Shown here: positions 1 to 53,172 of the stretch, piece after piece
How the letters are laid out: each line of letters opens with the position of its first letter
Position numbering within the stretch: the first letter of the stretch is position 1
DNA from: a virus
Lineage: Duplodnaviria > Caudoviricetes
Virus record (IMG/VR): IMGVR_UViG_3300032239_000223
Coordinates: 1-53,172 of that record
DNA: 53,172 nt
Direction: 5' to 3' (one strand)
Translations under genes and position numbers: made by a program
The notes under the pieces: generated by a model
What the model was told of the DNA's origin: nothing
Databases searched by the model: none
Seen by the model: the letters and a program-made list of their open reading frames with translations, nothing else

Positions 1-528
1 CTGTCGTACAAAAAGGTGTCAGAAGAGGCGCCAATTTTAAACCCACTGCTGTTTACTCTGGCAGGTATTCCTTTACCCGCACAACCACAATATGTTCCTG
101 AAAAAACCTTGACAGCCAACGAAGAAAAGGCTAAAAAGGAAGAGGAAGACAACAAAAAAGAGGCACCCGCTTTGGACCTATTCAGTTTCTTTAATTTTGC
201 CGAGGGGGGCATGGTTCCCCAACACCCGATGGGCCAGCCAGAATTTTATTCTGAGGGTGGTGTAGGGTCAACATACATCCAAGGTCGCGGTGACGGTACG
301 TCAGACCAGATCCCCGCCATGGTGGCCAACAGCGAGTACGTGTTGCCGGCGGACATTGTATCCGCTTTGGGTAACGGCTCCAGTGACTCCGGTGCAAACA
401 TTCTGGACCAGTTCATCCAAACAATTCGAGCACACAAGCATTCCAACCCACCAAGTGAGTTGCCCCCAGAAAGCAAAGGCCCGTTAGAGTACCTCTCTGA
501 CGTGCACATGAAAGGAAGAAGAAAATGA
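1..528 (+). CDS. Virion/internal protein, C-terminal part (5' truncated), with GDGxSDxIPAx(4)EYVLPAD domain
   Basis: Frame 1 is open from base 1. Contains FAEGG and GRGDGTSDQIPAMVANSEYVLPADIVSALGNGSS, resembling a motif common in phage virion/tape-measure proteins. Stop overlaps the next start. Confidence 0.7.
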   Translation: MSYKKVSEEAPILNPLLFTLAGIPLPAQPQYVPEKTLTANEEKAKKEEEDNKKEAPALDLFSFFNFAEGGMVPQHPMGQPEFYSEGGVGSTYIQGRGDGTSDQIPAMVANSEYVLPADIVSALGNGSSDSGANILDQFIQTIRAHKHSNPPSELPPESKGPLEYLSDVHMKGRRK

Positions 529-1385
529 GCGTTTTTGATTCAAGCAGTACAGTTAATACAACCCTGCCGTCTTGGTTTACTTCTGCACAGCAGAACATTG
601 CCACACAGGCACCCACAACCTATGGTGCGGTTACAGACCCAAGTAAAACGGTTGCCGCTGGTTTAGTCAGCAATTTGAACAGTCAACTTGCCAACCCGTT
701 TACAACATCAATCACAGGCTTACAGGCGTCACAAACGGCCAACGCAAGTCCTTGGTTGGCTTCTGGTGCGCCAGACACGTCTACACCCTTGGGTGGGTTA
801 TTTGCCGCGCAAAACGCCAAGCTAGACACCCTGCTTCCTCAGATTACAGCCAACGAGGGAGCGCAAGGTATTGGAACCGGCAACTACCGATCTTTGCGTG
901 GAGACACCGCAACACAAACAGCCCGTGCAGGCGCACTGGCTTCATTGAACGCAGACCAGCTTAAAGCCGCTTTGGAGGCCGGAAGTCAATCGATCCAAGC
1001 CGGTCAGGCTTTAGGCAACGTGGGCGCTCAGTACGGCTCCACTGGCGTTAACGTGGCCAACCAAGAGATGTTGGGCGGCTTGCCTGCGTTGGCTAAATAC
1101 AGCGACATCATTAACGCAATGGGCCCAACAACTAATAAAGAAGTTGCTACTGTGAGTAAAGGTAGCCCATACGAAAATCTGCTCAAGGCCTTTAACGCGG
1201 TTGGTGCCGCAGGCTCTGCGTATGATAAACTAACGAGCGGTAGTACAGGTCTTTCTTGGTTGGATAATATACTTAAAAATCCATCGTTCGCAGGAAGCAA
1301 CGCGGAGAACAATGCAGGAACAGATTATAGTGGCGATATTAGCCAATCGGGCCACTGGGAAGGTGGCGAGTGGGTTAATGATTAA
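525..1385 (+). CDS. Putative DNA ejection/pilot protein
   Basis: 286 aa, Ala/Gly/Gln/Thr-rich, in an operon with internal virion proteins. Confidence 0.55.
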   Translation: MSVFDSSSTVNTTLPSWFTSAQQNIATQAPTTYGAVTDPSKTVAAGLVSNLNSQLANPFTTSITGLQASQTANASPWLASGAPDTSTPLGGLFAAQNAKLDTLLPQITANEGAQGIGTGNYRSLRGDTATQTARAGALASLNADQLKAALEAGSQSIQAGQALGNVGAQYGSTGVNVANQEMLGGLPALAKYSDIINAMGPTTNKEVATVSKGSPYENLLKAFNAVGAAGSAYDKLTSGSTGLSWLDNILKNPSFAGSNAENNAGTDYSGDISQSGHWEGGEWVND

Positions 1386-1396
1386 GGAATATACAA

Positions 1397-3106
1397 ATGG
1401 CACTTGAAGATACAACCGGCGGCTTGCCCTCTGACGAACCGCAGATTAAAGCGACGATGCCAAAGGCTGGTGGGCTTTCGCTTGCCGGTCAAAAAGGCGT
1501 GTCCTTAAACCCCGCAGACAGCGCAGACATTCGTGATCGTTTGATGCAAATGATTCAACAGCGCGAACAAGCCGCGTCAGGTTGGGGCCCCATCATGGAA
1601 CAGGCCGCAGTTTCTGCCGGTGGTCCCGGTACCTTTGCAACAAACTTGCAAAATTACAACACCAACCAACGCAATAAAGAAAGTGAACTCTTTAACATGC
1701 GCGTGGGTCTGGCACAGCTTAACACTGAAGACGCGCGCATTAAACAAGCACAACAAGAAAAAGCACAAAACGATGCTATGTTCTTTAGCTTGCTTGGTGT
1801 TAAACCCCCACAGGCAGGCGCCGCTCCGGTTGCAGGCCCACAAGGTGGTGCCGCTCCTGTTGCAGGCCCTCAGGTAGGCGCCGCTCCGATTGCAGGCCCA
1901 CAAGGTGGTGCCGCTCCGATTGCAGGCCCACAAGGTGGTGCCGCTCCGGTTGCAGGTCCTCAAGCAGGCGCCGCACCTGTCAGCAATGTTGGCCAAGAAC
2001 CAATGGCTGAAATCTTTGCTTTGTATCGTCAAGACCCCAAAGCCGCGATCAATAAACTGATTGAGATGCGCAAGGTTGATGATGTACAAAAACGCTTGAT
2101 TGCCGCTGGCGTACAACCCGGCTCTGATCAATGGAATACTGCATTGTTCAGCAACGTCGCTGGTGCAAGCGCGTTCATTCCGCATGATGTGCGCGGACCC
2201 GGCGGTACAACTCAGCAGACACCATTTAGTGCCGCGGGTGCTGTTATGGGTAATAAACCTCCTGCGGCCCCTGCTCCAATGGCGGCTACTCAAGGCGCCC
2301 CAATTGTCACGGCTCCTGCACCAATGGCGGCTTCTGTGCCTGCGGCGACTTCTATGGGTGCGGTTCCTGCTCCAGCGCAAGGAGGAACGCTATCCCCAAG
2401 TTCCAAAGAAGGTTTGGAGTTGCAAAAAGAGAGAGAATCTATCCCTATTGCCGCCGCAAAACAAGAAGCATTGAAAGTTGCTGAGACAGCGGCTAAAGAA
2501 CAAGAGCAACACAGCGCTGATGTAAAAGAAGCGCAGAACAATTCGATGATTGCTCAGAGCATGCAAAAAGATATTCGTAAAGCGGATAGCCTGTTAGGTA
2601 AACTTGCGGGTGGTGGTGCGCAGTCTGCGTTCTTTGGTTTGATTGATGGTGGTATTCAAGTTGGTCAATTAGGGTCGGTTAATCTGCCACGTTTTACAGA
2701 AGCTGTTGTCAAGATGGACCCCAAAGCCAAAGACCCTGCTGTCATGGACGCATACGTCCGTGTGGCTCAGAACGTAGAAGGCTTGAAGTTAGCTTACACA
2801 CGTAAAGTGTTCCAAGGCCAAGGCTCCGTTACAGAGAATGAGCGTAAGTTGATCTCTACAGCCGTGGGTGATGTCAACCACATGTCACCTGCTAACTTGA
2901 TGCGCATGGCCAAAGCCACTGAACTTGAAGCACGCAATAAGATGGACCAAGATCGTTTGTGGACCCAAATGAAAGACGCAGGAGTTTCTTGGAATCAATT
3001 TAAGTCAAGTCCTGAACTTAAAGAAATGCAACGTCAACAATTCTACCGCACCGCTAAAGCGTTCCGTATTGACAACGCTGTATACCCCGGAGACGAGCAA
3101 CGATGA
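1397..3106 (+). CDS. Putative internal virion (ejection) protein with Pro/Ala/Gly repeats
   Basis: 569 aa, AAGGA RBS, Gln/Ala-rich helical regions, position in the module. Confidence 0.6.
   Translation: MALEDTTGGLPSDEPQIKATMPKAGGLSLAGQKGVSLNPADSADIRDRLMQMIQQREQAASGWGPIMEQAAVSAGGPGTFATNLQNYNTNQRNKESELFNMRVGLAQLNTEDARIKQAQQEKAQNDAMFFSLLGVKPPQAGAAPVAGPQGGAAPVAGPQVGAAPIAGPQGGAAPIAGPQGGAAPVAGPQAGAAPVSNVGQEPMAEIFALYRQDPKAAINKLIEMRKVDDVQKRLIAAGVQPGSDQWNTALFSNVAGASAFIPHDVRGPGGTTQQTPFSAAGAVMGNKPPAAPAPMAATQGAPIVTAPAPMAASVPAATSMGAVPAPAQGGTLSPSSKEGLELQKERESIPIAAAKQEALKVAETAAKEQEQHSADVKEAQNNSMIAQSMQKDIRKADSLLGKLAGGGAQSAFFGLIDGGIQVGQLGSVNLPRFTEAVVKMDPKAKDPAVMDAYVRVAQNVEGLKLAYTRKVFQGQGSVTENERKLISTAVGDVNHMSPANLMRMAKATELEARNKMDQDRLWTQMKDAGVSWNQFKSSPELKEMQRQQFYRTAKAFRIDNAVYPGDEQR
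1808..1981 (+). repeat. About six 30-bp tandem repeats encoding PQ(A/G/V)GAAP(V/I)AG
   Basis: Repeated ccacaaggtggtgccgctccg(g/a)ttgcaggc units visible directly. Confidence 0.9.
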
Positions 3107-6100
3107 ACGGGCTTGAAGCACTCAGTCCGAAACAACGTGCTACAGCACAGCGCGTGATTGCGGAAGCAAAAGCGCAGGGTGTGCCGCCCAACTTGGCGTA
3201 TGGCATGGCCATGCAAGAAAGCGGCTTTGACCAAAGCAAAAAATCCAAGACAGGACCCACTGGCGTAATGATGCTTGGTAAAGCGGCCGCTAAAGATGTG
3301 GGTGTGAACCGCCACAACGAAATGGAAAACATTCGTGGCGGCGTGGCGTACATGAAACAAATGCTTGACAAGTATAACGGCGACGTTGATAAAGCGTTGA
3401 TTGCGTACCACGATGGCCCCAACAGCGCATATTTTACAAATGGCCAAGCAAGCCCTGCCGCCATAAACCATATTCAAAAAGTTAAAGGATACGCAGGTAT
3501 GCCAACTTCTACCACACCCGCCGCCCCAATCTCTGCCGCAGGGCCATCAAAATCAGGCTTCAGTGTAAACATTGAAGACGTTGAGCCACTTGACATTACA
3601 GGTCTTGCAGGCACGACTGCGCCCGCTGTAGGTTTCGGTCGTCAGCGCGACATGTCAGACGTTATGATGGGTGGCACCGGCGCTATGGCAGGTTTTGCTT
3701 TTGGTCCTGACAAACCAAAGACTAAAAAACAACTCGACCAGATGCGCATTCAGATTGCCGCAGATCGTGCCGCAAGAGAAGCGCAAGCCCAAGCGGCCGC
3801 CGCAAACAAACCTGCCGTATTTGGCTCTGGTAAAGATGCATGGAACGCTAACCAACACAATCAAATGTTGGCGCAGACTTTAGCCCCGTTGCCTAGTCAG
3901 GCCGCCATGGGTTCGGCAGAGCCTGTTGCACGCGCACAGCTTGCAAAAGCTCAAGAGATGTTCCCTAACATGTCACTTGCGGGCCCTGAATCTTTGATTG
4001 CTTTACCTAACACAGTTGGTCAAGGTAACAAAATATTACCTGCAATAACCGCGCCCACAACAACAGGGGCATTGCCAGTAGCAGGCCCCAAGCCAATTAA
4101 CTTTGGTTCACGCACAGGCCAATTAGCCAACACAATTGCCGGCGGCATGGCTGGCGCGCAAGTCAACGATATGGCACAGCGTGCCGCACAAGGTGACTAC
4201 ACAGGAAGCGCATTGGCCGGTTTGAGCGCCGCTGGTGCAGGTGCTACATTTGCACCTAACCCCAAAGCAAAATTGCTTGGCGCCGCAACAAGCGCGGGTG
4301 CCGCAGGTCTTCAGTACTTGTATGACCTTTTCAAAACACCTGACGAAACTAAGTCTGTGTTGCAACCAGAGGGTGCTCCACCCAAACTTAAAGAGGGTGG
4401 TGCAATAAAAAAGTCCGACGGCGGTCTACCCGCCGTGGCACACTTTGACAAGGGTGGTTTAGGTAAGATTGTTGCCGGTAAAGTTGCCGGCGCTTTTGGT
4501 CAGGCCCCGGGCCAGATCATCATGCCAACTGCAGAAGAGATTGCAAAGTTTACACCCAAACCAACACAGCAACTTAAATTTAGCGAGGCCATTAGGCCCT
4601 ACCAAGACCATTACCTTGGTGTGCACATGTCTGACAGACAGGGTGTTCATGGTGGTCGTTGGGGCGGCACTGGCTTTCCTAACTTCCAGAACATCAACCC
4701 CATTCATTCGGCCAACAAGGCTGTGTGGATGAACGACAGTGAAGACGCCGCCAACAGACTCATTCAGTCTGCTAGAGAGTTTAACGGCCGTCCTATAATC
4801 AACACCAACTATATTGGTGCGCCTGATCAACACAGGTCTAACAAGACAGTGTTTAACGACGTGCTTGACACGTTCTATAAAAACCAAGCCGCGGGACAAA
4901 TAACGCCAGAGCAAATTGAAAAAATCAACCAAGCTATTTTGAGCAAAGCCAAGACAACAGGCACGCTAAAAAACCTCCCGTTCAATGATAAGTTTGACAT
5001 CAGGGACAAAGATGCTGTCAAGGCGATTGCCGGAGAAACATTTGAGGGCCGAAAGGCTATGGGCGACTTACTTGGTATGGGCCTTGGAACACGCAAGCCC
5101 GCAACTGTGCCACAGTATGCAAACATCCTAGAAGACCACGCAGACCCCTTTACAAAAGGCGCTCCTACAAGCGCGGTTGGTACACGTCTGTTTAAGGTGG
5201 ACAATGTGCCTGCGCAGTACACAGACGATGTGTTGCACCCAGACTATCGTTGGAAAGTAACAGGAACAGACCAACAGGTGCAGTTCCCTGCGGTGCCACA
5301 AAGCGTCGCTGTGCGTGATTGGTACAACGAGATCAAGCCACGTATTGGCATGGAGCCCCATGGCAACGCATGGTTCTCTTATCCAAAGCGTCCACAACTT
5401 ATTAGCAAAGACTACATTACCATGGCAGAGGATGCCGGTTACGCAGAGGGTGGTTTAACTGGTGTACCACATTACGATAAAGGCGGTAGGACGGGTGTTC
5501 TGACGCGCCTTGCTGAATCAGCATACGACATTTTAAAGTTGACGCCTGAAAAGGTTGAGGCATGGCGCAAAGCCAACGCAAAGCCGTTTAAGCAACAGCA
5601 GGATCCACAACTGGCCCAAGCGCTTGAAGCGTACATGACAGGCAAAATATCACAGGCCGACTACCTGCGAATTATGAACGAGCGCAGGCCAATTCGCCCG
5701 TTAACTGAGGTGCCTACCGCGCACTCTGATACGGACATTGCTTCTGCACTGCTTCCAAATCAAGTTGAGAAAAAAGGTATTTTAGGGGTGAATTTATTTG
5801 CTCCACAGGGCATGCGCGTTGGCAACCGCCTCGACATTCCTGCATACGAGCGTTATGGCACCTACGTTGACACGATGCACGACCCTACAGGCAAGCCAAT
5901 TGCCTATGGTCACACAGGACATTTAAAGAACGTAGAGTTTCAGTCTGATCCCAACAGGGCCATTCGCGTGGGACTTGGAACTAGAGAACAAGGAATGACA
6001 CCCTTGGCGCTTGAAGAGGGTCAAGGCAAGGCGCCGTTTGCTATGATGGTTGGTGACAACCAAGTCACAAGCAACGACGAGGTCCGCAGGATGCTTGCAG

Positions 6101-6324
6101 AGGCCTTAAAAGACCCCTCATGGACACAGGTTGGTATGAACCCGTACCGCGGGTCACAGTTCTACGACAAGGCCGACATGAGGCCCGTGTTTAGCGCGGC
6201 TGAAAAGATTCAAGCCGGCCCACTGGTGTTGGCCCGTGACGTAGAGAAAACATCGTGGCAAGACCCACGACTTAAAACCAAGTACGGCGTGAACTACGCC
6301 AAGGGTGGTTTGACACACTTATAA
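3103..6324 (+). CDS. Large internal virion protein with N-terminal lytic transglycosylase (SLT) domain
   Basis: 1073 aa. QES, GVMML, NIRGGVAY and ALIAYHDG correspond to SLT motifs I-III. Confidence 0.8.
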   Translation: MNGLEALSPKQRATAQRVIAEAKAQGVPPNLAYGMAMQESGFDQSKKSKTGPTGVMMLGKAAAKDVGVNRHNEMENIRGGVAYMKQMLDKYNGDVDKALIAYHDGPNSAYFTNGQASPAAINHIQKVKGYAGMPTSTTPAAPISAAGPSKSGFSVNIEDVEPLDITGLAGTTAPAVGFGRQRDMSDVMMGGTGAMAGFAFGPDKPKTKKQLDQMRIQIAADRAAREAQAQAAAANKPAVFGSGKDAWNANQHNQMLAQTLAPLPSQAAMGSAEPVARAQLAKAQEMFPNMSLAGPESLIALPNTVGQGNKILPAITAPTTTGALPVAGPKPINFGSRTGQLANTIAGGMAGAQVNDMAQRAAQGDYTGSALAGLSAAGAGATFAPNPKAKLLGAATSAGAAGLQYLYDLFKTPDETKSVLQPEGAPPKLKEGGAIKKSDGGLPAVAHFDKGGLGKIVAGKVAGAFGQAPGQIIMPTAEEIAKFTPKPTQQLKFSEAIRPYQDHYLGVHMSDRQGVHGGRWGGTGFPNFQNINPIHSANKAVWMNDSEDAANRLIQSAREFNGRPIINTNYIGAPDQHRSNKTVFNDVLDTFYKNQAAGQITPEQIEKINQAILSKAKTTGTLKNLPFNDKFDIRDKDAVKAIAGETFEGRKAMGDLLGMGLGTRKPATVPQYANILEDHADPFTKGAPTSAVGTRLFKVDNVPAQYTDDVLHPDYRWKVTGTDQQVQFPAVPQSVAVRDWYNEIKPRIGMEPHGNAWFSYPKRPQLISKDYITMAEDAGYAEGGLTGVPHYDKGGRTGVLTRLAESAYDILKLTPEKVEAWRKANAKPFKQQQDPQLAQALEAYMTGKISQADYLRIMNERRPIRPLTEVPTAHSDTDIASALLPNQVEKKGILGVNLFAPQGMRVGNRLDIPAYERYGTYVDTMHDPTGKPIAYGHTGHLKNVEFQSDPNRAIRVGLGTREQGMTPLALEEGQGKAPFAMMVGDNQVTSNDEVRRMLAEALKDPSWTQVGMNPYRGSQFYDKADMRPVFSAAEKIQAGPLVLARDVEKTSWQDPRLKTKYGVNYAKGGLTHL

Positions 6325-6370
6325 AGCTAGGAGGAGAAGAGCGGCTACCAAACTGCCCCCTCCGTAGCAC

Positions 6371-8314
6371 TTATTTGCGGTAGCGTGTGTCGATCCAAGA
6401 CTCTGCCGCAAGCGGGAAATCTCCCGCCCAACTTGGTGGTGTGGTCAACGACTTCATCACCAATTCTTCAGTTTGTTTCGCGTCTTCTACACGGCATAAC
6501 GAAAGAATTTCATCATGGATCAGGTTAATCACCGACACGCCTTTACCCTCCAGTTCAAGCGAAGCCTCGGCAAGAAAATCTCTTGCGGTTCCTTGAACGG
6601 CGGACTGGAAGATGCTAGACCCAATAAGCTTGTTGCGCCCCCACTTGCGGGTGAAAGTGTTCTGACTGGTGACGTACACCACGTCAGCCAACTTACCCCA
6701 TGGGGTATACTCCTGAACGACCTCAGGGGCTTGCCAACAAATTAGGCGGCCACTGGGTAGTTGCATCCACAGCGCGCCTTTGAGCACCTTAAACGTTACC
6801 TTACCGGCCTTAAAGGGGCTTCCTTGCTCTTTAATGGCGTCGATGGCCGCTTGGCCCATTAGGAACCAACAGTTCTTCACCTTGGCATAAGACAGCCTGT
6901 ACGCGTTTACAGCGTTTTCTGCCTGTCCGAGGTCCAACATCACCCCCATGCCTTCAGCGTAGGCCACAAGGCCCTTTGCGCCCTGCCCAAACATGCAACC
7001 GAGCACAGCAGACTTGCTGACCTGACGCATGTCCTTGGTCACCTCTTCGTACGGCACCTTGTACAGGCTTGTTGACGCAAACGTCTTGTACTCGTCCAGA
7101 CCTTGGCGGAACAACTCCACCTTATCAGTTTGGCCCGCGATCCATGACGCCACCCTGTTCTCGATCGACGACAGGTCAGCGTCCACAAAGGTGTACCCCT
7201 CAGGCGCCTTGATGGCGTTGCGCACAATCGACGAGCACGCGTCCATCACGCGGTCACCAAAGCGCTCCTTCATGGCCAAGTAACCACCGTGCTCCAGACC
7301 AATCTGCACCGCGTCTGCAATGTCTTGGTCCTTCATCCACAGCGCAGGGCGCGCAATGTTCTGCAGGTTGATACCCCGACTGGCCCAACGGCCCGTGGAG
7401 GCGCCGTGGTACACCAGACCGTTACGAATGCGCCCGTCCACCTGCACGTCGGCCATTTTGTTAAACTTGGTGACAGACGTTTTGGACCCCTCAGAGCGCA
7501 ACTTGAGCACCTTACTCACGTCTGGGTCGGTGTGCGTCTTCTTGGCCTCGTTCTCAATTGTTTCGGCCTGCATGTCTGTCAACATCACGTTCTTGGATCG
7601 GAACCAGTTGAGCAGTTGCTCACGCTTGGACACCTCAATGCCGCCGGTCAGGCGCGTGATCTCTTCGTTGATGTGGCTCATCTCATGGACCACCACGTTC
7701 ATAATGTTCAACAACTCCTCGGGGTCCACTGGAACACCGCGTTGGTTGATCTTCTGCGTGGCCACCCAAACAGACTGCTCGGATGGTGACAGTTTGCGTA
7801 GCTTTCCGACGATTGCAATTTCAGTCTGCACGTCGCGTTTGCAATACTCAAGCATCTCGGCCACGAGCACTGAATCCTCGCTGAACGTGCCGTCGCGCTT
7901 GGGCTTGCTCAACAACTGAATGAGCTTCTTGCCGCGCTTGTCTTTTTGGAAGTCTGCCTGCATCACCTCGCCGGCTGTGTCCAAGTCTTGGGGAATGTTG
8001 TTTGCGGCCGCGATGGCCATGGAGTCAATGAGTTGCTCCCACTGGATCTCAGGCCACCCAAAGCGGGTGCCTACGCGGTTCCAAATGTGGTGCTCAAACG
8101 ACGCATTCCATGCGGCGATTAGGCCGTTATTCGCCGCATGGTCCAGTACCCACTGGGGTACTTGGTCGGGCGTCCACACCTGCACGTCGTCCGCGGTAAA
8201 ACCTGCGGCAAGGCAAATGATTTCTGTTGTGGGGGAGGATGAATAAACATCAAGGCCGTGGACCTTGAGATCGACCTTGCTACGGGTCTCGAAGTCGATT
8301 GAAAGAACTGACAT
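6371..8314 (-). CDS. DNA polymerase family A with 3'-5' exonuclease
   Basis: Exo I IDFET, TGRWAS..NLQN, motif A DLSSIENR, motif B RQVSKSAVLGCMFG, motif C IHDE. Confidence 0.95.
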   Translation of the reverse strand: MSVLSIDFETRSKVDLKVHGLDVYSSSPTTEIICLAAGFTADDVQVWTPDQVPQWVLDHAANNGLIAAWNASFEHHIWNRVGTRFGWPEIQWEQLIDSMAIAAANNIPQDLDTAGEVMQADFQKDKRGKKLIQLLSKPKRDGTFSEDSVLVAEMLEYCKRDVQTEIAIVGKLRKLSPSEQSVWVATQKINQRGVPVDPEELLNIMNVVVHEMSHINEEITRLTGGIEVSKREQLLNWFRSKNVMLTDMQAETIENEAKKTHTDPDVSKVLKLRSEGSKTSVTKFNKMADVQVDGRIRNGLVYHGASTGRWASRGINLQNIARPALWMKDQDIADAVQIGLEHGGYLAMKERFGDRVMDACSSIVRNAIKAPEGYTFVDADLSSIENRVASWIAGQTDKVELFRQGLDEYKTFASTSLYKVPYEEVTKDMRQVSKSAVLGCMFGQGAKGLVAYAEGMGVMLDLGQAENAVNAYRLSYAKVKNCWFLMGQAAIDAIKEQGSPFKAGKVTFKVLKGALWMQLPSGRLICWQAPEVVQEYTPWGKLADVVYVTSQNTFTRKWGRNKLIGSSIFQSAVQGTARDFLAEASLELEGKGVSVINLIHDEILSLCRVEDAKQTEELVMKSLTTPPSWAGDFPLAAESWIDTRYRK

Positions 8315-8347
8315 AACTGCTCCTAAGGCATGCAGACGAATCTGCGT

Positions 8348-8379
8348 TAAAAAAGAGCAGGGAAGTTGCCTCCCCTGCT
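8348..8379 (-). terminator. Putative intrinsic terminator upstream of the polymerase gene
   Basis: Minus strand agcagggg...ccctgct followed by a T run. Confidence 0.45.
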
Positions 8380-8418
8380 AAAAGTCCAACCAAGGACTCA
8401 CCATGAAACACACCGAAA

Positions 8419-8637
8419 CTATACCATAGATTTTGTGCGCTTATCGATTTCGCGTTCGATGTACCATTTGGCCTTCTTCAAGTCTTCAATGGCATCCTTC
8501 TTTAAATCACAACGCCAGATATACTTAATTGCGTTACCCAAGTTAAACCCCATGTGTTCAGTGACTTGGATGCACTCAATACCGGACGGGTGTTCGGTGT
8601 AGTGAGGGGGCTTATTAACTACATCTGGCTCGATCAT
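8419..8637 (-). CDS. DUF3310 (SaV-like) protein
   Basis: VNKPPHY...IECI...GNAIKYIWR...K...EDLKKAKWY signature. Start placed at ATG 8637, overlapping the upstream stop. Confidence 0.9.
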   Translation of the reverse strand: MIEPDVVNKPPHYTEHPSGIECIQVTEHMGFNLGNAIKYIWRCDLKKDAIEDLKKAKWYIEREIDKRTKSMV

Positions 8638-8780
8638 TTGAAAGCGCTCAACGCGTACATGTGTAGGTGGCCCCACAAACCCGCGGCAATAAAGCCAAGG
8701 TATGCCGCGCCTATGATCCCCACCAACATGGTGAAAGCACCAAGAACATTCTCACAAATTGCTAAAATTTTATCTTTCAT
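8634..8780 (-). CDS. Small membrane protein (48 aa)
   Basis: MKDKILAICENVLGAFTMLVGIIGAAYLGFIAAGLWG, AGGAG RBS, translationally coupled. Not in the ORF track (<60 aa). Confidence 0.6.
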   Translation of the reverse strand: MKDKILAICENVLGAFTMLVGIIGAAYLGFIAAGLWGHLHMYALSAFK

Positions 8781-8848
8781 AATAACTCCTAAAAGGTAGG
8801 ATGGTGTGCGCTCCCCCGAGAACCCTCAGAGGCACCACCCCAGTTTAA

Positions 8849-10717
8849 TTATATCTCACAGACGCCGGCCACGCAGGCAAGCATTTGAGCGCCTTCAACG
8901 TTATCCTTGTTCTCAGCAAACTGCGCCCACTCGATTGTTGGCATTTGCGCCAACAGTCGGTCGTAGTCTTCCTTGGTGCACTCCTCGTAGGGGGCCTGTC
9001 TGTACGTGCCGCCGTCGTGGGGCAAGAACGACACTCCTGACATTTCGTCAAAGTGGTCCCAAACAAACGCGCCCACCTTGGGCCACTCGCTCTCTTTGAC
9101 CGATATGGTCACAGAGGGCTTGTGTTCACACCAGTGGCGTTGGTACGTCAGCCACAGACCCAAGTGGTCAATGGCGTCAATGTCGTCGCGTGTGGTCAAA
9201 CCCTCTGGCGCCTTTTGTGGGAAGCTGAACACGATCGTGTTGTTGGGCTTCATCACGCAGGGCTCGTTGGGGATGCCTTGGGCAACCAAGAACTGGGACA
9301 GTGGGTCCTTCATGTCACCGCGCACGCGGCGGACATAGTAGGGTGAGTGGCGTGGGTGAATGCCACTTGCTGTGTCTGTCAACTGGCTCACTGTACCACT
9401 GGGCTTAACGGCTGTAATAGCTGTTGAGCGTGGGATACCAAGCAGGTCGGCGTACTCAGCGTTGGCCTGTTCAGCCACCAAACGCAACTGGGGCAACCAC
9501 AACTCGGCGCCGCTTGTGCTACTCGTGACCTTGTGGTCGTAAATGCCGGTCAAGGACACGCCCAACAAACGCTCTTCCTCGGTGTTTCGTTGCCAGACCT
9601 TACGCAGGTATGGGAAGTGTGTGAACGTGGCCTGTATGGTGCCTAAAATGGCCGCCATGCGCACCTTCTGCTTCAGGCTCTCCAGTGTGTCCTCAGGGCG
9701 CACCATAACCTCTGTCAAATTACAGAACTGGTAGGGGCGCAGAATGATCTCACTGCAGGGGTTTGTGCCAAACTCAAAGTTGGGGTCACGCTTGCCGTAC
9801 TTGGCCACCGCGGCCTTTGCGGCCTCGCGGTTAAAGATACCACGCTCGCCTGAGTGGCTGTTATACAGCGACGTCCACTCTTCCAAGAACGTGCCCACAG
9901 TGGGTTTGACGTCGTACACCGCGCTGTTGTTTGCCAGTGCTCGGTGGCCGGCGGTCTCCCACCAGTTGCCAGATTTGGCGTGGCGGATGCGCTCGTCGTT
10001 CAGGTCGGACAAAGAGATCATGGCCGAGCGGCGCACGCCGCCCACCACAACAACCTCGCCGATCTTGCACATTATGTCGTGGCACTCAAGCGTGTTCAGC
10101 TTGCGTCCCTGTGCGGCCTTGAAGATTTTGATTGTGAAGTGGAACAGGTCAACCAGTGGCTCTGGGCCCGATGCGCGGCCACCAAAGGTCTTCAGAGGCG
10201 CCCCTGCGGCACGCACCTTGCTCACGTCCCATTTTGGGATCTCGCCGGCGTACAGGTTGGCTAGTAACAGGCGGTATGACTTGGCCCAACCTTCTTTGCT
10301 GTCGTGCACGTTGATAACGTGTGTGGAATCAAACAGGCGCTCTGGCACGTCGGGCAGTTTGGTGGTGTACTTAGATTCCACAGAGAAGCCGACACCTGTA
10401 CCACAGAGCAGGATGAACATGGCTTCGTCAAACGACTTGACGTCGTCCACGGGGAGGTATGAGCAGTTGTATACACAGGTGTTGTCACGGTCGGCGGCTT
10501 TTCCAGAGGTCATCATGGCGCGCATTGACGGCATGATGTGATGGCCAGATATGGCGTTAAAAATGTCTTGATACAGCGCAGGATCAAGCTTGGGGGTCTT
10601 TTCAAAAATGTAGTTCACGTAGCGGTTTACAGTTTCGTTCCAGTCCTCACGTCGATTTTGATCTGGCATGAATTTAGCGTAACGGCTCTTGTGAATGTAT
10701 TGTTGGTATTGGTTCAT
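8849..10717 (-). CDS. nrdJ: Class II (adenosylcobalamin-dependent) ribonucleotide reductase
   Basis: YNCS, GTGVGFS, VVVGGVRRSAMISL, TNPCSEI, KPSGTVSQL, C-terminal CVAGVCE; no small subunit nearby. Confidence 0.92.
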   Translation of the reverse strand: MNQYQQYIHKSRYAKFMPDQNRREDWNETVNRYVNYIFEKTPKLDPALYQDIFNAISGHHIMPSMRAMMTSGKAADRDNTCVYNCSYLPVDDVKSFDEAMFILLCGTGVGFSVESKYTTKLPDVPERLFDSTHVINVHDSKEGWAKSYRLLLANLYAGEIPKWDVSKVRAAGAPLKTFGGRASGPEPLVDLFHFTIKIFKAAQGRKLNTLECHDIMCKIGEVVVVGGVRRSAMISLSDLNDERIRHAKSGNWWETAGHRALANNSAVYDVKPTVGTFLEEWTSLYNSHSGERGIFNREAAKAAVAKYGKRDPNFEFGTNPCSEIILRPYQFCNLTEVMVRPEDTLESLKQKVRMAAILGTIQATFTHFPYLRKVWQRNTEEERLLGVSLTGIYDHKVTSSTSGAELWLPQLRLVAEQANAEYADLLGIPRSTAITAVKPSGTVSQLTDTASGIHPRHSPYYVRRVRGDMKDPLSQFLVAQGIPNEPCVMKPNNTIVFSFPQKAPEGLTTRDDIDAIDHLGLWLTYQRHWCEHKPSVTISVKESEWPKVGAFVWDHFDEMSGVSFLPHDGGTYRQAPYEECTKEDYDRLLAQMPTIEWAQFAENKDNVEGAQMLACVAGVCEI

Positions 10718-10741
10718 TTTATGGTGATAAATTTTAGAGAC

Positions 10742-10769
10742 AAAAAAAGCCCACGCGTGAGAGTGGGCG
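10742..10769 (-). terminator. Intrinsic terminator
   Basis: Minus strand gcccac-loop-gtgggc followed by T7. Confidence 0.65.
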
Positions 10770-10785
10770 TCGGGTAAAGCAAAGA

Positions 10786-10965
10786 TTACTCTTCTGCTGT
10801 TTCTTTTACTTCTTCAGCGGCTTTCGCGGCTTCTAAAGCTTCTGCTTGTGGGCGGCCTTGGTCAACAATGGCCATGATGGTCATGTTCACGTCAGCAAAG
10901 GGAAGCTTGCCCAACAACATCAAAATGTGGTTGACTTCATCCACAGAAAATTCAAGTTTGATCAT
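10786..10965 (-). CDS. Small hypothetical protein (59 aa)
   Basis: MIKLEFSVDEVNHILMLLGKLPFADV..., read by hand. Confidence 0.7.
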   Translation of the reverse strand: MIKLEFSVDEVNHILMLLGKLPFADVNMTIMAIVDQGRPQAEALEAAKAAEEVKETAEE

Positions 10966-10991
10966 AATAAATGTTCAGTATATTAAACAAA

Positions 10992-11021
10992 TTGGGTTGT
11001 AGCCTATAAGCTACAACCCAA
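10992..11021. terminator. 12-bp stem hairpin downstream of the SSB gene
   Basis: ttgggttgtagc-ctataa-gctacaacccaa. Confidence 0.55.
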
Positions 11022-11029
11022 CGTCCTAC

Positions 11030-11542
11030 TTAAACCGCGAAGTCAGAGGCGGCAGAAGATCCACCACCCAAACGCTCGCCGTCTTCCAACTTTTGCAAGT
11101 TGCCCAAGCCGCAGGCAATCCCCTTGGAGCCCTGTTGGTTGTACGCGTAGAATGTCAAAGACACTCGGCCGTAGCAACCAGAATAAAACTCTTCTGGGTC
11201 AATGATCGCGTTCAACTCAGCGTCCACAACCCCGGGCTTTTGCACAGAGTTGGCGTTGATGAAAAACGCGTTTTGGTACGCGGTGTCGTCTTTCTCAGCG
11301 TCGCCGTCACGCAGGCCTCCTTTAAGGCCCTTTGGAACAGTGCCACCAAAATAGGCCGCGCTTGCCGCTTTGGCTTTTTCAAAAGCCGCGTTGATTTTGT
11401 CGATGGTCTCCTTGTCCTTCTTGTCGATAATCACCGACACAGAATACTTGGGGGTTTTGCCCTCTTCGCTTGCAACGGGTTTGAACACGTTAGCATAAGA
11501 AAAACGCACTTTACCGGTAACCACTTTTTCGTTCTTGGCCAT
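11030..11542 (-). CDS. Single-stranded DNA-binding protein, DUF2815 family
   Basis: VRFSYANVF, KYSV, LRDGD, YSGCYGRVS, GIACGLGNLQK, acidic/Phe C-terminus. Start MAKNEK after AGGAGG. Confidence 0.9.
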   Translation of the reverse strand: MAKNEKVVTGKVRFSYANVFKPVASEEGKTPKYSVSVIIDKKDKETIDKINAAFEKAKAASAAYFGGTVPKGLKGGLRDGDAEKDDTAYQNAFFINANSVQKPGVVDAELNAIIDPEEFYSGCYGRVSLTFYAYNQQGSKGIACGLGNLQKLEDGERLGGGSSAASDFAV

Positions 11543-11591
11543 CTTGGCCTCCTTGTTTACTAATTCGAGAGCACTTTGAAATAGGTGGCTC

Positions 11592-12716
11592 TCAAGACCC
11601 AAACTCTTCTTTCACTTTTGACGGGACCAACTTGGGCTCGCCTGCAGGTTTAACAATCAGGTCACCAAGAATATCTTGGAGGTGCCCCTTGCCCACCTGC
11701 TTTTCCAATTGTGCCACAGATTTTAAACTGGGTGTGGTAAATATATCATCAAATCCAGCTTTCTGTAACTTTTTTGCCGCATCCTCTTGCGATTCTATTT
11801 TACGGTTTGTGCTTGTCTGCCCCAACTCGTAACCAGTAGGCACTATGCCATGGTCTGTGGCCTGTGTCAACATAAAATCTTCAACGTCAGAAAGCCACTT
11901 GCGTGTTTTTGCCGCGTCTGCAAGCACCTTCATTAACTCGCTGTCTGACAAGAGTGCAGGCGCTTTAAAATCCGCCGCCGCGGCCATGTTGTTAAAGTCT
12001 GCGCGTGCCCTGCACTGTGACTTGGCCCTGCAAAATTGACAGTGGTCGCCTGCCACAAAATCACCTTGGCCGGCGTGTGCCTTTTTGGCCTTGGGTTTAA
12101 CCACGTGCTCGGCCCAATCCTTCAACTCATCCAACGTCACCGTTTCACTGGTGATGCTGTCTTTACGGGGTTGATGAATGGTGTACTCAACGTGGGTAAT
12201 GTTTGGGTATTCGTCTTTGTACTTGTACCAACCACCAAGGCCGTACAGCCTCAGTTGCGGGTTGTCCTCTGCGTCTACAGCCACACCCTTGCCGAACTTC
12301 AGGTCGATTACTCGAACCTTGTTCTCGCTCATTATGACCACGTCGGCGGTGCCGAAGCCGTCAGGCACCCACTCACTGAAGTCCACCCGTTGCTCAAAGT
12401 AAGGGGTGTCACCCTCACCAATTTGCGAACGAACGTAGAGCACGTAGTTGTCTACATACGCCTCAAACTCCTCATCGTAGTACGGCGTTGCCTTGACCTC
12501 TGCAATGGCCTCGTTGTACTCCTTGGCCGTCATCTGTCCAAAATGCCGGCGTAGCTTGGCCTCTGCCATGGTGTGGGCTGTGGTGCCCTCTTGGCTGAAG
12601 TCAAACGCGCCTGATCTTCGTTTAGGTTCGGGGAGTACGGCCTCTAGTCGCGCGCTTGGTGTGCATGACATCCAACGTTTGGACCCTGAGGCACTGAGTA
12701 GTGCGTGTGTAGCGAT
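11592..12716 (-). CDS. DUF2800 family PD-(D/E)XK nuclease (Cas4-like); apparent ATC start
   Basis: HALLSASGSKRW, EGTTAH, GFGTAD, IDLKFGKG, NPQLRLY, C-x2-C-x5-C. AAGGAG lies 6 nt upstream of ATC 12716. Confidence 0.85.
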   Translation of the reverse strand: MATHALLSASGSKRWMSCTPSARLEAVLPEPKRRSGAFDFSQEGTTAHTMAEAKLRRHFGQMTAKEYNEAIAEVKATPYYDEEFEAYVDNYVLYVRSQIGEGDTPYFEQRVDFSEWVPDGFGTADVVIMSENKVRVIDLKFGKGVAVDAEDNPQLRLYGLGGWYKYKDEYPNITHVEYTIHQPRKDSITSETVTLDELKDWAEHVVKPKAKKAHAGQGDFVAGDHCQFCRAKSQCRARADFNNMAAAADFKAPALLSDSELMKVLADAAKTRKWLSDVEDFMLTQATDHGIVPTGYELGQTSTNRKIESQEDAAKKLQKAGFDDIFTTPSLKSVAQLEKQVGKGHLQDILGDLIVKPAGEPKLVPSKVKEEFGS

Positions 12717-12740
12717 GATGCTCTCCTTTATGCAAAGGTG

Positions 12741-12760
12741 AAAAAAGCCCCTCTCGGGGC
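12741..12760 (-). terminator. Intrinsic terminator after the TerS-like gene
   Basis: Minus strand gcccc-gaga-ggggc-tttttt. A second hairpin, gtcggcactt/aagtgccgac, lies at 12770-12795. Confidence 0.7.
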
Positions 12761-12801
12761 TTACAAAATGTCGGCACTTATTGACAAGTGCCGACGATAT
12801 G

Positions 12802-13191
12802 TTACGCCGCTTTTTTAAGCGCCGTAATCAAGTCGGTAACCGCACCTGAAAAATCCAACACGACGTCTGCCTTGACTTCAAGCTTACTGCTCTTGTCGTC
12901 GCGGTAGTCAGAGGGGAATTGACCCCTCAACGCTATCTCAGCCACCCTGCTGTTAAATGCCTTGTTCTCCACGTTGGCAAGCAACTGGGTTTCCCAGTAG
13001 GCCTGTGAGTGGGTGATGGCCATGTCCAGTGCTTCAGCAAACTCTGGGTGGTTTTTCTTGAACGTCTGCGCGGCCGCGGAACTGATTCCGACGCTTGCAA
13101 ACATCATTTTTTGGGACGCGCCTACCTTGCCCAACTCTATCAGTTGGTCGCACATCTCCGTTTTGAACTCGTATTTGGATTTCGTTGCCAT
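12802..13191 (-). CDS. Putative terminase small subunit (HTH DNA-packaging protein)
   Basis: SKY...CDQLIELGKVG...HPEFAEAL...SQAYWE pattern typical of P22 gp3-like TerS. Confidence 0.6.
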   Translation of the reverse strand: MATKSKYEFKTEMCDQLIELGKVGASQKMMFASVGISSAAAQTFKKNHPEFAEALDMAITHSQAYWETQLLANVENKAFNSRVAEIALRGQFPSDYRDDKSSKLEVKADVVLDFSGAVTDLITALKKAA

Positions 13192-13228
13192 GGTGTATAC
13201 CTTATATTCAAGGCCTAAAAAGGCCTTT

Positions 13229-13267
13229 CCTATATAGAATTACCCATTTTGCGAGGGTTTCTCGACC
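13229..13267 (-). promoter_or_regulatory. Phage bipartite promoter copy (GGTCG-N15-ATGGGTAATT-CTATATAGG)
   Basis: Matches the motif at five other sites; upstream of the TerS-like gene. Confidence 0.65.
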
Positions 13268-13431
13268 TTCTGCACCTGAGTATTTGCGTCTCGCACCTGC
13301 GCACGGGCCTTGGCCTCGCGTAATGCCTCGTTTACCACCAATCTTGTCACCGCTCCGGCCATTTCCTGAATGCGTTGCTCTTTTGGTTTCACGCCCAAAG
13401 ACGTTAATAAATTTGTTGCTTCATTTGCCAT
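13240..13431 (-). CDS. Hypothetical protein
   Basis: 63 aa, coupled to neighbours. Confidence 0.6.
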   Translation of the reverse strand: MANEATNLLTSLGVKPKEQRIQEMAGAVTRLVVNEALREAKARAQVRDANTQVQKVEKPSQNG

Positions 13432-13625
13432 TATGCTAATCCTTTAGTTTGCTGTTCTCGAAACTTGCGTAAATCCCGCAGTATGAAATCACGTTCGTCT
13501 TCGTTCTCAAAGTGCCATATTGACAGCACGTCTTGATCTTTCTCGAACATGGGGTGCTTGGCGTCAACCTGAATGTCTATTGTAGGCCATCCTTGCTTGA
13601 CATACTCCACTATGTATCCGTTCAC
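13431..13625 (-). CDS. Hypothetical protein
   Basis: 64 aa, GTG start overlapping the upstream stop. Confidence 0.6.
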   Translation of the reverse strand: MNGYIVEYVKQGWPTIDIQVDAKHPMFEKDQDVLSIWHFENEDERDFILRDLRKFREQQTKGLA

Positions 13626-13915
13626 AATTTTAACTCCTTTCGTATTTTAGCAACCGCCGCCGCAAAATGATAGCGCCAGTATTTTTGGGTCACTGCCAGA
13701 TCGTGGTAGTTGTACCCTGACAGGTGCGCCTCAATGATTTCCCTTTGTTGTGGGGACAGCTTCTCCGCCACGACGTTGTACACGTCTTGGATGGTGTCTG
13801 GTCCCCACGGCGCCCACCCTGCGCCGGTAGTAGGTTCTGAGGACGAATCCTCGTGCTCAAGAGGATCCGGCTCTTCGTCTGAAAGCCTGCGGATGGTGGC
13901 GTTTACTTTGATCAT
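13622..13915 (-). CDS. Sigma70 region 4-like helix-turn-helix protein
   Basis: Acidic linker then VAEKLSPQQREIIEAHLSGYNYHDL...AAAVAKIRKEL, resembling L(S/P)xxxRxxI...GxxxxE...AxxKLR of sigma region 4. Confidence 0.55.
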   Translation of the reverse strand: MIKVNATIRRLSDEEPDPLEHEDSSSEPTTGAGWAPWGPDTIQDVYNVVAEKLSPQQREIIEAHLSGYNYHDLAVTQKYWRYHFAAAVAKIRKELKL

Positions 13916-15249
13916 TGAAATTTGAGCGCGTTCATTAACGCGTTTTGCATGTCGATCTTTCCTTCTAGCACGAACATGACCTGACTGTCAATGCTTTTCT
14001 GCATGGTCAAATGGTGAATAATTACAGGCTTTTCTTGCCCCTGTCGGAACAGGCGCGCGTTGGCTTGTAAGTAGTCTTCACTGGACCATGGCAGGTCAAA
14101 CCAAACGATCTGGGCCGTGTCTCCCACGTTGCACTGCAGGTTCAGGCCGATGCCCACGCTTTTAGGGTGGCAAAGTAGCACTGGGACCTTACCAGAGCGC
14201 CACAGGGCGATTGTTTTATCGTCGTCAGGGCTGAGTAGCACCGCGTTAGGAAAAACGCCCTGAAGCCGTTTTAGGCTGTGTTTAAAGTTATAGAACACGA
14301 TCGTGGGCGTGTCGTCTAACATGTCGGTCAGGTATTCCAGTTTGGTGTCGTGGATGTGCACAATGTCTTTGGTCTCTGAGTAGATTGCCCCCGCGGTCAT
14401 TTGCAACAGCTTGCCTGTTAGCACGCCGGCCGAGGCCGCGGTCAGTGTCTCCTCTTCCACCTCGACAACCATTTCTTTGCGCATGGTGTTGTAGGCCTGC
14501 TTGGCCTGCTTTTCCCACTCAATGGTGTGCACAATGTCTTGACGCTGTGGCATGGTCAGGTAGTCCTCTTTGCGCAGGGACACGCAAATGTCCCCGATCA
14601 GGGCGTCAATCTGTTCTTTGGCGTTGGGTCGTAACTTCCAACTCCACACCATACCGGTCCTACGATCTCTTGTCTCGGGCTCGAAGAACTTCTCTTTGTA
14701 TGAAGTCATCGATTTCCCTAGTCGTTGGCCCAAATCCAAAATACCTACTTGGGTCCACAGGTCTAGGTACGACTTCGGGGTCGGTGTTCCTGTAAGTATG
14801 TACCTGTGCTCGAAATTCTTCAAATGCCCTTTCAACGTCTTCCACCGTTTTGACGACGGGTTTTTGAACCTGCTCGACTCGTCGACCACTAATGTCCGCC
14901 AACGCGGCAATGAGGCTTGCTCGAACATCCAAACCACGTTTTCGACGTTGGTCAAATACACGGTCGAATCGCTCTGCAACGCTTTCATTCTTTCCTGTGG
15001 TGTTCCCACAATGAGGGCAAATTTCATCTTCTCTGTGTGCGTCCAATTTTGTGCTTCCTGTTTCCAAACGTTTTTAACGACGGCCTTTGGTCCAATGATC
15101 AGCGTCTTGCCCTCAAGTTGGCTGAGTATTGTCAGTGCCGTTATCGTCTTGCCCAGTCCCATGTCCATCAGCAGTCCCATGTGCGGCTTGACTTTGCTCT
15201 CCTGCACTAGGCGCTGTTGGTAGGGGTGTAAATTTTTTAATGTCAACAT
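13912..15249 (-). CDS. SNF2-family helicase
   Basis: LHPYQ, DMGLGKT, VVDESS, LTGTP, GLNLQ, QANARLFRQGQ. Confidence 0.93.
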   Translation of the reverse strand: MLTLKNLHPYQQRLVQESKVKPHMGLLMDMGLGKTITALTILSQLEGKTLIIGPKAVVKNVWKQEAQNWTHTEKMKFALIVGTPQERMKALQSDSTVYLTNVENVVWMFEQASLPRWRTLVVDESSRFKNPSSKRWKTLKGHLKNFEHRYILTGTPTPKSYLDLWTQVGILDLGQRLGKSMTSYKEKFFEPETRDRRTGMVWSWKLRPNAKEQIDALIGDICVSLRKEDYLTMPQRQDIVHTIEWEKQAKQAYNTMRKEMVVEVEEETLTAASAGVLTGKLLQMTAGAIYSETKDIVHIHDTKLEYLTDMLDDTPTIVFYNFKHSLKRLQGVFPNAVLLSPDDDKTIALWRSGKVPVLLCHPKSVGIGLNLQCNVGDTAQIVWFDLPWSSEDYLQANARLFRQGQEKPVIIHHLTMQKSIDSQVMFVLEGKIDMQNALMNALKFQ

Positions 15250-15731
15250 CAATAGCCTGCTCTTTCCCTTGCTGTAACGTCGTTAACAATGCGATGGCGC
15301 GTTGGACGAGTGATGTAGGTATTTGCAGGGTCGCCGATGGGGGGCGGTCGTGCACCTCCATTGTTTACCTCCTTTATCTTTTCGTGTGTCCAGTCCGCAA
15401 CCTTGTACAGATCCTCCTGTGTTGCGTTGGACTTGATTGTGTTTGCTCTGTTACTTAGCCACGCCACGTTGCCTTTGACGTACCCCTTTTCAGGGATGAT
15501 TTTGTCTAGGCTCGGTGAATCAGGGCCGCTCGATCCCACAGTGCCTGACTGACCAAAACCCCAAAGGATCTTGGTCTTAAACACCGGACAATAATCGGGC
15601 GCGATTGCGCACAGGTAGTTATGGTCCAACTCAAATGGAATACCTGCGGCAAGGGCGCGTCGTTTAACGTTGAACATTGTTTTGGCAATGTGGTTTCGTT
15701 TTTTAGCCTCGTGGGCTTCGTCGTCGGTCAT
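15249..15731 (-). CDS. Putative free-standing HNH-type endonuclease
   Basis: CPVF...SPSLDKIIPEKGYVKGNVAWLSNRANTIKS. Confidence 0.7.
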   Translation of the reverse strand: MTDDEAHEAKKRNHIAKTMFNVKRRALAAGIPFELDHNYLCAIAPDYCPVFKTKILWGFGQSGTVGSSGPDSPSLDKIIPEKGYVKGNVAWLSNRANTIKSNATQEDLYKVADWTHEKIKEVNNGGARPPPIGDPANTYITRPTRHRIVNDVTARERAGY

Positions 15732-16009
15732 AGCAGGTTAACGAATTCGTCGACCTCTTGCTCGCTCATCAAGACGTGCGTGAACACCCCCTGACTGAGA
15801 AGCACCTTGTGTATGAACTCCTGCTTTGCGCTTAGTTCTCCCTTTGGGTCTTTCAACTCCACTGGGATTATCTGGCCCTTGTAGAACACTAGCCTGTCCG
15901 GCACCCCCGTCGTCGACGGGCTTACCCACTTCAGGCACAGGCCCCCCTTCTCCTTGATCTTTTTTACCAGTCTTTGTTCTATTTTCTTTTCGTTTTGCAA
16001 TTTTGGCAA
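15728..16009 (-). CDS. VRR-NUC domain nuclease
   Basis: EKKIE...GG...KWVSP...GVPDR...VELK...Q motif. Confidence 0.88.
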   Translation of the reverse strand: MPKLQNEKKIEQRLVKKIKEKGGLCLKWVSPSTTGVPDRLVFYKGQIIPVELKDPKGELSAKQEFIHKVLLSQGVFTHVLMSEQEVDEFVNLL

Positions 16010-16391
16010 CCTCCACTAAACAGGCCGTGAACATTTGACGCACCAACCATTCGGTCAGGTACGCCCTTGACTCTTCACCAAAGTCCTCCACCTCTTCACC
16101 AATGTGTTCAAGCACACGCGCCACAACGTGTGTGGCCTCATGCGCCACAACGCTGGCCAACAGGGCCGCGTTGTCAATGCACTCTACCAAGCTGAACACC
16201 ACGACGACAATAGCCTCCTTACTTGTAGAAAAACTATGTGTCTCCGCGATGCCCAACTCCAGTGGCGCCATCTCCGGCTGTGCCGCTATGCCGTGGTCCT
16301 TCAGCACCTTATAGAACGCCTTTGATGTAAAGCACATCTTTACAGGCACCGGAAAGAAACCAACGTCTACATGAAAATATGCGTCACTCAA
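15738..16391 (-). CDS. Hypothetical protein with HExxH motif; 3' part overlaps VRR-NUC
   Basis: VAHEATHVV followed by EESRAYL, zincin-like. Start coupled to the primase stop. Confidence 0.6.
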   Translation of the reverse strand: MSDAYFHVDVGFFPVPVKMCFTSKAFYKVLKDHGIAAQPEMAPLELGIAETHSFSTSKEAIVVVVFSLVECIDNAALLASVVAHEATHVVARVLEHIGEEVEDFGEESRAYLTEWLVRQMFTACLVEVAKIAKRKENRTKTGKKDQGEGGPVPEVGKPVDDGGAGQASVLQGPDNPSGVERPKGRTKRKAGVHTQGASQSGGVHARLDERARGRRIR

Positions 16392-18703
16392 AATATCTCC
16401 TCCCGTTCAAAGTTGCTGATACTGTCCACGTACTTCTGCGCCTTGGGTTTAAGCTTGATGCCAAGATAAACGTTGGCCAACTCACCATCAACACGAACCC
16501 TTGTCGCTGTCACGCGGTGGTCCTGCGTTGCCGCAAGAAACCTGCGCTTGAACGCCATGTCACTTCCGGGCGGTATGTTCTTTGCGGTGGCCCATTTGCG
16601 CCAACATATAAACACCTCGTCCTTCATTGCCTTGGCTTCTAGGTCGTAGTCCAGTGCGTCTGTCACGAATGACCCGATGGGGTTGCCTAGCTCCTCCATC
16701 AACTCCAATAACTCGCGTCCTGTTGTTGGTTGTTGGAACCTCTGGCCCTCGCGCGCCATGCGTCGTTGCTGTCCTGCGATGGCCCAGTTAAAAATAGCAG
16801 GCAACTCTTTGGCCAACTTGTCGGCCAACAGTGTGTCCTCTTTGCCGTAAAAACTGTTGCTCATCTTCAGCACAATCATGCGCCCTGTTAACGCGTTGGA
16901 GTTTTCTGTTAACTGCAAGGCCTCGTTAGAATAGATCACAATGCGCGTTGGCAAATATCCACTCCAAGCTTCCTTGTTTTTTCTGTTCACAGTCACAGTA
17001 TCCCCGCCAACAATCCGGAGCAACTGGCTCACTACAGCACCCCTGTTGCGCTCCGGTGCTCGTGCGTCCGTGAAACTCGCTAGCAGTTTTCCTAGCCATG
17101 GTTGAAGTCCAAAAGTATCGCATAGTTCGTCCAGTTGTGGCGCCACTGTGTTGTGTTGCCCCAAGAGGCTTACGAGCACCTTGTTGATCGTTCCCTTGCC
17201 AGAGCGGCGCGGTCCTATGATGTTAAAGAATTTCTGCTGTGTTGAATCACCGCTCAGAATGTAGCCGAACATCTCCTGCAGGCAGGTAATGCTCTCAGGG
17301 TCGTCGTTCCAAATGTCCTGCAAGAAACGCTCCCACGTTGGGCACGTCGCGTCAGGGTCATAAGCAAACGGCAAACTGTTCTGTGTGAAGAACCCCAAGC
17401 TGTGGGGTATCAACATGTTTTGCTCGGTGTGAAAAATGCCGTTCTCAAGCGACACCAGTTTGCTTGGGTCCGGCCTGTCCTTGCCATACCCCTCAAGCCA
17501 GACCGGTGGTTTGGTGTTGGCCGTGTTGGGTAGGTGGGTGACTGCGTGCACCGCGTCTAGGATCGCAGACACGTGCGCAGGCGTTGGGTTGAACGGCATC
17601 AGGTTTTGCTTCTTGTCGTACTTCTTGCACCGGTCCAAGAACGTGTACAGCATAGAACGCACTGTGGCCTCTTCAATGTCTTGGTAGTGTGTGCCCCTGT
17701 ACTGGAACATGTCGTTCGCGTACGTGGTCAATGACGTGCCTTCCTCGCACGTGAACTGGCTTGCCAAGAACTCTTTGGCGTGGTTCAGGGGCCCTCCTGT
17801 GAGCACCTTCTCGCCGTTGGCCACCACCGCGGCCTCTTTGGTCTTGTTGACCTTGAACACCAATGAACGCAGTGTCGTGCCTCCTGTGCCACCGAAGCTG
17901 TCCCACTTGGCCGCACACTGCCCTGCCGCGTAGGCACCACAGGCGCCGTCGTTATCAGACCACCGGTCCCACAACTCCAGTGCCTCGTAGTCGCCACCAA
18001 ACTGGTGGTGCAGGGCCATGCCCACCGCCAACCAGTCTGTGTACCCACAGTCGGGGTCCAACTGTGTCAGCAGGTCGGTCTCCACGCGGGCCAAGTCCCA
18101 CCCGTCCAGTGGGGGGCTGTAGTCTGCAAACGAGTCACCCGATCGGTAACTTCTGCGTGCGGGCACGATGTGTTGCAGGTCCTGCTCCTGATCAGGAATG
18201 GTGCCACCCAGTGTGTGGCCTGTCACTGTGAAGTAACGGCCCTTGGGGTAGATCTCTAAACCCTTCTCATGGTCGACGTGCGCGGCGTGTAACTGTGCAC
18301 GCGTAAAGATTTTAATGCCGGTGCCTGAGGGGCTGACCTCTGCGTAGCCTAGAACAGCGTCTTTAATGGCCTGCGCTTCAGGCGTAAGAGACGTTGGACC
18401 CTGAACGGCATCCACGCAGTCGTCCAAGTCGATGCCCATGATGCCGTCGCTACCATCAAAGACAAAGCCAACACCATCGAAGCGGCCAGTTTGATATGCT
18501 TCTTGTGCATGGAGAAAATCACACCACGTTGTTGGGTTTGTGGAACTTGCTGACGACCCATTTGACTGCAGTGGTAACTTTGACCACCGCTTGTTCGACT
18601 CTTCTCCAACCTCGACCAATCTCCAAAGAACCCAACGGGATATTTTCTTGAGGCTGATCGGGATGTTCTCGAATTGAACCGCCAGTGCTGTTGGTTTGTT
18701 CAT
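16388..18703 (-). CDS. Primase-helicase (primase-polymerase domain, PriCT-2, D5/SF3 helicase)
   Basis: GIDLDDC, EVSPSGTG, EIY...RYFTVTG, W..VGMALH, Walker A GPRRSGKGT. Confidence 0.92.
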   Translation of the reverse strand: MNKPTALAVQFENIPISLKKISRWVLWRLVEVGEESNKRWSKLPLQSNGSSASSTNPTTWCDFLHAQEAYQTGRFDGVGFVFDGSDGIMGIDLDDCVDAVQGPTSLTPEAQAIKDAVLGYAEVSPSGTGIKIFTRAQLHAAHVDHEKGLEIYPKGRYFTVTGHTLGGTIPDQEQDLQHIVPARRSYRSGDSFADYSPPLDGWDLARVETDLLTQLDPDCGYTDWLAVGMALHHQFGGDYEALELWDRWSDNDGACGAYAAGQCAAKWDSFGGTGGTTLRSLVFKVNKTKEAAVVANGEKVLTGGPLNHAKEFLASQFTCEEGTSLTTYANDMFQYRGTHYQDIEEATVRSMLYTFLDRCKKYDKKQNLMPFNPTPAHVSAILDAVHAVTHLPNTANTKPPVWLEGYGKDRPDPSKLVSLENGIFHTEQNMLIPHSLGFFTQNSLPFAYDPDATCPTWERFLQDIWNDDPESITCLQEMFGYILSGDSTQQKFFNIIGPRRSGKGTINKVLVSLLGQHNTVAPQLDELCDTFGLQPWLGKLLASFTDARAPERNRGAVVSQLLRIVGGDTVTVNRKNKEAWSGYLPTRIVIYSNEALQLTENSNALTGRMIVLKMSNSFYGKEDTLLADKLAKELPAIFNWAIAGQQRRMAREGQRFQQPTTGRELLELMEELGNPIGSFVTDALDYDLEAKAMKDEVFICWRKWATAKNIPPGSDMAFKRRFLAATQDHRVTATRVRVDGELANVYLGIKLKPKAQKYVDSISNFEREEIF

Positions 18704-18736
18704 GTGTTTGCGCCTTTGTGTTTGGTGAATAGTTTA

Positions 18737-19093
18737 TCATTTTTTGACACCCCTCAGTGTGTCGTACGCTGTTTCCCGCGCCTGCTTCATTTCCATAAGA
18801 CCCATCTCGGTCTCTTTGATCTGCTCGTCCATCTCGTTGACGATGGCCTGCCCGTACTTCTCCGCGGCCTCCTCGGCTGTCAGGTCTGCACGTGAGGCTT
18901 TACCGAGCACGCTGTTGTCATTTTCTGGCCCGTGGTACCCAAATTGTACAACCCCCTGCATTTCCAGTATGGTGATCACCACCATAGGCATGATCAGCAC
19001 GATGGCCAGTGCTGTGATGGGGTCCAAAAAGTACCCGACCACCGACGCCAGTATGGCGCCAAATAAATAGATTGCGTAAATTATTTTTTTCAT
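18737..19093 (-). CDS. Hypothetical membrane protein
   Basis: Two N-terminal hydrophobic segments and a coiled-coil tail. Confidence 0.65.
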   Translation of the reverse strand: MKKIIYAIYLFGAILASVVGYFLDPITALAIVLIMPMVVITILEMQGVVQFGYHGPENDNSVLGKASRADLTAEEAAEKYGQAIVNEMDEQIKETEMGLMEMKQARETAYDTLRGVKK

Positions 19094-19296
19094 CCGTGTT
19101 CTCCGCACGTTGTCAGGGTTTCGTTGACTATCTCGGTAATGCTACCAAACACGTCCTCCATCGGCTCCCCGTATTTGTAGTGCTGTCGTAACTGTGTCTC
19201 AATCTCTAACAGGGCCATGATGGCCGTCTGCCCGTGCAGGGCATAGCGCAACTTGTCCTCGTCGTGTGGGTACTCAAATTCAATTGTTGCCTTCAT
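19090..19296 (-). CDS. Hypothetical protein
   Basis: MKATIEFEYP..., coupled overlaps. Confidence 0.7.
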   Translation of the reverse strand: MKATIEFEYPHDEDKLRYALHGQTAIMALLEIETQLRQHYKYGEPMEDVFGSITEIVNETLTTCGEHG

Positions 19297-19625
19297 GCTT
19301 TGCTCCAGTCGTAGTCGTCATCTTCTTCCCCCGCACGCGCGCGCTCTTCAAATATGTATTTGGGCTGGTGGTTTTGTGTGTAGTCTGCCCACGCCTCCTC
19401 GTAACGCACGTACTCTGTGTTTTGAATGAAGAGGGGCGTCAGACGCCCGTCCTCTTTGACTGACCCTAGACAACGTGTGGCGGGTGTGCGCGTTGCGCGC
19501 CACACCTTCCTCGCGCGCCTGACACGTAACCACGCCTCCCTGACCTCTTCGGTCCACTGTGCCGCCTTCTCAGGCGGTAGCTTTTTTAGGTTGGCCTCGT
19601 ATACTGCGCGCTCGTTGTCTGTCAT
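19293..19625 (-). CDS. Hypothetical protein
   Basis: 110 aa in operon. Confidence 0.6.
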   Translation of the reverse strand: MTDNERAVYEANLKKLPPEKAAQWTEEVREAWLRVRRARKVWRATRTPATRCLGSVKEDGRLTPLFIQNTEYVRYEEAWADYTQNHQPKYIFEERARAGEEDDDYDWSKA

Positions 19626-19628
19626 GTC

Positions 19629-19820
19629 TTAGTCCTTTGGTGTCAACAGTTTGCCTTCAGCGATGGCGGCCTTGAGCACGCCAATGAACGCAAAATTTAG
19701 CAGGTACTTGGTTGCCAGTGGCCCCATGTTGATGTTGCAGTCACAGGACCCGTCCTCGTTCTCCTGCACGTGCTCCACCCGTATGTAGTCAAAATCTTTA
19801 ATGTCAACTTCTGAGATCAT
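19629..19820 (-). CDS. Hypothetical protein
   Basis: Contains ENEDGS motif; start uncertain. Confidence 0.6.
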   Translation of the reverse strand: MISEVDIKDFDYIRVEHVQENEDGSCDCNINMGPLATKYLLNFAFIGVLKAAIAEGKLLTPKD

Positions 19821-19910
19821 AATCAACTCGCTAGTTTGTACAGGCCGACGTTCGCAAACGCGTAGCCTAAATACGTTAGACACATGGGCATGTTGTCCTT
19901 GAGCCCCTGC

Positions 19911-20120
19911 TCAATTGCCACGCCCGCATAGATCAGCCCCGTCAGGGCTATTAGCCACCCGCTCATACTCTTCCTCCACCAGTTTAGTGAACTTCTTCAA
20001 CTCTTTGTCGTAGTCACAGGACCAGTCTATCGTGGCGCCCTTAGGCTTCCAGTCGCTGTCCTTTGACCACATGACAAAACCCGCCTGCTCTGCTAATTGT
20101 AGCATTCTAGCACGTTTCAT
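19911..20120 (-). CDS. Hypothetical protein
   Basis: LAEQAGF...IDWSCDYD...KF pattern. Confidence 0.65.
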   Translation of the reverse strand: MKRARMLQLAEQAGFVMWSKDSDWKPKGATIDWSCDYDKELKKFTKLVEEEYERVANSPDGADLCGRGN

Positions 20121-20356
20121 GCCAACCCCCTGTAAGTTAATTCGGGGCAGGTGTAGGTTGTGCCGTGCCAGTCTGCGTGGTAGGCGCTCCTGACCTTGTT
20201 GGCCTCGAACTCGGCCGCCTTCCTAGCCTTCGTGGCACGCTTGTACGCGTTTATCCTGTCCCTGTTGGCCCTTGCGTACTCGCGCTCTGTCTCGCGCTTA
20301 CGTTCTAGACGTTTTCGGTTTGTTTCCCACACGTCTCTAATATCGCCTTTAGCCAC
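20117..20356 (-). CDS. Hypothetical basic protein
   Basis: 79 aa, coupled. Confidence 0.55.
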   Translation of the reverse strand: MAKGDIRDVWETNRKRLERKRETEREYARANRDRINAYKRATKARKAAEFEANKVRSAYHADWHGTTYTCPELTYRGLA

Positions 20357-20534
20357 TGTTCTTCTCCTTCAGTTTGGTTTCAATCTCTTTTGCAAAATTG
20401 TTAACATGGCCTCCATAGACAATTCTCCACTTGTCGCACATGGCCTTCAACTCCTCGTCTGTCAACGGCCGCCATGGGCGCGTGTACTCCTGAATGTCGT
20501 CGTCTATCTGCCGCTTGCGCCATCCTGTTGTCAT
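20349..20534 (-). CDS. Hypothetical protein
   Basis: W..LTDEE...FAKEIETKLKEKN pattern common in phage small proteins. Confidence 0.65.
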   Translation of the reverse strand: MTTGWRKRQIDDDIQEYTRPWRPLTDEELKAMCDKWRIVYGGHVNNFAKEIETKLKEKNSG

Positions 20535-20866
20535 GTCATCCCCTTCTTTGCGCATGGTGCGCGTTCTGCGAACACCGACGCCAGTAGGTGGTCGGCCCCC
20601 CTGTTGGGCCCGTGGTACCGGCCCAGTCCCTCGCGCGTCCACTTGACGAGCATGTCTCGTGCCGGTGGCATGCCTGTGGGGCAGTGCACGATGCCGGCCA
20701 TGGCGTCGTAGACGCCTAGTATGTAGCCCGTTGCCTGCACCGCCTCCGGTGTGTATGGGTCCTTGAGCGCCTCACGCAGTCCTTGGATCGACAGGTGTTG
20801 AGAGTGAGCGCTCACTTCAAATAGGGCGCTTGCTGTGATGATGAGGGCTTTAAATACGGGGTTCAT
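20531..20866 (-). CDS. Secreted Rap1a-like (T6SS amidase immunity fold) protein
   Basis: Signal-peptide-like N-terminus; GYILGVYD...CP...A..L...F....PC matches the Rap1a pattern as recalled. Confidence 0.6.
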   Translation of the reverse strand: MNPVFKALIITASALFEVSAHSQHLSIQGLREALKDPYTPEAVQATGYILGVYDAMAGIVHCPTGMPPARDMLVKWTREGLGRYHGPNRGADHLLASVFAERAPCAKKGMT

Positions 20867-21110
20867 GTCTTTGCTCCATCTCGGCCGCTAGGCTGTCTAG
20901 TTGGTCGTGTGCGTCGGGGTTCCATATTGCGTCGTCTAGCGACGGGCCCTGTATGGTCGTGTTGATGGTCCATGTGTCTGCCTCTCGGGTAAACAGGGGC
21001 CGCAGGTACCGGCCCAACATCGCGTCGTCCACTAACCGGTCGGCCCTTGCCCGCTCCAGTTCGTACGACCGCTTGTAGGCCTCTGCTAGTTGTATCATTC
21101 TGTCAATCAT
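20850..21110 (-). CDS. Hypothetical protein
   Basis: 86 aa in operon. Confidence 0.55.
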   Translation of the reverse strand: MIDRMIQLAEAYKRSYELERARADRLVDDAMLGRYLRPLFTREADTWTINTTIQGPSLDDAIWNPDAHDQLDSLAAEMEQRHEPRI

Positions 21111-21627
21111 AATCTTCTTCCGTTATTTGGTCTTTCTTGTACGCGTCCAGTGACACCGGTTGTCTCTGGCTCACCACCAGTCTGTCGCGGACCCTGCTCT
21201 CTGTCAGGCCCGTCAACTTGGCCACCTCTTTGGTCGTTGGGTCCCTGTTGAGCACCTGTGCCAACTCGGTCTCCACCCGCTTGATCTTGCGCAGGTCCTC
21301 CTGCACCGACACAGGCACGTGGATCAGTAGGGCCTTATTCTCTACTGCTCTGAGCACTTGGCTCTTGATCAGTGTGCGTGCGTAACTCGCAAACCTTCCC
21401 TGCGGTTTCCACCTGTGCGCGGCCTTCATCAGGGCCATGTAGCCCTCCTGCAGTAGGTCGTCGCGTGTCATACTGCTGTTCAGGTCCCACTGCGGCAACT
21501 TCTGCACGATGTACACCACCAGTCCCATGTTGGCTTCCACCAACTGCTCGTGGGCCTCCTCGTCACCCTGCACGATCCGGTGGTGCAGTTCGATCTCTTG
21601 TTCTGCCGTCAGTAGTTGTCGTCTCAT
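21103..21627 (-). CDS. Sigma70-family sigma factor (regions 1.2-3 only, no region 4)
   Basis: LLTAEQEIEL (1.2), LVEANMGLVV (2.1), DLLQEG..ALMKAA (2.2), RFASYA (2.3), IHVPV, LNRDPTTKEVA (3), ending at PVSLD. Confidence 0.85.
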   Translation of the reverse strand: MRRQLLTAEQEIELHHRIVQGDEEAHEQLVEANMGLVVYIVQKLPQWDLNSSMTRDDLLQEGYMALMKAAHRWKPQGRFASYARTLIKSQVLRAVENKALLIHVPVSVQEDLRKIKRVETELAQVLNRDPTTKEVAKLTGLTESRVRDRLVVSQRQPVSLDAYKKDQITEEDYD

Positions 21628-21905
21628 CGTTGGTCCATTGCGTTGTCGTAGTTGAGCATGGCCTGCACCCCATCCTCTCTGCCGGCATCGTACGCGTCCC
21701 ATGACTCACAGTCGCACACGTACCGGCCCGCTTGGTGGCTTGCCTCTCTCGCAAACCCGTGTGGTGCCTTTGAGTGTGTGTTGCACTTGGGTTGTTGGGC
21801 GTCGGGGTGCTTGGCCCCCTGTTGGTACGCGAACTCGACCAACTCCACTGTGCGGTGGTCCACGTTGACTATTTGCAACATCTGTTTAATGTCGTCTAGG
21901 TTCAT
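21624..21905 (-). CDS. Hypothetical protein, Cys/His-containing
   Basis: C..H..APHGF.R..SH....YVC.C.W motif. Confidence 0.65.
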   Translation of the reverse strand: MNLDDIKQMLQIVNVDHRTVELVEFAYQQGAKHPDAQQPKCNTHSKAPHGFAREASHQAGRYVCDCESWDAYDAGREDGVQAMLNYDNAMDQR

Positions 21906-22210
21906 TCTTGTGGCTCCTTCATCTTGGCAATTACGTCTGTGTACTCTTGGGCCTGTGGGGCCCGTAGGTCGAACACGGCAAAGGCATTTTGGCCGCTCTG
22001 CCGCCAGTGTAGTCCGTCTTCACAGGCCTGTGCAACTTGCTTGGCCTCCTCCTCGGTTGAGTAAAACCCCACCACGTCGGAACTCACGCCACACTCGATG
22101 CACCCCACGTTGAACACCATCCAAGGTTTATGCTTTTTGGCGCCCTCGTAGATCACCTGCATGCGCAACTTGGACCTGCGCTCTGCCTCGTTGAAATCAT
22201 CTTGGTTCAT
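21902..22210 (-). CDS. Hypothetical protein
   Basis: Contains VGCIECG; start MNQDD. Confidence 0.6.
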   Translation of the reverse strand: MNQDDFNEAERRSKLRMQVIYEGAKKHKPWMVFNVGCIECGVSSDVVGFYSTEEEAKQVAQACEDGLHWRQSGQNAFAVFDLRAPQAQEYTDVIAKMKEPQE

Positions 22211-22449
22211 TCGTCGTACTCCTCGTCGATTACAGGCCACACTAGCAGTGGGGTGTCTTTGCCAATATACGCGTTATCTATGTTGAAGTCAATGAATTCC
22301 AGTGCCTCGTCACGCGTCATGCCGTCTCTAATCATAAGTACACTTACGATTTCCTCGCCACTGTATACAAACACAGGCACACGTTCACCTGCTTGGTACG
22401 TCAGGGTTGTCCCTATGATCGCCTTGTCTAAGTTGGTCCGTCTTTTCAT
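22207..22449 (-). CDS. Conserved phage hypothetical protein
   Basis: D.AIIG...VY...L..DGM...EA.EF..FNI..AY.G..TP pattern. Confidence 0.75.
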   Translation of the reverse strand: MKRRTNLDKAIIGTTLTYQAGERVPVFVYSGEEIVSVLMIRDGMTRDEALEFIDFNIDNAYIGKDTPLLVWPVIDEEYDE

Positions 22450-22577
22450 TGCGTTCTTTCTCCAGTTGTTGTTTCAGTACGTACTTAGCGTCGGGCCTGC
22501 TTGCAAACCCCCTGCTTAGTCTACCATCATCATCCTGCAGTAACCCTGCCGGTTATCCAGTCTTTTTAGTCATAAAG

Positions 22578-22586
22578 TTATCCACA
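22578..22586 (+). promoter_or_regulatory. Perfect DnaA box TTATCCACA
   Basis: Exact 9-mer 43 bp from the origin-like element. Confidence 0.5.
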
Positions 22587-22629
22587 GTTGTAAAAAAGCA
22601 ACACTTTTAAAAATGAATACTTTAGTTTA

Positions 22630-22755
<126 letters not shown>

Positions 22756-22916
22756 CAAAGTATTCAATTTTAGTTGACGCGTCTGAAACTTACACGAAAC
22801 TTACGCGTTGCTTAAAATTTAATCAAAGTAGCAGATCACGGCCAGTAGGACGATGGCCCACCGCGGCTGTTTGGCCGCCCACAGGGCCAGTACACCAAAT
22901 AACCCCGCCAAGGCCA

Positions 22917-23072
22917 TCACAACACCACCCTGACCGGTGTATCCGGTGGGATACTGGCCTTAAAGGCCTCTATGGCCTCTAGGCGCGACCTGCCGGTGTA
23001 GGTGCGGCCTGACCCTGCCCAAGCCTCCCAACGCTCGTTGGTGGCGTTGTACGCGACGTGTATGTTGATCAT
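22917..23072 (-). CDS. Small hypothetical protein (51 aa)
   Basis: MINIHVAYNA..., coupled overlaps, read by hand. Confidence 0.45.
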   Translation of the reverse strand: MINIHVAYNATNERWEAWAGSGRTYTGRSRLEAIEAFKASIPPDTPVRVVL

Positions 23073-23287
23073 GTGATCTTCCCCTCGTGGACCATTTTCT
23101 CAAACGTGTCGAACATGCGCTGAAAACGAATGTTGTATAGCTCGTGTAGGCCCAACAGCACGTTCATCATGCGGTCCTCGTCTTGGTACAGGGCCTCGGT
23201 GTGGTAGACCATCTCAATGTCGTCTGTAACACCCCAACACTGCATAATTTGGTCTTCCAGTGTGAATCGGTCTAGTTGTTTCATCAT
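23069..23287 (-). CDS. Hypothetical protein
   Basis: DRF.LE..IM.CW....D...N.LLG...LY...F pattern. Confidence 0.75.
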   Translation of the reverse strand: MMKQLDRFTLEDQIMQCWGVTDDIEMVYHTEALYQDEDRMMNVLLGLHELYNIRFQRMFDTFEKMVHEGKIT

Positions 23288-23502
23288 GCCATGCTCCGGT
23301 TAAGGGTTTTCCCTAATAAATTAAACAGGTCGTTTTGTGCGGCCTCTTTTTGGCCGCAGATTAACAGGTTCTCAATGTCTGCCAACTGCTCTTGGCTGAC
23401 CCACAGTCCGTCACCCGCGTCTGCCGGTGCCGTCACCACGTAGCCCCAGTCCCGCAGGTACTCGGCCACGTCCTTGATGTCGTAGTCTTCTAATGATTTC
23501 AT
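23284..23502 (-). CDS. Hypothetical protein
   Basis: 72 aa, GGAG RBS, coupled. Confidence 0.65.
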   Translation of the reverse strand: MKSLEDYDIKDVAEYLRDWGYVVTAPADAGDGLWVSQEQLADIENLLICGQKEAAQNDLFNLLGKTLNRSMA

Positions 23503-23660
23503 GCTATCTCCTTCCGCGGCACCTTGGCCGCCAGTAAATGCTTGTCACCCAGTAGGCGCACCGAGCGCACCCACTGGCGCATGTTGTGCCTTGCTGTGCT
23601 CGTTGGCACCATGTCGTGCACAAACAGTGTGCGCACGTGTTTCAAAAGCTTTGTGTTCAT
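23499..23660 (-). CDS. Small hypothetical protein (53 aa)
   Basis: MNTKLLKHVRTLF...RHNMRQWVRSVRLLGDK, ATGA overlaps on both sides. Confidence 0.7.
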   Translation of the reverse strand: MNTKLLKHVRTLFVHDMVPTSTARHNMRQWVRSVRLLGDKHLLAAKVPRKEIA

Positions 23661-23890
23661 TCTGTAACCTCCACCTCAAAGGGGATTGAATTGTCGATGA
23701 AACCCTGCCGTTTTTCGTATGGCAGGGCAAAGATGATGCCGAACTGGCGGTTAACCGCGGCCTGTACTGCCAATGGCAGATTCCATTTGTGCGGGTCGTC
23801 GTTAGAATCAGTCACAGTGACCTCACGACCTTCGGGTGTGGCCACGTGCTGAACTGCGGCAATACTGCCGTGTCTAATTGTGTACTTCAT
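23657..23890 (-). CDS. Hypothetical protein
   Basis: Coupled; start MKYTIR. Confidence 0.6.
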   Translation of the reverse strand: MKYTIRHGSIAAVQHVATPEGREVTVTDSNDDPHKWNLPLAVQAAVNRQFGIIFALPYEKRQGFIDNSIPFEVEVTE

Positions 23891-24228
23891 CGTGCTGTCT
23901 CCCATACGTCTTCGATGTGCCAGTCGTCGGGGTCGCAGTGTGTGTCAAATGATGACCCGTCTAGCTTCTTGGCCAACTCGTACGCCTCGTCTAGGCTGTT
24001 GGCCTCGATCTCTGCCTCACACATGGCACTGTACGACGCGCGCACCTTGAACTTGCGCTTTGGTGCCGCGGGCCAGTCTTCCTTGTATATGTGGATCGGG
24101 TTGTCGTTGTTGTCGTACACCTCCACCCACAGGGTGCCTAGTGTCATGTGCACCGCCACCCACCCGTTGTCCTTACCGATCAAAACCTCCGCTCGGTTGG
24201 TTTGGTTTTGTTTTACTAATACTGTCAT
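23887..24228 (-). CDS. Hypothetical protein
   Basis: 113 aa, C-terminal IEA.S.DEA.E.A motif. Confidence 0.65.
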   Translation of the reverse strand: MTVLVKQNQTNRAEVLIGKDNGWVAVHMTLGTLWVEVYDNNDNPIHIYKEDWPAAPKRKFKVRASYSAMCEAEIEANSLDEAYELAKKLDGSSFDTHCDPDDWHIEDVWETAR

Positions 24229-24380
24229 TTTGTTTTCTCCTCTTTTTCAATCTGTTCACGTGTGGCATCAATTTCTAGTCGTATTCTGTCCAGTCGATCC
24301 CAATCACCCTCGTCAAAATATACTTTGTCTATGGCTAATAAATGTGCTAGATGCTCTTGTAGTTCAGACAATTTGGTCAT
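24225..24380 (-). CDS. Small hypothetical protein (51 aa)
   Basis: MTKLSELQEHL..., fills the gap with overlaps. Confidence 0.55.
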   Translation of the reverse strand: MTKLSELQEHLAHLLAIDKVYFDEGDWDRLDRIRLEIDATREQIEKEEKTK

Positions 24381-24594
24381 GCTGTTGCTCCCGTTGGTAA
24401 ACTGATTCGATGTATTGTTTGGCCGCGGCCATGTTGTCGTGGTGCTTGGTGCCCTTGTCCATGATCAACATGGTCACAGGGCGTCTGTCTTCGTACAGAC
24501 TGCGCAGGTCGCCAAACGACAGCCACCCCACCTTCTTGCCGTCAAAGAACACGTCTTGCCCGTCGCAGGCTCGGTCAATCTTGTACTCAATCAT
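24364..24594 (-). CDS. Hypothetical protein
   Basis: 76 aa, GGAGG RBS. Confidence 0.6.
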   Translation of the reverse strand: MIEYKIDRACDGQDVFFDGKKVGWLSFGDLRSLYEDRRPVTMLIMDKGTKHHDNMAAAKQYIESVYQREQQHDQIV

Positions 24595-24857
24595 ACTGCC
24601 TCCCCAATATAAATGTTACCGGCCAACTTGACCGACAGGATGGTCTCGCGGTTGATCGCGCGGTACTCTTCCTTCTTAACGTCGAACACTGTCAGGTACT
24701 TGTCCGCGTCCAACTTGGACGTGCCACCCTTCAGGTACTTTGTGACGCCTAGGCGGCACAACATTGTGCGCTCGGTGCCGTCTTTCTTAACGAACACGAC
24801 GCTGACGAAACGGCCGTTTGATGCGGCCACGATAGATGCTAGTTCTTTGCTGTCCAT
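24591..24857 (-). CDS. Small beta-barrel (SH3/WYL-like) protein
   Basis: FVSVVFVKKDGTERTM.CR...KGG...VFD....YR.IN pattern. Confidence 0.6.
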   Translation of the reverse strand: MDSKELASIVAASNGRFVSVVFVKKDGTERTMLCRLGVTKYLKGGTSKLDADKYLTVFDVKKEEYRAINRETILSVKLAGNIYIGEAV

Positions 24858-24867
24858 GGTTTTCTCC

Positions 24868-25122
24868 TTAAATTTCATAAATGACCACGTTGGGGTCGAT
24901 CTTCATCAGGTCTTTGGCCGCGCCTGATAACATGCGGTACTTCATCTGTGCCTCTGTGTGGCTGATCTCGCCATCACAATACAGGTTCTCGGGGCTTAGT
25001 TGAATGTCTATCAACTGCGCCACGTGTTGCCTGTCCTCTGGGGTGTCGAGTGACAACTCGCGGTTGCCAAACAGTTTACGCCAGTCGTTTTCTGCTTTAA
25101 TAAATTTCTGTAACTTTTTCAT
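24868..25122 (-). CDS. Early hypothetical protein
   Basis: LSPENL.CDGE motif; AAGGAG RBS after a repeat copy. Confidence 0.7.
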   Translation of the reverse strand: MKKLQKFIKAENDWRKLFGNRELSLDTPEDRQHVAQLIDIQLSPENLYCDGEISHTEAQMKYRMLSGAAKDLMKIDPNVVIYEI

Positions 25123-25162
25123 GGTTTGCTCCTTTGTATTGATATGGTCAACTGGGGGTGAA

Positions 25163-25606
25163 TTAGGCCCCTTGGTATGAATGCTCCTCGGCAAACTGTT
25201 CTTCAAACGCGGCCAGTATGAACAGGCCCATCTTGTCTTCGATGCGCTCCTGTGTGTCACCACTGAGCATGCTGTCCATCCACCGACGGGCCTTGATCTC
25301 TTTAGCCACGCCTGCAATTTTAAACAGCGTGCTGAACTCACGGGCCCTGTTGCACAGGCCGTTGTTGTACAGGTCGTAGTAGCAGTTAACTGCGCGCCTG
25401 AATGCCTCTAGGTGTTTGTTGGCACCTTGGCCGCCTTCCACCTCACCAATGGCCGGCAGAAGCTTCTCTAACGCGTCGGCCTTCAATTGGTACCGACCTT
25501 GGCCGGTCCAGTATGTTCTGTTCATGGTTTTCTCCTCTGTTGGGTTGCGGAAGTCTTGGGGTTTCTCGGCCTCGAATTCGGCCATTGTTTTGATTTCTGT
25601 GCTCAT
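25163..25606 (-). CDS. Early hypothetical protein
   Basis: YW...G.YQ...YYDLYNNGLCN motif; stop inside the repeat. Confidence 0.7.
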   Translation of the reverse strand: MSTEIKTMAEFEAEKPQDFRNPTEEKTMNRTYWTGQGRYQLKADALEKLLPAIGEVEGGQGANKHLEAFRRAVNCYYDLYNNGLCNRAREFSTLFKIAGVAKEIKARRWMDSMLSGDTQERIEDKMGLFILAAFEEQFAEEHSYQGA

Positions 25607-25653
25607 GGTGTGCTCCTGTGTTGTTGATACTACTATGGTCAACTGGGGGTGAA

Positions 25654-25989
25654 TTAAAAAGGGATGTCATCAAAGTCTTCGGGAATGTAGCGCGCCTTGC
25701 GCTCAATCACCGGCCTTGGGTATATGAACATGTCGACGGCCTCGCAGGCCCCGAACTCTTCATAATTCTTGTCGATGTACGCCTGCGCCTCTTCCTGCGT
25801 GTCGAATGCCTCCATGATGTGTGGCATGGTGCCCATGGTCGCGTCGGTGTAGGGGCAGTATGCTAGGGCCTCCACCATGACCACGTGTTTGCCGGCCTCG
25901 TGTTGTGCCTGCGCCTCTTCCATGGTCTTTGTGACCCTGTGCCACTTTTGCATTTTGGCCGTCTCGTATGCGTTTTGGAAATCGTTCAT
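25654..25989 (-). CDS. Early hypothetical protein
   Basis: 111 aa ending DFDDIPF (SSB-tail-like); stop inside the repeat. Confidence 0.65.
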   Translation of the reverse strand: MNDFQNAYETAKMQKWHRVTKTMEEAQAQHEAGKHVVMVEALAYCPYTDATMGTMPHIMEAFDTQEEAQAYIDKNYEEFGACEAVDMFIYPRPVIERKARYIPEDFDDIPF

Positions 25990-26183
25990 TATTTTGCCCC
26001 TTGTGCTTGGTTGAATCGTTTGAATGCGTCGTAGCGCAGGACCGCGTTTAGGTAATTGAAGTAAGTCTCATGGCCACCGGCCTCCCACTTGTCCGCGGCC
26101 GCGCACTGCTCTTCGTACGACGGGAATTCTTGCGTGGTGAACTGGCCGGCCCTGTCAATGATGTACAGTGGAAACTTTCTCAT
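25989..26183 (-). CDS. Early hypothetical protein
   Basis: 64 aa, coupled. Confidence 0.6.
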   Translation of the reverse strand: MRKFPLYIIDRAGQFTTQEFPSYEEQCAAADKWEAGGHETYFNYLNAVLRYDAFKRFNQAQGAK

Positions 26184-26458
26184 TTTGTCAACTCCTCAAT
26201 GTTTTGTGTGAACCCGATAACGTGCGCGTTTAAGCGATCTTGGTCTGTGACCTCTGCGAACAACTCGTGTTTGGTAATGCCTTTGGTGGCCTTGGGGGCC
26301 AGTGTCCAAATGACAAACTTGTAGTCACCATTGAAATAGTCCACAGTGACACAGACGCCATGCGCGGCACTGTGTGCGGCCTTTGCGGCCTGCTCGGCCA
26401 TCTTTTTGTAGTAGATAAAACCCCCGACGTCGTCGGTGTATGGTCGTGCTGTTGTCAT
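26180..26458 (-). CDS. Early hypothetical protein
   Basis: 92 aa, coupled. Confidence 0.6.
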   Translation of the reverse strand: MTTARPYTDDVGGFIYYKKMAEQAAKAAHSAAHGVCVTVDYFNGDYKFVIWTLAPKATKGITKHELFAEVTDQDRLNAHVIGFTQNIEELTK

Positions 26459-26553
26459 CTTGGTGCGTCCTCGTAATTGTCAGGGTTGAACTTGGGCACG
26501 TTGGTGCCCTTGTCTTTGGGGTTTGGGAATGGGGGGAATGGCCAGTTTGTCAT
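26455..26553 (-). CDS. Very small protein (32 aa) with WPFP motif
   Basis: MTNWPFPPFPNPKDKG..., ATGA overlaps on both sides. Confidence 0.55.
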   Translation of the reverse strand: MTNWPFPPFPNPKDKGTNVPKFNPDNYEDAPR

Positions 26554-26645
26554 GGTTTCATTACGTAAAGAAAATAGTAAAACAACGGGCCACCGATTAG
26601 GGCGGCCAGTATCAGGGCCTCGATTAGTTCGCGCAGGTATTTCAT
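26550..26645 (-). CDS. Very small membrane protein (31 aa)
   Basis: MKYLRELIEALILAALIGGPLFYYFLYVMKP, GAGGAG RBS. Confidence 0.55.
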   Translation of the reverse strand: MKYLRELIEALILAALIGGPLFYYFLYVMKP

Positions 26646-26830
26646 GCTTTGAACTCCTCTTTAATCTTGTTGTACTGGTACAGCGCGTCGTTGAGCATGT
26701 TGTTGGTGTCTGTGCGCTCTTCGCGTGTCAGGCCCTCGCTGTGCTCGTCTGCCAAATACTTGGCCATGCTATACAGTAGTCCGACGTTTAGTTCTGACCA
26801 CTGTTTTTGTGTGATTGTGATTGTCTTCAT
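26642..26830 (-). CDS. Early hypothetical protein
   Basis: TAAGGAGCACGAC-ATG leader. Confidence 0.6.
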   Translation of the reverse strand: MKTITITQKQWSELNVGLLYSMAKYLADEHSEGLTREERTDTNNMLNDALYQYNKIKEEFKA

Positions 26831-26840
26831 GTCGTGCTCC

Positions 26841-27053
26841 TTAAATGAAAAAATTGCCCTGCCTGATTGAATCGAAAATGTCAGTGATCGCGACATATTC
26901 ACCATACGCGACGGCCCTGTCAAAATCTGTTTTGTCTTCGATTTGGTTTGTGCCGTTATCAGGCACAAAACCCCACATGGCCTCCATGCGGGTTATCTCG
27001 GTCTGTAGTTGGTTGAGTAGGTTTTGCTTGTTGAATCGTGCGCGGACTGTCAT
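26841..27053 (-). CDS. Early hypothetical protein
   Basis: Identical TAAGGAGCACGAC-ATG leader. Confidence 0.65.
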   Translation of the reverse strand: MTVRARFNKQNLLNQLQTEITRMEAMWGFVPDNGTNQIEDKTDFDRAVAYGEYVAITDIFDSIRQGNFFI

Positions 27054-27316
27054 GTCGTGCTCCTTAATTGTTTGATGAATTTGATCAGGCCTGCCTTGTT
27101 GGGCTCGACGCATGCGGCCTGTATGTATTTGCCTGCGTAATTACTGCCACTCCATTTGTCGTCGTGCTCGAAGACAAAATCGTCGTATCCCAATGCGTTG
27201 CGAATGCCAACTGCATTGGTGTTGAATTGCTCCATCAGGTCCGACACAAAAATGCGTCGGCCTGTTGCGATGTATTGGTCGAGCACGTATGCCCTGATCG
27301 CGTCTGCGTTTTTCAC
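27050..27316 (-). CDS. Early hypothetical protein
   Basis: GTG start overlapping the upstream stop. Confidence 0.55.
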   Translation of the reverse strand: MKNADAIRAYVLDQYIATGRRIFVSDLMEQFNTNAVGIRNALGYDDFVFEHDDKWSGSNYAGKYIQAACVEPNKAGLIKFIKQLRSTT

Positions 27317-27471
27317 GACGCCACCCACTCTTCGTAGGTTTTGAGGGGCGCGCCCTCGCGTGTAATGTCGCCACCTTTGCCGTCGTCAGCACAGGCCAAG
27401 TAGATTTGATACTCTTGGTCGTTGGTGCCTCGGGCCTGTGTCTGCCAGTCTTGCGTGTACTCTAGTTTCAT
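27313..27471 (-). CDS. Early small protein (52 aa)
   Basis: MKLEYTQDWQTQARGTNDQEYQIY...PLKTYEEW, directly after a repeat core. Confidence 0.7.
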   Translation of the reverse strand: MKLEYTQDWQTQARGTNDQEYQIYLACADDGKGGDITREGAPLKTYEEWVAS

Positions 27472-27550
27472 GGTTTTCTCTTGTTGATACTACTATGGTC
27501 AATTGGGGGTGAATTGATCTGCAATGGCCTGATCCACAGGCCATCACGCA

Positions 27551-27931
27551 TCATTTTGCCGGCACGTAATAACCCTGCACTCGCGTGCGTGGTCCGCACT
27601 TGGCCATGTCCAACTGTGTGCCGTTGATCAGGGCAAACACGTGGCCGGTTTTGTTGATCACTAGGCGCTCATGCTTGGCGCCATCCTCGCGCATAAACTG
27701 CGCCAGTGTGGGCCTGTCGTTGCGCTTGATGTATGTCAGGCCCTTGCTCGCATAGGCCGCGACCACCTGCATGCGTGGCACACCACGTCGGTTTTTGCGG
27801 CCGAATGCGGCCATGAGCGCGTGCGCCTCACTATATGGCATGTCGGCCACATGGGCCAATGCGCGCACTGTGCAATCACGCGCCTCTGTCACGTGCCGGC
27901 CGTCCGGCACTGTCTTTTTGAATTTAATCAT
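27551..27931 (-). CDS. Early protein with DCxVRA...H motif (possible papain/C39-like fold)
   Basis: RDCTVRALAH and later GHVFALING..D. Confidence 0.6.
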   Translation of the reverse strand: MIKFKKTVPDGRHVTEARDCTVRALAHVADMPYSEAHALMAAFGRKNRRGVPRMQVVAAYASKGLTYIKRNDRPTLAQFMREDGAKHERLVINKTGHVFALINGTQLDMAKCGPRTRVQGYYVPAK

Positions 27932-27941
27932 GGTGTGCTCC

Positions 27942-28127
27942 TTAGTCAAAATAAACGTTGCTGAAACCGGCCTGCTCCATCAACTTGCGCATGTCTCGTT
28001 TGTGTGCGTCTTCGACGCGAAAACCTTCCCATGCTTTTGTCTCGGGGTTGTGGCCAACTACCCGCACAGGGTAATAAATGTTTTGGCCTTTTACTTTGGC
28101 GTCTAAGAATGCTTGGATCTTGTCCAT
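27942..28127 (-). CDS. Early hypothetical protein
   Basis: AAGGAG RBS after a repeat core. Confidence 0.6.
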   Translation of the reverse strand: MDKIQAFLDAKVKGQNIYYPVRVVGHNPETKAWEGFRVEDAHKRDMRKLMEQAGFSNVYFD

Positions 28128-28216
28128 GGTTTGCTCCTTTTGGTTACTGATACTACTATGGTCATTTGGGGGTGAATTGATCTGCAATGGCCTGCACGCA
28201 GGCCATCACGCATCAA

Positions 28217-28960
28217 TTATGCTGTCGCGCGCTGTTCTGTAAACCTGCGGGCCTTGTTGCCATGCACAATGATCACTGGGCTCGCGCCGGTCGATTTGGT
28301 CGTGCCGTTACACGCGCCGCATGTGTCACACAGTTTGCGCTTACCGGCTTCTTCACTGGCAGGGCATACAAACTCGCGCTCCTGCAGGGCCTCGGTGGCC
28401 AAGCGAATGCGGAAATAACGCAAACCACTGGCGCGGGCCTGTTGGGCCTCTGCCACGTTGTCTACACTGGCCATGGTCAACTGGGCAATGTCTGCCCTAT
28501 GGTCCATTGGCAGGGCCTCGTTGGCCCATTGGTGTGTGTACCCTGTGCGGCCTGCGGCCTGCGCTGTCAGGGCCTGCCATACGTTGGCAGGAACCGCGGC
28601 AGGGTCGCCATACGTGCCGAGACGCACCATGCGACCGGCCACCATGGTGCCCACATCGGCCGGTGTGGCGTCAGGGTATTTGCCTGCTTGCATGGTTTTG
28701 AAAACCACTGTAGGACCTTGGGCCACGACCACATAGCACGCGCCGCCTAAAAATGGCCGGTGTTTGCAATTGCCACAAATCGCGCTGTCCGCGCCAGTTT
28801 GGACGGCCAGTGTAGGGCGCATGTCGTCGCGCAGAATATAGGTCTGCACCATGTTGCCTGTCTTGCGGTTACTGGACCCAAGCAGGGCAACGGCCACAAT
28901 GGGTGTGCCGTCTAGCAACGATGGGCCGCGATAAATTACAAAGCCGGTGGGTTTTTTCAT
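28217..28960 (-). CDS. Cys-rich early protein, possible Fe-S/radical-SAM-like enzyme
   Basis: S.N.KTG, CGNC...CYV, RLGTYGDPAA, GYTHQW, MASVD, CPAS...CDTCGAC. Confidence 0.65.
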   Translation of the reverse strand: MKKPTGFVIYRGPSLLDGTPIVAVALLGSSNRKTGNMVQTYILRDDMRPTLAVQTGADSAICGNCKHRPFLGGACYVVVAQGPTVVFKTMQAGKYPDATPADVGTMVAGRMVRLGTYGDPAAVPANVWQALTAQAAGRTGYTHQWANEALPMDHRADIAQLTMASVDNVAEAQQARASGLRYFRIRLATEALQEREFVCPASEEAGKRKLCDTCGACNGTTKSTGASPVIIVHGNKARRFTEQRATA

Positions 28961-29018
28961 GGTGGTTTCTCCTTGGTTGAAAATAATCTGCAATGGCCTG
29001 CATGCAGGCCATCACGCA

Positions 29019-29285
29019 TTATTTGCTTGTGATGTAATACTGGACGTTGCTCTTTTTCTCGTCGCCTACATACTGCAGGTCGTCCTCGTCGGTGGGGACC
29101 CAGTACTGTGGGCCGCGCTTTTTGGAATAGTCAACGATGGCCTGTCGTGTGATGCTCTTCGCGCTGTAGTCCAGCGGGATTGCCTCGGCTTTGTCGTTCA
29201 GGTCCATACGTTGGACCATCATTCTGGCGCCGCGTGTGTTTGTTGCGGGTTTGAATGTTGCTTTGAAAAGTGTAATGATTGCCAT
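29019..29285 (-). CDS. Early hypothetical protein
   Basis: PATNTRGAR motif; AGGAGG RBS; stop abuts a hairpin. Confidence 0.65.
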   Translation of the reverse strand: MAIITLFKATFKPATNTRGARMMVQRMDLNDKAEAIPLDYSAKSITRQAIVDYSKKRGPQYWVPTDEDDLQYVGDEKKSNVQYYITSK

Positions 29286-29370
29286 GATGGCCTCCTTTTG
29301 GTTGGTGATACTACTATGGTCAATTGGGGGTGAATTGATCTGCAATGGCCTGCACGCAGGCCATCACGCA

Positions 29371-29670
29371 TCAATTGCCTTGGGTGTCGGCCTGATAGGC
29401 CTCGTCCCATGCGTCCATGAATGGTTCCACTGACCAATCCATCATCGTCTCTTCGGGTTCGAGGCCGTATGCGCTGACCTTGGCCCAACCGACCACGTTG
29501 TCGTCGCTGTCACGCACGCGCAGGTCTGCCTCTTCTACAGACTTGACCGCGTCCATGATGTCCTTGAAACCTGTGGATCGTTTGACCTGCCACTCTTCAC
29601 CATCAAACACCGAAATGGTGCATTGTTTGGCTAATGAGTATTTGATAAAGTGAATGTATGCTGTTTGCAT
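29371..29670 (-). CDS. First early gene, hypothetical
   Basis: ISVFDGEEW.VKRS motif; follows the most upstream repeat core. Confidence 0.7.
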   Translation of the reverse strand: MQTAYIHFIKYSLAKQCTISVFDGEEWQVKRSTGFKDIMDAVKSVEEADLRVRDSDDNVVGWAKVSAYGLEPEETMMDWSVEPFMDAWDEAYQADTQGN

Positions 29671-29886
29671 GGTGTGTTCCTTTGGGGTTTGGTTTACTTA
29701 CACTACTATGGTCATTTGGGGGTGAATTAGGATCAGCAGTAGACGACCGACTAGGGAAATCGCGTGACGTTATATATTAGTGCAATCACGCTAGACAGGC
29801 CCCTAGGCCTCGCGTGCGCATGCAACATAGTGCACAGGCAATTAGGCAGACATGCAATATAGTGCATGTTGTGCGCGTGCCACACT

Positions 29887-30186
29887 AGCAAGATCCGTGC
29901 CATGTCCACGTTGGCATGCTTCTTGCTATTAGCAACATACGTGCCACTGTGCCTTGGCATGCTTCTTGCTAATAGCAACATACGTGCCATGTCCACGTTG
30001 GCATGCTTTTTGCTTGCCATGCAAGATCCGTGCCAGCTTGGCCTGCATACTATACCCAGTAGGGTATGCGCCTCGGTGCCTACTATACCCAGTAGGGTAT
30101 GCGGCCGAGCGGTACTATACCCAGTAGGGTATGCGCGATACCCCTACCAGTATGGGTATGCTGTCCACGTTGGCATACTTCTTGCT
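29887..30186. promoter_or_regulatory. Array of eight sigma54 (-24/-12) consensus sites in alternating orientation
   Basis: TGGCA-N6-TTGC(T/A) with exact GG-N10-GC spacing: plus 29911, 29954, 29998, 30170; minus 29887, 29931, 29974, 30020. Confidence 0.75.
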
Positions 30187-30316
30187 AGGGGGCGTTGTTT
30201 TTTAGCGACACCCCATTTAGGGTCCCATCGGACTACCGGGGCGGGGGGCCCCCACAGCCAGCAAGTTTTTGTAATTTCCGCCATAATTTTTTTTACATAT
30301 ACCCCCGGGGGTATAT
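30048..30316. repeat. Five TACC-N5-GGGTA palindromic boxes (CsoR/RcnR-operator-like)
   Basis: TACTATACCCAGTAGGGTATGCG three times (30048, 30081, 30113), a variant at 30145, and the perfect palindrome ATATACCCCCGGGGGTATAT at 30297-30316. Confidence 0.75.
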
Positions 30317-30383
30317 AGACCCTGCTGTCAGTGTGGGTATTTGTAACACCCTCAACCTCATAATTTCAAAACTGTATACCTAA

Positions 30384-30510
<127 letters not shown>

Positions 30511-30547
30511 ACCGATTTCTGGGCCATATACCCCCCACCAAAAACTG

Positions 30548-30577
30548 GGGCACAAACAGCCGCATCCATGGGTGATT
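30548..30577 (+). promoter_or_regulatory. Phage bipartite promoter copy (GGGCA-N15-ATGGGTGATT)
   Basis: Upstream of the intein-like/TerL operon; same spacing as the other copies. Confidence 0.65.
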
Positions 30578-30587
30578 AGGGTTAGAC

Positions 30588-31460
30588 ATGGGAATCGACG
30601 CACGTACCCCCATTCCCACCACTGCCGGATGGCAGTTAGCAAGGTTTATCAAACCGGGGGATGAGGTTTTTGATTACACGGGCCTGCCCGTCATGGTTGT
30701 TTCTGTTCAGGAGTACACGCCGGTGGTGTGTCATAAGATCTGGACCAAGGACGGCCTGACGTTGGTGGTGGATAGCCGCACTGGCATTCCGGTGTACGAC
30801 AGCAAGTTATTCCTCACACTGTCTAAGTGGGGGCGCAAGCAACAGCCCAAAGAAGATTACATTCTCCCCATCTACGCGCCACAGAACCTAGCCACCATAG
30901 ACACGGGCTGGTGCAGAATGCCAACGTGCTACCCAATCAAACCCACAGCCAAGCCGCTACCCCTCCACCCCTACGACATGGGTGTGTGGATAGGGGACCC
31001 ACACAGGGACAGGCGCACCCACGTAACCTCCAAGCTGATCGAGAGTTACGGCAAGATACCAGACCACATTCCAGAAGAGTACCTGTTCTCATCCTTTGAG
31101 CAACGACTGGCTATACTCCGGGGGGTATGCGCCTCCAGACCAAAGTGCCACAGCAAGGTCTCGGCCAAGTTCAGGTTCTACATTAAAGACCTGCGGCTGT
31201 TCAGGTCAATCCACAACCTGACAGAGTCCCTAGGTATCAGGACAGAGATAGCACAACACCAACACCAGTTCTACATGGTGTTTAGGACCAACCTCATGTT
31301 GGTCGAGGACCAGATTCCTGTGCGCCGGCCGCACTACGAAGAGATGCGCAGGATTACCCATGTTACCAGTGTGGACATTAGACCCTGCATGCACATCAAG
31401 ACCGAAGACCCGAACAACACGTTCCTAGTAAGCGAGGGGTACCTGACAGTATGCCTATGA
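30588..31460 (+). CDS. Free-standing degenerate intein (Hint + LAGLIDADG-like) protein
   Basis: TPIPT..GW...I.PGD.VF...G.P..V (block A region), PY.MG.WIGD, HIPEEYLFSSFEQRLAILRG, HI..EDPNNTFL (block F); ends GYLTVCL rather than HN. Confidence 0.75.
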   Translation: MGIDARTPIPTTAGWQLARFIKPGDEVFDYTGLPVMVVSVQEYTPVVCHKIWTKDGLTLVVDSRTGIPVYDSKLFLTLSKWGRKQQPKEDYILPIYAPQNLATIDTGWCRMPTCYPIKPTAKPLPLHPYDMGVWIGDPHRDRRTHVTSKLIESYGKIPDHIPEEYLFSSFEQRLAILRGVCASRPKCHSKVSAKFRFYIKDLRLFRSIHNLTESLGIRTEIAQHQHQFYMVFRTNLMLVEDQIPVRRPHYEEMRRITHVTSVDIRPCMHIKTEDPNNTFLVSEGYLTVCL

Positions 31461-32896
31461 ACGACACACAGCAAAAGCTACTCAAGGCGTTTGCAGACCA
31501 AAACAAGGGATGGCCCAAGGAGCAACTGGATCTGGCCCTGTGGCGTGTGAGGTGGGAGCTAACGGCACTACCGCACCAACAAGAGCCGGAGGACGGGGAG
31601 TATGACACGTTCTTACTTTTGGCCGGCCGAGGTTCGGGCAAGACGCACACGGCGTCCAACTGGCTTGGATTAAGGGCGGCGATCTACGACAAGACCCGCT
31701 GGTTGGTGACGGCCCCAACATCAAACGACATTCGCGCAACGTGCTTCGAGGGTGACTCAGGCCTCTTAAACATCATACCCCCGTCACTGGTCAAGGACTA
31801 CAACAAGTCGCTGTTTGAGTTGACGCTAAAAAATGGAAGCATGATCCGCGGCATCCCTGCGTCTGAGCCAGAGCGCTTCCGGGGTACGCAGTGGCACGGC
31901 ATGTGGGCAGACGAGTTGTGTGCGTTCGAGTACATCGACGACGCGTACGACCAAATTCAGTTCACGTTGCGACTGACAGACCCGCGCATCGCTAGGGTAC
32001 AGTCGATCATCACCACCACACCCAAGCCACTGGAACTAATCACGGACCTGAACGAGGGCAAGGTCGGCGGCGACGTGTACGTGTCCCGTGCGTCCAGCTA
32101 CGACAACAGGTCAAACTTATCCAGCACGTTCTTCAAACAACTAGAAGCGTACGAGGGCACGGACCTAGGACGTCAGGAGATCTACGGCGAGATCTTGGAC
32201 CCAGAGAACGCGGGTATTGTCAAGCGTAAATGGTTCAGGAACTGGCCGGCACACAAACCAACGCCGACGCTGGAGTACGTGCTGGTGTCATACGACCCAG
32301 CGACCTCTGAGAAGACACACAACGACCCGACCGCGTGCATCGCGTTGGGTGTGTTCGAGCAAGATGACTTTGCAACAAGTTGCATTTTGCTCGACGCGTG
32401 GGACAACCACCTGTCGTACCCTGAGTTGCGGCGTAAAGTCATTGAAGACTACAAGGAGGTTGTGTATGGAGCAGACAACACCTTTGCCAAGGGCAAGAAA
32501 ACGGACCTCATCTTGATGGAAGATAAGTCGGCCGGTATCAGTCTGATACAAGAACTACAGGCCGCGCACCTGCCGGTGCGGTCATACAACCCCGGACGCG
32601 CGGATAAGGTGCAGAGGATGAACATTGTGGCGCCGTTGATTGCAAAAGGGCGGGTGTACGTGCCAGAAGACCCTGAAAACCCGGGCGAGGTGGCCCCGTG
32701 GGCCAAGCGTTTCATCAGGCAGGTGTGTTCTTTTCCCGAGGCCAAGGGCCACGACGACTACGTTGACGCACTTTCACAGGCCCTGCGCGTTCTAAGAGAC
32801 TCAGGTTGGCTCCAGTTGGACCCACTGCCGGCGCGAGACTACGTGCACGCAGACGACATAGCGCGAAACAGGGTGAATAACCCCTACGCCGCGTGA
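31451..32896 (+). CDS. terL: Terminase large subunit
   Basis: AGRGSGKT Walker A, WADE Walker B, TTTPK, YDPA nuclease motif, HDDYVDA. Confidence 0.95.
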   Translation: MPMNDTQQKLLKAFADQNKGWPKEQLDLALWRVRWELTALPHQQEPEDGEYDTFLLLAGRGSGKTHTASNWLGLRAAIYDKTRWLVTAPTSNDIRATCFEGDSGLLNIIPPSLVKDYNKSLFELTLKNGSMIRGIPASEPERFRGTQWHGMWADELCAFEYIDDAYDQIQFTLRLTDPRIARVQSIITTTPKPLELITDLNEGKVGGDVYVSRASSYDNRSNLSSTFFKQLEAYEGTDLGRQEIYGEILDPENAGIVKRKWFRNWPAHKPTPTLEYVLVSYDPATSEKTHNDPTACIALGVFEQDDFATSCILLDAWDNHLSYPELRRKVIEDYKEVVYGADNTFAKGKKTDLILMEDKSAGISLIQELQAAHLPVRSYNPGRADKVQRMNIVAPLIAKGRVYVPEDPENPGEVAPWAKRFIRQVCSFPEAKGHDDYVDALSQALRVLRDSGWLQLDPLPARDYVHADDIARNRVNNPYAA

Positions 32897-32901
32897 TTTT
32901 C

Positions 32902-32940
32902 GGGCACAAACACCCTCTTTTATGGGTGATTGGTTATAGG
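32902..32940 (+). promoter_or_regulatory. Phage bipartite promoter copy (GGGCA-N15-ATGGGTGATT-GGTTATAGG)
   Basis: Intergenic after terL; shares GGGCACAAACA with the 30548 copy. Confidence 0.7.
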
Positions 32941-32951
32941 AGGCCCCCTGA

Positions 32952-33149
32952 ATGCACAGTTCATCGCACACAAAAGAGATCAGACAGTGTGGTTGCAGGA
33001 TGTGTCGCTACATCCGAGCACGCGGCGAGTCATTCTCTGTGTGGGGCCCAGTTAGAGCAGGGTATCGAGACATGTTGAAAGACATTGTCAGGGGCGGGGA
33101 CCTTGAAAACTACAACAAAATTTTAAAAAGCCGAGATTTCGATGCTTAA
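32952..33149 (+). CDS. Small hypothetical protein with CxCxxC
   Basis: AGGAGG RBS; CGCRMC. Confidence 0.55.
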   Translation: MHSSSHTKEIRQCGCRMCRYIRARGESFSVWGPVRAGYRDMLKDIVRGGDLENYNKILKSRDFDA

Positions 33150-34788
33150 CCCAATTAAAACACCAACACAGATGATGTACGAACAAGCTGGAATACCACA
33201 CTACGGCACTGGCGGTAAAACTGGCGTGATTGAGCAGTTCGCAAGCCGCATTCAAGACGCAATTCGCAAATACACGAAGGCCGTGGGCAAACCACCGTCT
33301 GCAGAAGAGGTAAAACAGCTAGAAGACCACATTAGGTCGCTTTCTCAGCCAACAGGCAACGCGCCGCAGACAATGGCGCGCACACAACAGCAAACGCCGT
33401 TCTCAAACCAGCTTGTTGACCAAAGTGGCCGTCCTTATCCCACAGCAACAAGCCCCACAGGCCAAGCAATCACACCAGAGCGCGCCAAGGGTGTGGCAAC
33501 ACGCGAGTCAGTGGGTCCTTACCAAGATTTACCAAGCCAGTTTGGCATGGCACCCGCAAACATCAAGGCGCGTGCTTACCCCAAGGGTCAGTTTTTAAAC
33601 GCGTTCCCTGAAGACGAGTTCATGTCGATGGCCAACACGGGCCGCAGTGGCAACCGCACATGGAACAAGTCATTCACACCCTCAACAGAAGAGTTGGCAA
33701 CGCGCCAGCAGTTGGGTGAAGAGGCGCTGACAGGCATGGGCGACGAAACAATGAGCGGCCTTGGTGCACTGCGTGCAACCGAGGGTGACATTCCCCAGAT
33801 GACAAGTGCAAGCGAGCCTTTTGCCACACGCGCGGCGTCAATGGAAGCGCCCGGTCTGGACAAACTGACAGACGAGATGTTGCTCGGCAAGCACGGCGCC
33901 TTGGTGGACAAGGTTGTTGCTGACTTCAAGGCCCGCGGCATTGAGCCCGACCAAGAGGACATTGTCAACGCGATCAACGCAATGATCAACCCCATGCGCC
34001 ACAACTACACCGGCATGAACCCGATTGCACAGCGCCCTGTGCAGGGCCGTGGCCCAGCAACCGCAGAGATGAACTCATGGCGCGACGAGGCCCGCATGTC
34101 TGGTCTGCCAGAGACGGTGGTGACCAAGCACCCAGATGATTGGAAGGCACAACACCAGCGCGATTATTTGCTGGACACAACCCCCGAGCAACGCGCGCCG
34201 TTTGCGCAAGACTGGCAAATGCAAGAGTTAGAAGACAGGCGTCGCCGTGCGGCGGCTGTTCAAGGTAAAGCCGCAGGCGGCATGATGTACTCTCCCCGCG
34301 ACATGCAGGCCGAGATGATGGTCCGCGGTTACGACCAAGGTGGACAAACACAAGGCCCCACATTGGAAGAGTTAACAAACTACATCCGTGGTGGTGGCAC
34401 AAGAATGGACAATTCTGCGGACGAAATGATGATGCAAAATTACGAGCGTCGTCAGCCTTCAGTAAGTGAGTACAAAGCCTCGCCACGTGAGCGCATTTCT
34501 TCACTGGGCCAAGATTTTTTAGAAAAGTCAGGCATGGGACGCTACAAGGCGCGCAAGATGGCCGACACTGTAATTGGTGGACCAGACAGCAATTTACCCG
34601 GCGGTTTTGGTTTAGCAGACATTGCAATGTTGCACCCCGCTGGCGCAATGGCCATGGCGCCAATGTACGCCGCAGAAACAGGACACTACATTGGCAAAGG
34701 CGAGCCAGTTGGTGCTGGCATGAGCGCTTTGGGCATGTTGCCCATGGCCGGCCCAATTCGTAAAGCATACAAAGGCTTTAACCAATAA
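33142..34788 (+). CDS. Putative internal virion protein
   Basis: 548 aa between terL and portal; carries xxxGG tags like the ejection proteins. Confidence 0.6.
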   Translation: MLNPIKTPTQMMYEQAGIPHYGTGGKTGVIEQFASRIQDAIRKYTKAVGKPPSAEEVKQLEDHIRSLSQPTGNAPQTMARTQQQTPFSNQLVDQSGRPYPTATSPTGQAITPERAKGVATRESVGPYQDLPSQFGMAPANIKARAYPKGQFLNAFPEDEFMSMANTGRSGNRTWNKSFTPSTEELATRQQLGEEALTGMGDETMSGLGALRATEGDIPQMTSASEPFATRAASMEAPGLDKLTDEMLLGKHGALVDKVVADFKARGIEPDQEDIVNAINAMINPMRHNYTGMNPIAQRPVQGRGPATAEMNSWRDEARMSGLPETVVTKHPDDWKAQHQRDYLLDTTPEQRAPFAQDWQMQELEDRRRRAAAVQGKAAGGMMYSPRDMQAEMMVRGYDQGGQTQGPTLEELTNYIRGGGTRMDNSADEMMMQNYERRQPSVSEYKASPRERISSLGQDFLEKSGMGRYKARKMADTVIGGPDSNLPGGFGLADIAMLHPAGAMAMAPMYAAETGHYIGKGEPVGAGMSALGMLPMAGPIRKAYKGFNQ

Positions 34789-37544
34789 TGCAACCAATTA
34801 TTCCACTCCAAAAGGGCGGTAACCTGTCCGCGTTGTCGTTTGCAGAAGACGAGACGACAAAAGAAGTAGACACGGAAAAAGAAATCCAAGATCTGGCCAA
34901 CGCGCTGGATTTGGACATGGACGACGTAGAGTCCGAGGTCATTGAGTTAGAAGACGGATCTGTTGTGGTCAACATGATGGAGACAGAAAAGCCGTCACAA
35001 AACCCAGAGTTTTACGCCAACTTAGCCGAAGAGATGGACGAGTCCGTTCTTGACAGTTTGGCGTCTGAGTACCTCGACCTGATTGAGGTGGACCGTGAGT
35101 CCCGCAAACAGCGTGACAAGCAGTACGAAGAGGGCATTCGCCGCACAGGTCTGGGCAACGACGCCCCCGGTGGCGCAACGTTCCAAGGCGCGTCCAAGGT
35201 TGTGCACCCGATCATGGCAGAGGCCTGCGTTGACTTTGCGGCCAACGCGTCTAAAGAGTTGTTGCCAGCCGACGGCTTGGTGCGCACGTTCATTAAGGGC
35301 AAGGCTGACCAGTCTCGTTTAGACACAGCACAGCGTAAAGCCAACTTCCTGAACTGGCAGTTGACCGAGCAGGTTGAAGAGTACCGCGACGAGATGGAGC
35401 AGTTGTTCACACAGCTTCCCCTTGGAGGCTCACAGTATCTCAAATGGAGATGGGACAAGGACCTCAACCGTCCAGTGCCAGAGTGGGTTCCAATTGACAA
35501 CGTGCTGTTGCCTTTTGCTTCTACAAATTTTTACTCAGCCGCGCGCGTAACGGAACAGCAAGACATCACCGAAGACATGTTCAAGCAACGTATCGAGGTT
35601 GGTGAGTACCGCGACATTGAGTTGTACACCTCCGACCTGTTGCCTGAGAACCAGACACAGTCTAAAAAAGCCAACGACAAAATTGAAGGCTTAACGGAGC
35701 CAACCAAGAACGTAGACGGTTTGCGTCGCGTGTACGAGATTACCGTGTTCTTGCGTTTGGAAGACGACCCGTTGACAGAAGGCAAGCGCGCGCCGTATGT
35801 TATGACGGTGGACGAGATTTCAAGCAAGGTGGTTGCACTGTACCGTAACTGGCAGTCAGGCGACCAGCGCATGCGCAAGCTGGACTGGATGGTCGAGTAC
35901 AAGTTCATTCCATGGCGCGGCGCCTACGCAATTGGAATGCCACACCTTATCGGCGGCCTCTCAGCGGCATTGACTGGCTCGCTCCGTGCGTTGATGGATT
36001 CGGCGCACGTCAACAACAGCCAGACCATGTTGAAGCTAAAAGGCGGACGCATTGGTGGCCAGACAGACCGCATTGAGCCGACTCAGGTCGTAGAGATCGA
36101 GGGTTCACCCGGCGTAGACGACGTGCGTAAGTTGGCCATGCCACTGCCGTTCAACCCACCGTCTTCTGTGCTGTACAACCTGTTAGGTTGGTTGACAGAC
36201 GCGGCTAAAGGTGTTGTGAAGACCAGCGAGGGCCGAATTGCTGACATGAACAGCAACACGCCGGTTGGTACAACGCAGGCAATGATCGAGCAGGGCTCTA
36301 AAGTATTCTCAAGCATTCACGCACGACTGCACCGCAGTCAGGCCAAGAGCTTGCAGGTCTTATCACGTATCAACCACTGGTACTTGGAAGACATGGACAA
36401 CCAGTCCGGCGCAGAGATCGCGGTTGAGGACTTTGAAGACAACTCAGACGTCAGCCCAATCTCTGACCCCAACATCTTCAGCGAAACACAGCGTTTAACA
36501 CAGGCTCAACTGGTAATGCAGTTGGCTGAAAAAGCGCCGCAACTGTACAACATTCGTGAAGCGCACATGCGCGTGATGAAGCTGATGAAGGTGCCTGACA
36601 TTGAGAAGGTCATGCCTAACCCACAGGGCTCGGTTGAGAGTAACCCTGCCTTAGAGAACGTACAGATGACAATGGGCCACGCGGCGGCCGCGTTCCCAGA
36701 CCAGAGTCACATTGACCACCTGAAGGTTCACTTGGCGTACATGATGGACCCAGCTTATGGTGGCAACCCACTCATTGGCCCGGCTGTGACGCCTTTGATG
36801 TTGGAACACATTAAGCAACACCTGACACTGCACTACCTGCAGTCGATGCGCAACTACGTGTCGCACGCCGCCGGTGGCGAGGACGCGTTCAAGTTGAACG
36901 AAGAGCGCAAGTTGGACCTAGCGGCGCAAGAGGCGTTGGCCATGGCCGCGCAGTTGGTCAACCAAGACGCAGAGAAGACGTTCCAAGGCATTAACCCAAT
37001 TATTCAACAGTTGGTGCAACAGATGCAACAGGCCAAACAGTCTCAGATGCAGTCGGCGGCGATGGCGGACCCCACGTCTCAGGCTCTTATCCAGACACAA
37101 ATGGCCGAGACCAAGCGCAAGACGGAAGAGGCGCAGGCCAAGTTCCAGTTGGAGCGCGAGAAAATGCAGGCCGAGATGGCGGACAAGGTGCGCGACATGC
37201 AGGCCAAGGTTGCGGAGATTCAGGCAAAGCTTGGTTTACAGCAAGAGTTGGCAAACCAAGACAACGCGGCCAAGGTGGCAATTGCAGACATCAACAACGC
37301 GTCCAAAGAGCGTGTGGCAATGATTGGCGCAAACCAAGCGTTGAGCGCACAACAGGTTCAACAACAGCACTCACAAGAGATGACTGCGTTGGAAGCAGAA
37401 AGCCAAGCGTACGCAGACCTGCGTAAGCATGGGTTAGACCAAGCGCAAGCAGAACAGCAACGTGCACACGAGGCGGCAATGCAGACGCAACAACAATTAT
37501 TGCAGGCACAACAGCAGGCACAACAACCCCCAACAGGAGTATAA
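34788..37544 (+). CDS. Portal protein with long Gln-rich coiled-coil tail
   Basis: 918 aa; F.GASKVVHP...EACVDF, LPLGGSQYLK, EQGSKVFSSIHARLH, PISDPNIFS; position after terL. Confidence 0.85.
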   Translation: MQPIIPLQKGGNLSALSFAEDETTKEVDTEKEIQDLANALDLDMDDVESEVIELEDGSVVVNMMETEKPSQNPEFYANLAEEMDESVLDSLASEYLDLIEVDRESRKQRDKQYEEGIRRTGLGNDAPGGATFQGASKVVHPIMAEACVDFAANASKELLPADGLVRTFIKGKADQSRLDTAQRKANFLNWQLTEQVEEYRDEMEQLFTQLPLGGSQYLKWRWDKDLNRPVPEWVPIDNVLLPFASTNFYSAARVTEQQDITEDMFKQRIEVGEYRDIELYTSDLLPENQTQSKKANDKIEGLTEPTKNVDGLRRVYEITVFLRLEDDPLTEGKRAPYVMTVDEISSKVVALYRNWQSGDQRMRKLDWMVEYKFIPWRGAYAIGMPHLIGGLSAALTGSLRALMDSAHVNNSQTMLKLKGGRIGGQTDRIEPTQVVEIEGSPGVDDVRKLAMPLPFNPPSSVLYNLLGWLTDAAKGVVKTSEGRIADMNSNTPVGTTQAMIEQGSKVFSSIHARLHRSQAKSLQVLSRINHWYLEDMDNQSGAEIAVEDFEDNSDVSPISDPNIFSETQRLTQAQLVMQLAEKAPQLYNIREAHMRVMKLMKVPDIEKVMPNPQGSVESNPALENVQMTMGHAAAAFPDQSHIDHLKVHLAYMMDPAYGGNPLIGPAVTPLMLEHIKQHLTLHYLQSMRNYVSHAAGGEDAFKLNEERKLDLAAQEALAMAAQLVNQDAEKTFQGINPIIQQLVQQMQQAKQSQMQSAAMADPTSQALIQTQMAETKRKTEEAQAKFQLEREKMQAEMADKVRDMQAKVAEIQAKLGLQQELANQDNAAKVAIADINNASKERVAMIGANQALSAQQVQQQHSQEMTALEAESQAYADLRKHGLDQAQAEQQRAHEAAMQTQQQLLQAQQQAQQPPTGV

Positions 37545-37546
37545 AA

Positions 37547-37723
37547 ATGGCAACACAAAATGAAGACATGGGTTTTCGCAAAAACTACAAGATCACCGGC
37601 AAGCCCGGCTACGCAGGCGGCCCCGGCTCGCCAGTAGAAAAAGGTCCCTCTGGTTCAAAGATGGCACCACCCGCGCCCTTGTACCAAGTACCGCCCGTAA
37701 ATAGTCGCGGTTTGAAAAAATAA
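37547..37723 (+). CDS. Small hypothetical protein (58 aa)
   Basis: MATQNEDMGFRKNYKITGKPGYAGG..., AGGAG RBS. Confidence 0.6.
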   Translation: MATQNEDMGFRKNYKITGKPGYAGGPGSPVEKGPSGSKMAPPAPLYQVPPVNSRGLKK

Positions 37724-37727
37724 GTTA

Positions 37728-37766
37728 GGGCATAAGTACGCACTTTTGTGTGTACTTAGTTATAAG
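37728..37766 (+). promoter_or_regulatory. Divergent bipartite promoter copy (GGGCA-N15-GTGTGTACTT-AGTTATAAG)
   Basis: Same spacing, three mismatches in the downstream box; precedes the head-gene cluster. Confidence 0.5.
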
Positions 37767-37777
37767 GAGGGTTTTTG

Positions 37778-37975
37778 ATGAAAGACCCGTTGTATGAATC
37801 GATCTTTAGGATCAAAGAAGCCGTTGAGTTTTTACAAAACGGCGTTTTGAGTGGGGTCGATAGCTGGGACAAATATAACCAGCTTGTAGGGAGAGGCCAA
37901 GGTCTGAAAGAGGCTTTGGAAATTATCAACAGTGTCCTGAAAGAGGACGAGGAATCTGACAATGACAGAGAGTAA
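37778..37975 (+). CDS. Conserved head-module hypothetical protein
   Basis: L..G...WDKYNQLVG..QGL pattern; AAGGAGG RBS. Confidence 0.75.
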   Translation: MKDPLYESIFRIKEAVEFLQNGVLSGVDSWDKYNQLVGRGQGLKEALEIINSVLKEDEESDNDRE

Positions 37976-38390
37976 GTACCAAGTGGATGGTCGGAGTGAA
38001 GCCGACTGTTTTCCGGCGGTTGATCCGGGAATTAAACTTAAAGGCAACCGAATCGTAGTGCAACTGCGAAAAGCCAAAGACGTTTCAAAGGGCGGCATCA
38101 TTCTAGTGAGTGATACAAAGGCCACCGAAAAATGGAACGAGGTGATTGCAAAGGTGGTGGCAGTAGGACCCTTGGCATACAGAGATCTTAGCACCCTTGA
38201 ACTATGGCCAGAAGGCGCGTGGGTAGAACTGGGAGATCTTGTTCGTGTGATCAAGTACGGCGGCGACCGATGGGCAGTACCACACGGCGACGGAGAGGTT
38301 GTGTTTATCATTTTGCAGGACCGTGAGGTTATTTGTGCAATTGATAATTTTGAAACCGCGAGGACAATGTTCCCCGCATTTGTTGAGTAA
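37962..38390 (+). CDS. groES: GroES-like co-chaperonin
   Basis: GNRIVV...SKGGIIL...KVVAVGP..Y...W...GD.V...KYGG...D.EV. Confidence 0.85.
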   Translation: MTESKYQVDGRSEADCFPAVDPGIKLKGNRIVVQLRKAKDVSKGGIILVSDTKATEKWNEVIAKVVAVGPLAYRDLSTLELWPEGAWVELGDLVRVIKYGGDRWAVPHGDGEVVFIILQDREVICAIDNFETARTMFPAFVE

Positions 38391-38401
38391 AGGATTTCGT
38401 T

Positions 38402-39406
38402 ATGAAATCAGTGCAAAAAGCAGAAATGCAGGCTGGCGAAGACATCGCCATTAAAGAACGTGACGATGGCAGTGCGTTAGCCGCCATGGACGACCACGTA
38501 GACCCTTTTGAGGGCACAGATGATGACACCGGCGCTGACAATGACAGCGACGGTGACGGTGACACACAAGGCTTTGCCGAAGGCGGCGAGGTTGAGGGTG
38601 ACACCGAAGAAGACAGAGAGGCCCTTCGAGCCGCGCGCCGTGAAGAGCGACGCCTGAAGAAGGACCTGACGAAGCAACGCGAGGTAAGCGCAAAGCATAA
38701 GATCAGTTCGCTGGAACGCCGCAACGAGACCCTTGAGCGCCGGTTGGCCCAAGTGGAAAACGCCGCAGTAGGATTCCAGTTCGCACAGATCGACCGCTTG
38801 TTGGAAGACGAGTCCACGCGTGTAGAGTACGCGAAGATGAAGGCAACGCAGGCCGCGCAGGCGGGCAACGTGGCCGAGCAAATGGAATACATGGAGCAGT
38901 TTCACAACGCCAAGACAAAGTTGGCGCAGGTGCAAATGCTTAAACAGCGTCAGTTGGAAGAGGCTAAACAGCCCCGTAACAACGTGCCGAGCCCCGCAAC
39001 AGAGACGGTTCAGCAAAACGCTACTGAATGGTTAAATTCAAACCGCTGGTATGACCCCAGTGGTAAAGACACAGACAGTCGCATTGCCAAGGTGGTTGAC
39101 AATGCGCTGGCAAGCGAAGGTTGGGACCCATCCGACCCAGAGTATTGGGACGAGTTGGACAATCGATTGAAAGAACGTTTACCCCATCGGTACACGGGCA
39201 AAACAGGCGGGGACCGTAACCGCCGTAGTGGGACCTCAAGCGGTCGCACAGACGTGAGTGGTAGTGCTGTAAAGAACACCTTCACACTGAGCAGAGACCG
39301 CGTGCAGGCGCTCAAGGACGCAGGAATGTGGGACGACGCATCCAAGCGTGCTAAAGCGATCCGAAGCTACGCAGATTTTGACCGTAAGAACCGAGTAACA
39401 AAATAA
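38402..39406 (+). CDS. Putative capsid scaffolding protein
   Basis: Acidic N-terminus, long coiled coil, W...N.WY...YWDELD.R; upstream of the capsid gene. Confidence 0.65.
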   Translation: MKSVQKAEMQAGEDIAIKERDDGSALAAMDDHVDPFEGTDDDTGADNDSDGDGDTQGFAEGGEVEGDTEEDREALRAARREERRLKKDLTKQREVSAKHKISSLERRNETLERRLAQVENAAVGFQFAQIDRLLEDESTRVEYAKMKATQAAQAGNVAEQMEYMEQFHNAKTKLAQVQMLKQRQLEEAKQPRNNVPSPATETVQQNATEWLNSNRWYDPSGKDTDSRIAKVVDNALASEGWDPSDPEYWDELDNRLKERLPHRYTGKTGGDRNRRSGTSSGRTDVSGSAVKNTFTLSRDRVQALKDAGMWDDASKRAKAIRSYADFDRKNRVTK

Positions 39407-39416
39407 GGGGTAAGAC

Positions 39417-39971
39417 ATGGCTAACAATCGAATTACACGAGATTTAGACGACCGCCTGCAAGGGCGTGTTGATGAACTGAAGGCGCGGAGTGAAATCTCC
39501 TCGCCTGATGAAGCAGTGAAGCGTGAAAGGCTGGAGGCTTTTCGGGACAAATGGTCCAACAACGCACTGCCGGACGTACCGGGTGGGTTAGTGCCCGGTA
39601 TGCACCTCTGCTGGTTGTCCACAACCAACCAGTATGATTCAATCGACAAACGCATCGCGTTGGGTTATGAGCCAGTGAAAGCCGCCGAATTAGGAAAAGG
39701 CTTTGAACATTTAGGCAAGATGAGCTCGGGCAAGTTTGAAGGTTGTATATCTTGTAATGAGATGATCTTATTCAAGATCCCGGAAGACATTTATCAGGAA
39801 GTGGCAAAAATGCTTCACCACGATGATCCTTTGGAACACCAGCGCAACATCACGTCGCAGGTTCGTTCACAGGCTGAAGGTGGTAAAGGTGGACGCTCCA
39901 TTCTGGAAGGTGGCCTCTTGGAGATGGAAAAAGATGCACACAGAGCCGCACATAACTTGCGGTTTAGTTAA
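39417..39971 (+). CDS. Conserved head-module protein
   Basis: PGMHLCWLS...GYEPVKA.E...EMILFKIP pattern. Confidence 0.7.
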   Translation: MANNRITRDLDDRLQGRVDELKARSEISSPDEAVKRERLEAFRDKWSNNALPDVPGGLVPGMHLCWLSTTNQYDSIDKRIALGYEPVKAAELGKGFEHLGKMSSGKFEGCISCNEMILFKIPEDIYQEVAKMLHHDDPLEHQRNITSQVRSQAEGGKGGRSILEGGLLEMEKDAHRAAHNLRFS

Positions 39972-39993
39972 AACAACTTTAAGGAACCAATAA

Positions 39994-40593
39994 ATGAGTG
40001 CAACTTACACTCCCTTTGGCCTGAAGCCCGTATATCATCCTAGCGGCATTATCCGTTCATTAAACTACACCGGTGCATACGACACTGCGGCAGTTTTTTA
40101 CAGCGGTACCCCTGTCTCTTTTGATGAAGCAACGACTGCAGGCACATCTACTCTCGTAGTAGCAAGCAACACACCCACAGCAGGCATGCGTTTAGCAGGC
40201 GTGTTCGGTGGCGTTGAGTACACCGACGCCTCTGGCCGTCGCACAGTCAGCAAATGGTTTGGTCCCGCTTTGGGCACAGCCACTGACCTCGTAATGTGGA
40301 TCTTCATGGACCCAGAAATTGTGTATGAAGTGCAAGCCAACGGCTCGCTCGCCAACACAAAAGTGGGTCAGGAATTCAACTTCACAGCAGTGACATCTGG
40401 TCAAATCATCGGCAACGGTGGTCTGGGCACTTCAACTGCAGGTTTGAATCCCGCCGATGTTGCCGTAGGCACACAAGCACAAGTTCAAGTTACTGGTCTC
40501 GGCCGTGACATTAACAACGCTTGGGGTGATACAGCAACGATTGTACAAGTCAAGCTCGCTAACGATGCGTTCGTTGCCGCTAACGTCGAATAA
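39994..40593 (+). CDS. Putative capsid decoration/cement protein
   Basis: PFGLKP...GVF.GVEYTD...DP.IVYEVQ; immediately before the major capsid gene. Confidence 0.65.
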   Translation: MSATYTPFGLKPVYHPSGIIRSLNYTGAYDTAAVFYSGTPVSFDEATTAGTSTLVVASNTPTAGMRLAGVFGGVEYTDASGRRTVSKWFGPALGTATDLVMWIFMDPEIVYEVQANGSLANTKVGQEFNFTAVTSGQIIGNGGLGTSTAGLNPADVAVGTQAQVQVTGLGRDINNAWGDTATIVQVKLANDAFVAANVE

Positions 40594-40613
40594 CTAAAGA
40601 AAGGAAGTAGCAC

Positions 40614-41531
40614 ATGGCAACCCCAATGCGCAGTACGGACTTTAGAGCGGTAGTCGAACCTATCCTCAATGAAGTCTTTGATGGTGTATACCAACAACGC
40701 GATGACGAGTGGAAGGGTTTCGTTACCCAGATCACCGGCATTCCCCGCAACTATCACGAAGAAGTGATGCTGTTCGGTATGAACACAGCCCCTGAGATGC
40801 CTGACGGTACACCCGTTTCGTATGACCAAGGCGGTACTTTGTTCATTACCCGTTTCATCTATAAGATCTACGGTTTGGCATACGCCATGACCAAAGTCTT
40901 GATGGAAGACGGCGATCACATTCGTATCGGCTCGACTTTCTCGAAGCACTTGGCTCAGTCCATGATCGAGACAAAAGAGACATTGTGTGCAAACTTATTG
41001 AACTTTGCGTTCACTGCCGGCTATGTCGGTGGCGACGGTAAAACATTGATCGCAAATGACCACCCAATCTCCCAAGGTCGTTCTTTCAGCAACCAGTTGT
41101 CTACAGCGGCTTCACTTTCACAGACATCTGTGGAACAGTTGCTGATCCAAATCCGCTCTGCGGTGGACAACAACGGTAAGCGTATTCGCCTGAAGGCGGA
41201 GCAACTCGTGGTACCTCCTGCTTTGGAATTCCAAGCAGAAGTTATCTTGAAGTCTGTCCTCCGTTCTGGTGGCGCTGACAACGATCTGAACCCGATCAAG
41301 TCTACTGGCATGTTGCCAAACGGCGCCCATGTGGTGACTCGTTTGTCCTCAAGCAAGGCTTGGTTCATTCAGACCGACGCTGAAAATGGTTTGATGTTGG
41401 TTATGCGTCGTCCCTTGGAGCGTAGCTCTGAAGGTGACTTCGAGACTGACAGCATGCGTTACAAGGCCTCTGAGCGTTATGCTACAGGTTGGCACGATCC
41501 CCGTAATATGTACGGCACGATCGGTTTGTAA
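40614..41531 (+). CDS. Major capsid protein (Mu gpT-like HK97 fold)
   Basis: EP.LN.VF, GGDG..L....HP, LVVPP.LEF.A..IL.S, DF.T...RYKA.ERY..GW.DPR. Confidence 0.88.
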   Translation: MATPMRSTDFRAVVEPILNEVFDGVYQQRDDEWKGFVTQITGIPRNYHEEVMLFGMNTAPEMPDGTPVSYDQGGTLFITRFIYKIYGLAYAMTKVLMEDGDHIRIGSTFSKHLAQSMIETKETLCANLLNFAFTAGYVGGDGKTLIANDHPISQGRSFSNQLSTAASLSQTSVEQLLIQIRSAVDNNGKRIRLKAEQLVVPPALEFQAEVILKSVLRSGGADNDLNPIKSTGMLPNGAHVVTRLSSSKAWFIQTDAENGLMLVMRRPLERSSEGDFETDSMRYKASERYATGWHDPRNMYGTIGL

Positions 41532-41568
41532 TCGCAAACCTAGCCGGGCCTAAAGACCCCGGCAACCT

Positions 41569-41600
41569 AAACGCCCTGCCTGCAAAGGTAGGGCGTTTTT
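41569..41600 (+). terminator. Intrinsic terminator after the capsid gene
   Basis: aaacgccctgcc-tgcaaa-ggtagggcgttttt. Confidence 0.8.
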
Positions 41601-41629
41601 GTTTGTGGATATGGGTAATTCTATGTAAG
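41591..41629 (+). promoter_or_regulatory. Phage bipartite promoter copy (GGGCG-N15-ATGGGTAATT-CTATGTAAG)
   Basis: Restarts transcription directly after the terminator. Confidence 0.7.
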
Positions 41630-41638
41630 AGCTTCAAT

Positions 41639-41701
41639 CAGCATCGACCCGTAAGGCTCACGGGCGGACGCCATAGAGACGGTGCTGTAATCTTTCTATG
41701 G
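41639..41701 (+). ncRNA. Candidate structured 5' leader RNA with pseudoknot
   Basis: P1 41639-46/41680-87, P2 41648-52/41660-64, pseudoknot 41671-79/41693-701. Confidence 0.45.
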
Positions 41702-41714
41702 AAAGTACATAAAA

Positions 41715-42248
41715 ATGTCAGTAACTTTTAACACCCCTATCCGCGTTTTCAAGCGCAACAACCCCACAAACGACGGCACAATCGCCCCTGATAACACAGG
41801 CGCGGCCCAAACAACCCAACAGCAGTACATTGCCCCCATCACTACACTAATTAGTGCTGGCGCGTTGCCTACATACGACGTGGGCACAACCACAGCGGTT
41901 CCTTTTGTGCTCCCCGCTGGCGCCATTATCAACACAATTCGTTTCTATGAAACCACAGCCCCCTCCGCCATTACAGGCGGTGTTATCACAGTAAACGTGG
42001 CTGGTGTTGACGTCGGCACAATCACCCCCAACACAAATGGCGGTATTTTGGTTATGACCCCAACGGCTTCAGCCGCGGTAGCCACAGTGTTTGCTAACGT
42101 TGGTGCAACAGACGCAACTGTTACATTCACAGCAACAGCAATCACCGTGTTGACCGGCACGTTGGCTGGCACGTTCTCTATTGAGTACACACCACGTAAC
42201 CCTGACGGTTCTATCATTGCCGTGGGTTCTGGCTACACCAACAACTAA
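41715..42248 (+). CDS. Structural protein (beta-rich, capsid fibre/decoration-like)
   Basis: Thr/Ala/Val-rich; LPAGAII..I motif. Confidence 0.65.
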   Translation: MSVTFNTPIRVFKRNNPTNDGTIAPDNTGAAQTTQQQYIAPITTLISAGALPTYDVGTTTAVPFVLPAGAIINTIRFYETTAPSAITGGVITVNVAGVDVGTITPNTNGGILVMTPTASAAVATVFANVGATDATVTFTATAITVLTGTLAGTFSIEYTPRNPDGSIIAVGSGYTNN

Positions 42249-42256
42249 GGACTGAA

Positions 42257-42535
42257 ATGCGTCAAGTAACAGTTGGAGCGGACGTTCTCGTCCCAATCGA
42301 CCAGTACCTGACGCCGATCAACGTTTCTTACGTTGCCACCGGCGGCGGTACTGTGCAAATCTCATACACAGACCCATTCCCACTGAACGCGCAAGGGTAC
42401 CCAGTACCCACCGCGCCGGTGATGACTTGGGTGACAGCGCCAGCCAGCCCTATCGTGAACCAGCCTTTTCGGGCTATTCAGGTAACTGGCGGCACTAACT
42501 CTACGCTTACTGTAATCCAAGCCGGAGTTCGATAA
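42257..42535 (+). CDS. Small structural protein
   Basis: 92 aa ending VIQAG. Confidence 0.6.
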   Translation: MRQVTVGADVLVPIDQYLTPINVSYVATGGGTVQISYTDPFPLNAQGYPVPTAPVMTWVTAPASPIVNQPFRAIQVTGGTNSTLTVIQAGVR

Positions 42536-42933
42536 TGGGCAACGCCTTCTACGGCGGCCTTTATTGCGATACGCACGGACAGCAGGTGCTGTCTGTTGCG
42601 ATATGCGACCGATGTAGCCGCAAACTACCGTACTCCATGCTTCGGGAAGACCCAAACTCGCCCGGACTTATGGTGTGCCCTGACGACGTGGATCAGTTTG
42701 ATCCATGGCGTCTTGCGGCTATTCAAACCGAAAATATCACACTCAGGCACCCAAGGCCTGATGTTTCCGTTGCCATTCCGGGCAAGGGTGGTCTTATTAT
42801 CAACGCGCCCAACGTGGCTAATGTCAACCAAGGTCCTAACATGCTTGGCGATGGCACGGGTAACTCAGTAACCCCCGCAACATACGGCAACACATCTAGC
42901 ACACCTACACCCGGCGACCTTGAGGTAACATAA
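42535..42933 (+). CDS. Conserved phage protein with CDRC motif
   Basis: AICDRC...L...GLMVC...D..DP...L..PRPD. Confidence 0.7.
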   Translation: MGNAFYGGLYCDTHGQQVLSVAICDRCSRKLPYSMLREDPNSPGLMVCPDDVDQFDPWRLAAIQTENITLRHPRPDVSVAIPGKGGLIINAPNVANVNQGPNMLGDGTGNSVTPATYGNTSSTPTPGDLEVT

Positions 42934-42936
42934 AAA

Positions 42937-45201
42937 ATGGCTGACATAAGCATACTCCAATTACCACCGGCAACGTCTGTAGGCGCAAACGACGTTACGG
43001 TTATTGTCCAAAACGGCATCACTAAAAAAGCCGCTGTAACGGTATTTCAAAACGGCATCGTGGGACCGCAGGGCCCTGCTGGACCACAAGGCCCACAGGG
43101 TGTGGCAGGCACCCCCGGCGCGCAAGGCCAACAAGGCGTTCCCGGCCCCGGTGGCCCACAGGGCGTGGCAGGGCCCGCAGGACCCAGCGGCACCGCGGCA
43201 TCAATTGCAGTAGGCACAACCACAACCGTTGCCCCCAACGTGCCGGCCTCAGTTACGAACGTGGGGTCTTCTAGTTCTGCGGTATTTGACTTCAATATTC
43301 CTCAGGGATATGGCGTACAGCCCGGCGGTACGACGGGCCAGTTTTTGGTTAAGCAAAGTAACGCAGACTACGATACACAGTGGCTTTCTGTTACCGGCAA
43401 CCTTACGTATTTAGGCACATGGAACGCAAACACAAACACACCAACGTTGGTGTCTAGTGTTGGTACTAACGGCACGTACTACGTTGTTAACGTTGCGGGT
43501 TCAACTAACCTGAACGGGATTACAGACTGGCAAATTGGCGACTGGGCAATCTTTAACGGCTCGTTCTGGCAAAAGATTGACCAGAGTAACTTGGTCACAT
43601 CAGTTAACGGCCAAACAGGCGCCGTCAGTCTCGGGTACGCAGACCTTGCAGGCGCTATACCCACATGGAACCAAAACACAACAGGCAACGCGGCTAACGT
43701 TACAGGTGTGGTGGCTGTAGTAAACGGCGGGTCTGGTACAACTACAGCCCAAGGGGCAATTAACACATTTGCTGGCGCAGTTACCAGTGGTTCATATTTG
43801 CGCGGTAACGGCACAAACGTGGTCATGTCTACAATCCAAGTAGCTGACGTTCCAACACTTAACCAAAATACAACAGGCACCGCGGCTAACGTTACAGGTG
43901 TTGTTGCGGCTATCAATGGCGGCACGGGCCAGTCTTCGTACGCTGTTGGTGATTTGTTATACGCATCAACCACAACAGCACTTTCTAAATTAGCTGACGT
44001 TGCAACAGGCAACGCACTCATTTCAGGCGGTGTGGGTGTTGCCCCGTCGTACGGTAAAATTGGTTTAACAACACACGTGTCCGGCACGTTGGCGATTGGT
44101 AATGGAGGCACAGGTCAGACTACAGCCTCCGCGGCGTTTAACGCTTTATCACCAATTACAACAACAGGCGATTTAATTTTAGGCAACGGCACAAACAGCG
44201 CAACACGTTTGGGTATTGGTTCTAACGGCTACTTGCTAACCTCCAACGGCACAACAGCGTCGTGGCAACCCGCTCCCGCTGGTGGTGTGACCACTTTTAG
44301 CGCAGGCACAACAGGATTAACTCCATCTTCAGCCACAAGCGGTGCAATCACACTAGCAGGCACACTGGCCGTGGCAAATGGTGGTACAGGTGTCACAGCA
44401 TCTAGCGGCGCTAACAGTGTTGTATTGCGTGACGCAAACGCTAACATTACAATAAATTCAGTTAGTGAAGGTTTTTTAAACGTAGCCGCCGCAGGAACAA
44501 CGGTTGTGCTTACGGTTGCGTCAGTTCCAAACTATGTTGTAACGGGTTCGGGCGGTCAAACATACCAGCTACCAAACGCAACAACGCTGGCAAACGGCGT
44601 TAATTACACTTTTAATAATAACCAATCTAGCGGCGCAATAACAGTCAACAATAACTCTGGAACACTTATTGCGTCTATTCCTTCGGGAAGTTTTGTTGAT
44701 ATAAGCTTATTATCAAACGCAACAGCGGCAGGAACATGGGATAGACACGACCTAGCGCCGTCAAACGTATCTTGGTCAACCAACACGTTTGATTACCCCG
44801 GCTCTATTACTTCCGCAACATGGAACGGTGCCACCATAGCAATTAACCGCGGCGGCACAGCGAACACAACAGCGCAAGGGGCAATGAACACATTTGCTGG
44901 CGCGGTAACCAGCGGTTCGTACCTAAGGGGCAACGGCACAAACGTAGTCATGTCTACGATTCAAGCGGCTGATGTTCCAACACTTAACCAAAACACAACA
45001 GGCACAGCGGCTAACATCACAGGCATTGTGGCGATTGCAAACGGCGGCACAAACTCAACAGCCACAGCCACAGCAGGCGGCGCGGGTTACGGCACGGGCA
45101 CAGCACACGCGTACACAGCGGCCGGCACAGCGGGTCAGGTGTTGCTCTCTAACGGGACAAGCGCGCCCACATGGTCAGGCGTTTCTGGGGGCACGTTCTA
45201 A
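42937..45201 (+). CDS. Fibre protein with collagen-like Gly-X-Y stretch
   Basis: (GPQ/GPA)n at about 43063-43190, Y.GTWNA.TNTPTL domain, many NGGTG repeats, internal ~53-aa duplication. Confidence 0.8.
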
Positions 45202-45434
45202 TGGAATCGCAAGATATTTTTAACGCGGCAATCACGCTGTCTGGTGCCTTTGGGGGTTGGATTTTGAAAACAATTTGGGACGCCATCAAAGACCTTAAAA
45301 CAGAAGTTAGAGAATTAAACCGCGAGGTCAACCAAGACTTTGTGCGCCGTGAAGATTTTAAAGACTCTATTCTTGAGATCAAAGACATGTTGAATAAGAT
45401 TTTTGACAAATTGGATAACAAGGCGGACAAGTGA
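45201..45434 (+). CDS. Small membrane-anchored coiled-coil protein (holin/lysis-associated candidate)
   Basis: One TM segment, then a coiled coil ending FDKLDNKADK; TAATG coupling. Confidence 0.6.
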   Translation: MESQDIFNAAITLSGAFGGWILKTIWDAIKDLKTEVRELNREVNQDFVRREDFKDSILEIKDMLNKIFDKLDNKADK

Positions 45435-45724
45435 AATGGGTAGTTTTAGCACTGATCATTGCTTGTCTATTAGTTGGTGCTGAAGCCAAAGTTGGTTGTC
45501 ACGTAAGAGAATTTTACGGGATAGGCTACACCATCCACAACCCGTCCGAACGCCATCAGCAAATGATCCAGTGGCTCAAGAACAATGCGCCGCATTGCAA
45601 ATCGGAAGATTATGTGGTGATCTGGAACAACTTACCCTCATGGGCGGGTACGGCAGATTCGGCGGAAACCAGAGCGTTAATTTTGCATGGCTACAAAGAT
45701 GCACTTGAGCGCGAAAAGAAATGA
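45431..45724 (+). CDS. Secreted hypothetical protein
   Basis: Signal-peptide-like N-terminus. Confidence 0.6.
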   Translation: MKWVVLALIIACLLVGAEAKVGCHVREFYGIGYTIHNPSERHQQMIQWLKNNAPHCKSEDYVVIWNNLPSWAGTADSAETRALILHGYKDALEREKK

Positions 45725-45960
45725 TTACGCCCTTGTACAAATGGTACCCCATGGTGCAACCAGAGGGATACCCCAATAAAACAGACGCGCTTGAGCGCAG
45801 GGCTGAGAAGTTGACTGAAGACTACAAGCAGGCCTTGAAAATGAAAAAGGCAGATGAAAAAATTGATGATCTTGAGTTTGAGTTGTACGTGAAAAAAGCA
45901 GAACGCAACCAACTTAATCTTGAGATTTTTACAAACCGCAAACTGGATATTTATGTATGA
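45721..45960 (+). CDS. Hypothetical protein
   Basis: 79 aa, coupled. Confidence 0.55.
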   Translation: MITPLYKWYPMVQPEGYPNKTDALERRAEKLTEDYKQALKMKKADEKIDDLEFELYVKKAERNQLNLEIFTNRKLDIYV

Positions 45961-46220
45961 ACAACAACCCAGACGTAGTAGGTAAATTGACGTACTCTGT
46001 AACTTTGATGGTAGCCGCCACCCTTTGCCTGTCGGTACTAGGTATGGTGGTTGCGTTTTTGCTTGGTCTGTGGGCCAAGGAAGTGGACAACGCAGAAATT
46101 TTCAGCATGCTCCACCCGGCGTTTCAGACGATCATTGGTGGGTTTATTGGTCTCTTGGCGGGGGTAAAACTTTCCCACGGTGATGATGGTCACCATAAAT
46201 GTAAACACTGCGGAGATTAA
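45957..46220 (+). CDS. Two-TM membrane protein
   Basis: PAFQTIIGGFIGLLAG. Confidence 0.65.
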   Translation: MNNNPDVVGKLTYSVTLMVAATLCLSVLGMVVAFLLGLWAKEVDNAEIFSMLHPAFQTIIGGFIGLLAGVKLSHGDDGHHKCKHCGD

Positions 46221-46222
46221 AC

Positions 46223-46717
46223 ATGCTAGAGATTTTAAGCGGCGGCCTACTGGGCTCCATTTTTGGTGGTATCTTCCGCATGGCACCAGAGGTGCTCAAA
46301 TGGATGGACAAGAAGAACGAGCGCGAGCATGAACTTAACATGTTCAAGTTCCAGTGCGACTTGGAGGCCCAGCGTGGCCAGCAGAAGTTAGCCGAGATCG
46401 GGGCACAGCGAGAGGCCGCGGTGGACGTTGGTGTGATGGACGCGTTCAACGCGGCGATCAACCAACAGGCAGAAATGGTCAAGGCCGCTGGTGGCTGGGT
46501 AGCCAGCCTGTCAGCCTCCGTGCGCCCTGTAGTGACCTACTGGGTGCTGTTTGTGTGGTCGTTTATTCACGTCTGGTTTGCGTACAACGCGTGGCTTGGT
46601 GGCGCTGTGGCCACTGAGGTATTCCGCACCATGATGACACCAGACTTTTCAGCCTTGTTGGCGGGCACCATTAACTACTGGTTCCTCGATAGAACTCTGT
46701 CTAAACGCGGAATATGA
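46223..46717 (+). CDS. Putative holin (3TM-holin-like)
   Basis: WV..L.ASVRPVVTY...YWF..R pattern; directly upstream of the lysozyme. Confidence 0.6.
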   Translation: MLEILSGGLLGSIFGGIFRMAPEVLKWMDKKNEREHELNMFKFQCDLEAQRGQQKLAEIGAQREAAVDVGVMDAFNAAINQQAEMVKAAGGWVASLSASVRPVVTYWVLFVWSFIHVWFAYNAWLGGAVATEVFRTMMTPDFSALLAGTINYWFLDRTLSKRGI

Positions 46718-47154
46718 ACCTAGAACTAGCGGCGGCCCTGTGCCGCCAGTTTGAGGGTTACAGGGCTAAACCGTACCTGTGCCCCGCCGGGGTGGCCACC
46801 ATAGGGTACGGGTCCACCTACTACTCAGACGGGCGCAAGGTGACCCTAGAAGACGCCCCAATGGACGAGCCAACGGCTAGGGCGCTCCTCATGTCTGAGC
46901 TAGAACACAACTACCTGCCCGGGGTGTTGCGTAACTGCCCCATACTAGCGGCGGATGAGCGCAAATGTAACGCCATCGTGGACTTCTGCTACAACCTTGG
47001 TATTGGTAGACTACAGACCTCCACCCTCAAGCGTAAGATCAACGCGCAGGACTGGGAGGGCGCCAAAGAACAACTGATGCTCTGGACCAAGGGCGGCGGC
47101 AAAGTTTTGCCCGGTTTGCTCAAAAGACGAACGGCCGAATGCGCCTTACTTTAA
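46714..47154 (+). CDS. Endolysin, GH24 phage lysozyme
   Basis: FEG...PYLCPAGV.TIGYG, FCYNLG.G.L..STL, GG.VL.GL..RR..E. Confidence 0.93.
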   Translation: MNLELAAALCRQFEGYRAKPYLCPAGVATIGYGSTYYSDGRKVTLEDAPMDEPTARALLMSELEHNYLPGVLRNCPILAADERKCNAIVDFCYNLGIGRLQTSTLKRKINAQDWEGAKEQLMLWTKGGGKVLPGLLKRRTAECALL

Positions 47155-47193
47155 GGGCATAGCGGCCCTTTTTTATGGGTAATTATCTATAGG
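47155..47193 (+). promoter_or_regulatory. Phage bipartite promoter copy (GGGCA-N15-ATGGGTAATT-ATCTATAGG), overlapping a weak terminator
   Basis: Same motif and spacing. Confidence 0.7.
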
Positions 47194-47204
47194 AGCGCAA
47201 GACT

Positions 47205-47480
47205 ATGGCACGAGAACACGATAAACCTATTGCCCGTAAAACCACGGGAAAAGACAAGACGTACAACCCCACTGACAAGGGCGCGGGCATGACGGCTAAA
47301 GGCCGTGCTGAGTACAACGCCAAGAATAATTCAAACTTGAAGCCGCCCGCGCCAAACCCTAAGACCAAGGCAGACGCGGGCCGTAAAGCAAGTTTTTGTG
47401 CAAGGATGGAGGGTGTGGTAGCAAAGTCTAAAGGGCCTGCAGAACGCGCCAAAGCATCACTCAAGAGTTGGAACTGCTGA
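47205..47480 (+). CDS. Small basic conserved phage protein
   Basis: G.TAKGRA.YN...SNLK.P...R.ASFCARM.G...W.C. Confidence 0.75.
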   Translation: MAREHDKPIARKTTGKDKTYNPTDKGAGMTAKGRAEYNAKNNSNLKPPAPNPKTKADAGRKASFCARMEGVVAKSKGPAERAKASLKSWNC

Positions 47481-47481
47481 T

Positions 47482-47640
47482 ATGAAACCCGGACTGTATG
47501 CCAATATTCACAAAAAACAGGAACGCATAGCCCGCGAAAAGGCTGAAGGGCGTCCTGTTGAAAAGATGAGAAAACCCGGCGCCAAGGGCGCACCAACCGC
47601 GCAGGCGTTCGAAGACTCTGCTAAAACAAAAAGGAAATAA
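47482..47640 (+). CDS. Small basic protein (52 aa)
   Basis: MKPGLYANIH...EKMRKPGAKGAPTA.AF..SAKT, read by hand. Confidence 0.75.
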   Translation: MKPGLYANIHKKQERIAREKAEGRPVEKMRKPGAKGAPTAQAFEDSAKTKRK

Positions 47641-47641
47641 A

Positions 47642-47944
47642 ATGGCTTCTAGTTACAAACCACGCATCGACCACAGCAAAAAGGACTACGAGTCCGAAGC
47701 CGCTGACATGGCGCAAGACAAAAAGGTCGTCAAAAAAGCGTTTCAAATGCACGACAAGCAAGAGCACCCCGGCGAGAAGACAGATTTGTCCAAGCTGAAA
47801 AAAGGCGGCCGCGCTAAGATGAAGGGCACTGTACGCACGTACAAGGCCGGTGGCATGACTTGCACCACAGGCGACGACAAACAGCCTAAGGCAAAGAGCC
47901 CCAAAAAGACTGTTGAGAAGTACAACATGGGCGGTATGTGCTAA
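47642..47944 (+). CDS. Small basic protein with three xxxGG tags
   Basis: HDKQEHPG, LKKGG, YKAGG, YNMGG. Confidence 0.7.
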   Translation: MASSYKPRIDHSKKDYESEAADMAQDKKVVKKAFQMHDKQEHPGEKTDLSKLKKGGRAKMKGTVRTYKAGGMTCTTGDDKQPKAKSPKKTVEKYNMGGMC

Positions 47945-48103
47945 ATGCCTATCAAATCTAAATCTCAAGAACGCTTGATGCAGGGGGTGGCTCACTCCCC
48001 CGAGTTTGCCAAAAAGGTAGGCATCAAGCAGTCTGTTGGTAAAGAGTTTGTGAAAGCAGGCCCTGCTCAGAAGAAACTTCCAGAGCGCGTTAAGAAGAAA
48101 TAA
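47945..48103 (+). CDS. Small basic protein (52 aa)
   Basis: MPIKSKSQERLMQGVAHSPEFAKKVGIKQSVGKEF, read by hand. Confidence 0.75.
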   Translation: MPIKSKSQERLMQGVAHSPEFAKKVGIKQSVGKEFVKAGPAQKKLPERVKKK

Positions 48104-49143
48104 TGGCAAGTAACTACGACAATACCTCGAACACAACTGCTCAGACCATCATCACGGTTGATCAGATGCTTTCGTTTGCCTACAGTGAAGCGGGCAAGCT
48201 GGCCGAGGAGTTGACGCCAGAGTACATTAACCGGGCCCGTCAGGCCCTTTGGTACATTCTGATTAACCTGTCTAACCGCGGTGTGAACCTGTGGTTGTTG
48301 GAGTATCTTGTTATGGGCAGTTCTGCCCAAACGCGCCAGTACGAGATGCCGCGTGGCACCGTGGACGTGCGCGAGGCCAACTACCGACTGATGACCCGCC
48401 CCGGCACTGTGTCTGATAGCACCGCCGGTGCGTTCACAACAAACAACACCGATCTGGAGTACACGATTGCCGCGGGTGGTTCTGCAACAGCCACGTACAA
48501 CGCAACACGTTTCTTGAGCGCCGGGTTTTATGCCGACGTGCGCAACGTGACCTTGAACGTGGAATACAGCTACGACGGCATCACGTGGGTGGCACTTACA
48601 ACGGTCACAAACAGCAACGCCAACCCATGGGGCTACACACAGATCGACGGCTCCCCTCAGGCCATTTTCTGGCGCCTGCGCAACGCCTCTGCGGTGCCTG
48701 TGAAGGTCCGCGCTATATCCTTGGCATCGGTTCAGCAAGACGTGCCCATGGCGCGCTTGAACCGCAACGACTACTACAGCCTGCCAAACAAAGACTTTAT
48801 GAGCACGCGTGCTCTTCAGTTTTGGTTTGACCGTCAGGTAACACCAATCATTAACCTGTGGCCAGTGCCACAAAACGCGTTTCAGACGTTTCAGTTTATC
48901 ATTGAGATGCAACCCCAAGACGTGGGTAAACTGACAAACGAAATTGCCATTCCGGACCGTTGGGTGCCTGCTGTTCAAGCTCAATTATCGCACCGTGTAT
49001 CTAAGCTGTTGCCCGGTATTGACCCAGCGAGAATTCAAATGCTAAAACAAGATGCCGCAGAGGCCACGCTGTCTGCTGAAGAAGAAGACCGCGATAAGTC
49101 CCCCATCTATTTCCGCCCGAACATCAGCTACTACACCCGATAA
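48103..49143 (+). CDS. Putative head-tail adaptor/connector protein
   Basis: AR..L...L.NRGVNLW, R..R.DY..LPNK, LWPVP, A.EEDR. Confidence 0.65.
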   Translation: MASNYDNTSNTTAQTIITVDQMLSFAYSEAGKLAEELTPEYINRARQALWYILINLSNRGVNLWLLEYLVMGSSAQTRQYEMPRGTVDVREANYRLMTRPGTVSDSTAGAFTTNNTDLEYTIAAGGSATATYNATRFLSAGFYADVRNVTLNVEYSYDGITWVALTTVTNSNANPWGYTQIDGSPQAIFWRLRNASAVPVKVRAISLASVQQDVPMARLNRNDYYSLPNKDFMSTRALQFWFDRQVTPIINLWPVPQNAFQTFQFIIEMQPQDVGKLTNEIAIPDRWVPAVQAQLSHRVSKLLPGIDPARIQMLKQDAAEATLSAEEEDRDKSPIYFRPNISYYTR

Positions 49144-49161
49144 AAATAAGGAACCATTAAA

Positions 49162-49965
49162 ATGGCTCAAGCAGGCTACACCCCAATTTCGCTGTACTAC
49201 AGCACTACAGCGTCTGCTGTTCCTCTGAATACTAACTTGGTTGCAGGCGAACTTGCGCTCAACACACTAGACGAGAAGCTGTACTTTAAGAACAGCGCAG
49301 GAACAGTGAAGTTGCTTGCCGGTTCGGCCGCAACGGTTTCAAGCGTTGCACAAAGCTTTACAGGCGGCTTGATTTCTGTTGCTGGCTCGCCCATCACAAC
49401 CTCTGGCACGTTGGCTCTGACCGTTGCTGGTACATCAGGTGGTGTGCCTTACTTCTCAAGCGCGTCCACTTGGGCGTCGTCTGCCGCACTAGCCGCTAAC
49501 GCCTTGGTGATCGGTGGTGGTGCTGGCGCGGCTCCTGCGACGATCACAACAGGCACAGGTGTAGTTACAGCCCTTGGCAATAACGCAAACGCTACAGGCG
49601 GTTTTGCAACGATTGACGGTACGGCTACGCTGACCAATAAGCGCATCAACCCACGGGTATCTAGCACCACGTCTACTGCCACGCTGACGCCTGACATTTC
49701 TGCAAACGATCAGTACAATTTAACAGCGCAGGCAGTTGGTTTGACAGTTGCCGCGCCAACAGGAACGCCTGTTGATGGTAACCGTTTGATCATTCGTATT
49801 TTGGATAACGGTAGCGCACAAACTATTTCTTGGAACGCAACCTACACTGTGATTGGCACAACATTACCTACAACAACTACCGCCAGTAAAATGGTGTACG
49901 TTGGTTGTATTTACAACGCCGCTAACACACGTTGGGATGTTGTTGCAGTAACAACTCAGGCATAA
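49162..49965 (+). CDS. Tail fibre-like structural protein
   Basis: L..GELALN..D.KLYFK N-terminal anchor; Thr/Ala/Gly-rich. Confidence 0.7.
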   Translation: MAQAGYTPISLYYSTTASAVPLNTNLVAGELALNTLDEKLYFKNSAGTVKLLAGSAATVSSVAQSFTGGLISVAGSPITTSGTLALTVAGTSGGVPYFSSASTWASSAALAANALVIGGGAGAAPATITTGTGVVTALGNNANATGGFATIDGTATLTNKRINPRVSSTTSTATLTPDISANDQYNLTAQAVGLTVAAPTGTPVDGNRLIIRILDNGSAQTISWNATYTVIGTTLPTTTTASKMVYVGCIYNAANTRWDVVAVTTQA

Positions 49966-49975
49966 GGAGAACCTA

Positions 49976-50146
49976 ATGAAAATTGACTTTGAATTTGACA
50001 CACCATACGGCGTATTCCGCGACGCTTTGCACTTGGCAGACGACCACACATTCACAGATGATGAAATCCAAGCCATGAAGCAACAGCGCGTAGACAACTG
50101 GATTGCCGTGGTGACTGCACCCCCCGCTGAAGCTCCACAGGAGTAA
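49976..50146 (+). CDS. Small protein (56 aa), possible fibre assembly factor
   Basis: MKIDFEFDTPYGVFRDAL...MKQQRVDNW; AAGGAG RBS. Confidence 0.7.
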   Translation: MKIDFEFDTPYGVFRDALHLADDHTFTDDEIQAMKQQRVDNWIAVVTAPPAEAPQE

Positions 50147-50149
50147 GGC

Positions 50150-53100
50150 ATGGCAAATCGCTATTGGGTTGGCGGGACTGCATCGTGGGACGGAACCGCT
50201 GGCAGTAAGTGGGCATTGACCTCTGGCGGTGCTGGTGGTCAAGCTGTACCTACGTCTGCTGATGATGTGTTCTTTGATGCCGCTTCTGGTGCGGTGACTT
50301 GCACAATTTCTGCTGGTAATACGGGAGCCAAGTCAATTACCTGTACGGGGTTTACGGGAACCTTAACTGGCGGTACTGCAATAAATGTTGCTGGAAGCGT
50401 TACTCTTGTAACTGGTATGACTTTTAGTTTTACTGCTGGATTAACTCTTTCTGGTACTGGAACTCTTACATCCGCAGGTAAAACCTTTTCTGGTGGCGGA
50501 ATAACAATTGATGGGGTTGGTGCAACTGTTACTTTGGGAGATGCGGTTTCTACTGCGTTTAACTTGGTTGTAACCAACGGAACCTTCACCACTAACAACT
50601 TTAACGTTACTGCGGCGGCTTTATCTTCGAGCAACGCCAACACCCGCGCAATCAATCTTGGTAGCAGTACAGTTACTCTTACTTCTGCAACTGGGATTGC
50701 TTGCTCCACCAATACAGGATTAACCTTTAACGCTGGAACTTCATCAATTATTTTTCCTGCTGGTGCAGGTGGAACTATTAACTTTGGAACAACTGGTGCA
50801 ACGCTATATAACACTAGTTTTACTGGCGGTGTAGCAGGGGCTACAATTTCTATTCTTGGCCCAAATACATACAATAATTTTGCAGTAACAGGCCCAAGTT
50901 CAGTAGGTAACATCCCTGTTATTTTTGATTCTCGTCAAACCATCAACGGCGCATTATCCACTACAGGTACAGCAGGTAACCGCCGTGTATGGTTTCGTAG
51001 CGCAACTTATGGTATTGCTCAAACACTTACCATCAATAGCGCGGCAAGCCTGACTGACGCTGATTTCCGTGATCTATATGTAATTGGTACTGCCGCACCT
51101 ATTAGCGGTACACGCATTGGTAATTTGCGTGGGTGTTCTGGTATTACGTTTGATGTGGCTAAGACTGTTTATTGGGTCACATTAGCAGGTGGTAACTGGT
51201 CAGGCACTAACTGGAGTAACACATCTGGTGGTACTGCTAACGATCAATATTTCCCACTAGCACAAGACACGGCTACGATTGTCAACACAGGATTGAACAC
51301 ATCAGCTACTGTAACTATTGATTCGATATTTACAAATATTAGTGGTATTGATATGTCTGCGCGCACAAACGCAATGACGCTTTCTGCAAGCATTAGCCCA
51401 ACTTGTTATGGAAATTTAACTTTTGGTTCTGGCGTTACTTATAACGCCAATTTGGGCACATTGACTTTTAGTGGAAGAAACACACAAACAATTACCTCTG
51501 CTGGAAAAACAATTGGTGACATTACAGTTGATTCTTATGGTGGAACTGTTCAACTTGCAGACGCATTAAATATTGGATCTCGCACACTTACAGTTACCAA
51601 CGGGACGTTTGATACAAAAGGTTATGCGGTATCTGCTGGAACATTATCATCTAGTAATAGTAACGTCAGGGCAATTAACCTTGGCGCAAGTACTGTAACG
51701 CTAAGTGGTAATGCTGGCGTTTCAATGTTTACTTCAACCAATTTAACTTTTAATGCTGGCACATCAACAATAGTATTATCAGGTACAAGCGCAATTTTGG
51801 ATGGTGGCAGTAAAACTTACTCAACTGTAAACTTTACAACAACCGCAATTACAACAATTTCTATTAGCGGAACAAATACTTTTGCAAATTTGTCTTTTAC
51901 TGCTACTGCTGTTGCAGGGCTATCTCCTATACTTTTTTACAACAACCAAACTATTACAGGCACATTAACTTGTGCAGGCGCATCTGCTGTTAGACGCATC
52001 TTTTTACGTTCAGACACATTAGGAACAACACGGACATTAACAGTCAACACACTATCAGCAACTGACTGCGACTTTAGAGACATTACGATTGCAGGAACTG
52101 CGGCAGGCTCATCACCAACCCGTGCAAGTGACTGTGGTGGCAATACAGGCATTACGTTTCCTGCGGCTAAAACTGTTTACTGGAATCTTGCAGGCGCTCA
52201 GAATTGGAGTGCTACAGCTTGGTGTCCTAGTTCTGGTGGAACTCCTGACATTAACCAATTCCCGTTGGCACAAGATACTGCGGTGTTTGACAACACAGGT
52301 AGTGTGACTGGCACGATTACACAAGATGCCGCTTGGAACATAGGAACGTTTGATGCGTCTGCAAGAACAAGTGCGATGACAATTGATTTTGGCTCTAATG
52401 CGCCGTTTGTTTACGGCGATTGGAAGTTTGGCACAGGTGTTACACATAGCAGTTCGGCGGCGGTATTGAGTTTTGCCAAGCGCGGCACACAAACGATTAC
52501 TTGTAATGGCGTTGCTTTTGGTTGCCAAGTTAACGTTGACAACGTTACGGGCATAGTTCAAATATCAGACACATTCAAAACAATTGTTGGTCGCGTGCTT
52601 GCATTAGCGTCTGGAACATTTGATGCTGGGACAAATAATGTAGAAATTTCTAATTTTTCAACAAACTACACGACAAATAGAACTTTAAAAATGGGGTCTG
52701 GAACATGGACTTTGTCTACCACAGGTACTGTTTGGTTTATTAATGCATCAAATTTAACTTTTTACAAAAGCACTGCTAACATTGTTTTGTCCGACATTAG
52801 CACATCTGCACGAACATTTTCTGGTGGTGATCTTTCCTATAACAAACTTACCATCGGCGGCACAACAGGCACATCCACGACAACAATTAGCGGCAACAAT
52901 CAGTTCACTGAGCTTGCATCTACCAAAACAGTAGCCCACACAATTGATTTTGGTGCAAACACACCAACATTTGGCGCTTGGACAGTATCGGGCACGGCAG
53001 GTAATGTAGTCACAATAGCTGGCGCATCAACCATCACCATTGCGGGCGCTAGGGTTTCAGGCGTTGATTATCTTGCACTTGGCACAACAACTATTTCTGC

Positions 53101-53172
53101 CACAAGCCCCGGTGAGTTTTATGCAGGGGCTAACTCTACTGGTGGCACTAACGCAATCCTGACTGCGGCTCC
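50150..53172 (+). CDS. Large beta-helix tail fibre/spike (3' truncated, >1000 aa) built of three homologous modules
   Basis: MANRYWVGG...W..TSGG...P...D.VFFD; the module start recurs near 51160 and 52170. No stop noticed; absent from the ORF track because it runs off the window. Confidence 0.75.
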   Translation, partial: MANRYWVGGTASWDGTAGSKWALTSGGAGGQAVPTSADDVFFDAASGAVTCTISAGNTGAKSITCTGFTGTLTGGTAINVAGSVTLVTGMTFSFTAGLTLSGTGTLTSAGKTFSGGGITIDGVGATVTLGDAVSTAFNLVVTNGTFTTNNFNVTAAALSSSNANTRAINLGSSTVTLTSATGIACSTNTGLTFNAGTSSIIFPAGAGGTINFGTTGATLYNTSFTGGVAGATISILGPNTYNNFAVTGPSSVGNIPVIFDSRQTINGALSTTGTAGNRRVWFRSATYGIAQTLTINSAASLTDADFRDLYVIGTAAPISGTRIGNLRGCSGITFDVAKTVYWVTLAGGNWSGTNWSNTSGGTANDQYFPLAQDTATIVNTGLNTSATVTIDSIFTNISGIDMSARTNAMTLSASISPTCYGNLTFGSGVTYNANLGTLTFSGRNTQTITSAGKTIGDITVDSYGGTVQLADALNIGSRTLTVTNGTFDTKGYAVSAGTLSSSNSNVRAINLGASTVTLSGNAGVSMFTSTNLTFNAGTSTIVLSGTSAILDGGSKTYSTVNFTTTAITTISISGTNTFANLSFTATAVAGLSPILFYNNQTITGTLTCAGASAVRRIFLRSDTLGTTRTLTVNTLSATDCDFRDITIAGTAAGSSPTRASDCGGNTGITFPAAKTVYWNLAGAQNWSATAWCPSSGGTPDINQFPLAQDTAVFDNTGSVTGTITQDAAWNIGTFDASARTSAMTIDFGSNAPFVYGDWKFGTGVTHSSSAAVLSFAKRGTQTITCNGVAFGCQVNVDNVTGIVQISDTFKTIVGRVLALASGTFDAGTNNVEISNFSTNYTTNRTLKMGSGTWTLSTTGTVWFINASNLTFYKSTANIVLSDISTSARTFSGGDLSYNKLTIGGTTGTSTTTISGNNQFTELASTKTVAHTIDFGANTPTFGAWTVSGTAGNVVTIAGASTITIAGARVSGVDYLALGTTTISATSPGEFYAGANSTGGTNAILTAA

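Follow-up and report, generated by a model that had tools for sequence, protein, structure and literature searches.

A phage sigma factor possibly divided between two separately encoded proteins

Two minus-strand genes that lie 7.2 kb apart in the genome of an uncultured freshwater phage (Caudoviricetes) quite likely encode the subunits of one sigma factor, split within region 3.2. The products, a truncated sigma factor and a protein of 97 aa, probably cooperate as a two-part switch of the late genes. The window analyzed here is the whole record of 53,172 nt. The proposal is suggested by the complementary anatomy of the two proteins, one of which contains regions 1.2, 2 and 3 and a short tail, and the other a linker and a domain that resembles sigma region 4. 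Domain content, fold, a conserved cut point, co-occurrence and promoter architecture are the observations on which it is built.

A sigma factor that ends in region 3.2

The larger protein is encoded at 21103..21627 (minus strand). The longest frame of the gene is ORF 21103-21702 (199 aa), and the ATG at 21627 gives a product of 174 aa, a length that agrees with the 170-177 aa of 26 near-full-length relatives. Pfam, PHROG, comparison of the family profile with SigA and RpoD, and an AF2 model identify the product as a truncated member of the sigma-70 family. Sigma70_r2 (PF04542; E 1e-11, 44.9 bits against a cut-off of 24) and Sigma70_r3 (PF04539; E 1.1e-10, 41.9 bits against a cut-off of 25.3, profile positions 1-52 of 78) match above their thresholds, and PHROG 351 'RNA polymerase sigma factor' matches the ORF at 1.7e-31. 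The profile of the family aligns to residues 108-265 of the 368 residues of the Staphylococcus aureus SigA chain (3.4e-35) and to residues 352-509 of the 613 residues of Escherichia coli RpoD.

The protein comprises regions 1.2, 2 and 3.1, followed by the SLD motif, with which region 3.2 begins, and by an acidic tail of 13 residues (...RQPVSLDAYKKDQITEEDYD). The original prediction, that regions 1.2, 2 and 3 are present and that the protein stops just after PVSLD, is borne out: in alignments with full-length sigma factors it ends 13 residues past SLD. The match to Sigma70_r1_2 (E 0.0014, 18.9 bits) lies below the cut-off of 22. In the AF2 model (pLDDT 80.6), helices extend to residue 154, and the tail (residues 157-174, pLDDT below 50) is predicted to be disordered. 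The SigA motif FSTYATWWIRQAITRA contains two tryptophans that have a role in promoter melting; in the alignment, TL (FASYARTLIKSQVLRA) occupies their place in the phage protein.

Pfam finds no region 4 in the 174 residues, the sole 'r4' match (E 0.059, residues 128-150) being the helix-turn-helix (HTH) of region 3. The gene is, as had been proposed, tightly coupled to its neighbours, with an overlap of 4 nt between its start and the stop of ORF 21624-21905 and of 8 nt between its stop and the start of ORF 20850-21110. The absence of a region 4 remnant downstream also held, in that the 86-aa product encoded directly downstream gave no match in Pfam and PHROG searches.

The truncation recurs in related phages. 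None of 31 short sigma relatives, with identities down to 54%, carries PF04545, whereas the 13 sigma matches with identities of 40% or below all carry it and measure 276-304 aa. The sigma factor of the relative G005 (34% identity, 190 aa) ends in EP[IV]S[LI]x followed by 13-15 mostly acidic residues, and the same ending was found in 12 of 12 sigma ORFs (178-208 aa) in more distant records. Thus, the cut point is old and conserved.

A small protein with a region-4-like fold

The gene for the 97-aa protein (MIKVNATIRRLSDEEPDPLEHED...KLSPQQREIIEAHLSGYNYHDLAVTQKYWRYHFAAAVAKIRKELKL) at 13622..13915 (minus strand) is part of the replication module and remote from the sigma gene. Its start and the stop of an SNF2 helicase gene (13912-15252) overlap. 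For both ORFs, coordinates and content were recovered as predicted upon re-examination of ORFs and Pfam matches. The acidic linker followed by a region-4-like domain, which had been described for the small product, was found again, as an acidic, disordered N-terminus and a C-terminal domain modelled with confidence, in the family alignment, the AF2 model, the structure matches and the Pfam comparison. About 38 disordered residues, which include at residues 10-20 the motif RLSDEE-D--E, invariant in the family alignment, precede the HTH domain (residues ~39-97), whose recognition helix reads [VL]TEK[YH]WRYH, with TEK[YH]WRYH invariant in the family.

Residues 41-90 of the AF2 model reach a pLDDT of 88-93 per 10-residue block. 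The best structural match is region 4 of sigmaE (1or7_A; Z 9.3, rmsd 2.5 Å over 63 residues); a Z of 8-9 ranks as middling when a helical domain is this small. Among the 50 matches listed in that search, no title is that of a LuxR-type regulator. A Foldseek-independent search of 48,161 chains placed sigma factors at ranks 1-21 (Z 7.0-8.9), followed at rank 23 by the first protein that is not a sigma factor, EL222 (Z 6.8), with regulators of the NarL, DesR and RcsB types at Z 4.8-6.1. In two structure searches, sigma region 4 domains therefore score about 2 Z units above LuxR-type HTHs; the Foldseek matches include FixJ, DesR and RcsB (E 0.56-0.86). The region 4 fold, with the helices of 4.1 and the HTH of 4.2, is present in the model at moderate Z values, which supports a sigma-4-like fold of the protein.

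The sequence signals for such an identity are weak but consistent. The proposed comparison with Sigma70_r4 succeeded at the level of structure (Z up to 9.3) and fell short at the level of HMMs, given that no region 4 model of Pfam or NCBIfam reached its curated threshold on the 97-aa protein: Sigma70_r4_2 (PF08281) scores 12.7 bits (E 0.11) under a cut-off of 25.7, and TIGR02937 scores 11.9 bits under a cut-off of 42.9. PHROG gave no match for this protein. Ten of the 27 members of the small-protein family match PF08281 at E ≤ 1, the best at 0.0034. In a six-frame scan of the entire record, Sigma70_r4 (PF04545) had no match at E ≤ 0.001, and the single match of PF08281 at E ≤ 10 lies within the small gene (13694-13765, minus strand; E 0.006, 12.7 bits). 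The distant family member P0118 matches SigH models (E 9e-6; far under the whole-protein cut-offs) with residues 17-100 on positions 123-207 of 218, and these C-terminal ~85 positions are, judging by the domain limits of SigH, presumably the linker and region 4. SigH models are matched at E ≤ 0.01 by 2 of 13 distant members, and a profile match (E 2.8e-4) falls on the C-terminal part of P0131, an ECF-type sigma factor of 151 aa. In hhalign comparisons, the small protein is colinear from end to end with regions 3.2-4 of full-length sigma factors (P 0.016 for profile A1 and 0.0015 for A5, the profile of the distant members), at low probabilities of 0.9-17%. Searched against PDB sequences, the family profiles found no sigma factor: the best sigma match of A1 has an E of 1, and the best match of A5 is GerE (E 0.095). 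The named NCBIfam matches of family members at E ≤ 0.01 are all sigma factors, with one exception (MobA).

The small protein looks like a linker joined to a region 4 of the SigH/ECF type, unlike region 4 of the RpoD/SigA-type sigma factors, which the large protein resembles. A simple recent fission of one gene is therefore an unlikely origin of the pair.

Co-occurrence and late-type promoter-like sites

Among 159 loci, 60 contain both genes, on the same strand, with the sigma gene upstream at a distance of 6,590-10,015 nt, and in none of the 60 are the two adjacent. The small gene alone was found in 85 loci, 82 of which extend no more than 8.1 kb upstream; in the other three (L082, L088 and L152, with ~9.9-10.0 kb each), the sigma gene is present at another place in the complete record. 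Of the 14 records with a distant relative of the small protein, 12 contain a single Sigma70_r2 match, which lies in an open frame of 178-209 aa. The two records that lack a sigma match are G013, which is 63% complete and extends 3.4 kb beyond the small gene on the upstream side, and G021, whose weak partial match the HMM does not assign to the family. In records that are long enough, neither gene was found without its counterpart, at sigma identities as low as 34%. As expected, the genes co-occur in related phages wherever there is enough sequence, and the cut is always in the same place. It should be noted that this co-occurrence could reflect mere shared ancestry or synteny, both genes possibly being core genes of the clade.

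The predicted promoter motif GGGCR-N15-ATGGGTRATT proved to be real, with four plus-strand sites and two variants. The site at 30548..30577 (GGGCA-N15-ATGGGTGATT) precedes by 11 nt ORF 30588-31460, which encodes the N-terminal part of the terminase large subunit, and that at 32902..32931 (GGGCA-N15-ATGGGTGATT, then GGTTATAGGAGG) precedes ORF 32952-33149 by 21 nt. The site at 41591..41620 (GGGCG-N15-ATGGGTAATT) is located directly past the major head protein gene, 95 nt before ORF 41715-42248, and its GGGCG forms the 3' arm of a hairpin upstream; that at 47155..47184 (GGGCA-N15-ATGGGTAATT, then ATCTATAGGAGC) is directly past the endolysin gene. The plus-strand variant at 37728..37757 (GGGCA-N15-GTGTGTACTT, then AGTTATAAGGAGG) has a -10-like sequence, GTGGGTACTT, that is also in use in the relative G022. 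On the minus strand, a near match at 13238..13267 (GGTCG-N15-ATGGGTAATT, then CTATATAGGA) lies upstream of the small-terminase-like ORF 12802-13191; its -10-like part is unchanged in 76 of 76 aligned copies from relatives, and CTATATAGGA in 74, the other two having CTGTATAGGA.

The pattern GGGC[AG]-N15-nTGnnTn[AC]nT occurs 5 times in the window and 5, 10, 6, 5 and 7 times in G003, G005, G012, G022 and G019, respectively, against means of 0.48-0.75 and maxima of 3-4 in 100 first-order Markov simulations. In these six genomes, the sites are mostly 2-120 nt upstream of the next same-strand ORF; several are 200-1,400 nt upstream and two have no called ORF. The -35-like GGGCR box and the spacing are identical in all six, as is the recognition helix of the small protein, and this equal invariance suggests the 97-aa protein as the reader of the box. 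The -10-like box varies with the sigma clade, being TGGGTRATT or TGGGTACTT in some and TGCATAAGT or TGCATTAGT in others. Two features of the sites allow for other interpretations. A TG lies directly upstream of the -10-like box, as in extended -10 promoters, which can make region 4 dispensable, so that the large protein might suffice by itself. Several sites show GGGC paired to a GCCC or CCC within the spacer, with a T-run behind it, or as the 3' arm of an upstream hairpin, and the box could thus be part of a terminator-like hairpin rather than a -35 element read by a protein.

The site scan found no late-type promoter upstream of the sigma gene or the 97-aa gene. A generic scan of 12000-30500 gave no more terminator-like sites than shuffled sequences, and between 13.9 and 21.1 kb there is no such minus-strand site with more than 6 stem pairs. 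Therefore, the two genes may be co-transcribed. The timing switch envisaged in the original proposal is conjectural.

A proposed two-subunit sigma factor

In the mechanism that we propose, the 174-aa protein would bind the core of the host RNA polymerase through region 2, which would read the -10-like box, with region 3 reading the TG just upstream. The 97-aa protein would contribute the remaining linker of region 3.2 (the 'sigma finger') through its invariant acidic N-terminus, and its sigma-4 domain, seated on the beta-flap, would recognize the invariant GGGCR box at -35. The pair would redirect the host polymerase to the late promoters of structural and lysis genes. We infer the binding to core and flap, the assignment of one box to each protein and the need for both. 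The original prediction of a joint late sigma factor is thus partly supported, by the fold, by co-occurrence with a fixed cut and by two-part promoters with an invariant -35-like box, the binding to RNA polymerase being putative.

It is unlikely, although several findings would fit, that the 97-aa protein is instead a free-standing regulator of the GerE/LuxR type, which binds GGGCR or other sites away from the beta-flap, next to a self-sufficient extended -10 sigma factor. GerE, which is similar in size and has the same HTH superfamily fold, is the best PDB sequence match of the distant-member profile, LuxR-type HTHs appear in the structural lists (Z 4.8-6.8) as well as in that of Foldseek, the promoters have the TG, and the small gene belongs to the replication module, distant from the sigma gene. 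However, region 4 of sigma factors ranks higher in both structure searches, and the named NCBIfam matches point almost uniformly to sigma factors. Moreover, the conserved acidic extension is colinear with the sigma linker, we know of no counterpart of it in GerE, and the protein is strictly paired with a sigma factor that lacks exactly the region 4 part.

That the two proteins are functionally unrelated, the sigma factor acting alone or with another partner, for which the sliding clamp of T4 would be a model, and the small protein regulating, for example, replication genes, appears improbable. The distance between the genes, which are never neighbours, would be compatible with this, and so would plain synteny as the cause of their co-occurrence; yet the scans of the record gave no sigma-4-like reading frame other than the 97-aa ORF, and a conserved box at the -35 position, with an invariance that parallels that of the recognition helix, needs a reader. 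Very improbable, in our estimation, is a role of the truncated sigma factor as an inhibitor or decoy that occupies the host core and shuts off host transcription without directing initiation. The missing region 4 and the replacement of WW by TL would be in accord with such a role, but none of the 51 ORFs of the record that were scanned is an RNA polymerase gene, and the 5-6 phage-specific promoter-like sites before late genes need a specificity factor.

Returning to the two-subunit sigma factor, partial precedents exist. In phage T4, gp55 is a minimal protein of the region 2 type and gp33 is not a reader of DNA; the late promoters of T4 have no -35 element, and their activation needs the sliding clamp. 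The protein gp55 is described in the role of region 2 and gp33 in the position of region 4 at the beta-flap, both being needed for late genes (bioRxiv 10.64898/2026.10.01.756105; PMC13627669). As with gp55 and gp33 (with the gp45 clamp), sigma function is proposed here to be split between two phage proteins encoded apart; unlike in T4, the large protein keeps regions 1.2-3, the small one contains an HTH like that of sigma-4, and a conserved box is found at -35 of the promoters. The genes for SigO-RsoA of Bacillus subtilis and Sig7-Sig8 of Tn916 are encoded side by side. Each pair of small proteins is described to provide regions 2 and 4, to associate with RNA polymerase and to recognize -10 and -35 elements (bioRxiv 10.64898/2026.10.01.756105; PMC10141391). 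These pairs are group 4-like, with regions 2 and 4 only, and cellular or ICE-borne; the phage system differs in that its large protein is RpoD/SigA-like, has regions 1.2 and 3 and is cut in region 3.2, and in that its genes are 6.6-10 kb apart. Further precedents are gp33 and gp34 of Bacillus phage SPO1, two phage proteins that jointly direct late transcription (bioRxiv 10.64898/2026.10.01.756105), and MtvS1-MtvS2 of Francisella, a sigma-like protein without domain 4 and a second protein predicted at the beta-flap, the position proposed here for the 97-aa protein. The latter pair, for which the authors propose a split sigma factor, is of cellular origin and regulates a CRISPR locus; their attempt to reconstitute transcription was unsuccessful (PMC13627669).

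A more specific version of the proposal, which we consider tentative and rather doubtful, places the cut at the tip of the sigma finger. The large protein would then supply the ingoing half of region 3.2, and the small protein the outgoing half, the invariant L-x-[DE]-E-x-x-D-x-x-E, which would thread the RNA exit channel to the sigma-4 domain of SigH/ECF type. If this is true, a complete finger and a reader of both the -10 and the -35 box would come about only if the two polypeptides meet on one core enzyme. The combination of an RpoD-like front half with an ECF-like back half would thereby place late transcription under an inherent AND gate, one shared by a large clade of uncultured freshwater phages.

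The truncated sigma-70 protein

The open reading frame at 21103-21627 (minus strand) encodes a protein of 174 aa, in which Pfam detected sigma-70 region 2 (E 1e-11), region 3 (E 1.1e-10) and, under its cut-off, region 1.2 (E 0.0014), and in which the same scan found no region 4. The best matches of the family profile were primary sigma factors, including residues 108-265 of the 368-residue chain of S. aureus SigA (3.4e-35); E. coli RpoD was matched at residues 352-509 of 613, and the alignment to SigA/RpoD stops at ...PVSLD/E. The original observation that this sigma ends shortly after PVSLD without a region 4 is thus borne out by Pfam and profile alignment alike. The tail beyond SLD comprises just 13 residues, most of them acidic (AYKKDQITEEDYD), and the AF2 model (pLDDT 80.6) has confident helices up to residue 154, followed by a tail with pLDDT <50.

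A region 4 domain is absent from the closest 31 of 44 database relatives (54-95% identity), 26 of which have lengths of 170-177 aa and five of which are fragments; the remaining 13, with identities of at most 40%, are 276-304 aa long and contain PF04545 in every case (13/13). The sigma of the related virus record G005 (190 aa, 34% identity to that of the window) has the same stop point, and so does another set of 12 sigma ORFs (178-208 aa) in records at greater distance; all these distant sigmas close with EP[IV]S[LI]x and then 13-15 residues that are rich in acidic side chains. Judged by these sequence comparisons, the truncated gene is not a recent wreck; numerous environmental phage genomes, with sigma identities ranging from approximately 100% to 34%, have kept the arrangement, which is therefore a stable design, not a broken gene.

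The adjoining downstream ORF 20850-21110 was considered as the missing part of the sigma and rejected, since it has no Pfam or PHROG match. The G005 counterpart downstream of the sigma is a different protein of 163 aa, which also argues against the downstream ORF as the missing piece.

The small region-4-like protein

The candidate second part is a protein of 97 aa encoded at 13622-13915 (minus strand), by a gene whose start overlaps the stop of the SNF2 helicase gene. The family includes 55 near relatives, and a profile search of 1.84 billion representatives retrieved 35 clusters, all of 33-229 aa, none of which (0/35) was a fused (Rosetta-stone) form joined to sigma regions 2-3. One protein, P0123 (229 aa), resembles the first half of the family, acidic motif included, over its N-terminal 61 residues and is unrelated thereafter; it is probably a chimeric or misassembled contig and not a real fusion.

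Eight of the 17 invariant columns of the family lie in the N-terminal block R10-L-S-D-E-E-x-D-x-x-E20, and a second conserved block, V75...K78-Y-(W)-R-(Y)-(H), is C-terminal. Even the most divergent members keep an invariant, reduced form of the N-terminal motif, L-x-x-E-x-x-D-x-x-E. The AF2 model has pLDDT <50 for residues 1-12 and 21-31 and is confident for residues ~39-97. With this model Foldseek returned nothing at E <= 0.001, and its best rows were sigma-4 domains (E 0.15, probability 0.99). VIA-align matched 63 residues to region 4 of E. coli sigmaE (Z 9.3, rmsd 2.5 Å), with no LuxR-type regulators among the 50 entries listed. In an independent search of 48,161 chains, ranks 1-21 were all sigma factors (Z 7.0-8.9), the first LuxR-type protein was EL222 at rank 23 (Z 6.8), and the NarL, DesR and RcsB types had Z values of 4.8-6.1; for a helical domain of this small size such Z scores are moderate, and the ranking weighs more than the absolute scores.

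At the sequence level, PF08281 matched the small protein of the window at E 0.11 and 10 of 27 relatives at E <= 1 (best 0.0034), and the small ORF was the only r4_2 match in a six-frame scan of the record. The related protein P0118 matched SigH models at 9e-6, its residues 17-100 falling on positions 123-207 of 218. These last ~85 model positions are taken to be the linker plus region 4; two of 13 distant members matched SigH models at E <= 0.01. The family profile also matched the C-terminal part of P0131, an ECF-type sigma, at 2.8e-4. Permissive hhalign placed the whole small protein colinear with the part of full-length sigmas from SLD to the C-terminus, at P 0.016 and 0.0015 and a probability of just 3-17%, and comparison of the family alignment (A1) with full-length sigmas gave a 28-column match in region 4.1 with a probability of 0.9%. 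As evidence to the contrary, the small-family profiles yielded no significant sigma among PDB sequences (best sigma match E 1); the top match, a designed repeat protein, was discarded as an artefact of summed weak repeat matches, and the best match of the distant-member profile was GerE (E 0.095). The named neighbours in the ESM Atlas were clusters of ~110 aa with Sigma70_r4_2 alone (score 0.92), to be read as a lead only. The favourable sequence evidence is weak and points in the same direction as the structure, to sigma-4. The proposal that the small ORF is region-4-like is supported by the modelled fold, which ranks with sigma-4, and the family match is weak at E 0.11.

Genome setting, gene pairing and promoter-like motifs

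The window is linear (53,172 bp), is a whole IMG/VR virus record and has an estimated completeness of 82%. Between ~29.7 and 6.4 kb, the leftward (minus-strand) genes specify early proteins of small size together with a replication module (primase-helicase, SNF2 helicase, nucleases, Gp2.5-like SSB, ribonucleotide reductase and DNA polymerase). The rightward genes, which run from 29.9 kb onward and also occupy 1-6.3 kb, are those for terminase, portal, head, tail and lysis proteins. The phage must use the host polymerase, because none of the 51 window ORFs scanned matched an RNA polymerase family. Neither tRNA genes nor Rfam matches were found in the window. Megablast of the window against cultured-phage records gave no match, and tblastn with the small protein against them gave nothing at E <= 0.01; sigma matches there had at most 40% identity, and the annotated ones were labelled sigma factors. 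Pseudomonas, Ralstonia and Xylella phages have DNA polymerases that share 32-36% identity with that of the window, and GTDB gives no host clue because only two MAG contigs carry a copy of the small protein. The terminase large subunit is represented by two overlapping plus-strand ORFs, 30588-31460 (290 aa, matching the N-terminal part) and 31451-32896 (481 aa, C-terminal part), for which frameshifting, gene splitting or misassembly could account. The ORF 15249-15731 (minus strand) is HNH/endonuclease VII-like, and the weak match of its residues 68-127 to the PHROG 'Srd anti-sigma factor' (3.9e-7) probably stems from a nuclease motif common to both.

Both genes were present in 60 of 159 loci scanned by HMM (some contigs are represented twice), always on the same strand, with the sigma upstream at a distance of 6,590-10,015 nt. 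The small gene was alone in 85 loci, 82 of which reach no more than 8.1 kb upstream; the other three (L082, L088 and L152) have ~9.9-10.0 kb upstream, and the sigma is present elsewhere in each whole record. The sigma was alone in seven loci, which end 0.6-7.3 kb downstream. Of 14 records reached via distant relatives of the small protein, 12 contain a single region 2 match each, located in a short open frame; of the two exceptions, one record is 63% complete and its sequence before the small gene amounts to just 3.4 kb, and in the other a weak partial region 2 match is not a family member by HMM. The co-occurrence in relatives that had been proposed as a check was observed, and most single-gene loci have short flanks. 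It should be noted that co-occurrence is necessary for a split sigma and that the pairing may also stem from simple synteny among core genes.

The bipartite promoter motif named originally is real, and it recurs above simulated counts in the window and five related records. GGGC[AG]-N15-nTGnnTn[AC]nT has five copies in the window, five in G003, 10 in G005, six in G012, five in G022 and seven in G019, versus simulated means of 0.48-0.75 and maxima of 3-4 for the same six genomes. For most sites the next same-strand ORF begins 2-120 nt downstream, and for several it is farther away (up to ~1.4 kb) or no downstream ORF is called; those of the window precede terminase, head-tail and lysis-region genes. 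If GGGCRN is taken as the -35 hexamer, an 18-nt spacer is followed by TG-n and the hexamer GTRATT, ATAAGT or ATTAGT, an ordinary sigma-70 geometry with an extended -10 TG. In the six genomes the GGGCR box and the spacing are constant, as is the recognition helix of the small protein, [VL]TEK[YH]WRYH, and the -10-like box differs between sigma clades. This pattern, a correlation across six genomes, would be expected if the small protein reads the -35 and the large one the -10 box. At several sites, GGGC is able to pair with GCCC/CCC in the spacer before a T-run or closes an upstream hairpin, and part of the GGGC conservation could therefore come from terminator-like hairpins.

Several further elements were observed. 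Most late sites of the six genomes have a (G/A)(T/G)TATAGGA-like element 1-3 nt past the -10-like box, which may be a start-site region or a leader/ribosome-binding element. The leftward unit ends with a small-terminase-like ORF, 12802-13191 (minus strand; phrog_309, 1.4e-7), a long way from the large terminase. This ORF is preceded by a late-type site whose variant -35-like box, GGTCG, relatives conserve, and is followed by a strong terminator-like hairpin at 12795-12770. G005 (loci L118-L121) has a second frequent dyad, CTTGCT-N15/16-GTGCCAA, with up to 12 copies, and G012 (L172-L175) a very abundant short repeat with words such as CCAGAGATACCA and dyad counts >50, probably a long tandem array inside a coding region. 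Six ~30-nt copies of an early-gene element, AATTCACCCCCA(A/G)(T/A)TGACCATAGTAGTATCA, lie on the minus strand at 25126-29750 of the window (as plus-strand GGGTGAATT at 25156, 25647, 27507, 28170, 29328 and 29720, with a partial copy at 5786), each preceding the ribosome-binding site and ATG of a leftward early gene by ~15-30 nt; they differ from the late motif and are likely to be a second class of early promoters or operator sites.

As regards the putative timing switch, no late-type promoter was found upstream of the sigma or the small gene. Scans of 12000-30500 for generic sigma-70 promoters and terminators gave no more than chance, and the generic scan listed no terminator-like site with >6 stem pairs on the minus strand between the two genes. 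Metatranscriptome contigs 90-99% identical to the late region (30000-49999) came from four RNA runs of freshwater and marine assemblies, with the highest depth at the head genes (~37-42 kb); they show that relatives are present in RNA libraries, not transcription, and say nothing on promoter use because contigs hide starts and strands and DNA is possibly present.

A probable sigma factor assembled from two proteins

A two-subunit sigma is the most likely mechanism, and we favour it with some reserve. Region 2 of the large protein would bind the core and read the -10-like box, and its region 3 would read the TG. Its acidic tail would extend to roughly sigma70 residues 510-521 when the RpoD alignment is extended, the position of the sigma finger relative to these residues being assumed here. 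The disordered, invariant and acidic N-terminus of the small protein may supply the remainder of the region 3.2 linker via the RNA exit channel, and the sigma-4 domain of the same protein would dock on the beta-flap, where it would read GGGCR. The back half resembles sigma-4 of the SigH/ECF type and the front half RpoD/SigA, which suggests either that the parts came from different sigma groups or that the split is very old. The proposal of one sigma from two proteins is partly supported: domains, pairing and two-part promoters fit it, and the two proteins would act jointly.

To our knowledge, two-piece sigmas are known from few systems only, namely T4, SPO1, SigO-RsoA and Tn916 Sig7-8. T4 gp55/gp33, SPO1 gp33/gp34, SigO-RsoA and Tn916 Sig7/Sig8 are given as established in bioRxiv 10.64898/2026.10.01.756105, SigO-RsoA and Tn916 Sig7-Sig8 also have an entry in a table of PMC10141391, and Francisella MtvS1/2 is a proposed split sigma according to PMC13627669. 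Compared with these systems as described there, the pair of the window differs in that it retains an RpoD-like body with regions 1.2-3, in that the break lies in region 3.2 before a predicted complete, DNA-reading sigma-4, and in that the two genes are kilobases apart. Full-text literature searches outside subscription journals found no description of a phage sigma divided in region 3.2.

The pair would represent a different way of dividing sigma, with an RpoD-like body set apart from sigma-4 within the region 3.2 linker. If true, it would provide a natural test of the roles of the sigma finger and of the covalent sigma-3/sigma-4 link in initiation and promoter escape, and a naturally occurring transcription gate with two inputs, whose two-part promoter, GGGCR-N15-(T/A)TG-N2-T-N-A-N-T, is clearly defined.

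Follow-up and report, generated by a model that had tools for sequence, protein, structure and literature searches.

The gap between two divergent gene blocks of this phage genome houses eight sequence elements of the sigma-54 (RpoN) -24/-12 form, six of which face each other as three closely spaced pairs, referred to here as twins. From this motif, its conservation in relatives, its recurrence in other phages and the elements found in its company, we infer that the sites are probably bound by host sigma-54 RNA polymerase, that the twins may fire and that the flanking repeats may have a regulatory role. We favor the interpretation that the sites are activator-dependent sigma-54 twin promoters, to which we assign a rough probability of 0.4.

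Gene layout around the array

The window, by which we mean the whole stretch of DNA analyzed, is a linear IMG/VR record of 53,172 bp with an estimated completeness of 82%. A leftward gene block (~6.4–29.7 kb) encodes a DNA polymerase, a ribonucleotide reductase, a helicase and a primase. The rightward block begins with the gene of a 290-residue protein, followed by those of the large terminase subunit (TerL) and a 918-residue portal protein. The array is located inside the 917-bp gap between these blocks (Table 1), and its position coincides with the strand switch and with a change in AT skew. Searches of PDB, Pfam and NCBIfam assigned the small proteins beside the array to no family.

The leftward genes possess a promoter motif of their own, since a conserved promoter-like element of the AATTCACCCCCAAWTGACCATAGTAGTAT type precedes six of them. 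The phage also encodes a sigma-70-family factor that lacks region 4 (positions 21,103–21,702). Thus, sigma-54 is not obviously needed for expression. A scan of the gap for sigma-70 promoters and terminators gave nothing above shuffled sequence that accounts for the array.

The closest cultured relatives, as judged by TerL, are a Manatee Spring virus (53% identity) and the Caulobacter phages RW and kin (43%); they offered no clue to function. When the array region was used as a DNA query against the phage collection, no related sequence was returned, nor did two other loci with arrays yield any.

An array of eight sites

Scanning the window with TGGCAY-N5-TTGCW identified eight exact matches, four on each strand, all within positions 29,887–30,186. 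Dinucleotide shuffles of the window give 0.35 matches on average, and none of 100 shuffles reached eight. With one mismatch allowed, 14 matches are found versus 7.4 expected, the six additional ones being scattered over the window. The scan, including the comparison with shuffled sequence that the earlier note had proposed, recovered the same eight sites that had been described there from inspection, with identical positions and sequences. Remeasurement also reproduced the 43–46 bp start-to-start distance between like-oriented sites and the narrow gaps between the facing -12 boxes of the three pairs (3, 3 and 5 bp). In all eight sites, GG and GC are ten bases apart within an element of the TGGCAC-N5-TTGC type.

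Table 1. Features of the gap between the divergent gene blocks and of the adjoining genes (positions in the window)
Feature	Position	Strand	Description
First leftward gene	29371..29670	-	99 aa; phrog_5680, no assigned function
AATTCACCCCCAAWTGACCATAGTAGTAT	29702..29740	-	Conserved promoter-like motif ahead of first leftward gene; one of six copies
CATGCAAYATAGTGCA	29819..29866		Two copies, 45–95 bp upstream of plus-strand sites; variable in relatives
Site m1	29887..29902	-	TGGCACGGATCTTGCT; towards leftward early genes; not kept in most relatives
Site p1	29912..29927	+	TGGCATGCTTCTTGCT; twin of m2, gap 3 bp
Site m2	29931..29946	-	TGGCACGTATGTTGCT; twin of p1
Site p2	29955..29970	+	TGGCATGCTTCTTGCT; twin of m3, gap 3 bp
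Site m3	29974..29989	-	TGGCACGTATGTTGCT; twin of p2
Site p3	29999..30014	+	TGGCATGCTTTTTGCT; twin of m4, gap 5 bp
Site m4	30020..30035	-	TGGCACGGATCTTGCA; twin of p3
ACTATACCCAGTAGGGTATGCG	30044..30161		Palindrome-bearing repeat, three direct copies and one variant; upstream of minus-strand sites
Site p4	30171..30186	+	TGGCATACTTCTTGCT; towards packaging genes
G+C-rich block	30187..30270		Nearly invariant in all eight aligned phages
ATATACCCCCGGGGGTATAT	30297..30316		Perfect palindrome, kept in relatives
Poly-T hairpin	30403..30506		41-nt inverted repeat flanking a run of ~36 T
290-aa protein gene	30588..31460	+	Weak match to N-terminal parts of "terminase large subunit" PHROGs
TerL gene	31451..32896	+	After the 290-aa gene

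Several other elements share the gap with the array. The two CATGCAAYATAGTGCA copies would stand at an enhancer-like position with respect to the plus-strand sites, and the ACTATACCCAGTAGGGTATGCG repeats, whose copy number varies among relatives, at an enhancer-like distance from the minus-strand sites. An RNA gene in the nearly invariant block was considered and rejected because the region (30,186–30,285) folds no better than shuffled sequence on either strand; this G+C-rich block is therefore probably a signal at the DNA level. The poly-T hairpin folds far better than shuffles (z -7.5), and a second copy is found on the other strand at 22,630–22,771. The only Rfam matches in the gap were spurious ones, in which the long hairpin resembled microRNA precursors.

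Agreement with the sigma-54 consensus

The spacing within the motif is strict. Across 467 kb of array-bearing loci, an N5 spacer gave 224 matches, compared to 0–2 for each of N2–N4 and N6–N9. We assembled 222 distinct sites from the window phage, other viral contigs and phage-like bacterial contigs. The base preceding TGG, a position left free in the searches, is T in 137 sites and C in 44 (together 181 of 222, 82%). The base following CAY is G in 153 and A in 57 (210 of 222, 95%), with G forced only in the strict viral pairs. The sigma-54 sites bound in Salmonella ChIP experiments, as tabulated in PMC3844500 (Table 3), have a matching form; TGGCATGCCTTTTGCT is the top-scoring bound site in that table, and about a third of its natural intergenic sites match the strict pattern by our own count.

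Conservation in related phages

A search of IMG/VR with the 290-residue protein returned 30 loci, 29 of them at 83–93% amino acid identity. The earlier note had suggested looking for the array between the early genes and the terminase gene of related phages, and it is present at the equivalent position, 417–753 bp upstream of the 290-residue gene, in all 13 loci that have at least 700 bp of upstream sequence. These loci contain 4–7 exact sites each, or 5–9 when one-mismatch sites are included. A further locus, with 655 bp of upstream sequence, contains the first two sites. Eleven loci show no sites because their contigs stop before the array, 2–571 bp upstream of the 290-residue gene; these ends are scattered and mostly lie at the poly-T hairpin or at other repeats. 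More distant relatives, with TerL 73–79% identical and in one case a GC content of 0.63, also have arrays.

An alignment of eight regions indicates which parts of the sites are under constraint. TGGCAYG and TTGCT are fixed, and the four or five central bases are free, with spacers such as GCTTC, GATAC, GAAGC, GTATG, GCATT, GGACC and others. The common one-mismatch variants (CGGCAC, AGGCAC and TGTGCT) leave GG-N10-GC intact. The earlier note held that homologous arrays without GG-N10-GC would speak against sigma-54; the spacing is kept in these arrays although the spacers differ. A few two-mismatch matches at the array edges lack the GG and may be decayed sites or chance matches. The three opposed pairs form the conserved core. 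Most relatives either lack m1 and p4, the two sites that face outward, or have other sequence in their place; p4 is exchanged for another ATACCC..GGGTAT palindrome in four of seven aligned relatives.

The proximity to the terminase genes raises the question of whether the array is a packaging signal (pac or cos, recognized by the small terminase) or a platform on which proteins assemble at the end of the virion DNA, as the earlier note had envisaged for a probable genome end. The array lies about 400–700 bp upstream of the 290-residue gene and TerL, a TerL gene is found within 3 kb of an array in 7 of the 37 locus groups described below, and many related contigs end hereabouts. However, the 13 related loci run through the region, and the contig ends of the 11 short loci scatter around a hairpin that occurs in two copies and other repeats, as expected of assembly breaks. 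Sites of small terminases are also lineage-specific, whereas this motif is common to phages with unrelated neighboring genes; the sites of a complete 169-kb phage are surrounded by small genes, and in the closest cultured relatives (as judged by TerL) the terminase genes have no such array beside them. Since the region is spanned and the ends scatter, we consider a terminase or DNA-end function very improbable. The small terminase itself, which the earlier note had named as a competing binder, is unlikely because the motif is identical in phages with unrelated packaging genes.

Recurrence in unrelated viruses and in cellular genomes

IMG/VR was scanned with a strict twin pattern (TGGCAYG-N4-TTGCT, 1–8 bases, then the complement). 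The pattern was found in 48 stretches and a reversed control pattern in none. Eighteen of these stretches have tblastx similarity to the window and 30 do not. Sorting the viral loci by local gene content gave approximately 20 or more separate groups with GC contents of 0.38–0.63. Some arrays are dense: three loci (L043, L048 and L059) have nine sites in 200 bp each, and another (L056) has 14 exact and 32 one-mismatch sites.

We compared the proteins encoded within 3–20 kb of the arrays in 37 locus groups (24 viral and 13 bacterial, GC 0.38–0.63). No protein family among these ORFs is common to the array-bearing groups. The most widely shared neighbors are TerL (7 of 37 groups) and the family of the 290-residue protein (5); a GP88-family protein (PF17338) occurs in 3. 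A motif that remains unchanged across very different phages with no common neighboring protein indicates a conserved host factor. Together with the strict N5 spacer and the consensus-like flanks, this makes host sigma-54 RNA polymerase the most likely binder, a conclusion that we hold with some confidence. The earlier claim that the sites behave like sigma-54 elements thus gains from two sides, the retention of GG-N10-GC in relatives and the presence of the motif in unrelated phages. The recurrence of the twins suggests a widespread, undescribed engagement of sigma-54 by phages.

The strict twin has no match in bacterial and archaeal genomes totaling 596 billion bases (~0.07 expected by chance, by our own estimate). 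A looser pair pattern was found in 58 stretches of these genomes, compared to ~4 by our own chance estimate. Some of the loose matches are perfect hairpins in which the spacers are complementary as well; these represent a different kind of repeat and were set aside. They occur in Pseudonocardia, Streptosporangium, Streptomyces and several Saprospiraceae contigs.

Sixteen loci from 13 bacterial genomes or metagenome-assembled genomes (MAGs) have three or more sites, mostly on short MAG contigs or among small unassigned genes. They belong to Bacteroidota, Planctomycetota, Proteobacteria, Leptospira, Gemmatimonadota and Clostridia. The sigma-54 DNA-binding domain (PF04552) was detected in 11 of the 13 multi-site genomes, the two others being incomplete MAGs, and in 33 of all 46 genomes tested, one marginally; as these counts come without a base rate, they are weak evidence, compatible with a sigma-54 host.

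Geometry and orientation of the sites

Opposed sites prefer a gap of 2–3 bp, which accounts for 33 of 60 pairs with gaps of 1–8 bp, all eight values having been permitted equally by the search. Opposed gaps of 10–19 bp do not occur. Back-to-back sites have a gap peak at 7–8 bp and tandem sites at 11–12 bp.

The two orientations are balanced or nearly so, with counts of 4:4, 7:5, 6:4, 1:1 and 2:1 in five records. Unpaired sites point in the direction of the downstream gene in 17 cases and against it in 15 (9 versus 10 inside gene blocks); these counts rest on crude ORF calls, which were in error in the one region inspected manually. In each genome, the sites cluster in one short region and are not dispersed in front of many operons.

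Transcripts of sigma-54 promoters start ~12 nt downstream. From the coordinates, the predicted start points of a twin would be ~18 bp apart and directed outward (near 29,938 and 29,920 for p1/m2). Since its -12 boxes are only 3–5 bp apart, a twin would admit one polymerase at a time, in either direction, and may thus be viewed as a compact two-way loading site.

DnaA boxes and origin-like context

In five array-bearing loci from at least three groups (L053, L063 and L077, which are relatives of the window phage, and L072 and L082), three to six perfect DnaA boxes are located 100–250 bp from the arrays. Overall, 21 perfect boxes lie within 400 bp of sites (75.7 kb of sequence), compared to 3 in the other 450 kb. 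The interval 29.7–30.6 kb of the window has no DnaA box within one mismatch; the sole perfect box of the window, at 22,578, is beside the second copy of the poly-T hairpin. The company of DnaA boxes, the hairpin, the strand switch and the AT-skew change make the region look like a control and probable origin hub, composed largely of sites for host factors.

These features bear on a second explanation, in which the sites are iterons or operators at a phage origin for a binder other than sigma-54; candidates would be a phage initiator of replication, a partition protein or a host protein not yet recognized. The recognition unit would be the 16-bp site, or the 34–38-bp twin as a dimer site, and the likeness to sigma-54 would be coincidental. 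The clustering of DnaA boxes near sites, the nearby A+T-rich hairpin and the turn of strand and skew at the array agree with this, as do the preferred 2–3 bp twin gap and the lack of opposed gaps of 10–19 bp, which would be expected of a dimer. The minus halves of the twins in the 169-kb phage, which have no gene to serve (see below), are likewise accommodated.

However, sites of initiators and operators are normally lineage-specific, whereas this motif is kept in approximately 20 or more unrelated groups that span GC contents of 0.38–0.63, and even its degenerate positions follow the sigma-54 consensus. An iteron origin is recognized by a lineage-specific repeat with its cognate initiator nearby; here the repeat is common to unrelated groups, and the comparison of ORFs within 3–20 kb of the arrays revealed neither a common protein nor an initiator-like one, although a binder could be encoded at a distance. 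No Rep-, O- or ParB-like family was found among the window proteins tested. The gap within twins (1–6 bp) is too variable for a rigid dimer, and the array of the window itself has no DnaA box in its vicinity. We therefore regard a binder other than sigma-54 as unlikely; what weight it retains comes largely from the neighboring DnaA boxes and from the resemblance of the twin to a dimer site.

Sites at promoter positions in a 169-kb phage

A complete genome of 169 kb from an unrelated phage (G001) has 11 of its 12 sites within 2.8 kb. In four repeated cassettes, single and twin sites follow an intrinsic terminator and precede the next gene; each cassette has the order, on one strand, of terminator, palindrome, single site, palindrome, twin, sigma-28-like promoter, ribosome site and gene. 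As 13 further sigma-28-like promoters are found downstream, alternative sigma factors of the host seem to program this phage. No gene lies in front of the minus half of any twin here, so that bidirectional firing does not explain the twinning.

The second family of repeats that accompanies the sites is lineage-specific: ATACCC-N4-GGGTAT palindromes in the window, GTTCGAACGTTTGTACGA in L056, and TAACAGAGCTCTGTTA in G001, where it lies 4 bp ahead of each site. A universal motif combined with a lineage-specific repeat is the layout of an enhancer-dependent promoter. The earlier note had judged productive transcription unlikely; this view is weakened by the outward-pointing predicted starts of the twins and by the normal promoter positions of the sites in G001.

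Proposed function of the array

In the interpretation that we favor, host sigma-54 holoenzyme would dock at the eight -24/-12 elements, which are of the strongest consensus class. With the -12 boxes of each twin 3–5 bp apart, one polymerase could load in either direction. The twins would be tightly closed, activator-dependent promoters, firing into the early and replication genes on the left and, on the right, in the direction of the packaging genes. The CATGCAAYATAGTGCA copies on the left and the ATACCC-N4-GGGTAT palindromes on the right may bind the activator or another regulator, and the whole intergenic region would serve as a control and probable replication-origin hub.

Sigma-54 promoters are activated by an AAA+ enhancer-binding protein bound ~80–150 bp upstream. 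Six-frame searches of the 82%-complete window detected neither PF00158 (Sigma54_activat) nor PF04552, in agreement with the statement of the earlier note that no enhancer-binding protein is recognizable there, and five more viral records with arrays, including a complete one, likewise gave no gene for such a protein. This counts against activator-dependent twin promoters, as do several other observations. Sites m1 and p4, which could most simply serve the flanking operons, are the least conserved. Neighboring sites, at 2–3 bp when opposed and 7–8 bp when back to back, are too close for joint occupancy by holoenzyme. The sites cluster in one region, the orientation counts (from crude ORF calls) show no bias, and the minus halves in G001 are geneless.

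The array could also be a sigma-54 sink, the decoy proposed in the earlier note. Holoenzyme would be retained there in stable closed complexes not intended for transcription, and the limited sigma-54 supply of the cell would be absorbed as phage copies accumulate. Sigma-54-dependent host responses would thereby be silenced; alternatively, the complexes could separate the divergent early and late modules in the manner of a roadblock or insulator. All evidence for sigma-54 as the binder applies equally to a sink. The sites are packed more densely than promoters require, their two orientations are equal or nearly equal in number with no bias towards genes, their number varies from 4 to 9 between close relatives, the outward-facing ones are poorly conserved, and no activator gene accompanies them. 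DnaA-box clusters, i.e. sites of another host factor, stand beside the arrays in several lineages. Formation of stable closed complexes by sigma-54 holoenzyme without an activator is established, as described in PMC4987338.

On the other hand, overlapping sites cannot all be occupied, so that the capacity of a sink would be below the site count, and core polymerase held in closed complexes would be lost to the phage's own sigma factor. The sites of G001 are at ordinary promoter positions. A sink also has no precedent: a full-text search of the open literature turned up no account of phage arrays, twins, decoys or sinks for sigma-54. A pure sink is thus unlikely in our view, and activator-dependent twin promoters are favored over it.

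A broader possibility is that twin sigma-54 arrays, often together with DnaA-box clusters, act in many unrelated phages as hubs that capture host factors. Such a hub would hold sigma-54 polymerase and DnaA without a conventional activator, either as a DNA sponge by which sigma-54-dependent host responses are shut down, or as a novel means of opening and priming a phage origin with a poised polymerase that carries an alternative sigma factor. We consider this idea unlikely.

Comparison with known systems

Nucleic-acid sinks are known for other host factors, namely datA for DnaA and 6S RNA for sigma-70 holoenzyme. The phage array resembles them in that many high-affinity sites could keep a scarce factor off its targets. 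A sigma-54 sink, in contrast, is not described in the papers covered by the literature search.

Iteron origins with DnaA boxes are found in the plasmid-prophage P1 and in lambda ori. Relatives of the window phage resemble them in having repeated 16–20-bp sites beside DnaA boxes and an A+T-rich element. However, iterons match a cognate initiator and vary by lineage, whereas the phage motif is constant and searches near the arrays revealed no initiator gene. Bidirectional sigma-70 promoters have overlapping -10 elements, which result from the near-symmetry of the -10 hexamer. The twins are similar in placing opposed promoters on one stretch of DNA, with divergent starts predicted ~18 bp apart. 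As the sigma-54 motif is asymmetric, a twin needs two full sites, unlike the sigma-70 case.

The sigma-54 promoters and intragenic sites of enterobacteria, as listed in Table 3 of PMC3844500 and described in PMC4591121, have the 16-bp motif in common with the array. Silent binding of holoenzyme, with many bound sites that have no obvious gene, is reported for enterobacteria in these two sources. The chromosomal sites are single and dispersed, unlike the phage array.

If sigma-54 binds the sites, many uncultured phages, in hosts of very different GC content, engage a silent, activator-gated sigma factor through a composite element that the strict pattern missed in cellular genomes. This raises the question of how a phage could fire or otherwise exploit sigma-54 polymerase without an enhancer-binding protein of its own, and further questions as to whether capture of an alternative sigma factor is a tactic of host takeover and whether sigma-54 polymerase is coupled to DnaA at phage origins. 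The motif would also provide a simple sequence marker that predicts rpoN in the host of a phage.

In the literature searched, the use of sigma-54 by phages otherwise rests on one studied case, the single promoters of phage YuA, some of whose promoters are sigma-54-dependent (Ceyssens et al. 2008, as cited in PMC10914365). Three "-24/-12" promoters are annotated in its record (NC_010116); within the first 50 kb of the record, the strict consensus with up to one mismatch has no match at these promoters, and no strict-consensus site occurs anywhere in those 50 kb. The window phage would resemble YuA in the use of host sigma-54 at -24/-12 promoters, in YuA without an RNA polymerase of its own, and a repeated phage-specific promoter motif before other genes is found in both. 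The two differ in arrangement. YuA has three single promoters, each ahead of a structural or lysis gene, with neither an array nor a twin, whereas the window has eight perfect sites in 300 bp, alternating in orientation and away from coding starts.

Elements neighbouring the array

The G+C-rich block beside the array of eight sigma-54-like sites is nearly constant across eight phages, whereas the intergenic DNA around it is variable. RNA folding of the block gave no significant structure; it may serve as a signal for packaging or replication. The two copies of the inverted repeat with its T/A run are 90% alike and lie 7.7 kb apart, and the predicted fold is much stronger than that of shuffled sequence (z −7.5). 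One copy (22630–22771) lies 50 bp from the sole perfect DnaA box of the window (22578). The inverted repeat is also a point at which numerous related contigs are broken. In five other loci, clusters of 3–6 perfect DnaA boxes adjoin sigma-54-like arrays, both in relatives of the window and in unrelated phages. L082 is one of these, while its close relative L043 has additional sigma-54-like sites instead.

Coordinates of the features discussed (window and other loci)
Feature	Position	Strand	Remarks
G+C-rich block containing GGGGCGGGGGGCCCCC	window 30187-30270		near-invariant in eight phages
Sigma-70-family sigma factor, 199 aa	window 21103-21702	-	regions 1.2, 2 and 3 present, region 4 absent
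AATTCACCCCCAAWTGACCATAGTAGTAT motif, six copies	window 29702-29740, 29310-29344, 28152-28186, 27489-27523, 25629-25656, 25143-25167	read on -	
41-nt inverted repeat flanking ~36 T/A, two copies	window 30403-30506, 22630-22771	opposite	
290-aa protein gene	window 30588-31460		upstream of TerL
TerL, 481 aa	window 31451-32896		complete
DnaA-box clusters, perfect boxes TTATCCACA	L053 4026-4073; L063 3433-3480; L077 13119-13166; L072 3320-3388; L082 9931-10055		
Sigma-28-like promoter motifs, n=18	G001: L090 18169-19980, L091 384-17615		TAAAGTT-N12-CCGATAT and TAAGTTT-N13-RCCGATAA
Twelve sigma-54-consensus sites	L128 766-5371	mostly one	383-kb Chitinophagales MAG contig

Pattern matches in bacterial genomes

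The twelve consensus sites of the Chitinophagales contig lie within 8 kb of small unknown genes, a stretch that is possibly an integrated phage-like element; this MAG carries a sigma-54 gene. Perfect inverted repeats whose arms fit the pair pattern were found in Actinobacteria (L097, L100, L111, L131) and, scattered as hairpin-type repeats, through a single Saprospiraceae MAG (L102, L124, L134, L148, L149). Their spacers, too, are complementary and the fit of the arms is incidental; these matches were set aside as a separate hairpin-type repeat family.

Sigma factors, promoter motifs and comparison with known phages

The window phage supplies its own sigma factor, a homologue of which (37% identity) is encoded by the relative L077. 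All six AATTCACCCCCAAWTGACCATAGTAGTAT copies in the window lie ∼25 nt upstream of the ribosome site of leftward genes, and probably represent a class of promoters read either by the phage's own sigma factor or by host polymerase in a modified form. To judge by its sigma-28-like promoter motifs, four of which immediately follow twin sigma-54 sites, the phage of the complete 169-kb viral record G001 appears to have its expression programme set by sigma factors of the flagellar type.

The AATTCACCCCCAAWTGACCATAGTAGTAT motif is similar to a repeated motif reported in Pseudomonas phage YuA. The matches of the 290-aa protein to “terminase large subunit” PHROGs are confined to the N-terminal parts of these families, and Caulobacter phage RW has a similar additional “large terminase” fragment gene.
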